Positions 1 to 64,000 of a DNA stretch of 64,000 nucleotides are shown one piece after another. The position numbers were made by a program, and so were the translations under genes. Within the stretch, counting starts at the first letter, position 1; each line of letters starts with the position of its first letter. This DNA comes from an uncultured Acidobacteriota bacterium. GTDB lineage: Bacteria > Acidobacteriota > Vicinamibacteria > Vicinamibacterales > CAVVIG01. The stretch lies in NCBI GenBank assembly GCA_963748265.1, contig CAVVIG010000009.1:332661-396660 (forward strand), given 5' to 3'. The notes beneath the pieces are model-generated. The model was not told where the DNA came from. It searched no databases and saw only the letters and a list, made by a program, of their open reading frames with translations.

Positions 1-971
1 GCGAGCTCGCGGAGCCGTTGATCGAAGTGCCGCCCGACGCGGCCGACGTGCGAGAGCAGGCCGCCGCCGACCAGCTCGTCGATGAAGCAGATCGCCGCCC
101 GGCACGCCAGGAGGTTGCCACCGTACGTCGTGCCGTGATCGCCGGGCGAGACCTTCGCGGCGACCTCGCCGCTGACGAGCGTGGCGCCCACCGGCACGCC
201 CGCGCCGAGGGCCTTGCCGAGCGCCATCAGCTGCGGCTTCAGGCCGATGGCGGCCGAGTAGAACGGATAGCCGGTGCGGCCGCACCCCGACTGCACTTCA
301 TCGGCGATGAGGAGCGCGCCGGTCCGTGCGCACGCATCGTTCACCGCCGCCGCGAACGCTGGCGTGAGCGGTCGGACACCGCCTTCGCCCTGGATCGGCT
401 CGACGATGATCGCCGCTGTGTTCGACGTGACCGCTTCGGCAACGGCCGCCGGCCGGCTCGCGGAAATCCATTTCACGCCGCCGAGCAGCGGCTCGAACGG
501 TGCGCGGTAGTGCTCGTCCGAGGTGACCGACAGCGAACCGATCGTGCGGCCGTGGAACGACTCCTCGAGCGCGACGATCTCAGTGCGCGTCTCCTTCAGC
601 GTGTGCCAGTAACGGCGCGCGAACTTGAGGCACGCCTCGATCGCCTCGGTGCCGCTGTTGCAGAAGAACGCGCGCTCGAGGCCCGACAGGTTCGTCAGCC
701 GCTCGGCAAGCTGCCCCTGGAGCGGGTGGAAGAACAGGTTCGACGTGTGGATCAGCGTCTGTGCCTGCTCCGTGATCGCACGCGTCAGTCCCTCGTGGGC
801 ATGGCCGAGCGAGGCCACGCCGATGCCGGACAGCAGGTCGATGTACTCCCGCCCCTCCACGTCGAAGAGCCGGACGCCCTTGCCGCGGACGAACGTGACC
901 GGCTGGCGGCGGTACGTCTGCAGGACGTGCCGCGTTTCCAACGTTCGAATGTCGTCAGCCACCAAGGTCAT
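1..971 (-). CDS. argD: Acetylornithine aminotransferase (class III PLP aminotransferase); C-terminal part lies beyond the window
   Basis: Own reverse-strand translation from the ATG (rc of 969-971): MTLVADDIRTLETRHVLQTYRRQPVTFVRGKGVRLFDVEGREYIDLLSGIGVASLGHAH...FFCNSGTEAIEA...IADEVQSGCGRTG...GDHGTTYGGN. It is absent from the ORF track because there is no stop inside the window. It sits next to argB/argC. Confidence 0.85.
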   Translation of the reverse strand, partial: MTLVADDIRTLETRHVLQTYRRQPVTFVRGKGVRLFDVEGREYIDLLSGIGVASLGHAHEGLTRAITEQAQTLIHTSNLFFHPLQGQLAERLTNLSGLERAFFCNSGTEAIEACLKFARRYWHTLKETRTEIVALEESFHGRTIGSLSVTSDEHYRAPFEPLLGGVKWISASRPAAVAEAVTSNTAAIIVEPIQGEGGVRPLTPAFAAAVNDACARTGALLIADEVQSGCGRTGYPFYSAAIGLKPQLMALGKALGAGVPVGATLVSGEVAAKVSPGDHGTTYGGNLLACRAAICFIDELVGGGLLSHVGRVGRHFDQRLREL

Positions 972-1074
972 GATCGCTCGCTCCATCCCCGGCGGATTGC
1001 CGGAACCTGGGAATACCTGCCGGCCTGGGCCGGACACCGTCACCTGCTGTACGTGCTGGATACTCGGGCTGGTA

Positions 1075-1911
1075 TTAAGGGCGCGTCGACGGGGCCGGTG
1101 CCGGCACCAACCTGGTCGCCTTCGCGGGTGCCGCGTCGAGCGCAGCCGCCTCCAGGGCCGCAGCGTCGCGGCCGTCCACGATCGTCACGTCGCCGACGCC
1201 GCTCGCCAGCGCCTCGTCGCACGCGCGCAGCTTCGCGATCATGCCTGCCGTCGCGGTACCGCTGCCAATCAATCGAGCGATGCCCTCCGGATCGACCTCC
1301 GCCACGGTGCGGCCATCGCCGTCGAGCACGCCAGGCGTGGTGCCGGCGATGACCAGGCGGCGCGCGCGCAGACGCGCAGCGAGGTGGCCGGCGAACGTGT
1401 CGGCGTTCACGTTGAACAGCCGGCCGTCGCCGCCGGCGCCGATGCAGGCCACGACCGGAACGAAGCCGCTGCCGGTCAGCGTGGAGAGGACCGACACGTC
1501 GGCGGCGTCGGTCGGGATGCCGACGCGGCCCAGATCCACGATGCGGCCGTCCACCGCATGATGCGGCGGCGCTGCGACGCTGAGCCCGCAGCCGCCATCC
1601 GCTCCGGTGAGGCCGACCGCGCGAACGCCCGACGCGTTCAACGCGGCCACGAACCGCGTGTTGACGGCGCCCGCGAGCACGCTCACCACGACGTCGAGCG
1701 TCGGCTCGTCGGTGATACGCAGCCCGTCCACCTGGCGCTTCTCGATGCCGGCCATCTTCAGCGCGGCATCGATCTCCTTGCCGCCGCCGTGCACGATCAC
1801 GAGCGGTACGCCGCGCGCGGCGATGCGGGCGACCGACGCCACGACCGACCGCAGCCGCGCGGCATCGTCCAGCAGCTCGCCGCCGAACTTGAGAACGATC
1901 GAGCTGCTCAC
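1075..1911 (-). CDS. argB: Acetylglutamate kinase
   Basis: Track ORF of 278 aa: LKFGGELL...VIVHGGGKEID...FNVNADTFAGHLA...TATAGMIAKL. These are typical amino-acid-kinase/ArgB motifs. It overlaps the argC stop by 4 nt. Confidence 0.9.
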   Translation of the reverse strand: MSSSIVLKFGGELLDDAARLRSVVASVARIAARGVPLVIVHGGGKEIDAALKMAGIEKRQVDGLRITDEPTLDVVVSVLAGAVNTRFVAALNASGVRAVGLTGADGGCGLSVAAPPHHAVDGRIVDLGRVGIPTDAADVSVLSTLTGSGFVPVVACIGAGGDGRLFNVNADTFAGHLAARLRARRLVIAGTTPGVLDGDGRTVAEVDPEGIARLIGSGTATAGMIAKLRACDEALASGVGDVTIVDGRDAAALEAAALDAAPAKATRLVPAPAPSTRP

Positions 1912-2945
1912 AGCAGGCCTGCCGATTCAGGCACGCCGAGCATGACGTTCATGTTCTGCACGGCCTGCCCGGAGGCGCCTTTCAGCAGGTTGTCGATTAC
2001 GGACACGATGACGACGCGGCCCGAGGCGTCCACTCGCCAGCCGATGTCGCAGAAGTTCGTGTGCGCGACATGCTTGATCTCCGGCAGCGCCGATCCGGCG
2101 ACGCGCACGAACGTGGCGTCGCGGTACGCCGCCTCGTAGATGTCGCCGAGCGCCTCTTCGGTCGTCCCCGGCGCCACGCGCACGTAGATGGTGGCCAGGA
2201 TGCCCCGATCAAGCGGCACGAGGTGCGGCGTGAAGGTGACGGGTCCGCCGAATCCCTGCTCGATCTCCGCGCCGTGCCGATGGCCGAGCACGCCGTACGC
2301 CGACAGGCTTCCGTGCACCTCGGAGAAGTGCGTGCGTTCCGTCGGCGTCTTGCCCGCGCCCGAGACGCCAGACTTCGCGTCGACGATCACGTCGGCAGTC
2401 GGCAGCAGGACGCCGGCGTCGACGAGCGGCTTCAGCGCGAGCAGCGAGGCGGTCGGATAACACCCGGGGTTGGCGACCAGGCGCGCGCGGGCGACCTCGG
2501 GGCGCGCGAACTCGGTGAGGCCGTACGCGAGATGGTCCGGCAGGTCGTGCGTCTCCGGGTACCAGCGTGCGCGCAGCGCCGCGTCGCGGAGCCGGAAAGC
2601 GCCGGACAGATCGATGACGCGTACGCCGGCGTCGACGAGTCGCGGTGCGAGCTCGGCGGCGACGGCGTCAGGCAGCGCGAGAAAGACCAGCTCCGCCTCG
2701 TTCGCGAGGGCAACCGGATCGAGCGGCACAATCGCACCGGTCCAGATGCGCGCGAGCGCGGGCAGCCGCCGCGCAGCCGTGGCCCCCGACGAGGTGGCCG
2801 CCGCAATGCTGACATGCGGATGCCGCGCCAGCAGCCGGAGCAGCTCCTGGCCCGTGTAGCCGGTAGCGCCCGCGATCGCCACGCGCGTGCGGCCCGCCGC
2901 CGTCGTCTCCGGCCGTGCCGCCTCTGTGCCAGGATGGGTATGCAT
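1908..2945 (-). CDS. argC: N-acetyl-gamma-glutamyl-phosphate reductase
   Basis: Track ORF 1908-2972: VAIAGATGYTGQELLRLL...NPGCYPT...VIDNLLKGASGQAVQNMN. The likely start is the ATG at 2945 (MHTHPG...) rather than 2972. Confidence 0.9.
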   Translation of the reverse strand: MHTHPGTEAARPETTAAGRTRVAIAGATGYTGQELLRLLARHPHVSIAAATSSGATAARRLPALARIWTGAIVPLDPVALANEAELVFLALPDAVAAELAPRLVDAGVRVIDLSGAFRLRDAALRARWYPETHDLPDHLAYGLTEFARPEVARARLVANPGCYPTASLLALKPLVDAGVLLPTADVIVDAKSGVSGAGKTPTERTHFSEVHGSLSAYGVLGHRHGAEIEQGFGGPVTFTPHLVPLDRGILATIYVRVAPGTTEEALGDIYEAAYRDATFVRVAGSALPEIKHVAHTNFCDIGWRVDASGRVVIVSVIDNLLKGASGQAVQNMNVMLGVPESAGLL

Positions 2946-3074
2946 CAGAAAGAATAAATATACAGGAGACAACGGGTTCGATCAATGAAAATCGATGTAT
3001 AAACGTCGCGACGATATGCAGGAATCGTGTATGCTGGGTTCCACTCCACGCCGGAGCGAGCGCACCCCGACACC
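2946..3074. promoter_or_regulatory. AT-rich divergent argC/argR control region with ARG-box-like sequences
   Basis: This 129-bp spacer is markedly AT-rich for the genome. AGAATAAATATACA (2951-2964) matches 10 of the 14 core positions (TGAATAAAAATTCA) of the E. coli ARG box consensus TNTGAATWWWWATTCANW. Further A/T-rich half-site-like runs follow (AATGAAAATCGATGTATAAA, 2984-3003). An argR gene lies immediately downstream. Confidence 0.35.
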
Positions 3075-3527
3075 ATGAAATCCCGCCGCCAGGGCGCCAT
3101 TCTCGAGATCGTCGATCGCGAGCCGCTGCACAGCCAGGAACAGCTGCGCCGCCGGCTGCTCCACTCAGGGTTCGAAGCAACCCAGGCGACGATCTCGCGC
3201 GACATCAAGGAGCTCGGCCTGGTCAAACGCGCCGGAGACGGTGCCTACCAGCGGCCGGGCGTCACGACCGCCAGCCCCGAGATGGCGCTCAACGCGCTGG
3301 CGCACGCCGCGTCCGAATACGTGCACCGCGTGGAGCGCGTGCAGCAGCTGCTCGTCATCAGGACCGGCGCCGGGCAGGCGCAGGCGCTTGCGCACGCCAT
3401 CGACGGTGCGCGGCTGCCCGAAGCGGTCGGCACGATCGCAGGCGACGACACGATCCTCGTCATCACGAAAGACACCCGCCGGGCGGGTTCGCTCATCAAG
3501 CGGCTCGAGTCGCTGGCCGGTCTCTGA
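3075..3527 (+). CDS. argR: Arginine repressor
   Basis: MKSRRQGAILEIVDREPLHSQEQLRRRLLHSGFEATQATISRDIKELGLVK...GTIAGDDTILVI matches an ArgR winged-helix N-domain plus the GTIAGDDT oligomerisation/arginine-binding motif. The start is taken at ATG 3075 inside track ORF 3027-3527. Confidence 0.85.
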   Translation: MKSRRQGAILEIVDREPLHSQEQLRRRLLHSGFEATQATISRDIKELGLVKRAGDGAYQRPGVTTASPEMALNALAHAASEYVHRVERVQQLLVIRTGAGQAQALAHAIDGARLPEAVGTIAGDDTILVITKDTRRAGSLIKRLESLAGL

Positions 3528-4564
3528 TGCGCATCGTGCTCGCCTATTCGGGCAGCGTCGAGTGCTCCGCCGCGCTCGCGTGGCTGCGCCAGGAGCGGGG
3601 CGCGGAAGTGGTCGCCGTCACCGTGGACCTCGGCCAGGGGCGCGAGCTCGAGACCATTCGCGATCATGCGCTGGCGCTCGGCGCGCAGCGCGCGCACGTG
3701 CTCGACACCCGCGAGCGGTTCGCGCAGCGGTACGTCGTGCCTGCCCTGAAGGCCGACGCGCTCCATGACGGCCTCGCGCCGATGGGGCTCGCGCTCAGCC
3801 GGCCGGCCATCGCCGAACGCGTGGTGGAGATCGCCGGGATCGAGCGCGCCGACGCGGTCGCGCACGCTGGCGCCTCCGGGACCTCGCGGCTCGATCGCCT
3901 GCTTCGCAGTCTCGCGCCGGCCCTCGACGTCGTGCGGCCGGTCCAATCGTGGAGTCTGACGCCGGACGAGCTCGCAAGCTTTGCCCGTACGCACGGGCTG
4001 CTGCCGACCGCGGGGCTCGAGTCGCAGGCGAGCCTGTGGGGACGCTACGTCGCGTGCGGCGCGTCGGAACCGGTTCCGCCGCCCAGGTCCGAGCGCGACT
4101 GCCCTGAGGAGCCGGCGATCGTCGACATCGCATTCGAGGCCGGCGTACCGACGGCGCTGAACGGTGTCGCCCTCCCGCTGCTCGAGCTCTTTGCGAGCGT
4201 GGACACCCTGGCCGCCACGCACGGCGTCGGCCGGATCGAACTCGAGGACCTGGTGTGCGACGCGCCCGCTGCGGTGCTGCTGCACACCGCCCATCGCGCG
4301 CTCACGCGCGCTGCGGCGACAGGCGACCTCGAGCCGCTGGCGCGCCCGGTCCAGGGGGCATACGCATCGCTCGTCGACGAGGGGCGCTGGTTCTCGCCGC
4401 TGCGCGAGGCGCTCGATGCATACTTGGCGGTCGTCCAGCAGCGCGTCACCGGTCATGTGCGTTTGCGGCTGCTCAAAGGCACGCACACGACCCTTGCCAC
4501 TCACGTTACGGAGCCGTCGGACCGCCGCCCGTCGGTCGCCGCTCCATTGCCAGCACGGAAGTAA
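3527..4564 (+). CDS. argG: Argininosuccinate-synthase-like protein, divergent (degenerate PP-loop)
   Basis: MRIVLAYSGSVECSAALAWL...VVAVTVDLGQG...HGVGRIELEDLV...VTGHVRLRLLKG is collinear with ArgG, at 345 aa. Its ATG overlaps the argR stop (TGATG), and it occupies the argG slot between argR and argH. The canonical AYSGGLDTS and HGATGKGNDQ motifs are replaced (see findings). Confidence 0.65.
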   Translation: MRIVLAYSGSVECSAALAWLRQERGAEVVAVTVDLGQGRELETIRDHALALGAQRAHVLDTRERFAQRYVVPALKADALHDGLAPMGLALSRPAIAERVVEIAGIERADAVAHAGASGTSRLDRLLRSLAPALDVVRPVQSWSLTPDELASFARTHGLLPTAGLESQASLWGRYVACGASEPVPPPRSERDCPEEPAIVDIAFEAGVPTALNGVALPLLELFASVDTLAATHGVGRIELEDLVCDAPAAVLLHTAHRALTRAAATGDLEPLARPVQGAYASLVDEGRWFSPLREALDAYLAVVQQRVTGHVRLRLLKGTHTTLATHVTEPSDRRPSVAAPLPARK

Positions 4565-5956
4565 TGACAACTCTGTGGTCGGGTCGATTCGATCAGGCGC
4601 CGGACGCCGCGGCGTTCGAGTGGGGATCTTCGTTCAGCTTCGATCGACGCCTGTTCGAGGACGATGTGACCGGGAGCCTCGCGTGGGCTCGGGCGCTCGT
4701 CGGCGCCGGGGTGCTCTCCGAGGCCGAATCGCACGATATCCAGGAGGCGCTCACGGCCATGCTGGAGCGCGCGCGGCAGGACCCGGGGTTCGTGAACGGG
4801 CCCGACGAGGACGTGCACAGCTTCGTGGAGCGGCTGCTCGTCGAGCGCCTCGGCGACACGGGCAAGCGTCTGCATACAGGACGGTCGCGCAATGAGCAGG
4901 TGTCGCTCGACCTGCGGCTGTACCTCCGGCGCCGCATCCCGGCGCTGCAGGCTGCCGTCGCCGCGATCGTCGCCGCGCTGACGCGGCAGGCGCGCGCCGC
5001 GGGCGATGCGCTGATGCCGTCCTACACGCATTTCCGACCGGCGCAGCCGGTGCTCGTCGCGCACTTCTTGCTGGCGCATGCCGCGCCACTGCGCCGGGAT
5101 CACGAACGGCTCGCGATGGCCAGCCGCGAGGCTGACGCGCTGCCGCTCGGATCGGGTGCGATTGCCGGCACGAGCTACCCCGTCGACACCGCCGCCCTCG
5201 CGCGCGACCTTGGCTTCGACCGCGTGGTCGCCAACAGCATCGACGCTTCGTCGGATCGCGACTTTGCCGCGACATTCCTCTACGCGTGCGCGATGACGAT
5301 GGTGCACTTCAGCCGGCTGGCCGAGGACCTCATCATCCTGTGCGGCGACGAACACCGCTTCTTCGAGCTCTCCGACGCGCTCAGTACCGGCAGCAGCATG
5401 ATGCCGCAGAAGAAGAACCCGGATCCGCTCGAGCTCGTGCGCGGGAAGACCGGGCGGGCCCTCGGCCAGCCTCCTGGCCCTCCTTACGACCATGAAAGGG
5501 TTGCCGAGTGGATACAACAAGGACCTCCAGGAGGACAAGCACGCGGTGTTCGATGCGGAGGACACGCTCGACGGGCTGCGCTGACGGTCGTGACAGCGGT
5601 CGTCGACGGCCTTTCGCTGAACCGCGACCGCGCGGCGGCGGCGGCATCCGGCTTGCTCCTGGCCACCGACGTTGCGGACTACCTGGTCGGACGCGGCGTG
5701 CCGTTCCGGCGCGCGCACGAGATCGTCGGCGCGCTGGTCCGGAAGCTCGTGGCCGAGCAGCGGGAGTTCGCGTCCCTGTCGCTCGACGAATGGCGCGCCG
5801 CCAGCGAGCTGTTCGACGCCGACGTCGTCGATCGCGTTACACGCCGCGGCGTCAGTGGCGGCCAAGCGGACGCCGCAGTCGACCGCACCGGAAGCCGTTC
5901 GAGAGGCCATCGAGGAGTCGGAGCGGTGGGTGTCGCGTGCGGGGGATGCGAGCTGA
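4564..5956 (+). CDS. argH: Argininosuccinate lyase; reading frame broken at least 3 times
   Basis: [14 protein letters not shown]...[10 protein letters not shown]...[11 protein letters not shown]...[24 protein letters not shown]. The frame then jumps: [30 protein letters not shown] lies in another frame near 5465, returns near 5580, and shifts again near 5850 to ...[23 protein letters not shown]. The ATG overlaps the argG stop (TAATG). Confidence 0.85.
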
Positions 5957-5980
5957 GGCGATTCTTGGTCAGCTCGACTA

Positions 5981-6010
5981 TTGCCAGTCGAAAGCGGGCT
6001 CTGTTAAGAT
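5981..6010 (+). promoter_or_regulatory. Candidate sigma-70-type promoter (TTGCCA-N18-TAAGAT)
   Basis: TTGCCA at 5981-5986 and TAAGAT at 6005-6010 sit in the argH/zinc-ribbon-gene spacer, about 60 nt upstream of the 6069/6072 start. This is pattern match only. Confidence 0.3.
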
Positions 6011-6068
6011 TCCGTAACGCCTTTCGCAATACCTTCCCCCGCCCGACGAGGATCCTTCGGGAGTTCTG

Positions 6069-6890
6069 TTGATGCAGCAGCGCCAGCCTCGGCTTGGTGA
6101 CATTCTGGACGACTACTGTCCGCGGGAACGCCGACTGACGAACCACGCGGTGGTCGCGATGATCGGTGACGAGGTGAAGCAGACACGGTGCACGACCTGC
6201 GACGCGGAGCACGAATACAAGCACGGCCAAGGTGCCACGGCCAGCGCAAGAAATCGGAGCAGTCCGCGCTGTATCCCAGGTGCTCGCAGGCGTGACGCCG
6301 AAGAAAGTCGCGCCGCCCGCGGCGCCGGTGACCGAGGCTGATGGCGCCGATGACAGCACCGAGCCGCTCGTCGTCAGCGAACCGCTCGCGCCAGCGACTC
6401 GCTCGCCGCCAGCGCGCCCGAAACGGAGATGCCGGCCGACACGGGCGTCGAGATCGATACGCTCTTTGATTTCCCCGACGACACCGACGAGCCGATCGAC
6501 GAGGAGCGCGAAGGGACGGGCGAAGAGGGTCCCGCGCACCGCCGCCTGATTCGTGCGCAGCTGCCGCGTCACGAAGGACAGGTATCGACGACCCGGCCGG
6601 CTCCCGACTTCACAATCCGTCAGCCGGCGAACGCGCGGCCGAACCGGTTCCGCCCGCGACACCAGAGGGCCGCTGGCGGCGGCGCCAGTTCCAGGGCAAT
6701 CGCGGCCCCGGAGGCCAGGGCGCCAACGGCAACGTGCGCGGAGGCCCGCCACGCCACGGCGGGCGGCCGCAGCCGGGAGGCCGGCCCGGCAATCGGCAGG
6801 GTGGCTCCGGCCGCAACCGGCCCAAGTAGCCCGGTTCGCGCGAACCTTCGGCCGGCGGTCGTTCGGCAGACCGCCCGTTCAGCACCAGCG
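6069..6890 (+). CDS. Hypothetical zinc-ribbon protein with long Pro/Ala/Arg-rich low-complexity tail; frameshifted, 3' end uncertain
   Basis: MMQQRQPRLGDILDDYCPRERRLTNHAVVAMIGDEVKQTRCTTCDAEHEYKHG contains a C-P-x-x...C-x-x-C motif. Continuation pieces lie in frames 6232-6549 and 6429 onward (EIDTLFDFPDDTDEPIDEERE...). No stop is resolvable before fabI. Confidence 0.4.
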
Positions 6891-6896
6891 ACTCAT

Positions 6897-8781
<1,885 letters not shown>

Positions 8782-8785
<4 letters not shown>

Positions 8786-10205
8786 GCGGCGACTCGGTGA
8801 TGCATAGCGCAGCGACCGTCGACGTTTACTCGGCTGAGACCCGACTCGAGGTGCGGACTAGGCGCGTTAACGGTCCGCCGTGGCTCGAGGCCGTACTCGC
8901 GCGATCTTCCGGTAGAGCGTGCCGCGGCTGATGTCGAGCACCCGGGCGGCTTCCTTCTTGTTCCAGCTGCACCGCCTCGAGCACGCGCATGATGTGCGCG
9001 CGTTCCGCTTCGGCAGCGACGGCAGCCGGTCGCCCGTGGCGGTGCGCGCCGGCGGCGCGAGGCGTGCAGGAACTCGATGTCGCTGGCGCGGATGACCGGC
9101 CCGGCGCCGACAGCGCGGCGCGCGACACGGTGCTTTCGAGCTCGCGGATGTTGCCGGGCCAGGGATACGTCAGCAGCTGGTCGAGGCGTCGCGCGCGAAC
9201 GCTCTTGGCGTCGAGCGGCAGGCCGTGGGCCGCGCAGTAGCGCGCGAGGAAGCGCTGCGCCAGCACCGGGATGTCGACCTGGCGCTCCCGCAGCGACGGC
9301 AGCCGGATCGCGAACGCGTTGACGCGGTAGTACAGGTCCTCGCGGAAGCGGCCGTCGCGCACGAACTGATCGAGCGGCCGGTTCGTCGCCGAGATCAGCC
9401 GGAAGTCGACCGAGATCGATCTGTTTCCGCCCAGCCGCTCGAACCGCCGCTCCTCGAGCACGCGCAGCAGCTTGGCCTGCGCGATGAGCGACATGTCGCC
9501 GATCTCGTCGAGGAACAGCGTGCCGTCGTTGGCGAGTTCGAGGCGGCCCGGCTTGCGGTCGTGCGCGCCGGTGAAGGCGCCCTTCTCGTAGCCGAAGATC
9601 TCGGACTCGAACAGCGTGTCGGGCAGCGCCGCGCAGTTGACTGCCTGGAACTTCGCCCTTTTCGCGCCGGCTCAACTCGTGGATCATCCGCGCGACGACT
9701 TCCTTGCCCGATCCGGTCGGGCCGAGGATCAGCACCGAGATGTCGGACTTGGCCGCCGTGCGGATCCACTCGAAGACGATCAGCATCTTCTCGTCGCGGC
9801 CGATCATCTCGCGGAAACGCTGGACGGACGGCGACTGATCCTCGCGTGCTGACCATGGCGCGCCGTTCGAGGAAGTTGTCGAGCAGCGCGCGGTCGCCTC
9901 GTCGGCCGGACGCGATGCGCTGTATTGCGGCGGGAGACCGGCCTCTGCGGTGCTGCGAATCAGGCCGAAGTCCACCAGCTCGCGCAGGCAGTTGTCGACG
10001 TCGAGGCGCAGGCGGCCGAACGCCTGCATCAGGGCCTCGACGTCGAACGCGTCGTCGGGGCGCGCGTTCAGGTAGCGGAGCAGGCCCGCACGCAGGGGCG
10101 ACTGCACGAGCGCGTGAAACCGCGCATCGGGGTCGCCCGGTCCCGTGGGGTGCCGCCGCCGCGCTGCCGCCGGCGCGCCGACGCGCGGAGCTGCGACTCG
10201 TCCAT
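8782..10205 (-). CDS. Sigma-54-dependent transcriptional activator (bacterial enhancer-binding protein, AAA+), non-receiver N-terminus; reading frame broken at least 4 times
   Basis: [20 protein letters not shown] (Walker A); [29 protein letters not shown] (GAFTGA loop, in the third frame); [49 protein letters not shown]...[25 protein letters not shown]...[12 protein letters not shown]; C-terminal HTH ...[27 protein letters not shown]. The N-terminal limit is uncertain (10107 or the ATG at 10205). Confidence 0.75.
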
Positions 10206-10207
10206 TT

Positions 10208-10606
10208 GTGTGCCGGTGTTATCGGCTTGAGGGGAGTCGGTCCCGACAGCGGCGAGTCGCCGGGCCGTCGCCCTTCGCGGTAGTACTCGGTCTGGTACTG
10301 CTCGATGAGCTCTTTCATCGCAATCGGCGTCGGCTTTGCGGTGCCCGTGGCAGCGGATCGGCGTTCGCGCCGCCGGTGGTCTCGATGAGCACGTGCGACA
10401 GCAGCGCGCCGGTGTCGATCTTGACCGAGGCGACGTGCGTGATGTGGATCGACTGTTCCTGCTGGCCGAACCACTGCGGCGTGTAGTGCACGACGCTGGT
10501 CGGCGTGATCAGCACCTGCGTCGGGAAGAGGCGGTTGCCCCGGCTGAGGCGGCTCGCGCGGAAGACGGCGCCCTGCGGCGAACGGACGCGCCTTGATGCT
10601 AGCCAT
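10208..10606 (-). CDS. Small bacterial PH-domain-like (bPH_2/YdbS-like) protein; frameshifted, boundaries uncertain
   Basis: MASIKARPF...RLFPTQVLITPTSVVHYTPQWFGQQEQSIHITHVASVKIDTGALLSHVLIETTGGANADPL..GHRKADADAIAMKELIEQY. This is a pattern-level resemblance only to membrane-associated bPH domains. Confidence 0.35.
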
Positions 10607-10727
10607 CAGCAGCCAGACAGCGCGAGCAGCGCGGCCAGGCCGCGCCAGAACCCACCACGAGCCGCTGACCGGTACTCGGCTCACGAGCGTCGATGTTAAG
10701 CTATTTGTCCATCAAGGAGACCGCATC

Positions 10728-11878
10728 GTGCCCCATCGTGCGCCAGGCGCGTCCGGCCGCCCGCAAGCCGTTCCTTTCGGGAAAGCCGATCACGCTACTA
10801 CCGCCCGACAGGCAGCCCGGAGGTCAAGCGCCTCATCGACGAAGGATTCCAGGCGTTCAACGCCGGGCGCCTGTCGGAGGCCTGCCAGATCTTCTCCGAG
10901 AAGATGCTGGACCCCGAGAACGACACGACCATCGGCCTCACCGTCGCCGGCGCGCTGACGCCCGCCGGGCCTCGGCGGCTGCGTCATCGAGCTGATGGAT
11001 CGCGGGCTGGTCGACTTCGTCATCTAGACCGGCGCGAACCTCTATCACGACCTGCACTACGCGCTGAACTTCACGCTGCGGCGCGGTTCGCCCGTTCCTC
11101 GACGACGTCGAGCTGTACGAGGAAGGCGTCATCCGCATCTACGACGTGCTCTTCCCGGCGACCGTGCTGCTCGAGACCGACGCGTACATCCGCGACTTCA
11201 TCGTGCGCTCGGGATTGAACGAGCCGATCGCCACGTCGGAGTTCCACTACCGCCTCGGGCAGGACCTGCTGGAGCGATCAGCCGGGCTGCGAGGAGTACT
11301 CGGTGGTGGCGCGCGCCGCGAAAGCCGGCGTGCCGATCTACACCTCGTCGCCCGGCGACAGCTCGATCGGCATGAACATCGCCTACCACGAGCTGATGAA
11401 CGACAGCCGGCTGATGATCGATCCCAACAAGGACGTCAACGAGATCTGCGCGATCGTGCTCGCCGGCAGCAGAACGGCTGCGTGATTCTCGGCGGCGGGT
11501 CGCCGAAGAACTTCTACCTGCAGGCGCAGCCTACGCTCTGGGAGGTCTACGGCATCCCGAAGGGCGGGCAACGATTACTTCATCCAGATCACGACCGACC
11601 AGGTGGTCTGGGGCGGACTGTCGGGCGCGACGCCGGCCGAAGCGGTGAGCTGGGGCAAGGTGAACCCGGGCGTGCTGCCCGACACCGTCGTCGCGTACTG
11701 CGACTCGACGATCGCGTTTCCGCTGTTCTGCGAGTACGCGGTCGGCGTCGCCGAATTCGGCGCCGCCCGCGGAAGGAACTCCTGCACAAGCGCGGCGAGC
11801 TGGTGGCGGCGCTCGTGCACCGAGGCCCGGGCCGCCGACGACGCAGCGGAAGGCGGCGGACGATCGGACGGAGCCTGA
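10728..11878 (+). CDS. Deoxyhypusine synthase-like protein (DHS/homospermidine-synthase family); reading frame broken at least 5 times
   Basis: Assembled pieces: EVKRLIDEGFQAFNAGRLSEACQIFSEKMLDPENDTTIGLTVAGALTPAG / LVDFVISTGANLYHDLHYAL / VLFPATVLLETDAYIRDF / VVARAAKAGVPIYTSSPGDSSIGMNIAYHEL / NGCVILGGGSPKNFYLQAQP / VVWGGLSGATPAEAVSWGKVNP...AYCDSTIAFPLF. An AAGGAG Shine-Dalgarno sequence sits 8 nt before GTG 10728. Confidence 0.7.
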
Positions 11879-11881
11879 TCG

Positions 11882-12309
11882 GTGGGAACGCTCTCTTCGG
11901 AGCTGGCGGCACACGCCGAACGCCTATCGCCACGCCCGCGCATCTACGCCGATGCCAACGTGCCCGCCGGCATCGTCACGTACATGCGCGAAGAGCTCGG
12001 ATGGGACGTGCTGTTCGTCATCGAGGACGACGACGCTGCGCCGCGCCCCCGATGGGCGCGCACTACCGGCTCGCGCAACAGCTCCGCCGCACGCTGGTGA
12101 CGCTCGATCGCGACTACCTCGACGACCGGCGCTTCCCGCCGCAGCAGGGCGGCGGCGTGCTCGTCGTGAGCGCGCCCGATAATCGCCGGCTGTCCGCGCT
12201 GCTCGCCCGCATCGACCGTGTGCTTTTCGATCGCAAGGGGGACCGCGCGGGGCTGCCGCTCGAAGGGCGCAAGCTGCAGGTCCACACTGACTGGCGCCCG
12301 GACGCCTGA
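11882..12309 (+). CDS. DUF5615-type PIN-like protein (toxin-like), one frameshift near 12040
   Basis: IYADANVPAGIVTYMREELGWDVLFVIEDDD / GAHYRLAQQLRRTLVTLDRDYLDDRRFPPQQGGGVLVV follows the DUF5615 pattern (DxNxP...G.DV...D.DF....GV). The stop overlaps the nagA start. Confidence 0.45.
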
Positions 12310-13520
12310 TGATTGCGCTCACCGGCGCGGATGTCGTGCTCGCAGACGGCGTCGCCCGGCCTGCGACGCTCCTTCTGCATGAGGGGCGCATCGCGGCGAT
12401 CGGCCCGAACGCGGACGCCTCCGCGGCCGCCGAATGGTGCTCGCTCCACGATCGCCTCATCGTCCCCGGCTTCGTCGACGTACACGTCCACGGTGTGGCC
12501 GGCACCGATACGCTGGACGACGGCGACGCGGTGGCGCGGATTGCGGCGGCCCTGCCGGCGTTCGGCGTCACCGCCTTCTGCCCGACGACGGTCGCGTGCC
12601 CGCCGGCGGATCTGCGGCGAGTGCTCGATCAGGTCCGCCGTGCGCGTGCCGCCCCCGCGCCGCATGCCGCGCGCGTCCTGCCGGCCCACCTCGAGAGCAA
12701 CTTCATCAGCCCGGAGTACCGCGGCGCGCAACCGTTGTCATGTCTTCGCCGCTTTTCCGGGGGCCGAAGCCAGGGCGATCGCGATGGTGCGGGTGAGAAC
12801 GACTTCGCAGCGGCCGACGTGCTGCAGGAGATCGAGCGCGCCGGGGGAGACGTTGGCGTCGTCACCCTCGCCCCGGAGATCGACGGTGGACCGGAGCTGA
12901 TCGCGTGGCTGCTTGCGCGCGGCGTGCGTGTGTCGCTGGGCCACTCGGGGGCGACGTTCGAGCAGGCCCGGGCGGCCATCGCCGCCGGCGCGAGCCGGGC
13001 GACCCACCTGTTCAATCGCATGGCGCCGCTCGACCACCGACGCCCCGGGCTCGCCGGCGCGGTGCTCGCGAGCGATGCCGTCGCCGCGGAACTGATTTGC
13101 GACGCCGTTCATGTCCACCCCGCCATCGTCCGCGCCACTGTGGCTGCGAAGGGTGCGTCGCGGGTGATGGCGATCAGCGACGGAACGGCCGCCGCCGCGT
13201 TGCCGGCCGGCGCGTCCGCGCAGCTCGGCGGACGTCGCATCGTGGCCGCCAACGGATGCGCGCGGCTCGATGACGGCACGATGGCCGGCAGCGTGCTGAC
13301 GCTCGACGCCGCGTTCCGGTCGTTGAGGGAGATGGGATTCACCGCGTTCGACGCCGCAACCATGTGCGCGACCACGCCGGCGCGCGAGCTGGGGCTGCAC
13401 GGGTCCGGCGTCGTGGCCGAGGGTGCCGTCGCTGACCTGGCCGTACTGGACCGGAACGGTAGGGTCGTGCAGACCTGGATTGGCGGGACGCTCGTGTACG
13501 AACGCGGCCACGCCGATTGA
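12309..13520 (+). CDS. nagA: N-acetylglucosamine-6-phosphate deacetylase
   Basis: Intact 403-aa ORF: VPGFVDVHVHGVAG...LGHSGATFEQARAAIAAGASRATHLFNRM...AELICDAVHVHP...ISDG...DLAVLD. Confidence 0.85.
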   Translation: MIALTGADVVLADGVARPATLLLHEGRIAAIGPNADASAAAEWCSLHDRLIVPGFVDVHVHGVAGTDTLDDGDAVARIAAALPAFGVTAFCPTTVACPPADLRRVLDQVRRARAAPAPHAARVLPAHLESNFISPEYRGAQPLSCLRRFSGGRSQGDRDGAGENDFAAADVLQEIERAGGDVGVVTLAPEIDGGPELIAWLLARGVRVSLGHSGATFEQARAAIAAGASRATHLFNRMAPLDHRRPGLAGAVLASDAVAAELICDAVHVHPAIVRATVAAKGASRVMAISDGTAAAALPAGASAQLGGRRIVAANGCARLDDGTMAGSVLTLDAAFRSLREMGFTAFDAATMCATTPARELGLHGSGVVAEGAVADLAVLDRNGRVVQTWIGGTLVYERGHAD

Positions 13521-13603
13521 CCTCCGGCGGGCCGAATGAACGCGGCCGCCGCCGCAACCGTCTAAGGCTTCATTCGCGGCTGTTCCCGCGGTGGAGGCTT
13601 TTC

Positions 13604-14455
13604 ATGTCGATTCCATCCCCTTCGATGCCTGCGCGCCTGCTTGCAGCTGGGCTGTGCATGGCCGTTGCGGGCTGCGTGGACATCTCGGCCGGCGAAAGCC
13701 ACATGATCGAGCGGGTCGAGAAGCGCTACACGGTGACCGGAACTCCGCAGGTCAAGGTGGGCACCTTCGACGGCCGCGTGACCGTGTCGACCTGGGATCG
13801 GCCCGAGGTGCTCGTCACGATCGAGAAGTACGCCATGGACCAGGCGTCCGCGGACCGTATGGAGGTGGTCGCGACCCAGGACGGCGACCGTATCGAGGTG
13901 CAGGTCCGCCAGGAGCGTTTGAGCGGGTTGAACTTCAACTTCGGACCGCACGGCGCCCGGCTGATCGTGTCGCTGCCGGCGCGCTCGGTCCTCGACGCGT
14001 CCAGCGGCGACGGCCGCATCGAGGTCCGCGACCTCGAAGGCGATCTCACGGTGCGCACCGGGGACGGTGCGATCAGGCTCGAGAACGTGACGGGCAGCGT
14101 GAATGCGCGCTCCGGCGACGGGTCGGTTTCCGTCGACGGCGCGCCGCGCAGCCTTCACGTCCGCTCCGGCGACGGACGGGTGGCGGTTCGTGCTGCCCCT
14201 GGCACGAAAGCCGAGAGCGAGTGGGACATCTCGACGGGGGATGGGTCGGTGGTGCTCGAAGTGCCCGAGGGCTTCGGTGCCGAGCTCGATGCGAGCACCG
14301 GCGATGGACGCGTGACCGTTCGGGATGTGCCGTACAGCGGCGCGTCGGGGTCGCGCGAGCATCGTGCCTCGCGTGGACGCATCGGGGACGGCGGGCCGAC
14401 CATCCGCATCCGCAGCGGCGATGGGTCGATTGCCGTCCGTCGGATCGATTCCTGA
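13604..14455 (+). CDS. DUF4097-family beta-repeat lipoprotein (putative adhesin-like)
   Basis: MSIPSPSMPARLLAAGLCMAVAGC (lipobox VAGC) is followed by repeated SGDG.I.V / TGDG.V.V strands (SSGDGRIEV, RTGDGAIRL, RSGDGSVSV, RSGDGRVAV, STGDGSVVL, STGDGRVTV, RSGDGSIAV). A GGTGGAGG Shine-Dalgarno sequence lies upstream. Confidence 0.75.
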   Translation: MSIPSPSMPARLLAAGLCMAVAGCVDISAGESHMIERVEKRYTVTGTPQVKVGTFDGRVTVSTWDRPEVLVTIEKYAMDQASADRMEVVATQDGDRIEVQVRQERLSGLNFNFGPHGARLIVSLPARSVLDASSGDGRIEVRDLEGDLTVRTGDGAIRLENVTGSVNARSGDGSVSVDGAPRSLHVRSGDGRVAVRAAPGTKAESEWDISTGDGSVVLEVPEGFGAELDASTGDGRVTVRDVPYSGASGSREHRASRGRIGDGGPTIRIRSGDGSIAVRRIDS

Positions 14456-14473
14456 TCCGGCCGGGCGGGCCGC

Positions 14474-15172
14474 TCACCCCGTGAAGGTCCGCTCCACGTA
14501 GTCGGTCGGGTCGATCACGCCTGCCTGCAGGAACGCGTCGTGGCGCTCCCGGCACTTGCTGCAGCCGCCGCAGTGCCGGGGAAGGCCCTCGCCGTTCCAG
14601 ACCGGGCTCATACACGACAGCGTCAGATCCATCCGCACGCCCGCCCGCTCCCCCCGCCTCACGACATCCGCCTTCTCCACCTGTGCGTACGGTGCGGCGA
14701 TCTCGATGCGGTGATCGAGGCCGAGCGACAGCGCGTGTGCCATCGCGTCCCGAAACTCCGGTGTCGCGTCCGGGAACGGGTTGTGATCGAGCGTGCCGAT
14801 CGCGACGCGGGGGATTCCGGCCGCCGCACAGAAGATCGCGGCCTTTCCGAGCAGCACGATGTTGCGTCCCGGCAGGTAAACATCTTCGTCCGGCGTGTGG
14901 TACGCCGGTGCGTCGCCGCGCAGCGCCCAGTGTGCCGCCGGGTAGACGTCGGTCATGTCGACCGACAGCGACGCGAGCGGCCGGATGCGCGGGCCGCCGG
15001 TCTCGGCGAGGAAGCGATGCACCACCTCGCGTTCGGCCGCCTCCCAGGCGAGTCCGACGCTGACGTAGACAGGCTGGACGTCGCCGTGCTCGGCCTCTTC
15101 GGCGAGCAGAACGGCGCTGTCGAGGCCCCCGGAGAGAAGAACGGCGGAAAGCACGTCGATACCGGCTCTCAA
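14474..15172 (-). CDS. queC: 7-cyano-7-deazaguanine synthase
   Basis: AVLLSGGLDSAVLL (PP-loop) and a C-terminal zinc motif, CMSPV...HCGGCSKCRER. The start may be GTG 15154 rather than TTG 15172. Confidence 0.9.
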   Translation of the reverse strand: MRAGIDVLSAVLLSGGLDSAVLLAEEAEHGDVQPVYVSVGLAWEAAEREVVHRFLAETGGPRIRPLASLSVDMTDVYPAAHWALRGDAPAYHTPDEDVYLPGRNIVLLGKAAIFCAAAGIPRVAIGTLDHNPFPDATPEFRDAMAHALSLGLDHRIEIAAPYAQVEKADVVRRGERAGVRMDLTLSCMSPVWNGEGLPRHCGGCSKCRERHDAFLQAGVIDPTDYVERTFTG

Positions 15173-15193
15173 GATAGTATCGTCACCACGGAT

Positions 15194-15601
15194 ATGTACT
15201 CAGTCACCAAGCGCATCGACTTCTGTTACGGTCACCGGCTGCTCGACTACGACGGCGTCTGCAAGCATCCGCACGGGCACAACGCGGTCGCGGAGATCGA
15301 GGTCCGGACCGATCAACTCGACACCCGCAACATGGTGTGCGACTTCAGCGACATCAAGCGGATCGTCAAGGGGTGGATCGATCGCGAGCTCGATCACAAG
15401 ATGATCCTCCGCCACGACGACCCGCTCGTGGCGCCCCTCAAGGCGCTGGGCGAACCGATCTTCATCGTCGACAGTAACCCGACGGTCGAACGGCTCGCGC
15501 GCCTCATCTTCGACTACGCGGCGGAACAGCGGCTGCCTGTCGTTCGCGTCACGGTGTGGGAGACGCCGACATCGTTCGCCGAGTACCGGTCGGAGCAGTG
15601 A
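15194..15601 (+). CDS. queD: 6-carboxy-5,6,7,8-tetrahydropterin synthase
   Basis: MYSVTKRIDFCYGHRLLDYDGVCKHPHGHNAVAEIEV...WETPTSFAEY. The C-x-x-x-H-G-H motif of QueD/PTPS is present. It is divergent from queC. Confidence 0.9.
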   Translation: MYSVTKRIDFCYGHRLLDYDGVCKHPHGHNAVAEIEVRTDQLDTRNMVCDFSDIKRIVKGWIDRELDHKMILRHDDPLVAPLKALGEPIFIVDSNPTVERLARLIFDYAAEQRLPVVRVTVWETPTSFAEYRSEQ

Positions 15602-15644
15602 GGGGCCGGCCGGCGCGCTGCGGCCTCCGGCGGTCGGCGGGCCG

Positions 15645-16298
15645 GTGAGTCTTCCCGCCCTCATCGTCTTCGATCTCGACGGTACCCTCGTCGACTCGCT
15701 CCGCGACCTGGCGGAGTCGGCCAACGAGCTGCTCACCGCGTGCGGCTGCGCCCCGCATCCGGAAGCGGCCATTGGACGAATGGTGGGCGAGGGGGCGGCC
15801 ACGCTCGTGGCTCGTGCCTTTGCGGCGGCCGGCGCCGTGCCGCCTCCCGACGCCCTCGAGCACTTCCTCGCCATCTACGACGCTCGACCGCTCCGCCATA
15901 CGCGCCCCTATGCCGGCGTCCCGGAACTGCTGACGAAGCTCGCTGACGCTTCGACGCTGGCTGTGCTCACGAACAAGCCACTGGCCGCCACGCGCGCGAT
16001 CCTCGTCGGCCTCGAGCTCCTGCCGTATTTTGGCGCGCGGGTCATTGGCGGCGACGGCCCGCTCCCGCGGAAGCCGGACCCGGCAGGGCTGCTTTCCCTT
16101 ATCGAGGCGCGGACGACGCCGGCCGATACGGTGATGGTGGGCGACTCGCCGGTGGATCTGCGGACGGCCCGGGCGGCAGGCGCGAAGGGCTGCGTGGCGC
16201 GGTATGGCTTTGGGGCCGCGGCGTTTACCAATGACGAGCTTGAAAAATCCGATTACGTGATTAGCAAACCCCTTGAGCTTCTGTCGGCTCTACTGTAG
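15645..16298 (+). CDS. HAD-superfamily phosphoglycolate phosphatase-like hydrolase
   Basis: LIVFDLDGTLVDS (motif I), VLTNKP (motif II), KPDPAGLL and VMVGDSPVDLRTARAAG (motifs III/IV). Confidence 0.8.
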   Translation: MSLPALIVFDLDGTLVDSLRDLAESANELLTACGCAPHPEAAIGRMVGEGAATLVARAFAAAGAVPPPDALEHFLAIYDARPLRHTRPYAGVPELLTKLADASTLAVLTNKPLAATRAILVGLELLPYFGARVIGGDGPLPRKPDPAGLLSLIEARTTPADTVMVGDSPVDLRTARAAGAKGCVARYGFGAAAFTNDELEKSDYVISKPLELLSALL

Positions 16299-16383
16299 GG
16301 TTACGCTGCGCTCGAGGTGGTCATCTGTTCAGCTGTACTGCAAGTCTGAAAATCAAGGTGAGCAATAGTACGTAAAATCGGTT

Positions 16384-16399
16384 TGGCATTTGGGTTGCT
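16384..16399 (+). promoter_or_regulatory. Sigma-54 (-24/-12) promoter upstream of the gas-vesicle cluster
   Basis: TGGCATTTGGGTTGCT compared with the consensus TGGCAC-N5-TTGCW: GG and GC are exactly 12 nt apart. It sits in an AT-rich spacer, 49-70 nt upstream of the first gvp start (16448/16469). Confidence 0.6.
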
Positions 16400-16447
16400 G
16401 AGATAAGAACATCCCGACGTGACTGTGCCGCTCGTGGCCGTGGCGGG

Positions 16448-16801
16448 GTGTCACGACTTACCGAAACTATGCCGACGTCACTCTCCGACGGGCACGGGCG
16501 TTCCACCGGTCTCGTCGACGTCCTCGACCGTGTGCTCGACAAGGGGCTGGTCGTGGCTGGCGACATCAAGGTGTCGCTCGCCGAAGTCGAGCTCCTCACG
16601 ATACGGATCCGTCTGCTCATTTGCTCCATCGACAAGGCCGAGCAGATCGGTCTCGACTGGTGGAAGTTCGATCACCACCTCTCGCCAGGGAAGCAGGCGC
16701 TGTCGGCGGAGAACGAGGAGCTGCGACGTGAGATTCGCGTGCTCGAACGCAGGCTCGCCTCGATGTCGCGGCGGCGACCGCCAGCGGGAGCACTGAAGTG
16801 A
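16448..16801 (+). CDS. gvpJ: Gas vesicle protein, GvpA/J family (GvpJ-like)
   Basis: [52 protein letters not shown] matches a GvpJ-type core, with a coiled-coil-like tail. An alternative start is ATG 16469. Confidence 0.85.
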   Translation: MSRLTETMPTSLSDGHGRSTGLVDVLDRVLDKGLVVAGDIKVSLAEVELLTIRIRLLICSIDKAEQIGLDWWKFDHHLSPGKQALSAENEELRREIRVLERRLASMSRRRPPAGALK

Positions 16802-16843
16802 TCGGGGCGGCCGTCGTGCGCCGGCATTCCCAGGGAGAAGCTG

Positions 16844-17179
16844 ATGCCCGTTGAACGCGCTGCCGGCGGCACGAGCCTGATCGACGTGCTCGATCGCGTC
16901 CTGGACAAGGGGATCGTGATCGATGCGTGGGTCCGGGTGTCGCTGGTCGGCATCGACCTGATCACCGTCGAGGCGCGCGTGGTCGTCGCCTCGATTGACA
17001 CATATCTCAAGTACTCCGAAGCGGTGGGTCAGGCCGCGCCTGTGAGCCGGCCGGCGATTGAATCCAAGCCGTATGAGGAACTCATTGCCGAGAATGCCGC
17101 ACTCAGGGCTCAGCTCCAGAGCAGCGTCAATGCCCGCAAGGCTGTTGTCGGACGCCGCCGCGCCCCCGCGCGCAGCTGA
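16844..17179 (+). CDS. gvpA: Gas vesicle structural protein GvpA
   Basis: [51 protein letters not shown] is near-canonical GvpA core sequence. Confidence 0.9.
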
Positions 17180-17198
17180 GCGAGCTGACCGAAACGGC

Positions 17199-19340
17199 GT
17201 GTCCGCTCACGCGCGTGCGGCCGCGTCCCGCGACGACCGCCTCGCCGCGCGGCTCCGGCTGCTCGAGGGCTTTCTCAGCCGCATCGAGCCGGCTGACTGT
17301 GCCTACTACGCGCTGCAATGGCTCGCCCAGACCCTCGGCATCTCGCGATCGCTCTGCCTGATTCGCCCCGCGCACGAACAGACGCTCATCGCCATCGCCT
17401 GGCACGGCTTCTCCTCCACGATCGCGACGGAGTTCTCCGTCAGCCTCGACGACTGGGGCAGCCCGCTGGTGCAGCTGCTCCACACGCATCGGCACGTGCG
17501 ATTTCCAGCCGCGCACACGTCGACCGAACGCCGCCGCCGTCCGGGGACCCCGTTCGAAGACACGGCGTTTCACGCGGTGCCGCTCGGTGGCGCGGGCTAC
17601 GCCAACGAGGCGTTCGGCCTGCTGCTCACCGGCAGCGCGCAGAGCACCGACGACCTCGCGTGGTTCAGCGCGGTCCTCGGGCAGAAGCTCGATCAGATCC
17701 TGCGGCAGAAGGAGCTCGCCGACGGCGACCATCGCCACGGCCGTGAGCGCTCCCTCCTCTACAGCATCATCAACGCCGTCTCCGACCCGATCCTGCTGAC
17801 CGACACCGAGGGCCGCCTGCTCATCGCCAATGCCCGCGCGCTGTCGCTCTTCACGTCGTCGGAGGAGGAGAGCGAGGGGCGACGCGGCGCGGTGCGGATG
17901 AACAACATGCTGCTGTCGTCGGGGCTCTCGAGCAAGGCGCTCGAGGAGTCGGGCGCGGCGCGGCGGGAGCTGGTGCTCGTGAACCCGGTGGACGGCTCCG
18001 ACCTGGTGTTCGAGCTCCTGAGCACGGCGACTGAAGATCCGCGCCACGGCACCGGCATCGTGTCGATCCTGCGCAACGTGACCGACCTGCGTCGCGCCGG
18101 CGAGGAGATCGAGGACAACTACCGCCGGCTGCGCATCGCCGAGGCGCAGGCGCGCACCGAGGGCGATCGGCTGAACCTGATCATCGACTCGGTGGCCGAT
18201 CCGATCGTCGTCACCGACTCGGGGGGCGCGACGTCGCTGATGAACGAGCCGGCGGAGCGGCTGTTCACGATCAAGGCCGCGGCAGGACCCTCGGAGCAGC
18301 GCGCCGTGCAGGCCAACGACGCGCACTTCTCGTCGTTCATCGCCGGCATGCTCCTCAGCCCGGATCAGCGTCGTGTCGGCGACATCGCCCTCACCGATCC
18401 AGGCAGCGGGAGCCCGATGCCGGTCGAGGCGATTGCCGGCAAGGTGCTGTCGCCGCGGGGCGAGCTGACGGCGGTCGTCACAATCCTGCACGATCGCCGC
18501 GAGGCGCTCGAGAAAGCCCGCCTCTTCGAGCAGCTGAAGGAAGCGTCCGACGAACTGGAACGAAAGATCCAGGCGGCTACCGCCGATATCGCGCAACAGA
18601 ACGAGCTGCTGCGCCGCCAGGCGATCGCGCTCGAACAGGCGTCGATGCTCAAGTCGCAGTTCCTCGCGAACATGTCGCACGAGTTCCGCACCCCGCTGAA
18701 CGCGATCCTCGGCTACACCTCGATGCTGCTGCAGGGGGTGAGCGGGCCGATCGAGGGTCCGGCGCGGCGTCAGCTCGGACGGATCGAATCCAACGGCCGC
18801 CACCTGCTCACGATCATCAACGAGATCCTCGACATCTCCAGGATCGAGGCGGGCCGGATGCCGCTGCAGGTCTCGCGCGTCAACCTGCGCGAGCTGCTGA
18901 ACGAAGTCCGGGCGGAGCTCGAGCCGATCATCCTGCGCTCGAAGCTGGAGGTGACGCTCGTCGTCGCGCGCGACCTCCCGCCCATGTCGACCGATCGGCA
19001 GAAGGTGAAGCAGATCCTCCTCAATCTGCTGAGCAACGCGCTGAAGTTCACACATGAGGGGTCGGTGAGGATCACCGCCCGCCGGCGTCCCAACGAACGT
19101 GCTTTCGAGCTCCAGGTCGCGGACACCGGCATCGGCATTGGCGCGGCCGACCAGGAGCGCATCTTCGAAGACTTCCGCCAGCTCGATAACACGCCGACGC
19201 GTCCGTACGGCGGCACGGGCCTGGGGCTGTCCATCTGCCGCCGACTCGCCAAGATGCTGGGCGGATCGATCAGGGTGCACAGTCAGGCAGGCGCCGGGTC
19301 CACGTTCACGTTGACACTTCCATCACAGGGCAGGAGATGA
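17199..19340 (+). CDS. Soluble sensor histidine kinase (GAF-like N-domain, two PAS-like domains, HisKA, HATPase_c)
   Basis: Intact ORF (track 17058-19340). The likely start is GVSAH at GTG 17199, or ATG 17130 overlapping gvpA. H-box: FLANMSHEFRTPLNAILGY. N/G boxes: LLNLLSNALKFT, DTGIGI, GGTGLGLSICRRLAKMLGG. No hydrophobic transmembrane stretch was seen. Confidence 0.85.
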   Translation: MSAHARAAASRDDRLAARLRLLEGFLSRIEPADCAYYALQWLAQTLGISRSLCLIRPAHEQTLIAIAWHGFSSTIATEFSVSLDDWGSPLVQLLHTHRHVRFPAAHTSTERRRRPGTPFEDTAFHAVPLGGAGYANEAFGLLLTGSAQSTDDLAWFSAVLGQKLDQILRQKELADGDHRHGRERSLLYSIINAVSDPILLTDTEGRLLIANARALSLFTSSEEESEGRRGAVRMNNMLLSSGLSSKALEESGAARRELVLVNPVDGSDLVFELLSTATEDPRHGTGIVSILRNVTDLRRAGEEIEDNYRRLRIAEAQARTEGDRLNLIIDSVADPIVVTDSGGATSLMNEPAERLFTIKAAAGPSEQRAVQANDAHFSSFIAGMLLSPDQRRVGDIALTDPGSGSPMPVEAIAGKVLSPRGELTAVVTILHDRREALEKARLFEQLKEASDELERKIQAATADIAQQNELLRRQAIALEQASMLKSQFLANMSHEFRTPLNAILGYTSMLLQGVSGPIEGPARRQLGRIESNGRHLLTIINEILDISRIEAGRMPLQVSRVNLRELLNEVRAELEPIILRSKLEVTLVVARDLPPMSTDRQKVKQILLNLLSNALKFTHEGSVRITARRRPNERAFELQVADTGIGIGAADQERIFEDFRQLDNTPTRPYGGTGLGLSICRRLAKMLGGSIRVHSQAGAGSTFTLTLPSQGRR

Positions 19341-19774
19341 CAAGAATCAAAACCGATCGGCCGAAGGTGCTTCTGGTCGACGACTACCCGGATGCCCGCG
19401 AGATGTACAGCGAGTACCTCCAGTTTTCGGGCTTCGAGGTCGTGGAGGCCGCCAACGGCATCGAGGCCCTGCAGCGGGCGGTCGACACCGCCCCAGACAT
19501 CATCCTGATGGATTTGTCGCTGCCGGTCATGGACGGCTGGGAGGCGACCCGTCGTCTCAAGGCGGACGGACGGACCGCGGACATCCCCGTGGTCGCCCTC
19601 ACCGGGCACGCGTTGGCGGGCATTTCGGAGGGCGCCCGCCAGGCGGGCTGCGACGCCTTCGTCACCAAACCGTGCCTGCCCGAGGATCTGGTACGCGAAA
19701 TTCGCAAGGTCCTCGACGACATCGCCTCGCGCGGACCGCGCCGGAGTGGCGGGTATGCGAAAACCATCGGCTAG
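19337..19774 (+). CDS. Receiver-only response regulator (CheY-like)
   Basis: KVLLVDDYPDAREMY...DIILMDLSLPVMDGWEATRRLK...PVVALTGHA...CDAFVTKP. At 145 aa there is no output domain. The ATG overlaps the kinase stop (ATGA). Confidence 0.9.
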   Translation: MTRIKTDRPKVLLVDDYPDAREMYSEYLQFSGFEVVEAANGIEALQRAVDTAPDIILMDLSLPVMDGWEATRRLKADGRTADIPVVALTGHALAGISEGARQAGCDAFVTKPCLPEDLVREIRKVLDDIASRGPRRSGGYAKTIG

Positions 19775-20758
19775 CGCACGCCCCTCCGGGCGCGGCGCTC
19801 CCCGAGTCCCCAGGGCGGCGTCGCGCGCGAGGGCGCCGCCGGAAAGTCGGCACGTGCGAAGTCCGCGAAGGCGGCACCGAAGGGCAATGGCAAGGCGGTA
19901 AGTCTCAAGAGCACCCGCGGCCCGAAGAGGCCGGCCGCGACGCCCGAGCGCCCGAAGCTCCGGCCCGCGGCGCCCGCCGCAACCTCCGCCGAGAGCGAGA
20001 CGGGACTGACCAGCCGCGGGAAGTACGTCTACTGCATCATCGAGGCGGGCGAGCCGCTGCGGTTCGGCCCGATCGGCATCGGCGCCCAGCCGAGCGACGT
20101 GCACACGGTGCACTTCAGGAACCTGGCGGCGGTCGTCTCCGACGCACCGCTCGAAGTGCTCGACTCGACGCGCGAGAACGTGCTGGCGCACGAACGCGTC
20201 AACGAGACGGTGATGCGCGAGCACACCGTCATCCCGATGTCGTTCGGCACGATTTTCAAGACGCGCGACGACATCGTGGAACTGCTCCGGTCGGCGGCCG
20301 AGGCGTTCAACGACGTCCTGAACAAGATGCGCAACAAGCTCGAATTCGGGCTGAAGGTGCTCTGGGATCGGGACCAGGCGATCCGCGAGGTGGAGGGCGA
20401 AGACGACGACATCGGGCGCCTGAAGCAGGAGATCTCGGTGCAGAAGGGGCCGACCTATTTCGCGCGCATGCAGTACGGCCGTCTGGTCGACGCGGCGCTG
20501 CAGGCCCGTTCGGAGCGCTACATGCCGGCGATCCTGGACGAGCTGCGCGACGTGTCGGTCGCCTCCCGCATCAACAAGCCGATCGGCGACAAGATGATCA
20601 TGAACGCCGCGTTCCTGATCTCGCGCGACCGCGAGGGCGCCTTCGACCAGAAGGTGAAGCTCATCGCCGGCCGCTTCGACCGGCTCACGTTCAAGTACAC
20701 CGGGCCGTGGCCTCCCTATAATTTCGTGAACATACGCCTGAAGCTCGAACGGGCCTGA
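19755..20758 (+). CDS. gvpF: Gas vesicle protein GvpF/GvpL family, with Lys/Ala/Pro-rich N-terminal extension; probable frameshift near the 5' end
   Basis: GKYVYCIIEAGEPLRFGPIGIGAQPSDVHTVHFRNLAAVVSDAPLEVLDSTRENVLAHERVNETVMREHTVIPMSFGTIF...FKYTGPWPPYNFV. No in-frame start lies between the response-regulator stop and KYVYC, so ATG 19755 plus one frameshift is inferred. Confidence 0.75.
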
Positions 20759-20765
20759 TCGCCTG

Positions 20766-21011
20766 ATGTTCATCCTCGATTCGCTGCTGATCGGCTCCCT
20801 GCGCTTCGTGCTCGACGAAGCTGCTAGCCGCCGCCGAAGCGAGGCGCCGACGACACGGCGCTCCGCGAGCAGCTCCTCGAGGCCCAGATGCGTCTCGAAA
20901 TCGGCGAGCTCGAATCACGAACGAGGTATACCAGGCGGTCGAGCGCGAGGTGCTCGCGCGCATCCGCCTGCTGAGGGGCGTCGTGAGGGTGAGCCGGTCA
21001 CGCTGACCTAG
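20766..21011 (+). CDS. gvpG: Gas vesicle protein GvpG; frameshifted
   Basis: MFILDSLLIGSLRFVLD..., then in shifted frames ALREQLLEAQMRLEIGELE and ITNEVYQAVEREVLARIRLLRG. This is the typical GvpG layout. Confidence 0.7.
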   Translation: MFILDSLLIGSLRFVLDEAASRRRSEAPTTRRSASSSSRPRCVSKSASSNHERGIPGGRARGARAHPPAEGRREGEPVTLT

Positions 21012-21077
21012 CCTGGCGTCGAAGGGGCGGGACGTCGAGGCCACGACGATTGGGAGCGAACTCGACGACGTGATCGA

Positions 21078-21880
21078 ATGAGCAGGCCGCCTACGTCCAC
21101 CGCCCGATCACCTCCGCAACGTCCGTCTGCAGCGCCCTCGCCGGCGCGGCCTGCCTGCTGTCCCGCGCGCGCTGAAGGGATCGCCCCTGCCGATCGAGTC
21201 GTCCGACTGCGTCGCGGCGGAAGAGCCGGCTCAAAAGTGGCTCGCCGTGGCCGATGCGCCGCTCGCGCGACTACGGCGAGGCCGCCGCTACGGGAAGGCC
21301 TGAACGACCTCGACTGGGTGTCCCGTGCGTGCCCTGGCGCACGAGGCGCGTCGTGGAGTCGATGATAGCGCCGCCGCCGTGCTGCCGATGAAGCTCTTCA
21401 CGATCTTCACGAGCGACGAGCGCGCGGTCGGCCACATGGAGCACGCCTGGGGCGTATCGACGCCATCCTCGAGCGTGTCGCGCGGCCGCCAAGAGTGGGG
21501 CGTCCGTGTGGTCATCACCCCCGGACCGGGACCAACCACCCGGGCGGCCGAACGCCGCGTCGCCTCGGGTTCAGGCTACCTCGCAGCCAAGAAGGCAGCG
21601 CGAACGGAACGAACTGAGCGGGCGGCACGCGCCGAGCGCGTCGTGGCCTCGCTCTACGACCGGCTCGCGAAGCTGGGTGACGCGGCGCACGAGGCGTTCG
21701 GCGGTCGAGGAACTGGTCGATGGTGGACCGCTCCTGCTCGACGCGGCGTTTCTCGTGCCGCGTCAGCGGCGCTCGCGCTTCAGGGCCGCGCTCAGGCGCG
21801 AGGCCGAGCGGCTCCAGGAACAGGGGTATGGTCTGACGGTGAGCGGCCCCTGGCCGCCGTACAGTTTCGTCGAGAGATGA
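21078..21880 (+). CDS. gvpL: Second GvpF/GvpL-family gas vesicle protein; heavily frameshifted
   Basis: Pieces: AAYVH.., LAVADAPLA, GLNDLDWVSR, AVLPMKLFTIFTSDERAVGHMEHAWG, EWGVRVV, ELVDGGPLLLDAAFLVPRQRRSRFRAALRREAERLQEQGYGLTVSGPWPPYSFVER*. Confidence 0.7.
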
Positions 21881-21887
21881 CCGGGAG

Positions 21888-22202
21888 ATGAGATCCCGGT
21901 CCCGCGTGGAGCGACCGTCACGGCCGCCCTCTTCGCCGGTGGAAGCCGATCGCGTGCTCGGTGTCGAGGGGGCGACGGTCGTGGACATCCTCGACCGTCT
22001 CCTGAGCAAGGGCGTGATGGCGACCGGGGACATCACCCTCGGCGTCGCTGGAGTCGACTTGGTCTACCTCGTTTGTCGGCACTCTCTGTCCGCCGTCGAC
22101 AAGGTCTTGGACCGGCAGAGCACACGGCCGCCGGTCGGACGGCGGCGTCAGGCGAGCGCCGGACCGCGTCGAGTCCCCGGGCGCCGGGGCGAGAGCCGAT
22201 GA
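21888..22202 (+). CDS. Third GvpA/J-family gas vesicle protein (GvpJ/M/S-like)
   Basis: TVVDILDRLLSKGVMATGDITLGVAGVDLVYL...SAVDKV. The 3' end is uncertain; an alternative frame continues toward gvpK. Confidence 0.7.
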   Translation: MRSRSRVERPSRPPSSPVEADRVLGVEGATVVDILDRLLSKGVMATGDITLGVAGVDLVYLVCRHSLSAVDKVLDRQSTRPPVGRRRQASAGPRRVPGRRGESR

Positions 22203-22296
22203 GCCCGAGTCGTCGGAAACGGTCGCCCCGATCGCGCCTCTCACACGGAAAGCGGAAGAGGGCGCCTCAACGAAGGAAGCGCGCTTCGGCCGCCCC

Positions 22297-22668
22297 GTGT
22301 CGCCGACGCGCGACGAACTTCGTGCGCTCACGCGTGCTCAAACGCGCTGGCCGTCACCGCGCGGCGCCCCGCCGAACGAAGCCTCGACGGTCTGCCGGCT
22401 CAACGGCGCGTCGCGCTGGAATCCGGATCCCGAGGATGTGCAGCGGTCGGTCGCTCAACTCGTGCTCACGCTCGTCGAATTCCTGCGCGAGCTCATGGAG
22501 CGCCAGGCGATCAGGCGGATGGAGCAGAAGACGCTGACACCCGAAGGAGGTGGAGGCCGTCGGCCTGCGCTGATGCGTCTGGAGGAAACGATCCGTGACA
22601 TCGGCCGTCGGTTCGGTCTGACGCCAGAAGATCTGAATCTCGACCTGGGGCCGATCAAGCTGGTGTAG
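22297..22668 (+). CDS. gvpK: Gas vesicle protein GvpK
   Basis: NPDPEDVQRSVAQLVLTLVEFLRELMERQAIRRMEQKTLTPE..LMRLEETIRDIGRRFGLTPEDLNLDLGPIKLV. A local compensated frameshift is inferred (PEGGGGRRPA where EEVEAVGLA is expected). Confidence 0.75.
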   Translation: MSPTRDELRALTRAQTRWPSPRGAPPNEASTVCRLNGASRWNPDPEDVQRSVAQLVLTLVEFLRELMERQAIRRMEQKTLTPEGGGGRRPALMRLEETIRDIGRRFGLTPEDLNLDLGPIKLV

Positions 22669-23347
22669 TCAGGCTCGTGGCTTCGACCAGCAGCTTCGAC
22701 GCGGCGCGCGTGCCGATGGTGATGCGCTGTCGATTGCGCCCCCGGAGCCTGCACGGAGTCGGCGGCGGTATCGCGCAGCTCGACTTCGACCGGTTGTCCC
22801 GGCTTGAGATCGTTGCATCTCGATGAAGCGGAGGAAGGCCGGGTCCTGATCGGTGATGCGCGTGACCCTCAGCGGCGTGCCGAGCGGGCAGGTCAGCAGG
22901 CTGTCGAGATGGCGCGGCGTGATGCGCCCTCGGCGGTCGGGATCGGATCGCCGTGCGGATCGTGCGGTCGGGCGGCCGAGCATCTCGTCGATGCGCTCGA
23001 TGAGCCGCTCGGAGACGACGTGCTCGAGCTGCTCGGCTTCGTCGTGCACCTCGGCCCAGCTCATGCCCATCACCTGCACGAGGAACGAGCTCGACCAGGC
23101 GATGACGCCGCAGCACCAGCCCGGCGAGCTTTTCGCCGGCGGCGTCAGCCGGACGCCGCTGTACGGCTCGTATTCGGCCAGCCCCGATTCGGCCAGCGCC
23201 TTCACCATCGTCGTCGCGGTGCCGGGCGTGACGCCGAGAGCCGCTCGCGACCTGTCCCATCGGCACGAGCCGCGCGTCGCGCCGGCAGCGCGACTGGCCC
23301 TGGTAGATGGCCTTGAGGTAGTTCTCGACCGTGCTCGACGGGAGCAT
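22655..23347 (-). CDS. DtxR/IdeR/MntR-family metal-dependent repressor with C-terminal SH3-like/FeoA domain; reading frame broken at least 3 times
   Basis: STVENYLKAIYQ.. / VTPGTATTMVKALAESGLAEYEPYSGVRLTP / AGEKLAGLVLRRHRLVE / FLVQVMGMSWAEVHDEAEQLEHVVSERLIERIDEMLG / CPLGTPLRVTRITDQDPAFLRFIE. The 3' end overlaps the gvpK 3' end by 14 nt (convergent). Confidence 0.75.
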   Translation of the reverse strand: MLPSSTVENYLKAIYQGQSRCRRDARLVPMGQVASGSRRHARHRDDDGEGAGRIGAGRIRAVQRRPADAAGEKLAGLVLRRHRLVELVPRAGDGHELGRGARRSRAARARRLRAAHRAHRRDARPPDRTIRTAIRSRPPRAHHAAPSRQPADLPARHAAEGHAHHRSGPGLPPLHRDATISSRDNRSKSSCAIPPPTPCRLRGRNRQRITIGTRAASKLLVEATSLTTPA

Positions 23348-23374
23348 GCGACGATATTATCGCTATTCGCCGCG

Positions 23375-24100
23375 ATGTCGCGTGCGCGCGACCAGCGCAT
23401 CGCCACGCCGGAGGCAAGCGCCGCTACGTCCGCGCGCTGTTCGCGACCATCGCGGACCGCTACGATTTCATCACCGTCGCGCTGTCGTACGGGCAGGATC
23501 GGCGGTGGAAGCGGCGGCTGGTCGAGCTGGCCGCGCCTGACGCCCGGCACGCGCGGCGCTGGATCTGGCGACCGGCACCGGCGACATCGCGTTCGCGCTC
23601 GCGACGCGCTGCGCGCGGTCGTCGGCCTCGACATCACGCGCGCGGATGATCGAACTGGCGCGGGCGAAGGCGATCAGGCCCAGCGTCGCGACGGCCCGCG
23701 TTTCTGGTCGGCGACATGCTGGCGCTGCCGTTTCCGACGCCGCGATCTTCGATCTGGTGACGACCGGATACGGTCTGCGAAACGTGCCGGATCTGCCGCG
23801 CGCGATCGACGAGATCCTCCGGGTGCTGAAGCCGGGCGGCCAGGCTCTGTCGCTCGATTTCGACCGTCCGTCCACGCCGGTCGTGCGCGCGGCGTATCTG
23901 CGGTATCTCGCGATCGTGGGCGGCACGTTCGGCTGGATCGCTGCATCGCGATCCGGACACCTATCGCTACATTCCGGCGTCGATTCGCAGCTATCCGGGC
24001 GCCGACGGCGTGGCGCCGTCTGATGGGAGCGCGCGGATTCGCGCGCGTGCGCGCATTACCGGTGCTCGGCGGCTTGATGGCGATCCATCATGCGTACTAA
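23375..24100 (+). CDS. ubiE: Demethylmenaquinone/ubiquinone C-methyltransferase (UbiE/MenG family); reading frame broken at least 4 times
   Basis: KRRYVRALFATIADRYDFITVALSYGQDRRWKRRLVELA / LDLATGTGDIAF / VVGLDITRAMIELARAK / FDLVTTGYGLRNVPDLPRAIDEILRVLKPGGQALSLDF / PDTYRYIPASIRSYPGADG / GFARVRALPVLGGLMAIHHAY*. Confidence 0.7.
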   Translation: MSRARDQRIATPEASAATSARCSRPSRTATISSPSRCRTGRIGGGSGGWSSWPRLTPGTRGAGSGDRHRRHRVRARDALRAVVGLDITRADDRTGAGEGDQAQRRDGPRFWSATCWRCRFRRRDLRSGDDRIRSAKRAGSAARDRRDPPGAEAGRPGSVARFRPSVHAGRARGVSAVSRDRGRHVRLDRCIAIRTPIATFRRRFAAIRAPTAWRRLMGARGFARVRALPVLGGLMAIHHAY

Positions 24101-24556
24101 ATGACGGGCGATGCCGTCAGAGGTCGACTCAGCGCGCAGTGGTCGGGCGAGGGGACGTTCACCCAGGTCTGTCGATCAGCTGCAGCAGCTCGAGCGCGAT
24201 CGTGTACTCCGCGTCGAGGACGCGCCGGCGAGCCGCTCGGAGGCCGACTACAACTTCATCAGCAACGAGATCTTCGTGCGTTTCGCGGGCGAGCGCCGCC
24301 GCGAAGAGCGAGGCGGCTCTGGGCGTTCTGCCGTCGCCCGGCACGTGGTCGGTCAACGTCGATGACGATGCCGGGCTCGAGGCGCTGGCGGCGCTGCCGA
24401 CGAACTCGGCGCGCCCGACTATTCCGACGACGGGATGCTGCAGTATTTGCGGACGGAGCGATCGTGCCGCCATACCAGACGCGCGGCTACAAGCTCGTCG
24501 AGCTCGTGCGCGTCTACGAGGTCGCGGCGACCGACCATCCAGGCTACCTGGCCTGA
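24101..24556 (+). CDS. Hypothetical protein (frameshifted; no family recognised)
   Basis: Protein-like pieces lie in three frames: EADYNFISNEIFVRFAGE, GTWSVNVDDDAGLEALAALP, IVPPYQTRGYKLVELVRVYEVAATDHPGYLA*. It is positioned directly upstream of the PilT-like ATPase. Confidence 0.3.
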   Translation: MTGDAVRGRLSAQWSGEGTFTQVCRSAAAARARSCTPRRGRAGEPLGGRLQLHQQRDLRAFRGRAPPRRARRLWAFCRRPARGRSTSMTMPGSRRWRRCRRTRRARLFRRRDAAVFADGAIVPPYQTRGYKLVELVRVYEVAATDHPGYLA

Positions 24557-24647
24557 TCGCCCCTGCCAGTGGCCGATATGATTCGTAGCCGAGACACGCC
24601 TATGCGGTGCCAGCTGCCTGCGACGCCGGCGATCCGTGCACGTGCTC

Positions 24648-26334
24648 ATGAGCCTCGTTCCGTCCCTCCTCCAGGCCATCATCGGATCGACGGCGAGGCG
24701 CTGGTCCTGCACGTCGGCGAGAAGCCGCATGTCGTCGCGGAAAGCGGTCAGGTGAACCTCGCGACACGGGGCTGACCTCGAAGCGCTGACCGACGTGATT
24801 CGCGAGCTGCTCCGCCAGACGCGCAGCGCGCCCTGGACGACGTGGGCGCGGCGCAGTACGTGCTGCCCGAGAATCCGCAGTTCCCGAGCGAGCACTTCAC
24901 CGTCGTCGCGGCCCGTGGCGGCGACGACATCTGGGCGGAGATCCGCCGCAAGCCGCAGCGACTCCGCTGGCCGCACCGGCCGCCGATGCGGATCGTGAGC
25001 CGCCGGCCCCGTTCGCGCTTCCCGACACGGTGACGCCGCTCGAGGGGCGTCCGTCGCGCACGCTGCCGATGGACACACTGCCGACGGTGCGGACCGAGCC
25101 GCGCCGCAGCCGTCGTCATCGAGCCGCTGCGAACAGCCGTCCGCGGGGTTGCGACGACGATCCGCCGCCGGCAGTCGTCCTGCCGCTCGCGCGCACGCCG
25201 CTCCGCCACGACGTGCCACCGCCGCTGGCCGAACCGGCTCTGTCGGGGCTCGACCGGCTGCTCCGTCTGGCGGCGGCCCGCGGCGCGTCGACGCTCTATC
25301 TGTCGTCGGGTGCGCGGCCGTCAATTCGCGTGGACGGCGACGTGCGAGACGCTCGACGGCGCGCCTGTGCTCGGCCCGAACGACGTCGAATCGCTGCTGC
25401 TGACGCTGATGCCGGAACGGAACGCCGAGGCGCTGCGCACGGGGGTCCGCGAGCGAGTGGATTTGCGAAGTCCCCGAGGTCGGACGCGTGCGCTGCATGA
25501 GCTTCCGCGACCACCGCGGGCCGGGCGGCGTGTTCCGGATGATGCCGCTGCGCGCGGTCACGGCCGAGCAGCTCGGGCTGTCGCGGGAAATCCAGGCGCT
25601 CGCATCGAGACCGACGGCCTCGTGCTCGTCGCCGGCCCGCGCTCGAGCGGCAAGCGCACGCTCATGTCGGCGTTCGTCGATCTCATCAACCGCACGCGGC
25701 GCGATCACGTCATCACGATCGAGCGTGAAATCAACGTCGTCCACGAGCGCATCGGGTCGTTCATCAGCCAGCGCGAGGTCCGCGGCGACCGAGCTGATGG
25801 CTGGCGGTGGCGCGCGCGGCGCTGCGCGAGGATCCCGACGTCCTGGTCATCGAAGAACTGCGGACGGCCGGGCTGGTGATCTGGCGCTCGACGCCGCGGC
25901 GCGCGGGCAGCTGGTGATCGGCGGCTTCCGGCGCACAGCGCCAGCAACGCGATCGATCGGATCATCGATCTCTATCCGCCCGAGGAGCGCCGGCAGGTGC
26001 AGCTGTCGCTGGCGCAGAGTCTTCGCGGCGTCGTGGCGCAGGTGTCTGCTGCGGAAGAGCGGAGGCGGCCGGGTCGCGGCGCGCGAGGTGCTGCTCAACA
26101 CGCCCGCCGTTGCCAGCGTTCCTCGCCGAGGGCAAGACCTCGCAGCTCCCGCTGCGATCGAAGGGGGACGCCAGCACGGCATGGTGCCGCTCAACGACGC
26201 GCTGGTCGGCTTCGTGCAGAGCGGCGCCGTCGAAGTGCGCGAGGCGCTACCGCTGTGCGCCCGATCGTGCCGGGTTCCTCGCGCTGCTCAAGCGGCAGGG
26301 TCTCGACATTTCGCGCCTCGAGCGGCTCGCCTAG
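24648..26334 (+). CDS. pilT: PilT-family (type IV pilus retraction/twitching) hexameric ATPase with extra N-terminal PilT-N-like domain and Pro-rich linker; reading frame broken at least 8 times
   Basis: The extra N-terminal module is MSLVPSLLQAII.IDGEALVLHVGEKPHVVAESGQVNLATRGL...AAQYVLPENPQFPSEHFTVVAARGGDDIWAEIRR. The canonical part is ASTLYLSSGARPSIRVDG, RCMSFRDHRGPGGVFRMMP, LVLVAGPRSSGKRTLMSAFVDLINRTRRDHVITIEREINVVHE (Walker A), REDPDVLVIEEL (Walker B), AIDRIIDLYPPEERRQVQLSLAQSLRGVVAQ, GRVAAREVLLNTPAV, GMVPLNDALVGFVQSGAVEVREA...LERLA*. Confidence 0.7.
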
Positions 26335-26394
26335 CCGCGCTCGCTCACACCGGATCGACCGGGCTCTACCTCTCGACGAACGGCTCGAGCTCCT

Positions 26395-26788
26395 TCACAG
26401 GAAATCCAGCAGCTGCTCCTCGGTCAGATCCGCGACCGGCTGTTCCGCCATCGCACGTTCGTTCTCCACGACGCGCCGGCCGCGCGCGCGGCTGCTGCCC
26501 GAGCGACCAGCGGCTCGTCGCCGGACGTGTCGAGCGAGAGCTCGATGTAGTCCTCCGCGTTGCGCTCCGACATCAGCCGCACGCTCCCGCCCGGCGTGAA
26601 CACGGTGAACTGATAACCCTCCGCCTTCAGCACGTTCGCCACCTGGCGGAACAGCGGCACGGCTGTCGTCTCGAGAAACGCGCGTACTCGCGCGTCGCCT
26701 CGTCGGTGCGCGTCCGGCGCTCGGCCGCGGTGCGCTTTGCCCGCTCGATGGTCTCGACCAGTCGCTGTCTCACTACCGAGATTTCCAT
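26395..26788 (-). CDS. Hypothetical protein (about 130 aa; frameshifted)
   Basis: MEISVVRQRLVETIERAKRTAAERRTRTDEATREYARF / VPLFRQVANVLKAEGYQFTVFTPGGSVRLMSERNAEDYIELSLDTSGDEPLV / ERAMAEQPVADLTEEQLLDFL*. Its ATG abuts the CoA-transferase stop (TGATG). Confidence 0.4.
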
Positions 26789-27963
26789 CAGATCACGCCT
26801 TCGTGTCCGAAGGGCGGCGACCTGTGCGCCCGCATCCCGAGATCGCCGGTCAGCACCGCTTCGGTGTGCTGGCCGAGCGTCGGCGGCGGCGTGCGGATCG
26901 ACGCCGGCGTGTCCGACAGTTTCAGCGGCGTGCCCAGCACCCGCAGCGCTCCGGCGGCTGTGTTCGAGCTCGGCCATCATCTCGCGGGCCGCCATCTGCG
27001 GGTCGGCGAACAGTTCGTGCAGATCGCGCACCGAACCGCACGGTACCCTGCGGCCTGTCAGCCGCTCGATCCAGTGCGCGCGTGGCGGTCGCGAGCCGCG
27101 CGTCGAGGGCGGGCTTGAGCTCGGCGTAGCCGCGTCACGCGGTGCCGGTTGGTCGCGAACCGCTCGTCGGCGCGATGCCGGCCGCGCCGCAGAACCGCCG
27201 CCACTGCTCGTCGTTGCCGACCGCGATGACGAAGTCGCCGTCCGAGGCCGGGAACGTCTCGTAGGGCACGATGGTCGGATGGCGGTTGCCCAGACGCGGC
27301 GGCGCGGCGCCGGTCGCGAAATAGATGCCCGCCTGATAGGTCAGCAGCGCCGACGACCGAATCGAGCATCGCGATGTCCACTGCCTGGCCCCGCCCGGTC
27401 CGTTCGCGCGCGAAGAGCGCCGCCGTGATGCCCTGTGCGGCGAACATGCCGGAGACGATGTCGGCGATGGCGACGCCGAGGCGAAACGGCGGGCCGTCGG
27501 CGCTGCCCGTGATGCTCATCAGGCCGCCTTCGGCCTGCATCACCGCGTCGTAGCCGGGTTCCTTGCGGCGCGGCCCCGTCTGGCCGAACCCGGAGATCGA
27601 GCAGTAGACGAGCCGCGGGTGTGTTCGGCGAGCGACGCGTAGTCCAGGCCGAGCTTCGCGAGCGTCCCGGGCCTGAAGTTCTCGACGATCACGTCGGCGC
27701 GCTGCGATGAGCCGATCGAGGACGGCGCGCCCCTCGGGCTCCTTGAAGTCGAGCGTCACGCTTTCCTTGTTGCGGTTGATGCTCAGGAAGTACGCGCTCT
27801 CGCCCTGCCGAAACGGCGGGCCCCACGCGCGCGTGTCGTCGCCCTTGCCCGGCTGTTCGACTTTGATCACGCGCGCGCCCATGTCGGCGAGCATCATGGT
27901 GCAATACGGCCCCGACAGCACACGGGTGAGGTCGAGAACCGTGATACCGTGCAGTGGAGTCAT
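26789..27963 (-). CDS. Family III CoA-transferase (CaiB/BaiF family); reading frame broken at least 4 times
   Basis: MTPLHGITVLDLTRVLSGPYCTMMLADMGARVIKVEQPGKGDDTRAWGPPF...ESAYFLSINRNKESVTLDFK / LVYCSISGFGQTGPRRKEPGYDAVMQAEGGLMSITG..GPPFRLGVAIADIVSGMFAAQGITAAL / C-terminal LHELFADPQMAAREMM... Confidence 0.75.
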
Positions 27964-27984
27964 AGAAAGTGCGACTAGTATGAC

Positions 27985-28060
27985 ATCAGGGATCAGGGAT
28001 CGGCGGATCAAGGATCGGGATCGGCGATTAGATATTGCGACTCGAGCGATTAGCGATTAG
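27985..28060. repeat. Intergenic short tandem repeats: (GGGATCA/GGATCGG)n followed by (GCGATTA)3
   Basis: Directly visible: ATCAGGGATCAGGGATCGGCGGATCAAGGATCGGGATCGGCGATTAGATATTGCGACTCGAGCGATTAGCGATTAG. Positions 27985-28003 are the exact reverse complement of 54698-54716. Confidence 0.8.
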
Positions 28061-28066
28061 AGGCTT

Positions 28067-28790
28067 ATGCATCGACTGTCGGCGATGATCCTTGGCTGGA
28101 GTCTGGCGTGCGCGTCCCCGCGCTTGCCCAGGACCCCGCCGCTGTCCCTCCGGTGCCGACGATCGTCACGACCGGAGAGGCGATCATCCGGCGCGCGCCC
28201 GATCAGGCGTTCGTGACGGTCGCCGTCGAGACCCGCGCGAAGAACGCCGCGGGAGGCCCAGCAGCAGAACGCCGAAGCCATGACGGCCGTGCAGCAGCGC
28301 GTCGCCGCCGCCGGCCTTCCGCAAGGACGCCGTCCGGACCACCGGCTACACCATCCAGCAGGAGTTCGACTTTGCGAATGGCCGACGCGATGCCGCGCGG
28401 ATACCTGGCGCGGAACGGCCTCGAGAGTGCGCGTCGACGACGTCGAACGCACCGGCGACGTGCTCGACGCGCTGGTCAGGCGGGCGCCACGATCTATCAC
28501 CGGCGTGCGTTTCGATCTGAAGGATCGAGCGGCCGCCGAACGCGAGGCGCTGCGCCTCGCGGTGGCCGACGCGCGCGGCCGCGCCGAGGCCATCGCGGCC
28601 GGTGCCGGCCGCACGGTCGACCGGGTGCTCCGGATCGAAGATTCGCCGCAGTCCGACGCTGCCGCCGATGCTGGCCGACGATCGCCATGCTGCAGCGATG
28701 CGGCCGCTGCGGCGCCGGACGACGCCGATCGAGCCGGGGCACGATCGAGATTCGCGCGCAGGTCGACGCTCGACGGTCTCGATCAAGTGA
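28067..28790 (+). CDS. SIMPL-domain (DUF541, 26-kDa periplasmic immunogenic protein-like) secreted protein; reading frame broken at least 5 times
   Basis: MHRLSAMILGWSLA.. (signal-like) / VPTIVTTGEAIIRRAPDQAFVTVAVETRAKN / MTAVQQRVAAAGLP / VRVDDVERTGDVLDALV / ITGVRFDLKDRAAAEREALRLAVADARGRAEAIAAGAGRTVDRVLRIED / TPIEPG..IEIRAQV...VSIK*. Confidence 0.65.
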
Positions 28791-28821
28791 CCGGACACGA
28801 ACACCTCGTCTAGATGCTGCG

Positions 28822-29472
28822 ATGCCGCCCGCCTCACTGACCGCCGAGGACTACGCCCGCGCGCGCCGCGTGCTGATGCGCCGCGATCCGGTGCTCGGCG
28901 CGCGATCAAGGAGATCGGCCCGTGCCTGATGGCGGAGCGCCAGCAGCCCGATCACCTCACCGCGCTCGTCGGCTCGATCGTCAGCCAGCAGCTCTCGACC
29001 AAGGCGGCCGCGACCATCTTCGGCCGCTTCAGGGCACTCTTTCCCGACGGCACGCTGGTCACGGCTGCAGGCATCGCCGCGCTGGACGACTCGACGCTGC
29101 GCGGCGTCGGCCTGAGCGGCCAGAAGGTCGCGCTACATGCGCGATCTCTGCGGCGCGGATCGCTCGACGGGCGGCTGCGGCTCGAAGAGCTCGATGCGTT
29201 GTCGGACGAGGAGGTGATCGAGCGGCTGACCGCGGTGAAGGGGTTCGGCCGATGGACCGCGGAGATGTTCCTGATGTTCCGCCTGCATCGCCCCGACGTC
29301 CTGCCGGTGGCCGACCTTGGCATCGTGAACGCCGTGCAGCGGCTGTATCGGCTGCGCAAGCGGCCCGACGCGAAGAAGCTGCTACAAGATGGGCGAGGCG
29401 TGGCGGCCTTACCGATCGGTGGCGTGCTGGTATCTGTGGCAGTCGCTCCGGTTCGAAGACCCCATCACCTGA
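28822..29472 (+). CDS. DNA-3-methyladenine glycosylase II-like HhH-GPD base-excision enzyme; 2 frameshifts
   Basis: LTALVGSIVSQQLSTKAAATIFGRF...LRGVGLSGQKV...VKGFGRWTAEMFLMFRLHRPDVLPVADLGI, with the C-terminus MGEAWRPYRSVACWYLWQSL in a shifted frame. Confidence 0.7.
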
Positions 29473-30138
29473 TCGCGCAGGTCAGAACAGGGAAGCCGGA
29501 GCCACCCGCGCTTTCACGCAAGAGGGCGAAGCCGGCGACGATCGCGATGAGCGTGCCGCGCTCGCTGAAGAGCGTCTCGCCCACGAGAAGGCCGCTGCGT
29601 GCTCCGAGGCGCCCGCTGACGGGCGCCGCCGAACCGCGGGATCCATCGCGGCACGCGGCGCATGTAGTCGCGGTACGCGCTCGCCGATCCGCGACTCGAG
29701 CAGCCGCTCCTCCCATCGGACGATCGAGTGGTACTCGACCGCGAGGAGGCCGGCGACGAACGGCGCGAGCCAGAGGAGCTGCGCGCTCACCGCGAACCCG
29801 AGCCACAGCAGGATGTTGCCGAGGTAGAGCGGATTGCGCACCAGCCCGAAGGGTCCGCTGTCCACGAGCGGTCCCAGGCGATCGCTGCGCGTGCGCGAAA
29901 TCACGCCAATGTGGTGGACGCCCCAGACGCGCAGCAACTCACCGGCGGCGACGATTGCAGCGCCCAGCGCGGGCAGCCCGGCCGACGCCGTGCCGCCAGG
30001 CGACGGGACCAGCAACAACGCGGCGGCCAAGGGGAGCGGGAGCGAGGTCCGATGCGTGAACAGCCAGCCGCCGACGCGCGTGACGAAGTCCGGATCCTGC
30101 TGTATCGATTGAGGTTCGCTCGTCGTGGACAGGGGCAC
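29465..30138 (-). CDS. Isoprenylcysteine carboxyl methyltransferase / phospholipid methyltransferase-family membrane protein; frameshift near 29650, 3' end uncertain
   Basis: GPFGLVRNPLYLGNILLWLGFAV...HSIVRWEERLLESRIGE, then AYRDYMRRVPRWIP in a shifted frame. The sequence is multi-transmembrane and hydrophobic. Confidence 0.6.
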
Positions 30139-30234
30139 TCGCTCGTTGAGTATAGCGCAACGACCGGGTTTGTTATAATTCGGACTACTGCGGTCGCATA
30201 TCGCTCATGTCCTCCTCTCTCCACGCCCTCCACG

Positions 30235-31152
30235 GTGACTGATCGCGCCGTTTCGTCGGTTCTCGACCTGATCGGCCGCACGCCGCTCGTTCGGCTCGGC
30301 GCTTCGAGCAGGAGACGCCCGGCGTCGAGCTGTACGCCAAGGCCGAGTGGCAAAACCCCGGCGGGTCGGTGAAGGATCGCGCCGCGGCGCGGATGATCGC
30401 TCGACGGGGAGCGTCAGGAGCGCCTGCGCCCGGGCTCGACGATCGTCGACGCGACCTCCGGGCAACACCGGCATCGCCTACGCGATGATCGGCGCGGCGA
30501 AGGGCTACAAGGTCAAGCTGTTCCTGCCCGAGAACGCCAGCCCGGAACGGAAGCTGATTCTGCGCGCGTTCGGCGCCGAGCTCGTGCTGACCAGCCCGCT
30601 CGAAGGTACCGACGGCGCGATCCGGGAGGTACGCGAGCTCGTCGCGCGAGCACCCGGACGAGTACTTCTACCCGGATCAGTACAGCAACGACGCGAACTG
30701 GCGCGCGCACTTCGACGGCACGGGACCCGAGATCATCGAGCAGACCGGCGGGCGCGTGACGCACTTCGTCGCCGGCCTGGGAACGAGCGGCACGTTCATG
30801 GGCACCGGCCGGGCGCTGCGGCAATTCAATCCGGCGATCAAGGTCGATGTCGTTTCAGCCGGACTCGCCGTTCCACGGGCTCGAAGGGCTGAAGCACATG
30901 GAGACGGCGATGGTGCCGGCGCATCTACGATGCGGCGCTCGCCGACGAGGACCTGCGCGTCGGCACCGAGGAGGCGCACCGGCTGGTGCGGCGGCTGGCG
31001 CGCGAAGAAGGGCTGCTCGTCGGGCATCTCGTCCGGCGCGGCGCTCGCGGCGACGCTTGCAGGTCGCACGCACGCTGGACTCGCGGCGTGCGTCGTCACG
31101 GTGTTTCCCGACGGCGCGGAGAAGTACCTGACCGAGTCGTTCTGGACCGCCG
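30235..31152 (+). CDS. cysM: Cysteine synthase B-type PLP enzyme (CysM; CysO-thiocarboxylate-dependent by context); reading frame broken at least 5 times, 3' boundary unresolved
   Basis: VTDRAVSSVLDLIGRTPLVRL / ELYAKAEWQNPGGSVKDRAAARMI / [51 protein letters not shown] / YFYPDQYSNDANWRAHFDGTGPEIIEQTGGRVTHFVAGLGTSGTFMGTGRAL / FQPDSPFHGLEGLKHM / EGLLVGISSGAA / VFPDGAEKYLTE. The current sequence reads through into mec with no stop. Confidence 0.75.
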
Positions 31153-31571
31153 ATGACGATGGCCACACTCGCGCCTGCGTGCTCGAAGCCGGCGTGGCGG
31201 CGGCGATCCGCCGGCACGGCGAGGAGACGTATCCGCACGAGTGCTGCGGCGCGCTGGTCGGACGCGGCGGACACGTCGACGCCGCGGTGGCGCTGCCGAA
31301 CACGACCGAGGAAGGACCGCGGCGGCGGTTCCTGGTGCGGCCGTCGGACTACCGGCTGGCGGAGCAGCGGGCGACGCGAGCTCGGGAGGCGAGCTGCTCG
31401 GGTTCTATCACTCGCATCCCGACCATCCGGCGCGGCCGTCGCAGTTCGACCTCGACCACGCGTGGCCGACCTTCGCGTACGTGATCGTCGCGGTCATGGC
31501 TGGCGCGGCGCGCGCCATGACCGTCTGGTATCTGAAGGAAGACCGATCCAGTTTCGATGAGGGCGAGCTGA
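31153..31571 (+). CDS. mec: JAMM/MPN+ metalloprotease (Mec-type CysO-cysteine peptidase); frameshifted
   Basis: VLEAGVAAAIRRHGEETYPHECCGALVG...RRRFLVRPSDY, then GELLGFYHSHPDHPARPSQFDLD, which is the JAMM H-x-H-x7-S-x2-D motif. The TGA at 31569 abuts the cysO ATG (TGAATG). Confidence 0.7.
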
Positions 31572-31851
31572 ATGGCGACGAAAATTCTGATTCCGACACC
31601 GCTCCGGCCGTACACGGATAAGAAGGACGCGGTCGAGGCCGACGGCGCGACGGTCGGCGAGCTGCTGGCCGATCTGACGACAAAGCACGCCGGGCTCAAG
31701 GCGCATCTCTACAACGAGCAGGGCAAGCTGCGCAGCTTCGTCAACATCTACCTGAACGACGAAGACATCCGGTACCTGCAGAAGGAGCAGACGCCGTGTC
31801 GCCGGCGGCGACACGATCAGCATCATCCCGTCGGTCGCTGGCGGCGTCTGA
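31572..31851 (+). CDS. cysO: MoaD/ThiS-family sulfur-carrier protein (CysO-like); one frameshift near 31797
   Basis: MATKILIPTPLRPYTDKKDAVEADGATVGELLADLTTKHAGLKAHLYNEQGKLRSFVNIYLNDEDIRYLQKEQTP, then after a 1-nt shift VAGGDTISIIPSVAGGV*. Confidence 0.7.
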
Positions 31852-31886
31852 CCCGGAAGGGCAGTTCTGAGTGTTTGAGTGAACTT

Positions 31887-33071
<1,185 letters not shown>

Positions 33072-33079
33072 CACGGGCG

Positions 33080-33107
33080 GGGAGGGTCAGACTCATCTGG
33101 TCCTCCC
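33080..33107 (+). terminator. GC-rich hairpin downstream of moeZ (possible terminator, no U-tract)
   Basis: GGGAGG-gtCAGactcatCTGgt-CCTCCC begins 9 nt after the moeZ stop. Confidence 0.3.
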
Positions 33108-33204
33108 GAGCGTGCCCACCTTCCTGACCGTCGCCCCGCTGCGATGGTGTAATATAGGACCTAGCCGGTCGGATTATCGGACTGCACGGTCGTATTTGTG
33201 AACC

Positions 33205-34951
<1,747 letters not shown>

Positions 34952-34966
34952 ATCGCTAAACTGCAG

Positions 34967-35033
34967 ATCGCGAATCGCGAATTTGCAATCAGCGATGTGG
35001 CAATCAGACAATGTAGTCTGCACTGGCGATTAG
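34967..35033. repeat. iscS-iscU spacer stutter repeats
   Basis: ATCGCGA x2 in tandem (34967-34980), GCAATCAG x2 (34985-34992 and 35000-35007), and GGCGATTAG (35025-35033; the same 9-mer occurs at 28023-28031). Confidence 0.7.
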
Positions 35034-35063
35034 GGCTCCGCGAGCTTCAAGAGCAGAGAGCAG

Positions 35064-35488
35064 ATGGCTTACTCGAACAAGGTGATCGACCACTACGAGA
35101 ACCCGCGCAACGTCGGCTCGCTGCCGAAGGACGATCCGAACGTCGGCACCGGGCTGGTCGGCGCGCCGGAATGCGGCGACGTCATGAAGCTGCAGGTCAA
35201 GGTGAACCCCGAGACCGGCGTCATCGACGACGCGAAGTTCAAGACGTTCGGGTGCGGCTCGGCGATCGCGAGCTCGAGCCTGGCCACCGAGTGGCTCAAG
35301 GGCAAGACGGTCGACGAGGCGCTCGCGATCAAGAACACCGACATCGTCACCGAGCTGAGCCTGCCGCCGGTGAAGATCCACTGCTCGGTGCTGGCCGAGG
35401 ACGCGATCAAGGCGGCGATCAGCGACTACAAGAAGAAGCAGGAGGCGGCCACGACGGCGGCAGGCGCGACCGCCAGCCGACGGCGTAA
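35064..35488 (+). CDS. iscU: Fe-S cluster assembly scaffold IscU
   Basis: MAYSNKVIDHYENPRNVGSL...GLVGAPECGDVMKLQVKV...KFKTFGCGSAIASSS...LPPVKIHCSVLAEDAIKAAI. The 3' end is ambiguous: the track ORF runs to 35567, and an alternative frame stops at 35488. Confidence 0.85.
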
Positions 35489-35500
35489 GAGCAATTGGAC

Positions 35501-35516
35501 GAGTTGGCGAGTTGGC
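35501..35516. repeat. iscU-iscA spacer tandem octamer GAGTTGGC x2
   Basis: GAGTTGGCGAGTTGGC. An imperfect inverted copy (TCGCCAAGTC) lies about 40 nt downstream. Confidence 0.6.
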
Positions 35517-35573
35517 GACCTGGAGTGGGTGAATACAGCGTCAACTACCAATTCGCCAAGTCACTGACTCTGA

Positions 35574-35904
35574 ATGATGTCAATCAGATCACCGAGACCG
35601 CGGCGCGGAAGATCCGCACGCTGATGGCCAAGCAGGGCATCGACGAGGGCGGCCTGCGCGTCGGCGTCAAGGGCGGCGGCTGCTCGGGCCTGAGCTACAC
35701 GTTCGCCTGGGAAAGCGAAGCGCGGTTCGGCGACGAGGTGTTCGAGGGCCGGACGGCGCGAAGATCTTCATCGACAAGAAGAGCCTTCTGTACCTGAACG
35801 GCACGGTGCTCGACTACGACACGAGCCTGATCAGCAAGGGCTTCGTGTTCAACAACCCGAACGCGAAGTCGACCTGCGGCTGCGGCAGCTCCTTCGGGGC
35901 CTGA
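35574..35904 (+). CDS. iscA: Fe-S cluster insertion protein IscA/HesB family; frameshifted (start region and near 35760)
   Basis: ITETAARKIRTLMAKQGIDEGGLRVGVKGGGCSGLSYTFAWE...VFEG / GAKIFIDKKSLLYLNGTVLDYDTSLISKGFVFNNPNAKSTCGCGSSFGA*. Confidence 0.75.
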
Positions 35905-35940
35905 CGGAGGCCGATTCGCAGGTCGGCAGTGCCGAGGCGC

Positions 35941-35986
35941 TGAACCGCGGCGACGTTGAACTGTGAACCCTGACTGACCCTGAACC
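35941..35986. repeat. iscA-hscB spacer stutter repeats TGA(A)CC(C) x5
   Basis: TGAACCGCGGCGACGTTGAACTGTGAACCCTGACTGACCCTGAACC. Confidence 0.6.
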
Positions 35987-36001
35987 GACGATCGATATTC
36001 C

Positions 36002-36751
36002 ATGTCTTCCATCACGCCAACGTTCAGATCTGCCGGAGTGCGGCGGCGGCGCGCCGGTCGACGTGCACTTCTGTCCGCAGTGCACGAAGATCCTGACGCT
36101 GGCGCGGCAGGGCGACTACTTCAGCTTCCTGGGCGTGCCGCGGAAGCTGAACCTCGATCTGGCGGACCTCGAGCAGCGGTTCCGGGCGCTCAGCCGGCAG
36201 TTTCACCCCGACTACTTCTACAACGCCGCGCCCGCCGAGCGCCGCGCCAGCCTCGAGCGGTCGTCGTATCTGAACGACGCGTACCGGACGCTGAAGCAGC
36301 CGGTGGCGCGCATCGAGTACCTGCTCGAGCTCGAAGGCGTGCTAGGCGGCCGATCGGACGTCGCCGGACGGCCGTCGCAAGAAGGTGCCGCCGGCGCTGC
36401 TCGAAGAAGTGTTCGCGCTGAACGAGGAGCTCGACGAAGTGCGCGAGATGCGGCGAGCGGCGGCGCCCGAGGAGCAGTGGCGGGCGCGGCTCGAGCGCGC
36501 GGCGGCCCGATCGAAGCGCAAGCGCGCCGAGCACGAAGCCGAGCTGCAGCGACGCTGGCCGGGCGGTGGGACGCCGGCGCGCGCCGAACGACGCGCGACT
36601 GCTCGAGGCGCTGCGCGGCGACGTGCTCGAAGGCGCTGCGTCGCAGCGTGATCAGCTCGAGCGTGAACTCACATCACACAACTCTGCTCGCCGACGATCT
36701 AGAACGCGAGACGCCGGCCGAGCCCCTGCAGTCCCGAAGCTCGTAGCCTGA
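36002..36751 (+). CDS. hscB: Fe-S co-chaperone HscB (J-domain) with N-terminal Cys-rich zinc-ribbon-like segment; reading frame broken at least 3 times
   Basis: ..PECGGGAPVDVHFCPQCTKILTLARQGDYFSFLGVPRKLNLDLADLEQRFRALSRQFHPDYF...SSYLNDAYRTLKQPVARIEYLLEL / PPALLEEVFALNEELDEVRE. Both ends are uncertain. Confidence 0.65.
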
Positions 36752-36755
36752 CTTC

Positions 36756-38634
<1,879 letters not shown>

Positions 38635-38669
38635 GCTGAAGCCCGACGAGCCAGAGCCACAGTACCAAT

Positions 38670-39071
38670 ATGCCCAAAGTCACCTTCATCATCGACGGCG
38701 AATCGCAGACCGTCGAGTTCGAGCACGGCAAGCTGCCGTACTCGCATCACGGCAAGCCGGAGTCGTTCCTCGACGTCGCCAAGAACCTGCACGTGCCGCT
38801 CGAGCACGCGTGCGGCGGGAGCTGCGCCTGCACGACCTGCCACGTCATCATCCGCGAAGGCGCGCAGAACCTGAGCGAGATGCAGGACGACGAGGCCGAT
38901 CGGCTCGACACGGCCTGGGACCTCACGCCGCAGTCGCGCCTCGGCTGCCAGGCGGTCATCAAGGGCGACGTCGTCTGCGAGCTGCCGATGTACACGCGGA
39001 ACTACGTGCAGGAAGGCGGCGGCATCCAGCTCGGCAAGTCCGATCGGCGGAAGGGCGCAGGAGGTGACGCG
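38670..39071 (+). CDS. fdx: ISC-type [2Fe-2S] ferredoxin (Fdx); reads through into iscX in the current sequence
   Basis: MPKVTFIIDGES...LEHACGGSCACTTCHVII...EADRLDTAWDLTPQSRLGCQAVIKGDVVCELP. Confidence 0.8.
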
Positions 39072-39275
39072 ATGAAGTGGACCGACGCCGAGGACATCGG
39101 CATCGCGCTGGTGGAGAAGTTTCCCGGCGTCGATCCGCTGACCATCCGCTTCACCGACCTGCGCGAACGCGTCCTGGCGCTCGACGGCTTCGACGACGAC
39201 CCGAAGACGTCGAACGAGCCGAAGCTCGAAGCGATTCAGATGGCGTGGTACGAGGAGTTCAAGGGCGATAGCTGA
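39072..39275 (+). CDS. iscX: IscX (YfhJ) Fe-S assembly accessory protein
   Basis: MKWTDAEDIGIALVEKFPGVDPLTIRFTDLRERVLALDGFDDDPKTSNEPKLEAIQMAWYEEF. It has its own AGGAGG Shine-Dalgarno sequence 7 nt upstream of the ATG, and it is in frame with fdx with no intervening stop. Confidence 0.7.
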   Translation: MKWTDAEDIGIALVEKFPGVDPLTIRFTDLRERVLALDGFDDDPKTSNEPKLEAIQMAWYEEFKGDS

Positions 39276-39282
39276 AGAAGTG

Positions 39283-39330
39283 AGAACTGAGCACTTAGAA
39301 CTCAGAACTTAGTACCAAGAGAGTCAAGAA
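39283..39330. repeat. iscX-mqnB spacer stutter repeats (AGAACT x3, CTTAG x2, CAAGA x2)
   Basis: AGAACTGAGCACTTAGAACTCAGAACTTAGTACCAAGAGAGTCAAGAA. This stretch is strikingly AT-rich for the genome. Confidence 0.6.
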
Positions 39331-39339
39331 CGCTGTCCC

Positions 39340-40014
39340 GTGCGTGTTCTGGTTGTTGCCGCGACCCGTGGTGAGGTGGCGCCGCTCATCGACGCACGTC
39401 GGTCGCCTTCGGGAGACGAGCGGATGCTGCAGGGGATCGTCGGGACGCACCGCACCGACATCCTGATCACGGGCGTCGGCATGGTCGCCACTGCCGTGTG
39501 GTGTGCCAGGGCGCTGACCGCCGAACGCTACGACCTGGCAATCAACCTTGGCGTCTGTGGCAGCTTCAACTCCGCGCTGCCGCCGCCGGCTGCCGTGCAC
39601 GTCACCAGCGACATGTTTCCCGAACTTGGCGTCGAGGACGGCTCGCGCTTCGTTGCGTTGGACGAGGTCGGGCTGCTCGATCGGGACGCCTTTCCGTTCA
39701 GCGGCGGCCGCCTCGTGAACCCTGCGCCGCCTGCGTTGCCCGGGCTCGCCGACCTGCCCACCGCGTCCGGCATCACCGTAAACACTGTGCACGGCGACGA
39801 CGCATCGATTGCAGCGGTGGTGAGCCGCTGCGCCCCGGACGTGGAGTCGATGGAAGGCGCCGCGTTCGCCTACGCGTGCCTCGTCGCCGACGTTTCGTAC
39901 GCCCAGGTCCGCGCCGTATCGAACAGGGTCGAGCGCCGCAACCGCGCCGCGTGGGACCTGAAGGGCGCCATCGAGCAGCTCGGCGCCGTCTCATTGAAGC
40001 TGCTCAGCTCATGA
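39340..40014 (+). CDS. mqnB: Futalosine hydrolase
   Basis: Intact 224 aa: MRVLVVAATRGEVAPL...ILITGVGMVATAVWCA...GVCGSF...VESMEGAAFAYAC...VRAVSN (PNP/UDP-phosphorylase fold, MqnB pattern). It is adjacent to mqnD. Confidence 0.8.
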   Translation: MRVLVVAATRGEVAPLIDARRSPSGDERMLQGIVGTHRTDILITGVGMVATAVWCARALTAERYDLAINLGVCGSFNSALPPPAAVHVTSDMFPELGVEDGSRFVALDEVGLLDRDAFPFSGGRLVNPAPPALPGLADLPTASGITVNTVHGDDASIAAVVSRCAPDVESMEGAAFAYACLVADVSYAQVRAVSNRVERRNRAAWDLKGAIEQLGAVSLKLLSS

Positions 40015-40024
40015 CCTGACTTGC

Positions 40025-40051
40025 GACTTGTGACTGACGACTTGTGACTGA
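40025..40051 (+). repeat. Exact 13-nt direct repeat GACTTGTGACTGA x2 (period 14) spanning the mqnD start codon
   Basis: 40025-40037 and 40039-40051 are identical. The second copy contains the mqnD GTG (40044). The first copy contains an equivalent GTG (40030) that opens a 5-codon mini-ORF. Confidence 0.8.
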
Positions 40052-40883
40052 GGACCTGCGACTCTCATTTTCACCTTGTCCGAACGACTGCTTCATGTTC
40101 GATGCGATCGTCAACCGCCGCATCGAGCTGGACGGGTTGTCGTTCACGCCGCACCTTGCCGACATCGAGGCCCTGAACCGTGCGGCGTTCGCGGGGGCCG
40201 CGGACGTCACGAAGATCAGCTACTACGCGTACGCGCACTGCCGGCGCGACTACGCGCTGCTCGACGCCGGGAGCGCGCTCGGCCGGAACTGCGGGCCGCT
40301 CCTGATTTCTGCGCGGCCGATCACGATCGACGAAGTCCGCCACGGCGACCTGCGGATCGCGATCCCCGGCGTCTACACCACCGCGAACTTCCTGCTCGGC
40401 GTCGCGTTTCCGGAGGTCCGCGACCGCACGCCGCTCGTGTTCTCGGACATCGAGCAGGCGCTCCTCGCCGGCCGATTCGACGCCGGCGTCATCATTCACG
40501 AGAACCGTTTCACCTACGAGGCGAAGGGGCTGCACCGCATCGCCGATCTGGGGGAAATCTGGGAGCGTGAGACCGGCGCGCCGATCCCGCTCGGCGCAAT
40601 TGCAGTCAGGCGTTCGCTCCCGGACAGCGTGAAGCAGCAGATCAACCGGCTGGTCCGGCAGAGCGTGGAGTACGCGTTCGCGCACCGCAATGCGAGCCTG
40701 CCCTACGTCCGCGCGCATGCCCAGGAGATGGACGAGGCGGTCATGTACCAGCACATCGACCTGTACGTGAACGACTACTCGGTCGATCTCGGCGACGAGG
40801 GGCGCCGCGCGGTCACGACGCTCTTCGACCGGGCGGCGAACCTCGACCTCGTACCTGTCTCCCCCGAGCCGCTCTTCTTGTAG
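40044..40883 (+). CDS. mqnD: 1,4-dihydroxy-6-naphthoate synthase
   Basis: Intact 279 aa: LRLSFSPCPNDCFMFDAIV...IAIPGVYTTANFLL...GVIIHENRFTYE (the SPCPND signature of MqnD). Confidence 0.8.
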   Translation: MTEDLRLSFSPCPNDCFMFDAIVNRRIELDGLSFTPHLADIEALNRAAFAGAADVTKISYYAYAHCRRDYALLDAGSALGRNCGPLLISARPITIDEVRHGDLRIAIPGVYTTANFLLGVAFPEVRDRTPLVFSDIEQALLAGRFDAGVIIHENRFTYEAKGLHRIADLGEIWERETGAPIPLGAIAVRRSLPDSVKQQINRLVRQSVEYAFAHRNASLPYVRAHAQEMDEAVMYQHIDLYVNDYSVDLGDEGRRAVTTLFDRAANLDLVPVSPEPLFL

Positions 40884-40892
40884 AGTGAACCC

Positions 40893-41339
40893 ATGCGTGG
40901 TGCGTACCTCGTTTCGCTGATCGGTTCCGCCGCACTCGCCGCATCTGCGTTCCTGCCGTGGCTCTGGCTGGGCGACGTGCGCTTCGCCGGCGTTCCCGAT
41001 CCCGCTGGCTACTTCGTGGCGGCCGCGGGCGTCGTCGGCGTCGTGCTGGCCGCGCTCGGCGTGTCCGGCCGGCGCGACACGGGGCAGGGACTCTTTCTCA
41101 CCGGGCTCGCAGGCGCCACGACGCTGGTGCTCGTCTGGCTCACCGGTCCCTCGACGATCGGCGAGCGGGCCGAGATGCACGCGCAGGCCGTCGCGATGGT
41201 CGACAACGTCGCGCTTCAGGCGCCCCCTCCCGTCACGATCGGTGTGGGGTTGATCGCCGGGATCGTCGCTGCGGCCGTGACCATGGCGGCGGCTCTTGCC
41301 GGTGTCGGCCGTCCCCGGCGCGCAGCTCACCTCGACTGA
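40893..41339 (+). CDS. Hypothetical integral membrane protein (about 4 transmembrane segments)
   Basis: A 148-aa hydrophobic ORF (LVSLIGSAALAASAFLPWLWL..., VAAAGVVGVVLAAL, LFLTGLAGATTLVLVWL, IGVGLIAGIVAAAVTMAAAL). No family was recognised. Confidence 0.5.
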   Translation: MRGAYLVSLIGSAALAASAFLPWLWLGDVRFAGVPDPAGYFVAAAGVVGVVLAALGVSGRRDTGQGLFLTGLAGATTLVLVWLTGPSTIGERAEMHAQAVAMVDNVALQAPPPVTIGVGLIAGIVAAAVTMAAALAGVGRPRRAAHLD

Positions 41340-41769
41340 ACGATCCGGTCAAAACGCACCATCGACCTGATCCGACTGTTCCCGCACGACTTCGCTCGAC
41401 CTCAGCCACGCCTGACGGTGCGAACAGCCGAGCGCAGCGACACCTGCTGAGTCGTGTCGCGCATATCAGCGGCTTGCCTGCTTTCAGGGTTGCCGTCGAT
41501 CACCAGCGGCACTAGAGTCGCCGCGCCCTCGGATCTCATCGGCCTTCCTGGTCGCGCCGCCAAGGGCGCAACAAGAAGTGCGCGTGCCAGGCAGCTGCAG
41601 GTTCATCTTCGATGACTGAGCGCTGCCCGTCGCGGCCGGTCTCTATCACGACATCTGTCGCCATCTCACCGGACTGTTCTCAGACCGGATCAATCGATCG
41701 ACGCGGGAGATACCCCGAAGGCCGTTACACGTGTGCGCGTGGCTGCCTCGGTCACGAACAGGAGGTCGC

Positions 41770-43258
41770 ATGCAGCGGGTGAAGTTCGGATCGTTCCTCG
41801 TCGTCGCCACGGCAGTTGCGGCGTCGATCGCCGGGTGTACATCGAATCCGGGCAGTGCACAGGCGATCGGGCAGGCGTCGGACACCCGGACGGCGACGCT
41901 GTTCAGCGGCGCCAGGGTCATCGTCGGCGACGGCACCACGACGATCGAGAACGCGGCGTTCGTGGTGGAGGGAAACCGCATCACGAGCATCGGCCGCACC
42001 GGCGAGGTGCAGGCGCCTTCGAACGCCACCCGTGTCGATCTGAGCGGCAAGACCGTGATGCCGGCGATGCTGGACCTGCACAGCCATCTCGGTTACGAGA
42101 ACACCGCGACCAACAAGGAAGACGAGACGTACTTCACCCGCCAGAACGTCATCGATCACCTCGAGCGGTTCGCTTACACAGGACACGCGCTCACCCACAG
42201 CCTCGGCAACGACAACCCTGAAGTCTTCGACGCCCGGTACGCGGCCGACGCCGCGACGTTCGTCGACCTGCGGGTCGAGTCGCAGCAGGACTCGTTTACC
42301 GGCGCCCGCTACTACACCATCGGGCGCGGCCTGGCGTGGGAAGGGACCGGCAACCCGCGCAGCAGCGCCCCGTACCCGATCTTCAAACCGCTTCAGGCGA
42401 GGCTCGCGGTCCGCGAACTGCACGCGCAGGGCATCAAGTTCGCGAAGCTCTGGCTCGAAGATCGCGGCGGCTACCAGATACCGGATCAGAAGGGTCCGTT
42501 CGTGCTCACGCAGGAGAGCTATACGGCGGCCATCGAAGAAGCGCACCGCCTCGGCATGCGCACGATCGCCCACGTCAAGACGCTGGCCGACACGAAGGCG
42601 ATGATCCGTGCCGGTCTCGACATCCAGACACACCCGATCCAGGACGTCGCGGTCGACGCCGAACTGATTGCGCTCGTGAAGGCGCGGCCCGAATTTCTGG
42701 GTGATCCCGGTCATTACACCGGCGGGACAGGGCGGCAGCGCTCCGCGCGCACCCGGCGAGCGGCCGGTCTGGCTGCAGGACCCGATGCTTCGTGCCGTCA
42801 AGTGCGAGGCCGATCTCGATCGGTGGGGTCAGTCGTTCGTGACCAGCAAGCGCGTGCCGACTGCTACCGGAAATCTGACCGGCGAGAACATCGCCGCGCT
42901 CTACAAGGCCGGTGCGCACATGGCGCTTGGCAGCCACGACGCCGGTGGCACCCGTCCCCTCGGATGGGGGAGCCACATGGAGCTCGAGGCCTTCGTGAAC
43001 TGGGTCGGCATGACTCCGCACCAGGCGATCGTCGCGGCCACGAGCGGCGCGGCCAGGCTCTTCGGGATCGAGGACAGCCTCGGAACGCTCGCGGCCGGCA
43101 AGGGAGCGGACTTCATCGTGCTCGACGCGAACCCGCTCGATGACATCAGAAATACACGTCGCATTTCGGATGTGTACCTCAGGGGCACGAAGGTCGATCG
43201 CGCAGGCATGGCGGCCCGCTGGAAGGCCGCGTGCGATCGTGCCGTGCCCACGAACTGA
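41770..43258 (+). CDS. Amidohydrolase-superfamily lipoprotein; one frameshift near 42700
   Basis: MQRVKFGSFLVVATAVAASIAGC (lipobox), VMPAMLDLHSHLGY (metal-binding H-x-H), ...IAHV..., and the C-terminal part GSHDAGG...GKGADFIVLDANPLDDIRNTRRISDVYLRG. An AGGAGG Shine-Dalgarno sequence lies upstream. Confidence 0.7.
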
Positions 43259-43315
43259 GAGTCAGGCGTGCTCGTTGCGCCGCCACGCTTGGTACAGGTT
43301 CAAGGAGATACGGGC

Positions 43316-46195
43316 ATGAGAATCCACAAATGTCGTCGTCGTAGCGGCGCTGGCGTTCGTCGCGGTCATGGCAGCGGCACCGCCGGTCCGGGCGCAGAGT
43401 GCGATTGGCGGCGTCGTGCGCGACACGAGCGGCGCGGTGCTGCCCGGTGTCGCCGTCGAGGCGTCCAGTGATGTCCTGATCGAGAAAGCCCGCTCCGCCG
43501 TCACCGACACCCAGGGCCAGTTCCTCATCGTCGACCTGCGCCCGGGCATGTACATCGTCACGTTCACGCTGTCCGGATTCAGCACGGTGCGGCGGGAGGG
43601 ACTCGAACTCCCGGCTTCGTTCACGGCCACCGTGAACGCCGAGATGCGCGTCGGAGCCCTCGAGGAGACGATCACGGTCTCGGGTCAGGCGCCGACCGTG
43701 GACATCCGCAGCGCGACGACGACGAGGGTCGTCGCGCGCGACGTGTGGGAGTCGCTGCCATCCGCGCGCAACGTCCAGGCCGTGGCTCAGTTGATGCCCG
43801 GCGTGAGGATGAACGTGTCGGACGTCGGCGGATCTCAGGCAATGCAGCAGCAGAACTTCAACGTTCGAGGGTCCGATGGGAGCAACAACACCGTCACGTT
43901 CGACGGCATGAACCTGAACTCGCTGCTGGGTGACGGGGCGACGGTCCCGTATTTCAACGACGCCACCGTCCAGGAATTCAGCTTTCAATCCGGTGGCCTC
44001 GAGGCGGACACGACGGCTGGCGGTGGACGTCTCAACATCACGCCGAAGGACGGAGGGAACCAGTTCAAGGGGAACGCGTTCGTCGCGTACAACGCCGAAT
44101 CGTGGCAGAGCAACAACTTCACCGACGAGTTGAGGGCCGCCGGGCTGACGTCGAGCGGCGCGATTCTCGGGATGTACGACGTGAACGGATCGATCGGCGG
44201 TCCCATCATGCGGGATAAGGTCTGGTTCCTGTTCGCGGCCCGGAAGTACGGCGTGGACAACCGGATCCCCGGCGTGGACATCATCGACAGTCAGTTCATC
44301 AGGCTTGCGACCGGTCGTGTGACGTGGCAGATGACGCCGAGCAACAAGCTGTCGGTTCACTACGATCGCATGTACAAGCTTCGCGACCACCGGTACGAGC
44401 CGCCGCAGGTCTTCCTCGACGAGGAAGCCTCGAGGATTCACGACAACCCGATCTACTACTGGGCCGTCATCAAGTGGACCTCGACGATCAGCTCGCGCCT
44501 GCTGTTCGAGCTGGGACAGACGGATTACGTGCAGCCGAACACCATCCGGTACCAGCCGGGCGTCGGCAAGGTTCCGTTCACTCCGGATTGGTACATCAAC
44601 GCGTCCAGGGCGGACCGCGACCTGAACACGATCTGGACGTCGCCGGCCACCTCGACGCGCAGCACGCCCGAGCGCTACAGCTGGCAGGGAGCGCTGTCGT
44701 ACGTGACGGGCTCACATCACTTCAAGGTGGGCGGCAACTGGGCGTGGGGCCGGCAGCGCGGCTGGGCGGAAGCCAACGGCGACCTCCAGCAGGAGTATCG
44801 CAACGGCGTACCGGACACGGTTCTGGTTCGGAACACGCCCGTGATGTACTCCGACGCGTTCATGAACGCGGACTCAGCGCTGTTCGCGCAGGATGCGTGG
44901 ACGCTGAAGCGGCTGACGCTGACGGGCGGCGTACGGTTCCGGGTACTTCGACGCGAGCATTCCCGAACAGACGTCGCCGGCGGGCCGCTTCGTCGGGCCG
45001 CGGCGCTTCGCGGCAATCGAACACGTCCCGCAATTCAGCAACATCGTCCCCCGGTTTGCCGCGGTGTACAGCGTGTTCGGCACAGGCAGGACGGCCATCA
45101 AGGGCAACGTCAGCAAGTACCTCGATCAACGCACGCTCAGCCTGACGACGCCGTACAGCCCGCTCGCGGCGATTACCGGGCGCGTGCCATGGCGCGACAT
45201 CAATGGCGACGACATCGCGCAGGGTGAACTGGGCTGTACGTATCTCACGGCGGGGTGCGAGATACAGTTTTCGGCGCTGCCCAATAACTTCGGCACCAGG
45301 GCGCTGAACATCCAGGATCCGGACCTGCAGCGGCCGTCGAATCTCGAAACCAGTCTTTCAGTGCAGCACGAACTGCTGCCGCGGCTCTCGGTCAGCGGGG
45401 GTTCGGTACCACCGGACGTTCCAGAACATCCTGCTCGAGGACTACGTGGATCGCAGCCGGGCCGACTACACGCCGATCTCGGTCGTCAGCCCGCTCGACG
45501 GCGCGGTGATGACAGCCTGGAACCTCGCTCCCGCGAAGCTGCCGCTCACGCAGCGCATGGACACGAATGCCACGTCCGACCGGAAGCAAATCTTCAACAG
45601 CTTCGAGTTCAACTTCCAGGCGCGCGTACCGGGTGGTGTCACGATCTTCGGTGGCACGGCGCACCAGCGAGCCCAGACGGTCACCTGCGATCAGCCGGAT
45701 GATCCGAACCTGTTACTCTTCTGCGATCAGCGCAACTACGACCTTCCGATCCAGACCGACTTCAAGCTGAACGTCGCCTACCCCACTCCCTTGTGGGGGA
45801 TTCAGGTGAGTGGCGTCCTTCAGAGCTATCAGGGCAAGCCGGCGCAGACCGACTGGCTCATCACCCGTACGACCCGGTATGCCGCCGATTGCCTCGGCCC
45901 CTGCACGCCAGGCGCGCTCGTGATTCCCAATCTCACCGAGACGTCGCTGACACTTCCGCTGCTCTCCAGGGGAACCCAGTTCCTCGATCGGCACAACCAG
46001 ATGGACATGCGCCTCGGCAAGCGGATGCAGTTCGGACGCACGCGCGTCAATGCCCAGGTCGACATCTTCAACGTGCTCAATGCAAATCCGGTCGAGATCG
46101 TGCGCTCGTTCAATTACGGGACGTCGGGATACATGCTGCCGGCGCAGGTGCTGCAGGCGCGGCTGGTGAAGGTGAGCGGAACCCTCGAGTTCTGA
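43316..46195 (+). CDS. TonB-dependent-receptor-like outer-membrane beta-barrel with N-terminal CarboxypepD_reg domain (Oar-like); about 3 frameshifts
   Basis: Signal peptide VVVVAALAFVAVMAAAPPVRAQ. Then GGVVRDTSGAVLPGVAVEASSDVLIEKARSAVTDTQGQFLIVDLRPGMYIVTFTLSGFSTV (carboxypeptidase-regulatory-like). Plug-like region: VVARDVWESLPSARNVQAVAQLMPGV. The C-terminus is ...VKVSGTLEF* with a terminal Phe. Confidence 0.75.
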
Positions 46196-46227
46196 TCGGG
46201 GGCGGCCGGCACTCACGGCCGCCGATC
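46194..46227 (+). terminator. Strong GC hairpin right after the outer-membrane-protein stop (terminator or attenuator candidate)
   Basis: GATCGGgggGGCGGCC-ggcactcac-GGCCGCC-GATC, overlapping the outer-membrane-protein stop codon (46193-46195). A GGGAGG Shine-Dalgarno sequence and the next ATG (46244) follow. No U-tract is present. Confidence 0.4.
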
Positions 46228-46243
46228 GGCAAGGGAGGAAGTC

Positions 46244-47646
46244 ATGAGAGCCGGACGCGCGTGGCCGTCTCTTGCCGCCGTCGCGCTGTGCGCGGCGGTG
46301 TCCGGAGCGTTGCACCTGACCGCCACCGCGCAAGGCGGACAGCCCGAGGCCGGCGGCGCGCTGCCGGACGGCACGGAATACCTGATGAGGGTGCCTCCGA
46401 ACTGGAACGGCACCCTCATCAGGGATCTCGACTACGCGTCCGGCGCAGGGAATCCGCGCTGGAAGGCAGTGCTCGAGCGCGGGTACGCGCGTCGCGGGCA
46501 CCGGCCGGCATCGACTCAGGCTCTATCAATACGATCCGATCCGTGAGATCGCGAACCTCGATCTGACGCTGGACCTGTTCGAGCAGCGGTTCAGCAAGCC
46601 ACGCCGCGTCATCCAGTACGGATGTTCGGGTGGAGGGTTCGTCGGCCTTGCCGTCGCGGAGGACTTCTCGACGCGTGTCGATGGCGTGATTGCGACCGCG
46701 GCGCACATCCCCGTGTGGCAGATGAACACGTTCCTCGACGGGTGGTTCGTGCTGAAGGCGCTCATCGCCCCGGACCTGGCGATCGTCGATCTGCCAGTGG
46801 AGGCCTCCGGCGGAACCGATCACGGCACCGAGGGCGAACTTCCGCAGGCATGGCGGCGGGCGATTGACGCGGCGCAGCGGACGCCAGAGGGGCGGGCTCG
46901 CATCGCGCTGGCGTTCACGATTGGACAGTGGCCGGCGTGGGCGGGACACCAGCTCACGCCGCAGCCGCTCCCGGACGACGTCGCGGCACTCCAGCACAGC
47001 ATGTATCACACGCTGTTTCACAACGCCGAGAACCCGGGTGGAGAAGCCCGCATCAGGAAGGAGCTCGCGGCGTCCGGTCAGCAGCTGTCGTGGAACACCG
47101 GCGTGGACTATCGCGAGTACTTCGCCAACGGCAACGAGTCGTTCAAGAAGGCCGTCCGGCAGCTGTATGCGGAGGCGCGTGCCGATCTCGACGCCGATAT
47201 CGCCCGCGTCAACGCGTTTCCGAGGGTGACGGCGTCACCGTACACGCTGGAGTGGTGGAACAGGCCCGGCCGAACGGCCAAGGGCACTCCCAGGATTCCG
47301 CTGCTGCGCCTGCACGAAGTGGGCGACCAGCAGGTGCCGATCAGTCTCGTGCAGGGGTACGGCGACCTGATTCGCGCCAACGGGAAGGACGACCTGTATC
47401 GCTTCGCCGCGGTCAATTCGCCGGCGCACTGCAACTACACGCGCGGCCGAGACGTTGGCGGCCGTCGAGACCATGATGCGCCGGCTGGACACAGGAGCGT
47501 GGGGGAGCACGGAGCCCGAGCAGATGAACGCGCTGGCCGCGTCGCTCAACCAGAGCGCCGCACGGTTCACGCGCCTGGCTCCTGTCGCGCAGACGAAGTA
47601 CAACCGCACCTGGGCGCCGGCAGCGGGCGCGCAAACAGGACGCTGA
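46244..47646 (+). CDS. Secreted alpha/beta-hydrolase-like protein (tannase/feruloyl-esterase-like GCSGGG motif); 2 frameshifts
   Basis: Signal peptide MRAGRAWPSLAAVALCAAVSGALHLTATAQ, then RRVIQYGCSGGGFVGLAVAEDF (G-C-S-x-G-G nucleophile elbow), then ...LLRLHEVGDQQVP. The family assignment is tentative. Confidence 0.45.
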
Positions 47647-47651
47647 GCCGA

Positions 47652-48533
47652 CTACTTGAACGAGTCCGGATGGAGCGCACGGGCGAAGCGTTCCGCTGCG
47701 GTCGCAACGCGGGGCCCGGGGACCACGAACTCGTCGCCCGACACCAGGTAGATCCGGCCGGTCCGCACGGCAGGCACCGACGGCAGCGCGTTCCACACGC
47801 GGCGCTCGGCATCGATGTCGAGCGCCTTCAGTGAATCGCCGTAGTGCACTTCGACGATCGCCTCCGGCGCCCGCGCGATCACCATCTCTGTGCTCATCGA
47901 GACGGCCGCCTGGCGGATATCGCCCAGGACATCGGTCCCTCCGGCCACGTCGAGGAGATCGTGCAGGAACCCGTAGCCGCCGCTCGCGTTGATACCGCGC
48001 AGGGACCCGGGCTGCCGCCCGAACACGAGCAGCGTTCGCGGCCGCGGCTGGCCGGCCACGCGCGATCGGATCGCCGCGAGCTGCTCCTCGAGGCGCCGTG
48101 CGGCGGCGTCCGCGCGATCGGCCGACCCGATCCGCTGTCCGAGCGAGCGCATCGCGACGGTGACGTCGGCCAGCCCTTCGTGTCTGTAGAGAAACATCGG
48201 GATGCCGGCGCGTTCGAGCTGCCGTCTCAGGTCGGTCTGCGTCTCGTAGACGATGACGAAGTCGGGCTTCAGCGCAAGCAGCCGCTCGACGCTGGGATCG
48301 AGCAGGCCGCCGAGCCGCGGGAGCTTGTCCACGTCGGGCGGGTAGCGATCGTAGCTGCCGACGCCGGCGATGCGCGGACCGTCGCCCATGGCGAACAGCA
48401 TCTCGGTCGTCGCTGGAACCAGCGACACGATCCGCCGCGGTGTGGCGTCCGCCGGCGCACGCTGTGCGGACGGTCGTGGCGCGCTCACCACGATCGCCGC
48501 GACCGCGGCGACAACGATCAGCGCCAGGCGCAT
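47652..48533 (-). CDS. btuF: Periplasmic cobalamin/siderophore-type ABC substrate-binding protein (BtuF-like)
   Basis: MRLALIVVAAVAAIVVSAPRPSAQ (signal)...RIVSLVPATTEMLFAMG...LKPDFVIVY...RTLLVFG...PEAIVEV...GRIYLVSGDEFVVPGPR. Its ATG overlaps the btuC stop (TGATG). Confidence 0.75.
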   Translation of the reverse strand: MRLALIVVAAVAAIVVSAPRPSAQRAPADATPRRIVSLVPATTEMLFAMGDGPRIAGVGSYDRYPPDVDKLPRLGGLLDPSVERLLALKPDFVIVYETQTDLRRQLERAGIPMFLYRHEGLADVTVAMRSLGQRIGSADRADAAARRLEEQLAAIRSRVAGQPRPRTLLVFGRQPGSLRGINASGGYGFLHDLLDVAGGTDVLGDIRQAAVSMSTEMVIARAPEAIVEVHYGDSLKALDIDAERRVWNALPSVPAVRTGRIYLVSGDEFVVPGPRVATAAERFARALHPDSFK

Positions 48534-49573
48534 CAGGCGCGACGGAGAAGCAGCCATAGAAACACCGGACCTCCGATGATGGCCGTGACGATGCCCACCG
48601 GCAGCTCGAGCGGCGCGAGGACGGTTCGCGCCGCGAGGTCGCAGCCGATGAGCAGCGTCGCGCCGAAGAGCGCCGACGCCGGCATCACGAGGCGATGGTC
48701 GGCGCCGACGACGAGCCGCACGAGATGCGGAACGATGATGCCGACGAACGACACCGGTCCCGCCATCGAAACCGCGGCCCCGGTCGCGAGCGATGCGCTG
48801 ACGAGCGCGATCCGTTCGCTGCGTTCCACGTCCACGCCGCGCGCTGCCGCCGACTCGGAGCCGACGCTGACGAGGTCGAGGATTCGCGGCAACATGGCAA
48901 AGCCCACCCATGACATTGCCATGGGGACGAGCGCAGCCGCTATCGGCGCGTAGGACGAGACGTCGAGCGACCCCATCAGCCAGCGGACGTTTCGAAACGT
49001 CTGCGTGAAGTCCGCGACGTACTGCACGAAGCCCATCACGGCCGACAGCAGCGCGGTCAGCGTGACGCCGCCTAGCAGCAGCACCGTCGTGGACGTCCCG
49101 GAGCGCCGGACCGCCGACAGGCCGTAGACAATCGCGAGCGCGCCGAGCGAGCCCGCGAAGCTGGCAATCAGCAGCGGTGGCAGGCCGAGCCACGCGAAGT
49201 CGGCGTCGAACGTGATCGCCAGCATCGCGCCGAGCGATGCGCCAGCCGAGACGCCGAGCGTATCGGGTGAGGCGAGCGGGTTCCGCAGCAGCGCCTGGAA
49301 CACGACGCCCGCCAGCGCCAGCCCGCTGCCGACCAGTGCGGCCGCCAGCACGCGCGGCAGGCGCGCGATGAAGAAGATCTGCGCGTCGGTGTTCTCGGCG
49401 TACGGCCTGCTGCGATCGAAGACCGCCGACAGGCTGATCGTGGTGCTGCCGACCAGCGGCGCCAGCACGCAGGCGGCGAGCGCCAGCGCTCCGAACGCGG
49501 CGATGGTGATCGCCAGGCGCCGTCGCAGGGGCCTCCCGCCGCGCGCGAGCGACGCGTCAGCGTGCGGTGGCAA
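48533..49573 (-). CDS. btuC: FecCD-family ABC permease (BtuC-like)
   Basis: Intact 346 aa: IFFIARLPRVLAAALVGSGLALAGVVFQALLRNPLASPDTLGVSAGASLG...GPVSFVGIIVPHLVRL...PVGIVTAIIGGPVFLWLL. Confidence 0.85.
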   Translation of the reverse strand: MPPHADASLARGGRPLRRRLAITIAAFGALALAACVLAPLVGSTTISLSAVFDRSRPYAENTDAQIFFIARLPRVLAAALVGSGLALAGVVFQALLRNPLASPDTLGVSAGASLGAMLAITFDADFAWLGLPPLLIASFAGSLGALAIVYGLSAVRRSGTSTTVLLLGGVTLTALLSAVMGFVQYVADFTQTFRNVRWLMGSLDVSSYAPIAAALVPMAMSWVGFAMLPRILDLVSVGSESAAARGVDVERSERIALVSASLATGAAVSMAGPVSFVGIIVPHLVRLVVGADHRLVMPASALFGATLLIGCDLAARTVLAPLELPVGIVTAIIGGPVFLWLLLRRA

Positions 49574-50361
49574 GCGGCACGACCGTCAGGTGGCCAGCGC
49601 GAGGGTGGAGCTGCACGTCGGCGTCGATGCCGTACAGCGCGCGGATGTTGGCGGGCGTGAGCGTCTGGTCAGGCGAACCTTGCGCGAGCACGCGCCCGCG
49701 TTCGAGGAGCACGATGTGCTGGCACAGCGACGCGGCGAGGTTCAGGTCGTGCGTTGACACCACCATCGTCGTGCGGCGTTCCTCGTTCAGCCGCCGCAGC
49801 AGCGCGGCGATCTCGAACTGGTACCGCAGGTCGAGCGCAGTGGTTGGCTCGTCGAGCAGGAGGACGTCGGACGACTGCGCGAGCGCGCTCGCGATGACGA
49901 CGCGCTGCTTCTCGCCTCCGCTCAGCGTGGCGAACGGCCGATGTTCGAACTCGCGATGTTCCGGTGACGCGCAGCGCTTCCCTCGCGATCTCCAGGTCAC
50001 GAGGGCCTTCGAGCTCGAACGGGCCCAGGTGCGGATACCGCCCCATGAGCACCATTTCGATCGCGCTGAAGTCGAACGTGCCGCGCGTTTCCTGGGCGAC
50101 GACCGCGAGCCTTCGTGCGAGCTCGCGGCGGCCCATCCGCCCGATCGCGCGGCCGTCGAGCAGCACGTCGCCCGAACGGGGTGGCAGGACGCCCGCCATA
50201 AGCCGCAGCAGCGTCGTCTTGCCGGAGCCGTTCGGGCCGAGCAGACCGACGATTGACCCGCGGGCGACCGTGAGCGTCGCGTTGGACAGGACAGCCGGCG
50301 CGTCCGGCGTGCGCCCGTATCCGAACGTGACGTCACGAACCTGCAGGATGGCGTCGGTCAT
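49557..50361 (-). CDS. btuD: ABC transporter ATPase (BtuD/FecE-like); one frameshift near 49960
   Basis: LLGPNGSGKTTLLRLMAG (Walker A)...VVAQE... / LSGGEKQRVVIASALAQSSDVLLLDEPTTALDLRYQ (signature and Walker B)...VSTHDLNLA. Confidence 0.8.
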
Positions 50362-50367
50362 CGCACC

Positions 50368-52597
50368 TCAGAACTCGACGCGCACCCCGGCACGCGCCGC
50401 GCGGCCAAGCGCCGTGTAGCCGAGCGGCTGCTGGTACTGCCGGTCGGCGAGGTTGTCGACGGCCACCAGCGCGACGATCTGCGGAGCGAGGCGCCACGAC
50501 GCTCTGGCATCCCACGTTGCCCAGCCCGGGTTTTCGACGATTGGTGGTTCGAGCGACGAGAAGTCGCTGTCGACGAAACTGCCGATGAACGTGCCGGTCA
50601 CGTCGAAAGCAAGCCGCCGCCAGTTCCACGAGCCCTGGACGAACCCCGAGTGACGCGGCCGCCTGAACGCCGCGTTGCCGACGGCGAATACCGGGCTGAA
50701 CTCCGACGTGCTCTCGAGGATCTCGGAGGTGAGGAACGTATAGCCGCCGCGCAGGCGCAGCGCTTCGGTCGGTGCGACCTCCGCGCCGAACTCGGCGCCG
50801 CTCGCGCTGGTGAGCCCCACGTTCACGTACTGCGAGTTGCTGCCGCCGGTCGATCGCAGGCCGATGATGTTGCGGAACTCGTTGTCGAACCAGGTGACGT
50901 CCAGCTTCACGCGGTCGGAGCCCATGCGCTGCTCGATCCCGACCTCGAACGACCGCGATCGCTCCGGCTTCAGGTCCGGGTTGCCGAGGAAAAACGGCGA
51001 GAGGCTGAAGCTCTGAATGAGCGTCGGCTCCTTGATGCCGAGACCGGCTGCGGCGCGGATGCGGGTGTCGCCGACGCTGCCGCTGCGTTCGCGCAGCGCG
51101 TACACGACCGAGGCGCGTGGGACGGCCGCGACACCAAAGCTCTCGTTGTTCTCGATGCGGCCGCCGACGGAGGTGGAGAGCTTGCCGAGCAGCATCTGAT
51201 GCTGCACGGCGACGCCGAAGTTGTCGCGCGACGGATTCGTGAGCTCGCCGCTCATCAGGTCCTCGAGCTCGGCGCGCTCCCCCGTCCAGTCCGCGAGCGC
51301 CGACACCAGGTGCGTGCCCGCGCGCGGCGACGTCGCGAGGCGCCAGTCCGCCTGGTAGCTCGCGTAGTGGCGGCGCAGCCGGTTGCGGGTGTCGAACGTG
51401 AAGTCGTACCACTCGAACGGCGACGTCGACTCGCCGTAGGTCGGCGTGTACGGCGGATCGGCCACGAGGTTCACCGACGCCTGGTTCGTTCGGCCGTTCG
51501 AGTAGGTTGCGCGCTGCCGGAACGCCCGCGTCACCTGCTGATCGAAGGTGACGCCCAGGGCCACGAGGTTCTGCTCGAAGTAGGCGTCGAGATCGGGACG
51601 GCCGTACTCGGTCTGCCCGGGGGTGCCGGTCTTGCCGAGTTCGCCGCGCACGACGCCGCGCAGAGTGGTCCGCTCGTTGATGGCCGCGCCGACGGTCGCC
51701 GAGAGCGTGGTGTTGTCGAACGCGCTGTTCGGGACGCGGTTGTCGGTCGAGGTACTGCGCTGCTGCGAGCGAGTAGTCCCACAGCCCGGCGGCGCCAGAC
51801 GCGGACGCGGTTGCGTGCAGGGTGCCGTACGAACCGCCGTCGATCTGTCCGGATATCCGCGGACCGGCGTCGGCCGCCGATCCCCGTTTCGTGAACAGCT
51901 GCACGACGCTCGACATCGCGTCGGAGCCGAAGAGCGCCGAGTGCGCGCCGCGCACCACTTCCACGCGTTCGAGGTTCTCGGTCGTCAGGTTGGCGAAGTT
52001 GAAGGCGCCGCCCGGCTCGTTGAGCGGGATGCCGTCGAGCAGCACCGTGTTGTAGTTGCTCTCGCCGCCGCGCACGAACAGGCTGGTCACACCGCCGGGC
52101 GCGCCGGTCTGGACGATCGCGGCGCCCGGCGAGGTCCGCATCAGGTCCACGACGAGGGGCGCCTGACGCCTCGATATGTCCTCCGCGGTAAACGTCGTCG
52201 TTGCGACGCCCACCTGGCTCGAAGGCACCTCGGTCCTCGTGGCGGTGACGACGACGGTCTCTTCGACCGGTGCGATCGGCAGCTGGATGCGGAGCGGGCT
52301 GGTGGAGCAGGGGACGCGGGTGGAACGGAATCCGGCCAGCGACGCCTCGATCTCGCAGCGCTCCGGGAGGTCCAGCGTGAAGCGGCCGGCTTCGTCGGCG
52401 AAGATGTCTGCGGTGTTTCCGGTCGTGGCTGGGCTGACGATCCGGACGCGCGCGCGCGGCAGCGGGCGGCCGTTCTGGTCGACGACGACGCCGTCGGCGG
52501 CGAGCGCGGGTAGTGACGAAATGGCCATGAACAGGCAGGCCAGCAGCAGGCGACTGGGACGGCGGGCGAGTGCCCGGCCGGGGCGAAGGAATGGCAT
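50368..52597 (-). CDS. btuB: TonB-dependent receptor (BtuB-type by context) with N-terminal CarboxypepD_reg-like domain; reading frame broken at least 3 times
   Basis: MPFLRPGRALARRPSRLLLACLFMAISSLPALA (signal); GVVVDQNGRPLPRARVRIVS...; plug: ETVVVTATRTEVPSSQVGVATTTFTAEDI...VDLMRTSPGAAIVQTGAPGGVTSLFVRGGESNYNTVLLDGIPLNEPGG...NLERVEVVRGAHSALFGSDAMSSVVQLFTK. The barrel end is ...GYTALGRAARAGVRVEF*. Confidence 0.8.
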
Positions 52598-52599
52598 CA

Positions 52600-52835
52600 G
52601 TGCTCCTCTCGGCGTCTCACGCGCCGAAAAAGGACGCCCCCGGATAGGCCAGGTTTCCTGACTTGCGGATTGCGGCGGCACCCCGTGTCTTCCCAGACGA
52701 TCGTGTCGCCCAGTGACGTGTGTGGCGGTCGGGTCTTCAGACCCGCCGTCCTGGAGTGTCGCTAGCCGCTGACAGTGGCGGGACCGTGTGGGATTTGCAC
52801 CCACTTCGCGTGGCCGCCGGGGCGAGCGTCAAGTT
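52600..52835 (-). promoter_or_regulatory. Cobalamin (B12) riboswitch in the btuB leader
   Basis: The reverse strand reads ...GCGAAGUGGGUGCAAAUCCCACACGGUCCCGCCACUGUCAGCGG...CACUGGG...CUGGGAAGAC...CAAGUCAGGAAACCUGGCC... This is the conserved GGUG-AAAUCC-CACGG-CCCGCCACUGU core plus the B12 box (AGUCAGGAAACCUGGCC). A TATAGT -10-like hexamer sits at rc 52844-52849, and the RBS GAGAGGAG lies just before the ATG. Confidence 0.8.
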
Positions 52836-52938
52836 GTGTCCTGACTATAGCGCAAGGTGGGACCGGTTGCCTCGTCCGTGTATTTTTGCGTAACATAACC
52901 TGTTCGCACCCGAACATCCCACTTCTGACGAGGAGAGC

Positions 52939-53445
52939 ATGAGCAAGAGTTCGACCGTGACCGTTCGCGAGAAGCCTGTCGAGGACGTGGCTTCGGCGAG
53001 TGTCGGCGGCCTTACGATTCACGGTGAGACGTTTATCGTGCAGACCGACCAGCGGATCGAGCTCGTCGATCTCACCAACCGCGTCATGGAGTTCGTGCGC
53101 CGGTTCAACATCCGCGAAGGGCTCGTCAGCCTCTGGTCGATGCACACGACCTGCGCGCTCTTCATCAACGAGTTCCAGACCGCGCTGCTCTCCGACATGA
53201 AGCGGTTCCTCGAGCAGATGGTCGCGCGCGATGCCGAGTGGATGCACAACGACCCCGATCACTCCGACTGCGATCGGATGAACGCCGACTCGCACCTGCG
53301 CGCGCTCCTGCTCGGTCACAACCTCACGCTGCAGGTGAGCGGCGGCGAAGTCGTGCTCGGCCAGTGGCAGCGCATTCTCATGGCGGAGCTGGACGGCCCG
53401 CGCGCCCGGTCGCTCCGCATTCAGATCTTCGGCGTCTCGCAATAG
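52939..53445 (+). CDS. YjbQ/UPF0047-family protein (secondary thiamine-phosphate synthase-like)
   Basis: Intact 168 aa: IELVDLTNRVMEFVRRFNIREGLVSLWSMHTTCALFINE...DSHLRALLLGHNLTLQVSGGEVVLGQWQRILMAELDGPRARSL. Confidence 0.8.
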   Translation: MSKSSTVTVREKPVEDVASASVGGLTIHGETFIVQTDQRIELVDLTNRVMEFVRRFNIREGLVSLWSMHTTCALFINEFQTALLSDMKRFLEQMVARDAEWMHNDPDHSDCDRMNADSHLRALLLGHNLTLQVSGGEVVLGQWQRILMAELDGPRARSLRIQIFGVSQ

Positions 53446-53504
53446 ACGCCGCTCCCTGGATCAGGGGCGGCCAACGCGCCGCCGGTCGAACTCATATCCC
53501 ACGC

Positions 53505-54616
53505 ATGCTGTCCCGCCTCCGCACCGCAGGCCTTGCTGACATCGCCGAGAAGCTCGACGCGCGTGTCCGGCTCGACCTGGCGGATGGCGTGCGGCTGTTC
53601 GACGCGCCCGACCTGCTCGCCGTCGGCTGGCTCGCGAACCGCGAGCGCGAGCGGTTGCACGCGGGCGCGCACCTACTACAACTACAACATCAGGCTCGAG
53701 GCGACGAACGTGTGCGTCGCCAGCTGCCTGTTCTGCTCGTTCGCGCGTCTGAAGCCGGGCGATACGGGCGCTTACACGATGTCGCTCGACGAAGCCTGGA
53801 ACAAGCTGCGGCAGCGCAGCCACCAGCCGCTCACCGAGGTCCACGTCGTCAACGGGCTGCATCCCGATCTGCCGTTCGACTACTACACGGAGCTGCTGCG
53901 CGGCTTCAAGCGGATCCGCCCGGGCATTCACCTGAAGTGCTTTACCGCGGTCGAGATCGCGTTCTTCGCGGATCTCTACGGGAAGACCGACGAGCAGGTG
54001 CTCGTGGAGCTGCGCGAAGCCGGGCTCGACTCGCTCCCCGGCGGCGGCGCGGAGATCTTCGCGCCGAGCGGTGCGCAAGAAGCTGGCGGCCGACAAGTGC
54101 GATGCGGATCGCTACCTGGCCATTCACCGCACCGCGCACCGCCTCGGCATGCGCACGAACGTGACGATGTTGTACGGGCACATCGAGACGAGCGAAGAAC
54201 GGGTGGATCACATGCTGCGCTCCCGCGCGCTGCAGGACGAGACGGGCGGATTCCAGGCGTTCATCCCGCTCGCGTTTCACCCGGACCACAACCAGATGCG
54301 CAAGCTGCCGGCGCCGACCGCGACCGATTCGCTGCGCGTGCACGCGGTCGCCCGGCTGGTGCTCGACAACATCCCGCACATCAAGGCGTACTGGATCGCG
54401 ACCGGCGTCGACGTCGCGCAGACCGCGCTCTGGTTCGGCGTGGACGATCTCGACGGCACCGTGCAGGAAGAGACGATCTACCACATGGCCGGGGCGAAGA
54501 CGCCGAACGCCATGACGCCCCGCCAGCTCGAACGCCTGATTACCGCCGCCGGCCGCGAGCCGCTCGAGCGCGACACGCTCTACAACGTCATCAGATCCAG
54601 CGCCGTCGCGAGCTGA
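53505..54616 (+). CDS. Radical-SAM futalosine-pathway enzyme (MqnE aminofutalosine synthase / MqnC cyclase family); 2 frameshifts
   Basis: LADGVRLFDAPDLLAVGWLANRERERLH / TYYNYNIRLEATNVCVASCLFCSFARLKPGDTGAYTMSLDE (C-x3-C-x2-C)...VHVVNGLHPDLPFDYYTELLRGFK...HLKCFTAVEI / TNVTMLYGHIETSEERVDHML..LQDETGGFQAFIPLAFHP. MqnC and MqnE cannot be separated by eye. Confidence 0.75.
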
Positions 54617-54676
54617 CGCGAAGGCTGCAGGCTGCAGAGTTCTGCTGTCTGCCCCCGCCTGCGCCAACTGAGCTGC

Positions 54677-54717
54677 CTGATCCCCGCTTACTGATCCCCG
54701 ATCCCTGATCCCTGATC
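54677..54717. repeat. Intergenic tandem repeats (CTGATCC/CGATCC)n upstream of nadA
   Basis: CTGATCCCCGCTTACTGATCCCCGATCCCTGATCCCTGATC. Positions 54698-54716 are the exact reverse complement of 27985-28003. Confidence 0.8.
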
Positions 54718-54737
54718 TCGGGCGATATACTGAAGGT

Positions 54738-55898
54738 GTGACGATGCTTCCGGTCCTCACGGAGTACGAGAAGAGCCACCTGTCCGAGCGGCAGGCGCTG
54801 CCGGATAAGTACGTCGGCTTGTCGGACATCGAGATGGACGCGCGCATCCAGGCGGCGAAGGCCGCCCTCGGCTCCAGGCTCGTCATCCTCGGCCATCACT
54901 ACCAGCGCGACGAGGTGATCAAGTTCGCCGACTACACCGGCGACTCCTACAAGCTCTCGAAGCAGGTCGCGAACCACCCGGACGCCGAGTTCATCGTCTT
55001 CTGCGGCGTGCACTTCATGGCGGAGAGCGCCGACGTGCTCAGCGGGCCGCAGCAGCAGGTGATCCTGCCGGACCTCGCAGCCGGGTGCTCGATGTCCGAC
55101 ATGGCCGATCCCGAACAGCTCGAGATCTGCTGGCGCGAGCTCGGGCAGATGGGCGTGATCGAACCGACGCCGGAGGGCGCGCTCGCGTCGGTGATTCCCG
55201 TCACCTACATCAACTCGTCGGCGGCCATCAAAGCCTTCGTCGGCGAACGCGGCGGCGTCGTCTGCACGTCGTCGAACGCTGCGGCCACGCTGCGCTGGGC
55301 GTGGGAGCGCGGCGAGCAGATCCTGTTCCTGCCCGATCAGCACCTCGGGCGGAACACCGCCTACAAGATGGGCGTGCCGCTCGACGAGATGGTGGTGTGG
55401 GATCCGAACGAGGCGTGGGGCGACCTGGAGCCGGAGGCAGTGAAGCGCGCGCGCATCATCCTCTGGAAGGGGCACTGCTCGGTCCACACGCGCTTCACGG
55501 TGCGGCAGATTGAACAGCTGCGTCAGCAGCATCCCGGCATCCGCGTGATCGTCCACCCGGAAGTGCCGTGGGAAGTCGTGCAGGCCGCTGATGATTCGGG
55601 ATCGACCGAGTACATCATCAACCAGGTGAAGTCGAGCCCGGCCGGCTCGGTCTGGGCTGTCGGCACCGAGGTGCACCTCGTGAACAGGCTCGCTGAGCAG
55701 GTGGCGCCTTCGAAGACCGTCCACTCCCTGGATCAGTTCGGCTGCCTGTGCTCGACGATGTTCCGCGTCTCGCCGAATCATCTGGTGTGGGTGCTCGAAG
55801 GGCTACTCGCCGGCGAGGTCCACAATCGCATCGTCGTCCCCGAGGAGCAGAAGCACTGGAACCGGGTGGCGCTCGATCGCATGTTGTCGATCCGCTAG
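54738..55898 (+). CDS. nadA: Quinolinate synthase (long form)
   Basis: Intact 386 aa: [27 protein letters not shown]...[16 protein letters not shown]...CSMSDMA...[13 protein letters not shown]...VCTSSNA...[13 protein letters not shown]...[12 protein letters not shown]...GSTEYII. The start may be ATG 54744. Confidence 0.9.
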
Positions 55899-55968
55899 CT
55901 TCCCGCTACGATTCCTTTTTCGACCGACTCTGGTCGACGTGCCCGAGACCGACGAGGAGGACAGCCCG

Positions 55969-56568
55969 ATGGCTCATTCGCTTCCGCCGCTTCCCTACGC
56001 CTTCAACGCGCTCGAGCCTCATATCGACGCGCGCACGATGGAGATTCACCACGGCAAGCACCACCAGGCCTACGTCACCAACCTGAACGCCGCGCTCGAC
56101 AAACATCCCGAGCTCCACAAGAAGACGATCGAGGAGCTGCTGGGCGGCATCAACAGCGTGCCCGAGGACATCCGCCCTGCCGTCCGCAACAACGGTGGCG
56201 GACACGCGAACCACACGATGTTCTGGGAGATCATGGGACCCGGCGGCGGCGGTGCGCCGAGCGGTGCGATAGCTGACGCCATCAACAGCTCGTTCGGCAG
56301 CTTCGACAAGCTGAAGGAAGAGGTCAAGAAGGCGGCGGTCGGGCGCTTCGGCAGCGGCTGGGCGTGGGTGATCGACAGCGGCGGGAAGCTCGCGGTGGAG
56401 AGCACGGCAAACCAGGACAGCCCGATCATGGAAGGCAAGAAGGCTGTGCTCGGCATTGACGTCTGGGAGCACGCCTACTACCTCAATTACCAGAACCGCC
56501 GCCCCGACTACATCGACGCGTGGTGGAACGTGGTCAACTGGGCCGCAATCAACACGAGACTGAAATAG
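55969..56568 (+). CDS. sodA: Fe/Mn superoxide dismutase
   Basis: [40 protein letters not shown]...[11 protein letters not shown]...FGSGWAWV...[22 protein letters not shown]. Confidence 0.9.
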
Positions 56569-56581
56569 TTTTGCCTTCTGG

Positions 56582-56598
56582 CTTCGGGTCATCCGAAG
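56582..56598 (+). terminator. Short hairpin after sodA (weak terminator candidate)
   Basis: CTTCGG-gtcat-CCGAAG lies 14 nt after the sodA stop. No U-tract is present. Confidence 0.25.
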
Positions 56599-56611
56599 TA
56601 CAGTTGGATGT

Positions 56612-56740
56612 TGTGGGTTGCACCGCGGTCCGGATCCTGTGCAATGCCAGACTGCGAACCGCGTCAGGGCCGGAAGGCAGCAGCGCTAAGCAGACCCTGA
56701 CATGTGCCGCAGGTTCTTCCGGATCGCGGTGCAGCCCACG
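56612..56740 (+). ncRNA. ffs: Signal recognition particle RNA (small bacterial 4.5S type)
   Basis: The domain IV core GUCAGGGCCGGAAGGCAGCAGCG..AAGCAGACCCUGAC matches the E. coli 4.5S core GUCAGGUCCGGAAGGAAGCAGCC. The closing helix pairs CCGCGGUCCGGA (56623-56634) with UCCGGAUCGCGG (56718-56729), and UGGGUUGCA with UGCAGCCCA. It occupies the classic position immediately upstream of dnaX. Confidence 0.75.
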
Positions 56741-56754
56741 ACCCGCCCTCTGAG

Positions 56755-58560
56755 ATGTCCTCCTACAAGGTCATAGCCCGCAAGTGGCGGCCGCAGCGCT
56801 TCGACGACGTCGTCGGGCAGCAGGCGGTCACGCGGACGCTGCGCAACGCGATTTCGAGCGGACGCCTCGCGCACGCGTTCGTGTTCGCGGGCCCGCGCGG
56901 CGTCGGCAAGACCACGACCGCGCGCATTCTTGCGCGTGCGCTGAACTGCCAGCGCCAGGACGGCCCGACGCCGGACCCGTGCGGCGTCTGCGATGCCTGC
57001 ACGGAGATCGCGGAAGGGCGCGACATCGACGTCCTCGAGATCGACGCGGCCACCAACACCCAGGTGGACAAGGTGCGCGAGGTCATCATCGAGGGCCTCT
57101 CGATCATGCCGGTTCGCGACCGCAGGAAGGTGTTCATCATCGACGAGGTGCACCAGCTGTCGTCGTCGTCGTTCAACGCGCTGCTGAAGTCGATCGAGGA
57201 ACCGCCGCCGCACGTCGTCTTCATGATGGCGACGACGGAGCTCGAGAAGATTCCCGAGACGATCCTCTCGCGCTCCCAGGTCTACGAGCTGCGGATGATC
57301 GGCACCAAGCAGATTGCCGATCAGCTCCGCCGGATCGTCGACGCCGAGAAGATCGAGGTGAGCGACGAGGCGCTGCAGCTGATCGCGCGCGACGCCGACG
57401 GCAGCATGCGCGACGCGCAGAGCAAGCTCGATCAGGTGATCGCGTTCACCGGCGCCACCATCACTGCAGACGATGTCGGCACGGTGCTGGGGCTGGTCGG
57501 TCGCGATCTGCTGCTCGGGACGCTGCAGGCGGTCGCGGACGAAGACGCGGTATCGGCGTTCACGCTCGCGGGGCGCGCCGTCGAAATGGGCTACGACCTG
57601 CGTCTGGTCTGCCGCGAGCTCTCGAGGATGGTGCGCGACCTGCTGGTGCTGTCGGTCGATCCGTCGCGCGTCTCCGATCCGGAGATCGCGGGCGAGTCCG
57701 AGCGCGATCGGCTGCTCGCGTTGTCGAAGCGCTTCTCGCGCGAAGACCTGCTCCGATCCTTCGATCTGCTCACGCGCACGGAAGCGGACATCAGGGCCGC
57801 GGCGCAGCCGCGCTATCACCTCGAGATGGCGCTGCTGCGATGGATCCACATGCGAAAGCTGGTGCCGATCGAAGATCTCATCCAGTCGGCCGCGGCCGGC
57901 ACGTCCGGCGGGCGCCCGGCGTCAGCTGCCTCGCCGGCCCGGCCCGCATCTGCAGCCGGCGCATCGGGGGCGGCGGCGACGCGGTCCGCCGGCGCGGGCG
58001 CGACGACCACCGGGGCGGCCACCACTGGCGGGCGTCCAGCGGCGTCGACGCCAGCGCCATCAGTGACGCGTGCGGTGCCGCCGGCGCCTGCGAAGGGGCC
58101 TGTGCCATCGGCACAGAGCGCGGCCAGGACCGAGCCAGCCGCAGCGTCAGGCACCGAGCCGCGCGGCTCGCTCGACGGGGCGGCGCTCCGTGACGCCGTG
58201 CTCGCCGAGGCGAAGCGAAGCAGTCCCGTGCTGTACAACACGGTCATCGCGCAGGCGCAGCGGCTCGAGATCGTCGGCGACCGCCTGCGCCTGACCTACG
58301 CGGCTTCGCAGAAGCCGGGGCCGGCGTTCGAGAAGTACCGTTCCGCGCTCGAAGGGGTCGCGTCGAAGCTCGCCGGCAGGAAGATCAGCGTCGAAGCCGA
58401 CATGTCGGGCGCCGACGCCACCGATGCAGCATCCGGCGGCAAGGCTGCGGCCGATCAGGAACGGAAGACGGCGCTGAAGGAGCAGGCGATGGCCGACGCC
58501 GGAGTGCAGGCGCTGCTCGAAGTGTTCCCGGCGGAGATCCGCGACGTCGAGGAAATGTAG
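56755..58560 (+). CDS. dnaX: DNA polymerase III subunits gamma/tau
   Basis: Intact: MSSYKVIARKWRPQRFDDVVGQQAVTRTLRNAISSGRLAHAFVFAGPRGVGKTTTARILA...CGVCDAC...VFIIDEVHQLS...FNALLKSIEEPPPHVVFMMATTE, followed by an Ala/Pro/Gly-rich tau linker. Confidence 0.9.
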   Translation: MSSYKVIARKWRPQRFDDVVGQQAVTRTLRNAISSGRLAHAFVFAGPRGVGKTTTARILARALNCQRQDGPTPDPCGVCDACTEIAEGRDIDVLEIDAATNTQVDKVREVIIEGLSIMPVRDRRKVFIIDEVHQLSSSSFNALLKSIEEPPPHVVFMMATTELEKIPETILSRSQVYELRMIGTKQIADQLRRIVDAEKIEVSDEALQLIARDADGSMRDAQSKLDQVIAFTGATITADDVGTVLGLVGRDLLLGTLQAVADEDAVSAFTLAGRAVEMGYDLRLVCRELSRMVRDLLVLSVDPSRVSDPEIAGESERDRLLALSKRFSREDLLRSFDLLTRTEADIRAAAQPRYHLEMALLRWIHMRKLVPIEDLIQSAAAGTSGGRPASAASPARPASAAGASGAAATRSAGAGATTTGAATTGGRPAASTPAPSVTRAVPPAPAKGPVPSAQSAARTEPAAASGTEPRGSLDGAALRDAVLAEAKRSSPVLYNTVIAQAQRLEIVGDRLRLTYAASQKPGPAFEKYRSALEGVASKLAGRKISVEADMSGADATDAASGGKAAADQERKTALKEQAMADAGVQALLEVFPAEIRDVEEM

Positions 58561-58609
58561 CCGACGGGTCTTTAGACCCGTCGTTCAGTGATCCGTCCGG
58601 GAGCTGACG

Positions 58610-58909
58610 ATGAACTTCCAGCAGATGCAGCAGATGATGAAGCAGGCGCAGCAGATGCAGGAGCGCCTGCAGAAGGAGATGGCCGAAGTGCGCGTCGAGG
58701 CGAGCGCCGGCGGCGGCATGGTGACGGTGGTCATCAACGGCGCGAAGCAGCTGCAGTCGCTCAAGATCGATCCCGAGGTCGTGTCGAAGGACGATGTGGA
58801 GATGCTGCAGGACCTGATTGTCGCCGCGGTCAACGACGCGCAGCGCAAGGCCGACGAGGAGATGCGCCAGAAGATGGGCGGGATGCTGCCGCCAGGTTTC
58901 CCGATCTGA
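58610..58909 (+). CDS. ybaB: Nucleoid-associated protein YbaB/EbfC
   Basis: [58 protein letters not shown]...[10 protein letters not shown]. Confidence 0.9.
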
Positions 58910-58911
58910 CG

Positions 58912-58975
58912 TTCGAGATCTTCGTGACGTGCGCTTCGCCTTCAGATTATCGATTGACGATTGAAGAATAACGAT
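58912..58975. repeat. ybaB-recR spacer repeats (TTCGAG-TCTTCGTGAC motif, then CGATT x4)
   Basis: TTCGAGATCTTCGTGAC (58912-58928) is nearly identical to TTCGAGTCTTCGTGAG at 60277-60292. It is followed by GATTATCGATTGACGATTGAAGAATAACGATTCGA. Confidence 0.65.
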
Positions 58976-58980
58976 TCGAC

Positions 58981-59577
58981 GTGTCCCTCCCAGAGCCTCT
59001 GATCCGCCTGATCGAAGAGCTGCAGCGCCTGCCCGGCATCGGCCCCAAGGGCGCGCAGCGGCTCGCGTTTCACGTGCTGAAGGCGCCGCGCGAGCAGGCC
59101 GAGAAGCTTGCGGCGGCGATCCACGAGCTGAAGGATCGCGTCACCTACTGTTCGGTGTGCAACAGCATCACCGACATCGACCCGTGCGCGTTCTGCACGA
59201 GCCCGGACCGCGACCGTCACCTGGTCTGCGTTGTCGAAGAGCCGCAGAACGTCTCGGGGATCGAGAGGACGCGCGAGTTCAAGGGGACCTATCACGTGCT
59301 GATGGGCGCCATCTCGCCGCTGCAGGGCATCGGGCCCGACGAGTTGAAGATCAAGGGGCTCGTCGCACGGATCGGCGAGGGGCAGATTACGGAGGTCATC
59401 CTCGCGACGAACCCGAACGTCGAAGGGGAGACGACCGCGCTGTATCTCGCGCGCCTGCTGAAGCCACTTGGCGTCAAGGTGACGCGCATCGCCGTCGGCG
59501 TGCCGGTCGGCAGCGATCTCGAGTACGCCGACGAGTGGACCATGCACAAGGCGCTCGAGGGGCGGCGCGAGGTCTGA
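58981..59577 (+). CDS. recR: Recombination protein RecR
   Basis: [22 protein letters not shown]...[16 protein letters not shown] (zinc finger)...[28 protein letters not shown] (Toprim)...[12 protein letters not shown]. Confidence 0.9.
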
Positions 59578-59578
59578 C

Positions 59579-60184
59579 GTGATGCTGCCGCAGGGGTTCG
59601 AGCAGCCCGCGGCCATCGCCCTCCTGCTCGGGGGCGTGCTGGCCTGCTTCGCGGGGCATCGACTCTTCCGGATCGTCCTCGGACTCTACGGCTTCATCCT
59701 GGGCGCGATGATCGCCAGCTCGGTGATGGGCGTCGGCAACACCACGGGCATGGTGGTGGCGGCCATCGTCGGCGGCCTGGCCGGCACCATCGTGATGGTG
59801 CTCGCGTGGTTCGTCGGCGTGTCGCTGATTGGCGCCGGCGTCGGCGTCCTGGCGACCCACGTGTTGTGGAGCCAGCTGGCGACCGGCGATCCGCCTGCCT
59901 ACCTCGTGGTCGTCGTCGCGGTGGCGGGGGCGATTGCGGCGGCCTTCGTCCAGCGTTACGTGATCGTCGTCGGTACCGCGTTCGCGGGAGCGTGGACGAT
60001 CGTGCTCGCGGCCACCGCGGCGCTCGAGGCGCGCGGCGCCACGGCGAAGGATTCGGACACAGAGGCCTGGATTCTGTACCCGACGTCGGCGCCGCAGCGG
60101 TGGATCCCGATTGCGTGGATCGCGCTGGGCCTGATCGGCACGGCGGTGCAGCTGGCGACAGCAGGAAAGAAGAAACGAAGGTAA
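59579..60184 (+). CDS. DUF4203-like multi-pass membrane protein
   Basis: A 201-aa hydrophobic ORF (LLLGGVLACFAGHRLFRIVLGLYGFILGAMIASSV...) ending in KKKRR. The family call is tentative. Confidence 0.45.
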   Translation: MMLPQGFEQPAAIALLLGGVLACFAGHRLFRIVLGLYGFILGAMIASSVMGVGNTTGMVVAAIVGGLAGTIVMVLAWFVGVSLIGAGVGVLATHVLWSQLATGDPPAYLVVVVAVAGAIAAAFVQRYVIVVGTAFAGAWTIVLAATAALEARGATAKDSDTEAWILYPTSAPQRWIPIAWIALGLIGTAVQLATAGKKKRR

Positions 60185-60197
60185 GCAGTCCAACAAC

Positions 60198-60292
60198 GTC
60201 ACGAAGCCCACGAAGCCACGAAATCCAATCAGCCTGGCGCGAACCTGGCAACACACCCGATAGGACTCTTCGTGACTTCGAGTCTTCGTGAG
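60198..60292. repeat. Inverted/tandem CACGAAG / CTTCGTG repeat set upstream of osmC
   Basis: GTCACGAAG-CC-CACGAAG-C-CACGAAA (60198-60223) and CTTCGTGAC-TTCGAG-TCTTCGTGAG (60268-60292). GTCACGAAG and CTTCGTGAC form a perfect 9-bp inverted repeat separated by 61 nt. Confidence 0.7.
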
Positions 60293-60319
60293 AAAACGTT
60301 CCGCGAGAAGGAGAGTGTC

Positions 60320-60757
60320 ATGGCGACTTTCGAGCGTCACGTCGAAGTGAACTGGCAGGGCGGTCTGATGGACGGCAAGGGCGAGGCGAAGGCGGGCACG
60401 GGCGCGTTCACGCTGCCGGTCACATTCGCGTCGCGCATACAGGAGCCGGCAGGCAAGACGAGCCCGGAAGAACTCATGGCCGCGGCTCATGCGGCGTGTT
60501 ACGCGATGGCGCTCAACGCCACCCTCGGACGCAAGCAGGCGTCGGCGGAGCGGACCGTCGTCACGGCGAAAATCAGCGCGGACCTCGGCACCGGCATCAA
60601 GATCGAGTCGTCGCACCTGTCGGTGACGGTGCACGGGTTGAAGGGGATCGAGGCGTCGCAGTTCGAAGCCGTCGCGCAGGAGGCGGAGAAGGCGTGCCCG
60701 GTCAGCAACGCGTACCGCGGGTCGCTGAAGATTACGCTGGACGCGAAGGTGGCGTAA
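60320..60757 (+). CDS. osmC: OsmC-family peroxiredoxin
   Basis: MATFERHVEVNWQGGLMDGKGEAKAGTGAFTLPVTF...TSPEELMAAAHAACYAMAL...AEKACPVSNA (the two conserved Cys). A GAAGGAGAG Shine-Dalgarno sequence lies upstream. Confidence 0.85.
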   Translation: MATFERHVEVNWQGGLMDGKGEAKAGTGAFTLPVTFASRIQEPAGKTSPEELMAAAHAACYAMALNATLGRKQASAERTVVTAKISADLGTGIKIESSHLSVTVHGLKGIEASQFEAVAQEAEKACPVSNAYRGSLKITLDAKVA

Positions 60758-60761
60758 GACC

Positions 60762-61524
60762 GTGCTGATTCCCCGGGAGCATGGCGCGTACGGCCAGCTC
60801 CTGTTCCCGGCGGTCTCCGCTCTCCTCGATCGGCCGCCCGTCGGCTGCGGCGTACCTGCTTGCCGCCGCCGGAGCGGCCGCCTTCATCGCGCACGAACCT
60901 TTGCTCGTGCTGCTCGGACAGCGGGGAATCCGTGCCGCGCGCGAATTGCGCGCCGACGCGCGGCGATCGCTCGCGGTTTCGGGCAGCATCGCCGTGGTGG
61001 CGGGGGTCGCTGCGTGGCTCCTGATGCCGGGCGCCGCCCGCAGTGCGCTGATCGTCCCGGTCGTTCTCGCAGCCGCCGCCGGCGTCGTCGTCGCTGCTGG
61101 ACTCGAGCGCACCACGGCGGGCGAGATCCTGGCTGCCGTGACGCTGGTGTCGCTGTCAGTGCCTGTCGCGCGGGCGGGAGACGTCGCGACCGTAGCGGCA
61201 TGGACCGTGTTCGCGGTGTTCGCGGTCGTCTTCGTGAGCGCGACGCTCGCCGTGCGTGCGCTGATCGGGCGGACGGCCAGGTCGGGCGGACCGCCGCCGC
61301 TCGTGGCCGCACTTGTGACGATGGCGGGTCTCGTCGTGCTGGGAGGGCTCGCGTTGACCGGGCGTCTCGCCAGCGTGGCGCCGTACGCGGCGCTGCCGGT
61401 CTGCGCGGTTGCGCTGGGGCTCGGCATGTCGCCGCCATCGCCGCGTCACCTTCGCGCGATCGGCTGGACGCTGGTGGCGGCGACCGCGTTGACTGCGATC
61501 ATGCTCGTTGCCGCGCTGAGGTGA
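60762..61524 (+). CDS. YwiC-like membrane protein; one frameshift near 60825
   Basis: VLIPREHGAYGQLLFPAVSALL (the typical YwiC-like N-terminus), then in the next frame AAAYLLAAAGAAAFIAHEPLLVLLGQRG... and several further transmembrane segments. Confidence 0.5.
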
Positions 61525-61663
61525 TGTCCCCCCCCCGGTAGCTCATCAACCCAATCGCGCCGGCCTGCCGAATCCGCATAGGCGAACGTCACGACGCGCC
61601 GCTACCGTGTGGGGTTGACATGCACTGCGACGACCGCAGTCATCGCTACCGGAGGAACTCACC

Positions 61664-64000
61664 GTGGCGCTCAAGGAATACAAACCAGGCTCGGCCTTCA
61701 CCGGCGTGATCGGACGCACCTTCGACGTCTCCAGTCCTGCGTGGCCGCGGCCGCTGCGGGCGAAAGAGGGCGCGCCCAACGTGATCTTCATCGTCCAGGA
61801 CGATACCGGGTTCGGGCAGATGGGGTGCTACGGCAGCCCGATCAAGACGCCGAACATCGACGCGCTCGCGAAGAACGGACTCCTCTTCAACAACATGCAC
61901 ACGACCGCGCTCTGCTCGCCGACGCGCTCGTGCATCCTGACCGGCCGCAATCACCATTCGAACGCGATGTCGTGCATCACGGAAGGGTCCACCGGCTATC
62001 CCGGCGGGAACGGCAACATCCCGTTCGAGAACGGGATGCTGTCCGAGATCCTGCTGCAGCACGGATACAACACGTACGCGCTCGGCAAGTGGCACCTGAC
62101 GCCGGCGGACCAGATTTCCGCGGCTGGCCCGTACGACCGGTGGCCGCTCGGGCGCGGGTTCGAGCGGTACTACGGGTTTCTCGGCGGCGACACCCATCAG
62201 TACTATCCCGAGCTGGTCTACGACAATCACACCGTCGAGCCCGAGAAGACGCCCGAAGAGGGCTATCACCTGACCGAAGACCTCGTGAACAAGGCGATGT
62301 CCTTCATCGCCGACTCCAAGCAGGTCGCCCCGAACAAGCCGTTCTTCATGTACTTCTGCCCGGGCGCGATGCACGCGCCGCATCACGTCTCCAAGGAGTG
62401 GGCCGACAAGTACAAGGGCATGTTCGACGACGGGTGGGACGCGTATCGCGAGAAGACGTTCGCGCGTCAGAAGACGCTCGGGATTATCCCGAAGGATGCG
62501 GAGTTGTCGCGCCACGACCCTGACGTTCAGGACTGGAACACGTTGTCGGCTGACGAGAAGAAGCTCTACGCGCGAATGATGGAAGTGTTCGCGGGCTTCC
62601 TGGAGCACACCGACTACCACTACGGCCGCCTGTTCGAGTTCCTGAAGAGCATCGGCGAGTGGGACAACACGATCATCATGTTCATCTCCGACAACGGCGC
62701 CAGCTCGGAGGGTGGTCCGCACGGCTCGGTGAACGAGAACAAGTTCTTCAACAACGTGCCGGACGACCTGCACCAGAACCTCGCGATGATCGACGACCTG
62801 GGCGGACCGAACACGTTCAACCACTACGCGTGGGGCTGGACGTTTGCGGGCAACACGCCGTTCCGCCGTTGGAAGCGCGAGACCTATCGCGGGGGGATCA
62901 GCGATCCCTTCGTCGTGCACTGGCCGAAGGGCATCAAGGCGAAGGGCGAGGTCCGCACGCAGTATGCGCATGCGATCGACATGATGCCGACGGTGCTCGA
63001 ACTGATTGGCATCGATCCACCGGACACCGTCAAGGGTGTGACGCAGTCGCCAATCGAAGGTCACAGCTTCGCGCCACGCGCTGAAGGACGCGAAGGCCGC
63101 GTCGGCGCACATCACGCAGTACTTCGAGATGATGGGGCACCGCTCCATCTATCACGACGGCTGGCGCGCGGTGTGCCCGTGGCCCGGCACGTCGTTCACC
63201 GAGGCCGGCGCGTTTTTCGGTGCACCCATCGACAAGGACAAGCTCACGGAGCTCGATGCGAAGGGCTGGGAGCTGTATCACGTCGACAAGGACTTTGCCG
63301 AGAATCACAACCTCGCCGCGGAGAACCGTCCGAAGCTGATCGAGATGATTGCCACGTGGTACGTCGAGGCGGGCAAGTACAACGTGCTGCCAGTGGACAG
63401 CCGCGGCACGCTCCGGTTCGCGGATCCGCGCCCGAAGATTGCCGAAGATCGCAAGAGCTACACGTACTACCCGCACACGCAGGCGGTGCCGATCAACGCC
63501 TGTCCGAACGTGCTGAACCGGCCGTTCTCCATTTCGGCCGACGTGGACGTCCCGAAGGGAGGGGCGGAAGGCGCGCTGTTCTCAGCCGGCGACGTGCAGG
63601 GCGGGTTCTGCCTGTACGTGCAGGGCGGGCGGCTGCACTACGTCTACAACTATGTCAGCAGCGAGTTCTACCACGCCGAGTCGAACGCGGATGTTCCCGA
63701 GGGCCGGCACACGCTGCGTCTCGAGTTCGAGGTGACCGGTAAGCCTGACATCAAGAGCGGCAAGGGCGCACCGGGCAGGGCCCAGCTGTACATCGACAAG
63801 AAGCTGGTGGGGCAGGTCGACGTGCCGCTCACGATGCCGCTTTCGCTCGGCCTGGGCGGCGGGTTCGTGTGCGGCGCCGACGCCGGGTCGCCGGTCTGGA
63901 ACAAGTACACATCGCCGTTCGAGTTCACCGGCACGATCTACGGCGTGACGGTGGATGTGAGTGGCGACCTCATCACCGACGAGGAGCAGGTCGCGAAGAT
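61664..64000 (+). CDS. Arylsulfatase (formylglycine-dependent sulfatase family); local compensated frameshift near 63075-63110; 3' end beyond the window
   Basis: PNVIFIVQDDTGFGQMGCYGSPIKTPNIDALAKNGLLFNNMHTTALCSPTRSCILTGRNHH (C-x-P-x-R FGly motif)...YALGKWHL...FMYFCPGAMHAPHH...IIMFISDNGAS..., continuing to ...TGTIYGVTVDVSGDLITDEEQVAK at the edge. Confidence 0.85.

Follow-up and report, generated by a model that had tools for sequence, protein, structure and literature searches.

The window, i.e., the whole 64-kb stretch of DNA that was analysed, carries a gas-vesicle island of about 6.4 kb that is inserted directly downstream of a HAD hydrolase gene (15645-16298, plus strand; Pfam HAD_2; stop codon TAG at 16296-16298). 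All genes of the island lie on the plus strand, separated by small gaps, in the order gvpJ-gvpA-kinase-CheY-gvpF-gvpG-gvpF/L-gvpJ2-gvpK. The first gene of the operon is a gvpJ-like member of the GvpA/J/M family (16469-16801); its start, previously placed at 16470, is corrected here to the ATG at 16469. The encoded protein has more than 7,999 homologues with PF00741, the best identity among the matches listed being 96%, and its NCBIfam GvpA/GvpJ matches are below cutoff. By these homologues, the source genome belongs to the Vicinamibacterales (Acidobacteriota). It is followed by gvpA (16844-17179), coding for the major gas-vesicle structural protein (Pfam Gas_vesicle, E = 1e-16; NCBIfam GvpA, 112 bits vs a cutoff of 100). 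An exact-sequence look-up retrieved no record with exactly the same sequence as the GvpJ or the GvpA of the window. Next come the genes for a sensor histidine kinase (17130-19340; Pfam PAS-PAS-HisKA-HATPase_c), the start codon of which is uncertain, and for a single-domain CheY-like response regulator (19337-19774; Pfam Response_reg, E = 1e-23). The rest of the island (19775-22668) consists of gvpF (up to 20758; Pfam GvpL_GvpF, E = 3.5e-73), gvpG (from 20766), a second gvpF/L (approximately 21078-21891; Pfam GvpL_GvpF), both of these being frameshifted, gvpJ2 (from 21888; Pfam Gas_vesicle) and, at the island end, gvpK (22297-22668; Pfam GvpK). The genes from gvpF to gvpK were placed by three-frame reading, Pfam, and tblastn with the intact genes of an orthologous locus (L003); gvpN and gvpC were not seen in the island.

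Upstream of the HAD gene, and on the minus strand, lies a gene for a sigma-54 activator that lacks a receiver (REC) domain (8782-10205; AAA+ with GAFTGA, HTH_8). As read, this gene contains at least 10 isolated single-base indels when compared with nine orthologues, or about one per 130 nt, and several gvp genes and a deoxyhypusine-synthase-like gene are also frameshifted as read. The activator orthologues from short-read MAGs, in turn, are intact. The window looks like an uncorrected, error-prone long-read assembly, and the frameshifted genes do not look like pseudogenes. It is to be noted that exact spacings in the window are somewhat uncertain because of the indel rate of the assembly.

The HAD gene and the GvpA/J-family gene are separated by a spacer of 170 nt, in which the G+C content falls to 47-52% (100-nt windows) vs 68% for the whole window, in agreement with the AT-rich spacer of the original prediction. 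The putative sigma-54 promoter, TGGCATTTGGGTTGCT (16384-16399, plus strand), sits in this spacer, with its GG at 16385-16386 (-24) and its GC at 16397-16398 (-12). The gap between GG and GC is 10 nt, which is the canonical register, and the ATG of the gvpJ-like gene lies 70 nt downstream of the motif. The extended sigma-54 consensus that Barrios et al. reportedly gave in 1999 is TGGCAC-N5-TTGCW; the motif agrees with it at 10 of the 11 specified positions, the sixth base being T instead of C. When both strands of the 64-kb window were searched, TGGCA-N6-TTGCW matched this site alone, vs 0.09 matches expected. The looser pattern TGGCA-N7-TGC also had its sole match in the window here. Next best among the sigma-54-like matches of the window is CGGCACCTCCGTTGCA (7732-7747, plus strand), which deviates from the full consensus by one mismatch; it is antisense to a gene, immediately following an SDR gene, and was judged to be a chance occurrence. 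A simple scan of 15500-17500 revealed no sigma-70-type promoter and no terminator.

For a comparative view of the motif, one genome per species was scanned with the GvpJ-like protein, which yielded 80 loci. The kinase gene follows gvpA in nearly all of them, and the CheY-like gene is kept beside the kinase gene. The 28 closest loci (L001-L026, L033 and L059), all from Vicinamibacterales MAGs with GvpJ proteins 76-93% identical to that of the window, made up the sigma-54 set. In every one of these 28, TGG[CT]A[CT]-N5-TTGCT was found 80-104 nt upstream of the gvpJ start (66-90 nt by the measure that gives 70 nt for the window), and the GG-N10-GC register was the same throughout; elsewhere in the 80 loci (2.77 Mb counting both strands), the pattern had six matches. 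In a MAFFT alignment, the TGG.A and TTGCT columns were invariant, while mean column identity was 50%. When the 29 sequences (the window and its 28 orthologues) were anchored on the motif, the information content was 2.0 bits at nine positions, namely the T, G, G and A of the first element and the whole of TTGCT, and only 0-0.56 bits in the 20 nt upstream of the motif. The N5 spacer occurred in 16 distinct forms among the 29 sequences, and the full TGGCAC was present in 11 of them. It is this combination of an invariant GG and GC at fixed spacing with a free N5 spacer that argues for a sigma-54 promoter; a dyad operator or a coding remnant is unlikely, since either would give another conservation pattern. 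We consider it highly probable that TGGCATTTGGGTTGCT is a functional sigma-54 (RpoN) promoter and the main promoter of the gas-vesicle island. The original prediction, in which a near-consensus sigma-54 promoter at this site drives the gvp cluster, is hence strongly supported: the motif is in canonical register and unique in the window, and its two elements are kept in all orthologous loci of the set, with variable spacer and flanks. That the match is a chance occurrence within the AT-rich spacer has a negligible probability, for although 9 of 100 shuffles of the window contain at least one match to TGGCA-N6-TTGCW somewhere, the recurrence of the motif at the same position in 28 of 28 loci, against a background of six matches in 2.77 Mb, already refutes this reading.

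Further conserved elements are found downstream of the motif. Between the -12 element and the predicted start site (near 16410) lies GAGATAAG (16400-16407, plus strand), which is partly conserved, each of its positions showing the majority base in 15-22 of the 29 sequences. Near the ATG, GTAGAATAC is another conserved element and is present in most orthologues. The predicted 5' untranslated region, the start of which is taken from sigma-54 geometry, would be about 59 nt long (16410-16468, plus strand). An alignment of the orthologues revealed no conserved base pair in it (0 pairs), the fold of the window sequence was no better than that of shuffles (z = +1.67), and neither an Rfam match nor a riboswitch was found within it. 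These features bear on another reading of the locus, in which TGGCAY-N5-TTGCT is no promoter and serves instead as the operator of a repressor or other protein, as part of a sigma-70 promoter, or as an RNA element. The presence of GAGATAAG and GTAGAATAC would suit this reading, as both show that the region holds more conserved elements than the motif. However, the conserved positions are exactly those that define sigma-54 promoters, with the five bases between them free to vary. The motif itself is not a dyad, no -35/-10 pair was found in the promoter region, and the predicted untranslated region has neither a conserved RNA fold nor an Rfam match. We regard a non-promoter role of the motif as very improbable. 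As for the sigma factor itself, neither the window nor the fetched loci contained an open reading frame with an RpoN box; the activator gene with GAFTGA in the window, intact in its orthologues, provides indirect evidence that the lineage uses sigma-54.

Conservation in the orthologues was not confined to the promoter, and two short blocks of dyad symmetry were found upstream of it. Candidate enhancer dyad A, TGTAGGGTTACGCTGCG (16294-16310, plus strand), overlaps the stop codon of the HAD gene and has the clade consensus TGTA-N9-TACG; TGTA-N9-TAC[AG] is exact in 23 of the 28 orthologues, and the window has one mismatch, TGCG replacing TACG. Part of this block (CTG TAG) is under a second constraint, being the final codon plus stop codon of the HAD gene, and a clean block A is absent in L001. 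Candidate enhancer dyad B, TGTTCAGCTGTACTGCA (16326-16342, plus strand), is of the TGTY-N9-TGCA type with the clade consensus TGTYGGGCTTYGATGCA; its pattern, TGTYGGGCTWYNNTGC, occurs in 22 of the 28 orthologues and nowhere else in the 80 loci, and the window copy departs from this consensus at 5 positions in its centre. A single 17-bp dyad, TGT(N)-N9-T(R)C(R), accommodates both blocks. They are 32-35 bp apart (33 bp in 21 of 25 sequences), i.e., about three helical turns, and the distance between B and the TGG of the -24 element is 54-58 bp in 24 of the 26 measurable sequences, the other two having 61 and 66 bp. In the window, the -24 element lies approximately 90 bp downstream of the start of A and 58 bp downstream of that of B. 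The sequences between the blocks, on the other hand, vary across the orthologues. From this pattern we infer that the two dyads form a conserved enhancer. A well-known arrangement of this kind is the NtrC enhancer of E. coli glnAp2, in which the activator oligomer is nucleated at two dyads that precede a sigma-54 promoter and are separated by about three helical turns. The window likewise has two dyads about three helical turns apart upstream of its predicted sigma-54 promoter, but they are closer to the promoter than those of glnAp2, with centres about 50 and 82 bp before the -24 TGG, and they are of the TGTA-N9-TACA type, whereas the glnAp2 dyad is TGCACC-N5-GGTGCA.

The protein that might act from these sites was then considered. 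A six-frame search for GAFTGA found the motif in the gene at 8782-10205 alone, which confirms that the window has a single gene for an AAA+ enhancer-binding protein. Its intact orthologue in L001 (2614-3975) codes for an unassigned N-terminal domain of about 130 amino acids, followed by Sigma54_activat and HTH_8, with no receiver domain. The promoter could thus depend on sigma-54 and be activated by this REC-less AAA+ protein, encoded 6 kb upstream and binding to blocks A and B, although we consider such a pairing unlikely. Besides being the sole GAFTGA protein of the window, it has an orthologue (72-80% identity) in 13 of the 26 closest loci, encoded 6.7-9.6 kb upstream of the promoter. Within 10 kb, those 13 loci have no strong sigma-54 promoter other than that of gvp, and the activator gene has no sigma-54 promoter beside it. 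Here, the candidates tried in the close clade were only coding-like repeats, e.g., CGGCGCTGCTGCTGCT and TGGCGTCGCTGGTGCT, and were rejected. Lastly, distant orthologues of the activator are associated with TGTGCA-N5-TGCACA dyads, which, like blocks A and B, span 17 bp as TGT-N11-ACA.

The location of the activator gene, however, has another explanation. A scan of metagenomes with the activator protein placed its gene in a housekeeping block with the order FabI, activator, deoxyhypusine-synthase-like gene, amidohydrolase, DUF4097, queC, queD, HAD, and this block is kept in relatives that have neither the gvp island nor the sigma-54 motif (L095, L103, L105, L112, L121, L156 and L160). In such gvp-less loci, the HAD/queD end is followed within about 1-1.5 kb by a gene, x145, which in gvp-positive genomes follows gvpK. 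Since the housekeeping synteny persists in the absence of gvp genes, the proximity of the activator gene to the promoter is not evidence of pairing. Conversely, at least six gvp loci of the sigma-54 type keep blocks A and B although the 10 kb to each side contain no activator gene. The distant activator orthologues, moreover, have a sigma-54 promoter of their own, of the form CGGCAG-N5-TTGCA, 140-400 nt after the activator gene; it is preceded by the TGTGCA-type dyads and followed by a gene that, in the loci inspected, codes for a secreted (signal-peptide) protein. The recognition helix is invariant across the local activator family, for which reason it was rejected as a discriminator, and no TGTGCA-N5-TGCACA dyad was found in the gvp loci. 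Taken together, the proximity would reflect the insertion site of the island and not a regulatory pairing, which makes the local activator a weak candidate that is probably not the partner of the promoter. The original prediction was correct in leaving the promoter without an assigned activator.

A different lead came from the distribution of the dyad. In the 80 gvp loci (1.45 Mb), TGTA-N9-TAC[AG] has 46 matches, of which the block A copies of the sigma-54 clade make up 23. Almost all of the others fall in six sister loci (L063, L067, L070, L075, L079 and L080), the gvp clusters of which include an activator gene; there were zero matches in the 46 loci without sigma-54 promoters. In these six, a perfect palindrome, e.g., TGTAGTTAAACAATACA, lies just upstream of the in-cluster activator gene. 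In L067, L070 and L075, an exact copy of the dyad (TGTAGCGGTTTCATACG in L067) is also found approximately 77 nt upstream of a conserved sigma-54 promoter, P_a (TGGCAC-N5-GTGCT), and L079 and L080 have near-copies at the corresponding place. The in-cluster activator of the six loci has the domains REC, Sigma54_activat (GAFTGA) and HTH_8, i.e., it is an NtrC-type, GvrA-like response regulator. Since TGTA-N9-TACR is, apart from block A, nearly confined to the neighbourhood of such genes and their sigma-54 promoters, blocks A and B are likely to be sites of a GvrA-like regulator. A GvrA-like gene was found neither in the window nor within 10 kb on either side of the 28 loci of the sigma-54 type, and no activator gene lies within the gvp cluster itself, whether at 16300-22700 or in the islands of L001-L026. 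The most likely activator is a GvrA-like response regulator of the NtrC family whose gene lies neither in the island nor elsewhere in the 64-kb window, and it is hypothetical for this genome.

The arrangement suggests the following course of events. RNA polymerase with sigma-54 would form a closed complex on GG-N10-GC, with transcription starting near 16410. An AAA+ activator that binds DNA as a dimer may assemble on the two dyads and reach over the short AT-rich stretch to contact the closed complex; this activator would be the GvrA-like regulator (REC, AAA+, HTH_8) supplied from outside the window. The histidine kinase and the CheY-like protein encoded in the operon could be counterparts of the GvrB and GvrC proteins of Serratia, feeding the signal to the activator and creating feedback.

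The Serratia system is the closest precedent for such control, and the original prediction had referred to it. Work by Ramsay in 2011 is said to have dealt with the Serratia gvpA1 promoter together with GvrA, GvrB and GvrC. The precedent is real. For Serratia sp. ATCC 39006, 5'RACE placed the gvpA1 transcription start downstream of a consensus sigma-54 site (PMC4982088), and gvpA1 expression requires each of GvrA (NtrC-like), GvrB and GvrC (PMC4982088, Tashiro 2016). According to a second report, an rpoN mutant of Serratia lost both gas vesicles and gvpA1 expression, and proteobacterial gas-vesicle clusters usually have gvrA, gvrB and gvrC (PMC11778176). The window resembles Serratia in several respects. 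A predicted -24/-12 sigma-54 promoter precedes the first structural gas-vesicle operon, and the gvp genes are accompanied by genes for a sensor kinase and a single-domain response regulator, the putative counterparts of GvrB and GvrC. An NtrC-family activator is also implicated, and in the sister Vicinamibacterales clusters a REC-AAA+-HTH gene lies inside the cluster, like gvrA. There are differences as well. Serratia belongs to the Proteobacteria and the window to the Acidobacteriota; the first gene in the window is gvpJ-like, with gvpA coming after it. The kinase and CheY genes of the window lie inside the structural operon, between gvpA and gvpF, whereas Serratia has a separate gvrA operon. 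Finally, the island of the window clade, in which gvpN and gvpC were also not seen, contains no activator gene, unlike that of Serratia.

Beyond the sigma-54 clade, orthologous clusters (L027-L080) were retrieved from Methylomirabilota/Rokubacteria, Myxococcales, Thermoanaerobaculia and other Vicinamibacterales, with GvpJ proteins that are 64-78% identical to that of the window. They have the same gene order, gvpJ-gvpA-kinase-CheY-gvpF, and the same proteins, but differ from the window clade in being without its sigma-54 motif and in having, in part, promoters of the sigma-70 type. The sigma-54 motif was absent in all 52 loci outside the clade. Instead, TTGNNN-N16-18-TA[TG]A[CGA]T, mostly with TATACT, was found at a similar distance in 19 of the 52 (background, 0.0025 per 250 nt), as against 1 of the 29 sequences of the sigma-54 type. 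On this evidence, the predicted class of promoter is exchanged within an otherwise conserved cluster; having the same cluster use sigma-54 in one clade but sigma-70-type promoters elsewhere makes for a clean exchange. Within the clade, the island with its promoter and enhancer is either present or absent between the HAD gene and the downstream gene. The island may, tentatively, be a mobile or losable module that has its own promoter, enhancer, kinase and CheY-like protein, but not the activator, and so constitutes a 'split' Gvr system, using a GvrA-like regulator or a recruited resident activator from elsewhere in the genome. If this is true, the family, with orthologous islands of other soil phyla having sigma-70 promoters in place of sigma-54, would offer a natural series in which a gene cluster for an organelle has been rewired between sigma factors, and could hint at the signals that induce gas-vesicle formation in soil bacteria.

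Gas-vesicle clusters are common in soil bacteria, which are not aquatic. To our knowledge, neither their role in soil nor the signals that induce them have been described, and no paper on gas vesicles in Vicinamibacteria was found in the literature searched. Control of gvp genes by sigma-54 of the Serratia type is already known, and is extended here, at the level of predicted elements, to a soil acidobacterium; a sigma-54 promoter in front of gvp genes is no new type of mechanism. What the locus does provide is a set of testable objects in an abundant, hard-to-culture soil lineage, namely the promoter, the two-site enhancer, the in-operon kinase and CheY-like protein, and the predicted NtrC-type activator.

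Some minor features of the upstream region also merit description. The original prediction had listed an inverted repeat and an A-rich, IHF-like tract upstream of the promoter. The arms of the repeat, GTACT (16336-16340) and AGTAC (16368-16372), do exist, but they are only 5 nt long and 27 nt apart, and the repeat is conserved in no orthologue; the GTACT arm overlaps the conserved block B. The A-rich tract could not be sustained as an IHF site, as only its WATCAA half matches and the TTR part fails, and it is not conserved either. The 8-mer CTGTYGGG, found in block B and also upstream of the local activator gene, seemed to connect the two but was dropped, having 28 other occurrences in 514 kb, mostly coding. 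The A-rich tract and the AGTAC arm both fall in the AT-rich spacer between dyad B and the promoter (16343-16383, plus strand), which is variable across the orthologues; in roughly half of these, the spacer holds the block GTTCCATACCAAATTC, which is weakly present in the window.

The gas-vesicle (gvp) island proved to be a presence/absence polymorphism: it occupies positions 16299-22700 of the window, whereas seven loci retrieved with the REC-less activator (L095, L103, L105, L112, L121, L156 and L160) have no island. In these island-less loci, x145, the gene that follows gvpK in gvp-positive genomes (about 22969-23347 in the window), lies roughly 1-1.5 kb after the HAD/queD end of the housekeeping block, and neither the promoter nor the enhancer blocks were found at the island site. 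A further locus, L122, has what looks like a remnant island at about 3400-4100 (- strand of the locus). Here, gvpJ, gvpA and the kinase gene are missing, and a CheY-like response-regulator gene is directly preceded by block A, the upstream enhancer dyad, together with the sigma-54 promoter TGGCACCGCCGTTGCT. The gene that borders the island on its downstream side comes soon after.

Two other conserved elements lie between the promoter and gvpJ. Immediately 3' of the -12 element, roughly two in three orthologues keep GAGATAAG (window 16400-16407), and most of them (L002-L026 and others) also share GTAGAATAC, placed 9-15 nt ahead of the gvpJ start codon; its window equivalent is 16450-16468. The TAGAAT within GTAGAATAC resembles a -10 element and stops 9 nt short of the start codon, leaving room for what would be a secondary, nearly leaderless gvpJ promoter. 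The window and L001 carry GACTTAC in place of GTAGAATAC; no Shine-Dalgarno sequence is visible upstream of gvpJ with either form.

Other gvp clusters differ in this region. A second type of Vicinamibacterales cluster (L063, L067, L070, L075, L079 and L080) contains an NtrC-type, GvrA-like activator gene, and its gvpJ is preceded by a -10-like element, GATATACT, in place of the sigma-54 promoter. In L067-L080, the in-cluster activator gene is accompanied by three conserved sigma-54-like promoters, one of which is predicted to drive the gene of a small membrane protein (MLWTIFLVL...), with a YtxH-like gene further downstream. In the Methylomirabilota/Rokubacteria clusters (L029, L031, L034, L037, L038, L051 and others), a GGGAAAAAGTTTTCAC-like palindrome lies 90-130 nt upstream of gvpJ and adjoins a TTGTTG-N18-TATACT promoter on the promoter's upstream side; the palindrome is probably the operator for a different regulator. 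Gene content also varies, as most relatives encode a tandem ArsA/Get3-type ATPase of 652 amino acids between gvpG and the second gvpF/L (L003:14531-16489); the gene is missing from the window and from L001. None of these clusters showed a gvpN or a gvpC.

Isolated single-base indels are frequent in the window at 8782-10205 (-), 10712-11814 (+) and 20766-22668 (+). The REC-less activator gene has at least ten when compared with nine orthologues. Frameshifts also affect the deoxyhypusine-synthase-like gene, gvpG and the second gvpF/L, as well as gvpK, in which a pair of shifts compensate each other. This pattern looks like that of an uncorrected long-read assembly, not of gene decay.

The REC-less activator family has a likely native target of its own. 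About 36 loci (L097-L149) share a conserved sigma-54 promoter, CGGCAG-N5-TTGC(A/C/G), 140-400 nt past the end of the activator gene, with TGTGCA-N5-TGCACA dyads on its upstream side; wherever a locus was inspected, the gene after this promoter encodes a protein with a signal peptide. A small gene ending ...KELIEQYQTEYYR (window about 10250-10700, -) immediately precedes the activator gene and is read in the same direction; it is kept in most relatives and missing from L001. The activator start codon is itself preceded by a CTGTCG-N18-GATAAC arrangement.

Follow-up and report, generated by a model that had tools for sequence, protein, structure and literature searches.

In Serratia sp. ATCC 39006, the gvpA1 gas-vesicle operon is transcribed from a sigma-54 promoter and requires GvrA, GvrB and GvrC, and proteobacterial gvrB and gvrC share an operon with gvpF2/F3 (PMC4982088). 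On a plasmid of Methylosinus sp. C49 (L164), the genes for a PAS kinase and a receiver of 150 aa are flanked directly by a gvpF and gvpA. The view taken in the original prediction, that known regulators reside in units separate from the gvp genes, is therefore inaccurate. Actinomycete clusters, typified by the Streptomyces order gvpO-A-F-G-J-L-S-K, make up a second type. In a third, gvp genes are associated with an ArsA-type ATPase, as on a Nostoc plasmid (L166) and in the acidobacterial cluster with ArsA, two L/F genes, J, K and M described by Castillo and Saier in 2010, whose account lists only arsA and gvp genes and makes no mention of a kinase or receiver (PMC2963123). The AAA+ ATPase GvpN has been listed among the genes conserved in all gvp clusters (PMC9501494).

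Here we report that a 64-kb window (the whole stretch of DNA analysed) contains a lineage-typical gas-vesicle operon of soil Vicinamibacterales (Acidobacteriota), in which nine genes are read from one sigma-54 promoter. The genes are tightly packed on one strand between 16.3 and 22.7 kb in the order gvpJ, gvpA, histidine kinase (HK), response regulator (RR), gvpF, gvpG, gvpL/F2, gvpS/M-like and gvpK. These genes and the associated regulatory features are as follows, where L001 is a related Vicinamibacterales metagenome-assembled genome (MAG).

8868..10179, minus strand: sigma-54 enhancer-binding protein with winged-helix, AAA+ and HTH_8 domains, a candidate for activating the gvp promoter; riddled with indel errors
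16294..16310, plus strand: distal upstream dyad TGTAGGGTTACGCTGCG, candidate enhancer-binding site; overlaps the stop of the HAD hydrolase gene that precedes it
16326..16342, plus strand: proximal upstream dyad TGTTCAGCTGTACTGCA, second candidate enhancer-binding site; about 32 nt separate it from the distal dyad
16384..16399, plus strand: sigma-54 (-24/-12) promoter TGGCAT-N5-TTGCT, 70 nt before the gvpJ ATG
16469..16801, plus strand: gvpJ, minor protein of the GvpA family; WW motif, coiled-coil C-terminus (PF00741, E 1e-16)
16844..17179, plus strand: gvpA, major gas-vesicle wall protein, extended at the C-terminus by about 40 aa (PF00741, E 1e-16)
17130..19340, plus strand: soluble histidine kinase, GAF-PAS-PAS-HisKA-HATPase_c (PAS, HisKA and HATPase_c from Pfam, GAF from predicted structure)
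19337..19774, plus strand: receiver-only response regulator of 145 aa (PF00072, Response_reg, alone, residues 11-122 of 145)
19755..20758, plus strand: gvpF (PF06386, E 1e-66), whose N-terminus carries a tail of about 85 aa that is basic (pI 12) and rich in Ala, Arg, Lys, Pro and Ser
20766..21081, plus strand: gvpG, placed by frame-aware alignment to L001 GvpG; three indel errors
21078..21880, plus strand: gvpL or second gvpF (PF06386, E 1.4e-32 after correction); about eight indel errors; start overlaps the gvpG stop (ATGA)
21888..22202, plus strand: gvpS/gvpM-like third GvpA-family gene (PF00741); two compensating indels garble five residues
22199..22668, plus strand: gvpK (PF05121, E 2e-25 raw, 1.6e-28 corrected); start overlaps the previous stop (ATGA); about four frame corrections

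The gene order and Gvp family assignments proposed in the original prediction were borne out by Pfam and NCBIfam profile searches, gvpG excepted, which was recognised only after frame correction and below the gathering score. Pfam Gas_vesicle matches fell at 16448-16801, 16844-17179 and 21888-22202, GvpL_GvpF matches at 20099-20758 and in a split pair (21325-21891/21506-21880), and a GvpK match at 22297-22668. The scores for gvpA (PF00741, 61 bits) and gvpK (PF05121, 89-99 bits) far exceeded the cut-off of 25; gvpA also surpassed the NCBI curated GvpA cut-off (NF006874, 112 bits vs 100), and its product is 68% identical to the proteobacterial GvpA of Methylosinus. Corrected gvpG reached PF05120 with an E of 1e-5 and 26 bits, below the gathering score of 30.6; it is 58% identical to its L001 orthologue, and intact orthologues carry PF05120. 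Streptomyces GvpJ (E 4e-28), GvpA, GvpF, GvpS (E 1e-8) and GvpK queries each matched the counterpart ORF, and the L001 orthologue of the GvpS-matching gene matches the GvpM model. The start of gvpJ is ATG 16469, which corrects 16448; the exact 110-aa product is present in the public collection and is 90% identical to the L001 orthologue.

At gvpA/HK, HK/RR, RR/gvpF, gvpG/gvpL and gvpS/gvpK the end of one gene overlaps or adjoins the start of the next, and no sigma-70-like promoter or intrinsic terminator was found in the interval from 15.5 to 23.5 kb. Because gene ends overlap or abut and the order is the same in every related locus examined, the anticipated co-transcription of HK and RR with the gvp genes is supported, and the available sequences support counting both as integral members of the operon. 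The genes measured are under purifying selection, with dN/dS values of 0.12 (gvpJ), 0.18 (gvpA), 0.23 (HK) and 0.14 (RR).

In the window as given, the reading frame is broken several times across gvpG, gvpL, gvpK and the gvpF tail, which might be taken for a cluster in decay, truly frameshifted from gvpG to gvpK and non-functional. Affected gvp genes number five (the gvpF tail, gvpG, gvpL/F2, gvpS/M-like and gvpK) rather than the four counted initially. However, about 80 frameshifts are concentrated in roughly 10 kb, in two sharply bounded blocks (8.0-12.1 kb and 20.8-26.4 kb), none being found from 12.3 to 19.75 kb, and indel density is equal in the gvp genes and in flanking housekeeping genes; the non-gvp genes hit include those for deoxyhypusine synthase, the activator, an iron repressor, UbiE and a T2SSE ATPase. 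Frame correction of six proteins left no stops and intact conserved motifs. The corrected proteins are 58-89% identical to those of L001, similar to the clean genes, and the corrected gvp genes are as close to L001 as the intact orthologues of another relative (L086) are. In Illumina-style contigs the orthologues are intact, with only three split matches among 80 loci. This block-wise noise, common to neighbouring housekeeping genes, rules against the pseudogenisation that had been raised as a possibility; we consider a decaying cluster highly improbable, and from the sequence comparisons the frameshifts are assembly indel errors and the genes are to be read as intact.

The gvpA-HK-RR-gvpF arrangement, at first thought unusual, proved to be the standard form in hundreds of soil contigs and to occur in at least three phyla. 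It recurred, as far as the contigs extend, in all 80 related soil-metagenome contigs and in three Vicinamibacterales MAGs (L001, L167 and L168). In the 80 metagenome loci, gvpA-HK adjacency was seen 75 times, HK-RR 64 and RR-gvpF 55, with no other neighbours inside the cluster. The order is also held in five distant loci (L002-L006), and a Rokubacteria MAG and a cultured myxobacterium, Pyxidicoccus caerfyrddinensis, have the core, the latter keeping only gvpA-HK-RR-gvpF. The relatives come from soil and rhizosphere. Among the outcomes that the original prediction had named as refuting was an arrangement already common and described in related genomes; the first part of this holds, though the literature searched yielded neither a published description of this arrangement nor a report of gas vesicles in any Vicinamibacterales. 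The operon with its own sensor pair is a common one in soil Vicinamibacterales, apparently undescribed.

Among the described systems, the regulatory layout parallels that of the GvrA/GvrB/GvrC type (Serratia sp. ATCC 39006; Methylosinus). In both, a sigma-54 promoter fronts a gvpA-containing operon, the gene of a PAS kinase overlaps that of a receiver-only regulator (about 150 aa) immediately after it, the two lying among gvp genes, and a sigma-54 enhancer-binding protein is encoded nearby. By sequence, as compared with the Methylosinus pair, the two systems are not orthologous: the window kinase is only 22% identical (E 8e-10) to the Methylosinus kinase and has an extra GAF domain, whereas the receivers gave no match at 1e-3. 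Furthermore, the window HK-RR pair sits inside the gvpA operon, between gvpA and gvpF, and no gvpN, gvpC, gvpV, gvpW, gvpH or gvpZ was found in the window. GvrA is an NtrC-type protein with a receiver, encoded in-cluster, whereas the window activator has an ArsR-like winged helix and lies 6 kb upstream, outside the cluster.

The sequence at 16384-16399 is the sole exact match to TGGCAY-N5-TTGCW on either strand of the whole 64 kb. In 60 of the 61 related loci the motif recurs 77-99 nt ahead of gvpJ; its spacer varies, whereas TGG and TTGCT are invariant. L001 also carries it. Two further elements are conserved upstream. Of 58 distinct relatives, 51 have TGTA-N9-TAC at 88-91 nt ahead of the -24 element (54 have the less strict TGT-N11-RCR), the window copy of this dyad being one base off, and 39 have TGT-N11-GCA at 55-59 nt ahead of that element (44 with RCR).

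The candidate activator is 81% identical to the L001 protein after frame correction, its domains having been assigned by Pfam on the L001 copy, and its position is the same in L001, L167 and L168. Conserved synteny makes it a candidate for the control of this operon. The original prediction had named it as one candidate target of the receiver. Circumstantially this is supported, in that the sole exact sigma-54 motif fronts gvpJ and is kept in 60 of 61 loci; against it, the activator has no receiver. Its N-terminal domain adopts an ArsR-like winged-helix fold instead, so conventional phosphotransfer from the kinase is not available to it.

The kinase and receiver are as first described. No transmembrane segment was found in the kinase (highest 19-residue Kyte-Doolittle mean, 1.09), Pfam recognises its PAS domains, and its N-terminal 150 residues form a GAF fold that was recognised from structure rather than by Pfam (AlphaFold model pLDDT 90; Foldseek GAF matches, E ~1e-8). 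The H-box FLANMSHEFRTPLN is present. The public gene call starts at ATG 17130 and gives 736 aa, with GTG 17199 as an alternative start; a 100% identical 736-aa public protein exists, along with more than 100 orthologue clusters at 73-79% identity. The receiver, as expected, overlaps the kinase stop by ATGA and has no output domain, Response_reg being its sole Pfam domain. Its phospho-acceptor residues are all kept (D15/D16, D59, T89 and K111). Its best solved relative is DivK (E 5e-22), which acts by protein contacts. Like other single-domain regulators of the DivK/CheY type, it has no domain besides the receiver, whose acid pocket, phospho-Asp, Thr and Lys are all intact; it differs from them in lying in a gas-vesicle operon and not among genes of the cell cycle or chemotaxis.

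On this basis, the working that we propose for the lineage-typical operon is a sigma-54 and HK-RR feedback, and we hold the combined explanation to be probable, with appreciable room for error. An enhancer-binding protein, for which the winged-helix/AAA+ protein encoded 6 kb upstream is the best candidate, would bind the two conserved dyads and activate sigma-54 RNA polymerase at 16384-16399. Transcription would then supply the wall and assembly proteins along with a cytoplasmic kinase and a stand-alone receiver belonging to the operon itself. The kinase may sense an intracellular cue via its GAF and PAS domains and phosphorylate the receiver, which, having no output domain, would have to act by protein contact. 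That contact may serve sigma-54-dependent transcription of the operon itself, a feedback like that of GvrB/GvrC on the Serratia gvpA1 promoter; by this analogy the proposal is plausible, though we give it slightly less than even weight. We judge feedback on the own operon to be the likeliest target in this clade and gating of assembly through GvpF to be the main alternative.

Under that alternative, which we regard as possible but rather doubtful, the phosphorylated DivK-like receiver would bind GvpF (perhaps its basic tail) or GvpA post-translationally and toggle vesicle nucleation. Several features of gvpF are pertinent. Its ATG at 19755 overlaps the RR 3' end by 20 nt, likewise in about 45 relatives; public gene calls for related gvpF genes (327-344 aa) start 20 nt before the RR stop, and in every clade examined, across three phyla, the RR stop and gvpF start overlap or abut. 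The N-terminus, MRKPSASARPS, agrees with that of relatives, although at least one indel error at roughly 19.79-19.85 kb makes frame correction of the tail necessary. The Lys/Ala/Pro-rich extension noticed in the original prediction is real: a basic tail of 60-100 aa is present on GvpF in all HK-RR clusters examined, distant ones included, and not on the Streptomyces and Methylosinus GvpF N-termini, a small set of two comparators. Gating of assembly would also agree with the retention of only gvpA-HK-RR-gvpF in Pyxidicoccus, with a nearby activator that has no receiver, and with the protein contacts of DivK. In addition, three distant loci (L003-L005) keep HK-RR in the same place with promoters that read as sigma-70-like, and no activator was found near the gvp locus in two of them (L004 and L005), so that whatever role of the pair is conserved probably does not depend on sigma-54. 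Nevertheless, this support is gene context throughout, the overlap may simply reflect operon compaction, tail-less comparators are few, and the sole experimentally studied kinase/receiver pair of a gvp cluster, GvrB/GvrC, acts on transcription (PMC4982088). A stricter form, in which HK-RR is no transcription circuit and instead a direct phospho-switch whose receiver, by binding the basic disordered N-tail of GvpF, licenses or blocks GvpA nucleation, we consider unlikely; if true, gvpA-HK-RR-gvpF would be a self-contained signal-gated nanocompartment module, needing no dedicated ATPase in the window's subclade.

It could also be argued that HK and RR are mere passengers of the operon and govern some unrelated process, given that neither reaches a named NCBIfam family at curated cut-offs (the receiver reaches no equivalog cut-off) and that no direct target is identifiable. 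We find this very unlikely: the position flanked by gvpA and gvpF is kept across Acidobacteriota, Rokubacteria and Myxococcota despite gain or loss of ArsA, extra GvpF genes and changes of promoter type, and the start/stop overlaps on both sides of the pair favour co-expression with the gvp genes.

Turning to the structural genes, their set resembles the actinomycete type lacking GvpN and GvpC, with a canonical gvpA core. Shared with the Streptomyces clusters are the order F-G-...-L-S-K, a GvpJ with a WW motif and coiled-coil C-terminus, a C-terminal extension of GvpA, and a high-GC soil host. In contrast, the window has no gvpO, gvpJ having moved ahead of gvpA, and it has the two-component pair between gvpA and gvpF, the long basic GvpF tail and the sigma-54 promoter, while most relatives, the window not among them, add an ArsA ATPase.

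Absent genes were sought by tblastn and by HMM/phmmer searches of the six-frame translation, using four GvpN, two GvpO, one GvpC, one Hsp20 and one ArsA queries. Nothing significant was found for any of them in the 64 kb (best E 0.02-0.2), sensitivity being lower in the noisy blocks. For GvpN, neither a four-sequence profile nor tblastn gave a match in the window (best E 0.08-0.19), and none was found in 86 related loci, searched over 8-10 kb on each side of the kinase gene. GvpO gave no match (best E 0.02-0.17), and gvpJ takes its place upstream of gvpA. The single Nostoc GvpC query gave none either (E at least 3), GvpC being too variable for one query to exclude it. To this extent the claim of a compact gvp locus without GvpN, GvpC and GvpO in a high-GC soil lineage is supported.

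These absences bear on whether the product is a buoyancy organelle at all. Classical gas-filled vesicles might be rare or lacking, and the operon might serve another role in water-limited soil, as would fit the soil and rhizosphere habitat, a subclade without any ATPase, and a gene set like that of Streptomyces coelicolor, in which, by 2016, conditions for vesicle formation had yet to be identified (PMC4982088). On the other hand, the GvpA core is canonical by the identity and cut-off given above, none of the core assembly families is missing and they are under purifying selection, and Streptomyces is listed among gas-vesicle-forming soil bacteria in a review (PMC9501494). On balance we consider a product other than a buoyancy organelle unlikely. 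As in ArsA-associated clusters, most relatives of the window hold a tandem-domain ArsA-type ATPase (about 675 aa) in the cluster, between gvpG and gvpL, whereas the window and its nearest subclade (L001, L086, L110 and L167) have none. With neither GvpN nor ArsA, this subclade may form small vesicles or none. In one related assembly with 'contig_N' naming the ArsA gene is split into three ORFs, presumably through the same kind of assembly error as in the window.

All genes of the operon lie on the + strand within 16.3-22.7 kb of the window, which has a G+C content of ~69%. The following features were assigned:

gvpJ: Pfam ORF 16448-16801, + strand; GvpA family (Pfam), matching Streptomyces GvpJ at E 4e-28
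gvpA: 16844-17179, + strand; GvpA family (Pfam), 112 bits against the NCBI curated GvpA cut-off of 100
Histidine kinase (HK): 2.1-kb ORF ending at 19340, + strand; two PAS domains, HisKA and HATPase_c (Pfam)
Response regulator (RR): 19337-19774, + strand; receiver domain only (Pfam)
gvpF domain ORF: 20099-20758, + strand; GvpL/GvpF (Pfam)
gvpL: two out-of-frame pieces, 21325-21891, + strand; GvpL/GvpF (Pfam)
gvpS/gvpM-like: 21888-22202, + strand; GvpA family (Pfam), resembling GvpS/GvpM
gvpK: Pfam ORF 22297-22668, + strand; GvpK (Pfam)

The GvpA encoded here is 68% identical to proteobacterial GvpA. Exact matches to GvpJ (110 aa), GvpA (111 aa), HK (736 aa) and RR (145 aa) were retrieved from public collections, all from one contig, and the publicly called starts are ATG 16469 for gvpJ and ATG 17130 for HK. 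ATGA overlaps join HK to RR, gvpG to gvpL and gvpS to gvpK, and a scan of 15.5-23.5 kb found neither a sigma-70-like promoter nor an intrinsic terminator. As read from the sequence, the gvp genes and the HK-RR pair form one tightly packed operon, preceded by a conserved, predicted sigma-54 promoter.

This arrangement is widespread. For the HK, a single 100% match was retrieved along with more than 100 clusters that are 73-79% identical to it over almost its full length; those that carry names are Vicinamibacterales MAGs. In one of these (GCA_046331345.1, JAXLRA010000006.1, within 535,385-557,580; locus L001) the neighbourhood is the same as in the window and all genes are intact, in the order activator, small bPH protein, deoxyhypusine synthase, DUF5615, amidohydrolase, DUF4097, QueC, PTPS, HAD, gvpJ, gvpA, HK, RR, gvpF, gvpG, gvpL, gvpS, gvpK, iron repressor, UbiE and T2SSE; two further syntenic MAG loci, L167 and L168, match this order. 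When metagenomes were scanned using the HK sensor half as query, at least 401 relatives were confirmed; 80 of them were retained, and gene order was identical in all 80 up to the limits of each contig. Adjacency was counted in these loci for gvpJ-gvpA (69), gvpA-HK (75), HK-RR (64), RR-gvpF (55), gvpF-gvpG (45), gvpG-gvpL (21), gvpL-gvpS (18) and gvpS-gvpK (17). A genome-collection scan with the whole HK, which samples taxonomic breadth rather than serving as a survey since generic kinase motifs dominate it, gave five full-length orthologues among the matches listed. These distant orthologues (51-59% identity), from two more Vicinamibacterales MAGs, an Acidobacteria MAG, a Rokubacteria MAG and the cultured Pyxidicoccus caerfyrddinensis CA032A, are all encoded between gvpA and gvpF.

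The Pyxidicoccus locus (L006 9727-13499) consists of gvpA-HK-RR-gvpF alone; no gvpG, J or K lies nearby, and the genes that follow encode a protein with a metallo-beta-lactamase fold and an AAA_16 protein of 1959 aa. The locus may offer an entry for experiments, or may be a module that has been reduced and serves another role. In the Rokubacteria cluster (L003 13441-14901 and 3726-5306) gvpF and gvpG are separated by an additional kinase-like ORF, gvpK is preceded by a third GvpF-like gene, and a sigma-54 activator of the receiver type is encoded 4 kb upstream.

The original prediction allowed that the frameshifted gvp genes might be pseudogenes, a reading that did not hold. In a frameshift-aware alignment of the intact L001 proteins to the window, zero frame changes were needed across 12,309-19,750 and ~80 in 8.0-12.1 kb plus 20.8-26.4 kb, about one per 100-130 bp; the aligner may over-call such changes where identity is low, and the block pattern is unambiguous. 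Within these blocks gvpG, gvpL, gvpS and gvpK are affected, and equally so are the neighbouring genes for the NAD-binding reductase, sigma-54 activator, deoxyhypusine synthase, DUF5615, iron-dependent repressor, UbiE methyltransferase and T2SSE ATPase. Six frame-corrected proteins have zero internal stops and retain their motifs. Corrected identities to L001 (deoxyhypusine synthase 89%, iron repressor 82%, activator 81%, T2SSE ATPase 58%) are similar to those of the clean genes, and the corrected GvpG, GvpL, GvpS and GvpK (58, 45, 57 and 63%) are about level with their intact counterparts in the related locus L086 (68, 47, 72 and 55%). Further support for assembly noise lies downstream of the cluster, where the gene for a T2SSE/PilB-like secretion ATPase (24650-26330) is broken by ~12 indels. 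On this comparative evidence the frameshifts are noise, not decay, and the dN/dS of the clean genes (0.12-0.23) shows that purifying selection acts on that part of the operon.

The noise blocks (8000-12100 and 20800-26400) are sharply bounded and adjoin error-free stretches such as 12300-19750; indel noise probably extends to ~3500-8000 and 26400-31500 as well. Runs of four or more bases were only slightly depleted in the noisy blocks in a homopolymer check of the indels, for which the frame-switch positions given by the aligner are imprecise. In a related assembly with 'contig_N' naming a gene for an ArsA-type ATPase is split into three ORFs, which suggests an error type characteristic of metagenomes assembled from long reads. 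Any ORF-based reading of the window requires frame-aware translation, and users of such assemblies should be aware that block-wise indel noise can mimic pseudogenisation.

gvpN, gvpC and gvpO, originally noted as absent from the 64 kb, were not found here either: six-frame translation of the window, searched with a four-sequence GvpN profile, two GvpO queries and one each for GvpC, Hsp20 and ArsA, gave no match to any of them, although such searches lose sensitivity in the noisy blocks and GvpC is too variable to be excluded by a single query. GvpN and GvpO were likewise absent from 86 related loci within 8-10 kb either side of the HK gene. In 18 of the 21 loci spanning the gvpG-gvpL junction, the gap holds an extra 1.9-2.4 kb encoding a tandem ArsA-type ATPase of ~675 aa, which was found in 37 loci altogether, for example between gvpG and gvpL at:

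L004 (distant orthologue locus) 13911-15938
L082 (related locus) 7940-9928
L168 13980-15847

The window (junction at ~21080), L001, L086, L167 and the related locus L110 are without it. This ArsA is the only ATPase in the cluster, and it shows a natural presence/absence polymorphism among relatives. Castillo and Saier described ArsA homologues in gvp clusters, one of them acidobacterial (PMC2963123). The presence or absence of this ATPase between close relatives offers a comparison of what it contributes.

No hydrophobic segment was found in the HK. Since the N-terminal domains of the HK and the activator had no Pfam or PDB sequence match except one marginal PAS-region hit, structure prediction was needed. 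The HK N-terminus, silent in Pfam, was modelled as a GAF fold (pLDDT 90; Foldseek GAF matches at E ~1e-8), so that, together with the Pfam PAS domains, the description of this kinase as GAF-like plus PAS-like proved right. The RR keeps D15/D16, D59, T89 and K111, its closest solved relative being DivK; HK and RR are an intact, cognate-looking pair.

The unusual N-terminal extension reported for GvpF is real: in the window it is a tail of ~85 residues with a pI of 12, rich in Ala, Arg, Lys, Pro and Ser, and every HK-RR cluster examined has a GvpF tail. In relatives gvpF starts at an ATG 7-22 nt inside the RR 3' end, with an N-terminus such as MRKPxxSAR, and public gene calls support this overlapping start; a start at 20099 was accordingly rejected. 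The equivalent ATG in the window, 19755 (MRKPSASARPS), is in a different frame from the GvpF domain, and the tail therefore carries at least one indel.

Upstream of gvpJ, TGGCATTTGGGTTGCT at 16384-16399 is the sole exact match to TGGCAY-N5-TTGCW in the 64 kb. The motif recurs 77-99 nt 5' of gvpJ in 60 of the 61 relatives with enough flank, and also in L001, with TGG and TTGCT invariant and the spacer free. Two conserved dyads, candidate enhancer sites, precede it ~three helical turns apart:

16294-16310: distal dyad, TGTA-N9-TAC, 88-91 nt from the -24 element in 51 of 58 relatives
16326-16342: proximal dyad, TGT-N11-GCA, 55-59 nt from the -24 element in 39 of 58 relatives

The distal dyad overlaps the HAD stop codon, so its conservation is partly coding. 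In the leader (16400-16468) a conserved GAGATAAGCC lies directly 3' of the -12 element, and GTAGAATA, degenerate in the window, stands ~15 nt before the gvpJ ATG in relatives; these motifs correspond to no known RNA family, as Rfam gave no match across 15.5-23.5 kb at E up to 0.1. The sigma-54 motif was found neither in the distant loci L003-L005, where a putative TTGCCT-N17-TATAGT is read by eye as sigma-70-like, nor in the Pyxidicoccus locus.

A candidate activator of this promoter is encoded ~6 kb upstream, in the same position in L001 (1781-3130, - strand), L167 and L168:

8868-10179, - strand: sigma-54 activator, candidate gvp activator

The candidate link to the promoter is based on its proximity, on the conserved synteny and on the lack of another exact sigma-54 motif nearby. 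In the N-domain model (pLDDT 84), ArsR/SmtB winged-helix repressors were matched at ~2 Å over ~72 residues; the protein is therefore not a response regulator, an identity rejected on its predicted fold. The winged helix stands in place of a receiver, GAF or PAS domain. This combination looked unusual; ~800 relatives exist in the protein collection. Directly upstream of the activator gene, on the same strand, is a small ORF with a bPH_2 domain.

The gvpA1 operon of Serratia 39006 is preceded by a sigma-54 promoter and requires the NtrC-like GvrA together with GvrB and GvrC (PMC4982088), the latter two co-transcribed with gvpF2/F3 (PMC4982088). A Methylosinus plasmid has the order sigma-54 regulator, gvpF, PAS kinase, 150-aa receiver, gvpA, gvpN. 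The regulatory logic of these systems resembles that of the window, but the proteins are not orthologous: against the Methylosinus pair the HK is 22% identical, the RR has no match and the activator N-domain differs, and HK and RR were rejected on sequence as GvrB/GvrC orthologues. The structural set is similar to Streptomyces gvpO-A-F-G-J-L-S-K but lacks gvpO.

In the scheme we propose, an activator, bound at the dyads, would turn the operon on, and the HK would sense an intracellular cue and phosphorylate the RR, which would work through protein contact. By analogy with GvrB and GvrC, we favour an RR that feeds back on sigma-54-dependent transcription in the clade of the window. Almost as likely, the RR may act directly on vesicle assembly instead of transcription, as suggested by the conserved RR-gvpF junction, the GvpF tail in every HK-RR cluster and the persistence of the pair where the promoter looks sigma-70-like. 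For the timing of vesicle production the locus offers concrete starting points: its sigma-54 promoter, the two candidate enhancer sites, the GAF/PAS sensor in the cytoplasm and the stand-alone receiver.

Vicinamibacterales belong to the commoner Acidobacteria of soil, and to our knowledge next to nothing is known of their cell biology. In the literature, which was incompletely covered, we found no paper linking gas vesicles to this order and no description of a kinase-receiver pair between gvpA and gvpF. The components and regulatory logic are already known; the combination, lineage and prevalence are new. That the operon is conserved under purifying selection across hundreds of contigs from soil points to gas vesicles, or protein shells related to them, as a regular feature of soil bacteria and not of plankton alone. 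A nine-gene cluster in which neither GvpN nor GvpC was found is also of practical interest for engineering gas vesicles as ultrasound reporters, as is the ArsA polymorphism.

At the downstream boundary, some relatives carry a TonB-dependent receptor gene (Plug domain) between gvpK and the iron-dependent repressor:

L001 15469-17844, - strand
L110 6368-8638, - strand
L167 15546-17924, - strand

The window is without this receptor, and gvpK is followed directly by the repressor (22682-23347, - strand).

Follow-up and report, generated by a model that had tools for sequence, protein, structure and literature searches.

GGGATCR arrays at gene boundaries of an uncultured Vicinamibacterales bacterium probably belong to the known intergenic heptanucleotide repeats

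An exact 19-mer recurs in two distant spacers of a 64,000-nucleotide stretch of acidobacterial DNA, which was analyzed here as a whole and is called the window below. The two copies are probably overlapping parts of two independent tandem arrays, whose common unit reads GGGATCR or, on the opposite strand, YGATCCC. These arrays quite likely fall into the known class of intergenic heptanucleotide simple sequence repeats (STRR, LSSR), closest to the G-rich arrays of the type described by Rehm et al. (2015), with a new unit and in a new phylum. We also consider it likely that they are slippage-driven heptanucleotide microsatellites and that costs differing between the strands filter their orientation. 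Repeats of this intergenic class were first described in 1990 (STRR) and reportedly recognized in 2007 as the dominant class of long SSRs, with no accepted function or origin. Soil Acidobacteriota (Vicinamibacterales) prove rich in heptamer arrays, which extends the phenomenon to a major soil phylum with many uncultured members. In addition, the GGGATCR arrays of this phylum obey the same unexplained polarity rule as those of Xanthomonas and Nostoc.

The first array (site 1) is situated between divergent genes, while the second (site 2) is flanked by a CofH-like radical-SAM gene and then nadA. The features of both sites are the following.

27061..27963, minus strand: CoA-transferase family III gene, with ATG at 27963 and no SD; it ends at profile position 290 of 366, and P0121 is an identical 301-aa product
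27977..27982, minus strand: CATACT, a -10-like hexamer with TGT in front (extended -10-like), separate from the repeat; the CoA-transferase ATG follows after 13 nt
27985..28024, G-rich strand on plus: site 1 heptamer array, ATCA GGGATCA GGGATCG GCGGATCA AGGATCG GGATCG G, including the 19-mer at 27985-28003
28024..28060, plus strand: second stutter of the site 1 spacer, with GCGATTAG at 28024, 28046 and 28053, the last two in tandem with period 7
28068..28813, plus strand: divergent SIMPL/DUF541 gene, with AGAGG before ATG 28068 and a broken reading frame
54618..54664, plus strand: stem-loop just past the stop of the radical-SAM (CofH-like) gene, formed partly from an (AGGCTGC)2 stutter at 54622-54637
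54676..54719, G-rich strand on minus: site 2 heptamer array, plus strand CCTGATC CCCGCTTA CTGATCC CCGATCC CTGATCC CTGATCTC, including the 19-mer at 54698-54716
54726..54731, plus strand: -10-like hexamer TATACT, 12 nt before ATG 54744 and 6 nt before GTG 54738, invariant in nadA orthologues
54744..55898, plus strand: nadA (quinolinate synthase), 97% identity to P0001, Pfam PF02445

The 19-mer ATCAGGGATCAGGGATCGG is exact at 27985-28003 on the plus strand and at 54698-54716 on the minus strand and is embedded in heptamer stutters, just as the initial annotation described it. When up to three mismatches were allowed, none of 100 dinucleotide shuffles contained a match, so that none is expected by chance. 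TRF scored period-7 arrays of 5.4 copies at 27985-28022, where a period of 21 with 2 copies was scored as well, and of 6.0 copies at 54676-54717. Outside the arrays, a comparison of the two sites revealed no common sequence: after ...CCCTGAT they read GTCATACT and CTCGGGCGATATACT, respectively. Because the site 1 spacer is divergent, its array is also situated 43 nt upstream of the plus-strand SIMPL/DUF541 ATG at 28068, in the opposite orientation. The site 2 array is no assembly artefact, since L001, an independent metagenome contig, has it too. The shorter motif GCGATTAG, noted earlier as occurring three times in the site 1 spacer and again between iscS and iscU, is indeed found at 28024, 28046, 28053 and 35026. 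Its four hits in the window compare with 1.1 expected, which is weakly significant, and since 4 of 100 shuffles also reach four, the fourth copy is not significant by itself.

At least five other spacers of the window hold 7-nt arrays of other units, and further stutters were seen as well.

39276..39312, plus strand: (AGAACTG/GAGCACT) x 5, directly past the stop of a Fer2/Fe-S_assembly gene
40018..40063, plus strand: (GACTTGY) x 6, inserted where relatives have an ATGA overlap; the likely GTG start 40044 of an MqnA-like gene falls within it
58951..58981, plus strand: (CGATTGA) x 4, abutting the recR GTG start
54622: the (AGGCTGC)2 stutter
iscS-iscU spacer: stutters of ATCGCGA and of GCAATCAG
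60200 and 60267: 8-mer stutters

Six period-7 arrays of at least 3.8 copies are present in the window (G+C of 68%), whereas 20 dinucleotide shuffles contained 0.55 on average and at most 2. Since other spacers of the window also carry such stutters, the 19-mer is not a discrete element but one example of a habit of the whole genome.

By its NadA homologues, the organism belongs to the Vicinamibacterales (Acidobacteriota). Comparison with relatives shows how fast these arrays turn over. Synteny around nadA is kept in six related contigs, while the spacer between the CofH-like gene and nadA varies among them. In L001 (97% NadA identity), this spacer contains a C-rich array as in the window, one 7-nt unit shorter and with substitutions inside. 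L002 carries (GGGATCA)n directly past the stop followed by (CGATCCC)n, a convergent inverted pair that folds as a long hairpin (z = -3.2). In L003 the spacer holds (CCAACCT)4, in L206 the CGATCCC array is degenerate, and L207 lacks an array at this place. Other junctions behave similarly. The YbaB>RecR junction measures 2-3 nt in L205 and L206 but is occupied by three different heptamer arrays in the window, with (CGATTGA)n, in L003, with (GACTTGY)n, and in L207, with (GAGCACT)n. At PNP>MqnA, three relatives show an ATGA overlap and L205 a CT-rich stutter; the window has a (GACTTGY)n insertion there, which now seems to supply the GTG start 40044. Downstream of sod, inverted 7-8-nt arrays occur as hairpins, with units that differ by lineage. 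Because birth, death and resizing are fast and proceed in whole units, the arrays behave like a microsatellite and unlike a conserved operator. Clean comparative material is also available in orthologous junctions that have or lack an array.

The repertoire of units is nevertheless restricted. About 14 arrays were counted in 170 kb from six relatives, and among them units recur at non-orthologous junctions, namely GGGATCR (twice in the window), GACTTGY and GAGCACT/GAGAACT. An identical 17-mer, GACTTGCGACTTGTGAC, is present at 40018 in the window and at 14262 in L003, where about 0.06 exact coincidences are expected.

To map the unit across genomes, one genome per species was scanned for (GGGATCR)2GGGATC, and arrays were found at no fewer than 119 genome loci in several phyla. 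Among the matches listed, the loci are distributed as follows.

Acidobacteriota (Vicinamibacterales, Acidobacteriaceae, Sulfopaludibacter): 57 loci
Pseudomonadota: 13 loci
Chloroflexota: 12 loci
Cyanobacteria, mostly heterocystous: 11 loci
Planctomycetota: 8 loci
Other groups: 18 loci

The cyanobacterial arrays among the matches listed include those of Fischerella, Westiellopsis, Pelatocladus and Nostochopsis. Acidobacteriota account for just a few per cent of all species in this genome collection. GGGATCR arrays are strongly enriched in this phylum among the matches listed, yet they are not lineage-specific, as had been supposed at first, because the unit forms arrays in several other phyla as well. 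The preference for seven nucleotides extends beyond this unit: in the pool of Acidobacteriota loci with GGGATC units excluded, TRF returned 37 arrays of period 7, and 6, 8 and 5 arrays of periods 6, 8 and 9, respectively.

Position and orientation relative to genes were measured on a cross-species sample of 61 arrays from the 57 Acidobacteriota loci, plus the two window copies, each oriented by its G-rich strand. Genes were called with a codon-usage model trained on the same loci with the arrays masked, a crude home-made caller that is symmetric between left and right. The median gap to the ORF on the 5' side (left) of the G-rich strand is 9 nt, while that on the 3' side (right) is 75 nt. The left gap is the shorter one in 35 arrays and the longer one in 14, with p = 0.004 in a binomial test and p = 0.0006 in a Wilcoxon test. 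By side and strand, the gaps are as follows.

L+, G-rich strand sense, right past a stop: n = 32, median gap 2 nt
L-, G-rich strand antisense, before a start: n = 27, median gap 19 nt
R-, G-rich strand antisense, past a stop: n = 26, median gap 42 nt
R+, G-rich strand sense, before a start: n = 29, median gap 111 nt

Co-directional gene pairs flank 40 of 51 arrays, and inverted partners are situated on the 3' side of the G-array in five cases and on the 5' side in one. Both window copies conform to the rule of 5' proximity. For heptamer arrays of other units, oriented by G-skew, no bias was observed (32 vs 32). A gene-relative bias, which the initial annotation had made the touchstone of its claim together with freedom from any mobile-element end, is thus present in the 61 arrays, and no mobile-element context was found. 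The orientation rule implies that either selection or a polar mechanism acts on GGGATCR arrays.

These properties are close to those of a published repeat class. Rehm et al. (2015, PMC4692102) described arrays of GGGAATC in Xanthomonas and of GGGGA(C/T)T in Nostoc PCC 7120, which are closest to an ORF at the 5' side of the G-rich strand whatever the orientation of that ORF. In their arrays, inverted pairs are convergent, copy number is highest at four units, and length varies from one relative to the next; they reported no link to gene function and found no regulatory role. The GGGATCR arrays likewise have a 7-nt unit of G3 plus 4 nt with ATC, are intergenic and mostly between co-directional ORFs, and are near the ORF 5' of the G-rich strand. 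They also show convergent inverted pairs and a copy-number peak at 4, vary in length and sequence between relatives and have no link to gene function. In contrast to the arrays of that paper, the unit is GGGATCR and not GGGAATC, and the host belongs to the Acidobacteriota (Vicinamibacterales), which were outside its scope. Furthermore, neither window copy matches the canonical G4 motif, many heptamer families without a G-rich unit occur alongside them, and site 1 has divergent genes on its two sides, an arrangement under-represented among the published arrays. In the literature searched, neither a tandem GGGATCR unit nor heptamer repeats linked with Acidobacteria were found.

Heterocystous cyanobacteria reportedly contain the STRR heptanucleotides that Mazel and co-workers described in 1990. 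As in the window, a small set of particular heptamers forms short tandem arrays that are repeated across many intergenic spacers of the same genome. Unlike here, the STRR units are CCCCAAT, TTGGTCA and CAACAGT, in a different phylum with low-GC genomes. We know of no orientation rule reported for STRR.

TAACTGA intergenic direct repeats were described in marine Beggiatoaceae, cyanobacteria and Bacteroidetes (MacGregor 2015, PMC4679880). They share with the present arrays the heptamer unit, 2-6 copies, a position closely upstream of start codons in spacers without canonical ribosome-binding sites and functionally unrelated downstream genes, and the units of the window array at 39276 (GAGAACT, GAGCACT, TAGAACT) resemble TAACTGA. 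In that system, however, one unit dominates and was proposed as the site of a post-transcriptional regulator, whereas the window has many units, and a stop codon precedes roughly every second GGGATCR array. In the general survey of prokaryotes by Mrazek et al. (2007), heptanucleotides are reportedly the most abundant class of long SSRs (LSSR), especially in large, high-GC genomes of non-pathogens, and slippage tied to the polymerase footprint was reportedly proposed as the cause of the heptamer excess. REP/BIME elements and MITEs are likewise short, dispersed, intergenic and multi-copy, but they are imperfect palindromes or have terminal inverted repeats, while GGGATCR arrays consist of head-to-tail 7-nt units with no unique core. 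The initial annotation was therefore right to set the repeat apart from REP, BIME and MITE, since it has neither a palindrome nor terminal inverted repeats. A reading as a repeat of no known type does not stand, as the arrays match the published intergenic heptanucleotide repeats down to the positional rule. A phase-variable contingency locus was also considered and rejected: such loci are situated within an ORF or between -35 and -10 and concern surface or host-interaction genes, whereas these arrays are upstream of the -10 element and the genes are nadA and a CoA-transferase gene.

In the slippage-driven reading, slipped-strand mispairing during replication would create and resize the arrays, which would persist wherever they are harmless, and strand-specific costs would then filter their orientation. 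A G-rich sense strand would be tolerated right past a stop and not right before a start, while a C-rich sense strand would be tolerated right before a start. If expression is affected at all, this would come from composition or structure. It might involve an unstructured, C-rich and G-poor stretch in read-through RNA, runs of G in the template strand or shifts in spacing by 7 bp. Most likely, the arrays are not sequence-specific operators. Folding prediction gives an unstructured sense RNA at site 1 (z = +0.9) and an unpaired array past the hairpin at site 2. C-rich sense RNA that is predicted to be unpaired would suit an SD-less start, before which an unstructured region may be harmless or helpful, or alternatively Rho loading on read-through transcripts.

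The G-richness of the unit raises the possibility of a G-quadruplex or i-motif element: the G-rich strand, which is the template for both genes, or the RNA past a stop would fold as a G4 and modulate transcription or mRNA stability, an idea already put forward for the GGGAATC and GGGGAYT arrays. The unit has the G3 plus 4-nt loop design of the arrays of Rehm et al. (2015, PMC4692102), with which the positional rule and the convergent inverted pairs also agree. In addition, 54 of the 61 sampled acidobacterial arrays contain the canonical motif of at least four G3 tracts with loops of 1-7 nt, copy number peaks at four units (13, 19 and 13 arrays with 3, 4 and 5 units, respectively), and folding prediction yields a G4 for a perfect (GGGATCA)4. 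Both window copies, however, depart from the canonical motif, as site 1 has three G3 tracts and site 2 needs a 10-nt loop, and G4-aware folding returns GAUC:GAUC hairpins for both of them instead. Most other heptamer arrays, such as AGAACTG, GACTTGY, CGATTGA and CCAACCT, are not G-rich, and G4 formation therefore cannot explain the whole phenomenon. Given also the absence of a regulatory role in the published study, we regard this explanation as unlikely.

The sequence downstream of the arrays was also analyzed. At both window sites, the C-rich strand is the sense strand and the array ends 2-8 nt upstream of a -10-like hexamer. CATACT and TATACT had been correctly identified at first, with gaps of 13 nt to ATG 27963, 12 nt to ATG 54744 and 6 nt to GTG 54738. 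The statement that the repeat adjoins promoter-like elements also holds. TATACT is invariant in four aligned nadA orthologues and present in L205, L206 and L207 too, and GTCATACTAG..GCAC is conserved before the CoA-transferase homologues L125, L126 and L130 (63-67% identity), which have no array. In CoA-transferase homologues of this identity range, GGTCATACTAGCTGCAC is kept 8-10 nt before the ATG, again with no array. None of the CoA-transferase relatives found in a metagenome scan (54-83% identity) carried the site 1 array, and a protein search returned no match between 100% and 73% identity. Because the hexamer and the short leader occur without the repeat in relatives, repeat and promoter are separable, and the promoter/short-leader module proposed at first is not supported.

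The -10-like hexamers look real as promoter elements, judging from their conservation. The CoA-transferase gene and nadA may thus have short-leader promoters with no -35 box, in which the array would sit where the -35 would be. No sigma-70 -35/-10 pair and no intrinsic terminator were found in either window spacer, and Rfam gave no match for either of them even at E <= 10. An array acting as the -35 element was rejected, as there is no TTGACA-like hexamer at 16-18 bp. A nadA-motif NAD+ riboswitch precedes nadA in Acidobacteria; here this candidate was rejected, since 54500-54850 has no Rfam match at E <= 10. nadA has an SD-like GAAGGTG 5 nt before its ATG, which would fall upstream of a transcript started from TATACT. 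In other Acidobacteriota, 11 of 21 arrays upstream of starts in the sense orientation are followed by a -10-like hexamer and, after 6-13 nt, the start codon, a count judged by eye and with no control set; the hexamer is TAnnnT in eight of them and a GATAAT, GATACT or CATACT variant in three. In the pooled loci, TAnnnT is found 6-14 nt upstream of the called starts in about 12% of genes, compared with a background of about 4.5%, and an SD peak is likewise present upstream of called starts.

The composition of the sense strand suggests a second explanation, in which Rho loads on C-rich read-through RNA at a rut-like site and the array acts as an insulator, ending upstream or antisense transcription before the promoter of the gene itself. 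The sense-strand C/G ratio of 2.1-2.2 over 78 nt at both sites corresponds to the 99.8-99.9th percentile of all segments compared, the arrays are predicted to be unpaired, and neither spacer offers an intrinsic terminator. The nadA spacer also remains C-rich on its sense strand despite the change of unit (TGATCCC; CCAACCT in L003). However, composition is all that speaks for Rho, the arrays (40-45 nt) are shorter than a typical rut site of about 70-80 nt, and the orthologous site of L207 has none. Moreover, half of the family (L+) has a G-rich sense strand right past stops, which Rho loading would explain only through antisense transcripts. Taken together, Rho-dependent insulation is quite unlikely.

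The restricted unit repertoire is explained neither by pure local slippage nor by the STRR literature. One bolder idea is that an active lineage-wide process installs a few specific heptamers (GGGATCR, GACTTGY, GAGCACT and others) at gene boundaries with fixed polarity and with a functional consequence, either SD-independent initiation or Rho/G4 insulation. We hold this to be decidedly doubtful. If true, such a process could split ATGA overlaps and even supply new start codons, and it would explain the cyanobacterial STRRs and the Xanthomonas arrays too.

The same restricted repertoire could reflect recognition by a protein, and the initial annotation had indeed suggested a protein-binding array, that is, tandem heptamers upstream of the -10 contacted by a regulator or by sigma/RNAP. 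The shared orientation of the two window copies, their ends 2-8 nt upstream of the hexamers and the similar layout in 11 of 21 arrays of other Acidobacteriota agree with this suggestion. At the orthologous nadA promoter, however, the unit is not conserved: it is replaced by CCAACCT in L003, absent in L207 and degenerate in L001 and L206, with another copy number in L001. Since units turn over in this way at orthologous sites, a sequence-specific binding protein is improbable. Both copy number and register to the -10 vary, the heptamer offers no good -35 at 16-18 bp, and arrays occur about as often right past stops (32 L+ vs 27 L-). The CoA-transferase -10 motif is conserved in homologues that have no array, and the downstream genes are functionally unrelated. 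All this makes a protein-binding or promoter module very improbable. A CsrA sponge based on GGA motifs was rejected separately, as the GGA of site 2 is on the antisense strand and other units have none.

The end of a mobile element (MITE, REP/BIME, IS), chance or an assembly artefact could be invoked for an exact 19-mer at two distant sites of an assembly with frameshift-like breaks, but such an origin is exceedingly improbable in view of the zero chance expectation, the orthologous array in an independent metagenome contig and the similarity that ends with the array, with no terminal inverted repeats, target duplications or other MITE or IS-end features at the two sites. A REP-like hairpin was not found either: the unit contains no REP-like palindrome, the fold z-scores at site 1 are near 0 (+0.9 and +0.35), and the site 2 array is unpaired.

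Read as slippage-driven microsatellites, these arrays have consequences for annotation. Where relatives have a tight junction, of 2-4 nt or overlapping, an array can open up a spacer and even provide a start codon, and starts beside arrays are easily miscalled. Likewise, 19-mers of this kind should be read as overlaps between arrays and not as regulatory motifs. As a separate and suggestive observation made by eye, the sense unit contains a stop codon in about 8 of 12 arrays; because 7 mod 3 = 1, a stop-containing 7-nt unit gives stops in all three frames.

The unit repertoire of the heptamer arrays is restricted. The same 17-mer, GACTTGCGACTTGTGAC, is identical in two related genomes, at positions 40018-40034 of the window and 14264-14280 of L003, a contig sharing synteny around nadA, while its two sites are non-orthologous (PNP>MqnA in the window versus YbaB>RecR in L003). 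Furthermore, a second unit family, GAGCACT/GAGAACT, is common to the window (39276) and the syntenic contig L207 (14593).

One gene boundary with an array in the window can be compared with that of relatives.

Window 40012-40063; L003 755-770; L206 1046-1049; L207 864-867: PNP_UDP_1>MqnA-like junction

In the three relatives, the two genes meet in an ATGA overlap, whereas in the window this junction is interrupted by a (GACTTGY)n array. Here, the MqnA-like frame probably opens at GTG 40044, within the array, which would give the protein the N-terminus MTEDLRLSFSPCPND in place of MTLSLGFSPCPND.

Upstream of the CoA-transferase and of nadA, short conserved elements were found.

Window 27967-27985, minus strand: motif GGTCATACTAGCTGCAC (window form TGTCATACTAGTCGCAC), also upstream of the match in L125, L126 and L130
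L003 9935-9990; L205 9845-9870; L207 9945-9990: conserved block GGGAATAGCC..GGTGTTATACTT upstream of nadA

The first motif is kept 8-13 nt before the CoA-transferase ATG although the homologues are only 63-67% identical, and GACGATAATCAT..CATTATG or CCAGTATAGTCCAGGAGCATG precedes many other CoA-transferase homologues. Judged by sequence, these motifs resemble promoters that have a -10 element only and a short leader, a type that would be widespread; an operator is possible as well. The nadA block is present in three relatives without the TGATCCC array. In L205, approximately 135 nt are inserted between the -10-like TATACT and the nadA start; within this insert lie a tandem repeat of 13 nt and a hairpin resembling a terminator (CCAAGCC..GCTTGGCTTTTT).

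Both genes flanking the CoA-transferase/SIMPL spacer contain frameshift-like breaks (SIMPL/DUF541, 28068-28813; CoA-transferase, 27061-27963). The SIMPL/DUF541 gene is divided between frames, with its Pfam match beginning only at ORF 28280, and the CoA-transferase covers its 366-position profile no further than position 290. Since its 301-aa product has an identical record in NCBI/ENA, the breaks are already present in the assembly as deposited and probably reflect either indel errors of the long reads or pseudogenes. The gene calls made here are fragmentary elsewhere in the window as well.

Downstream of nadA, inverted arrays and a small RNA were located, together with a riboswitch elsewhere in the window.

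L002 11934-12013; L003 11850-11915; L206 11900-11945: inverted 7-8-nt array pair after the sod stop, hairpin-forming
Window 56628-56727, plus strand: bacterial small SRP RNA (Rfam RF00169, 75 bits)
Window 52654-52807, minus strand: cobalamin riboswitch (Rfam RF00174, 59 bits)

The units of the inverted pair differ by lineage (AAGGCAGC/TGCCTTCA, GAACGCAG/CTGCGTT and GGCAGGCAGC/GCCTGCC), and the first arm of the hairpin is purine-rich in every case. The window retains the second arm alone (TTTTGCCTTCTGGCTTCGG, 56569-56587). The small SRP RNA, situated between sod and dnaX, is the conserved block of this spacer in all relatives, the rest being variable. The riboswitch precedes the TonB-dependent receptor ORF 50333-52804.

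Array density can far exceed that of the window: 8 kb of the Acidobacteriaceae MAG contig CAWKEG010000009.1 hold thirteen heptamer or 14-mer arrays, most with AGCT- or CAGTG-containing units, and several form adjacent inverted pairs.
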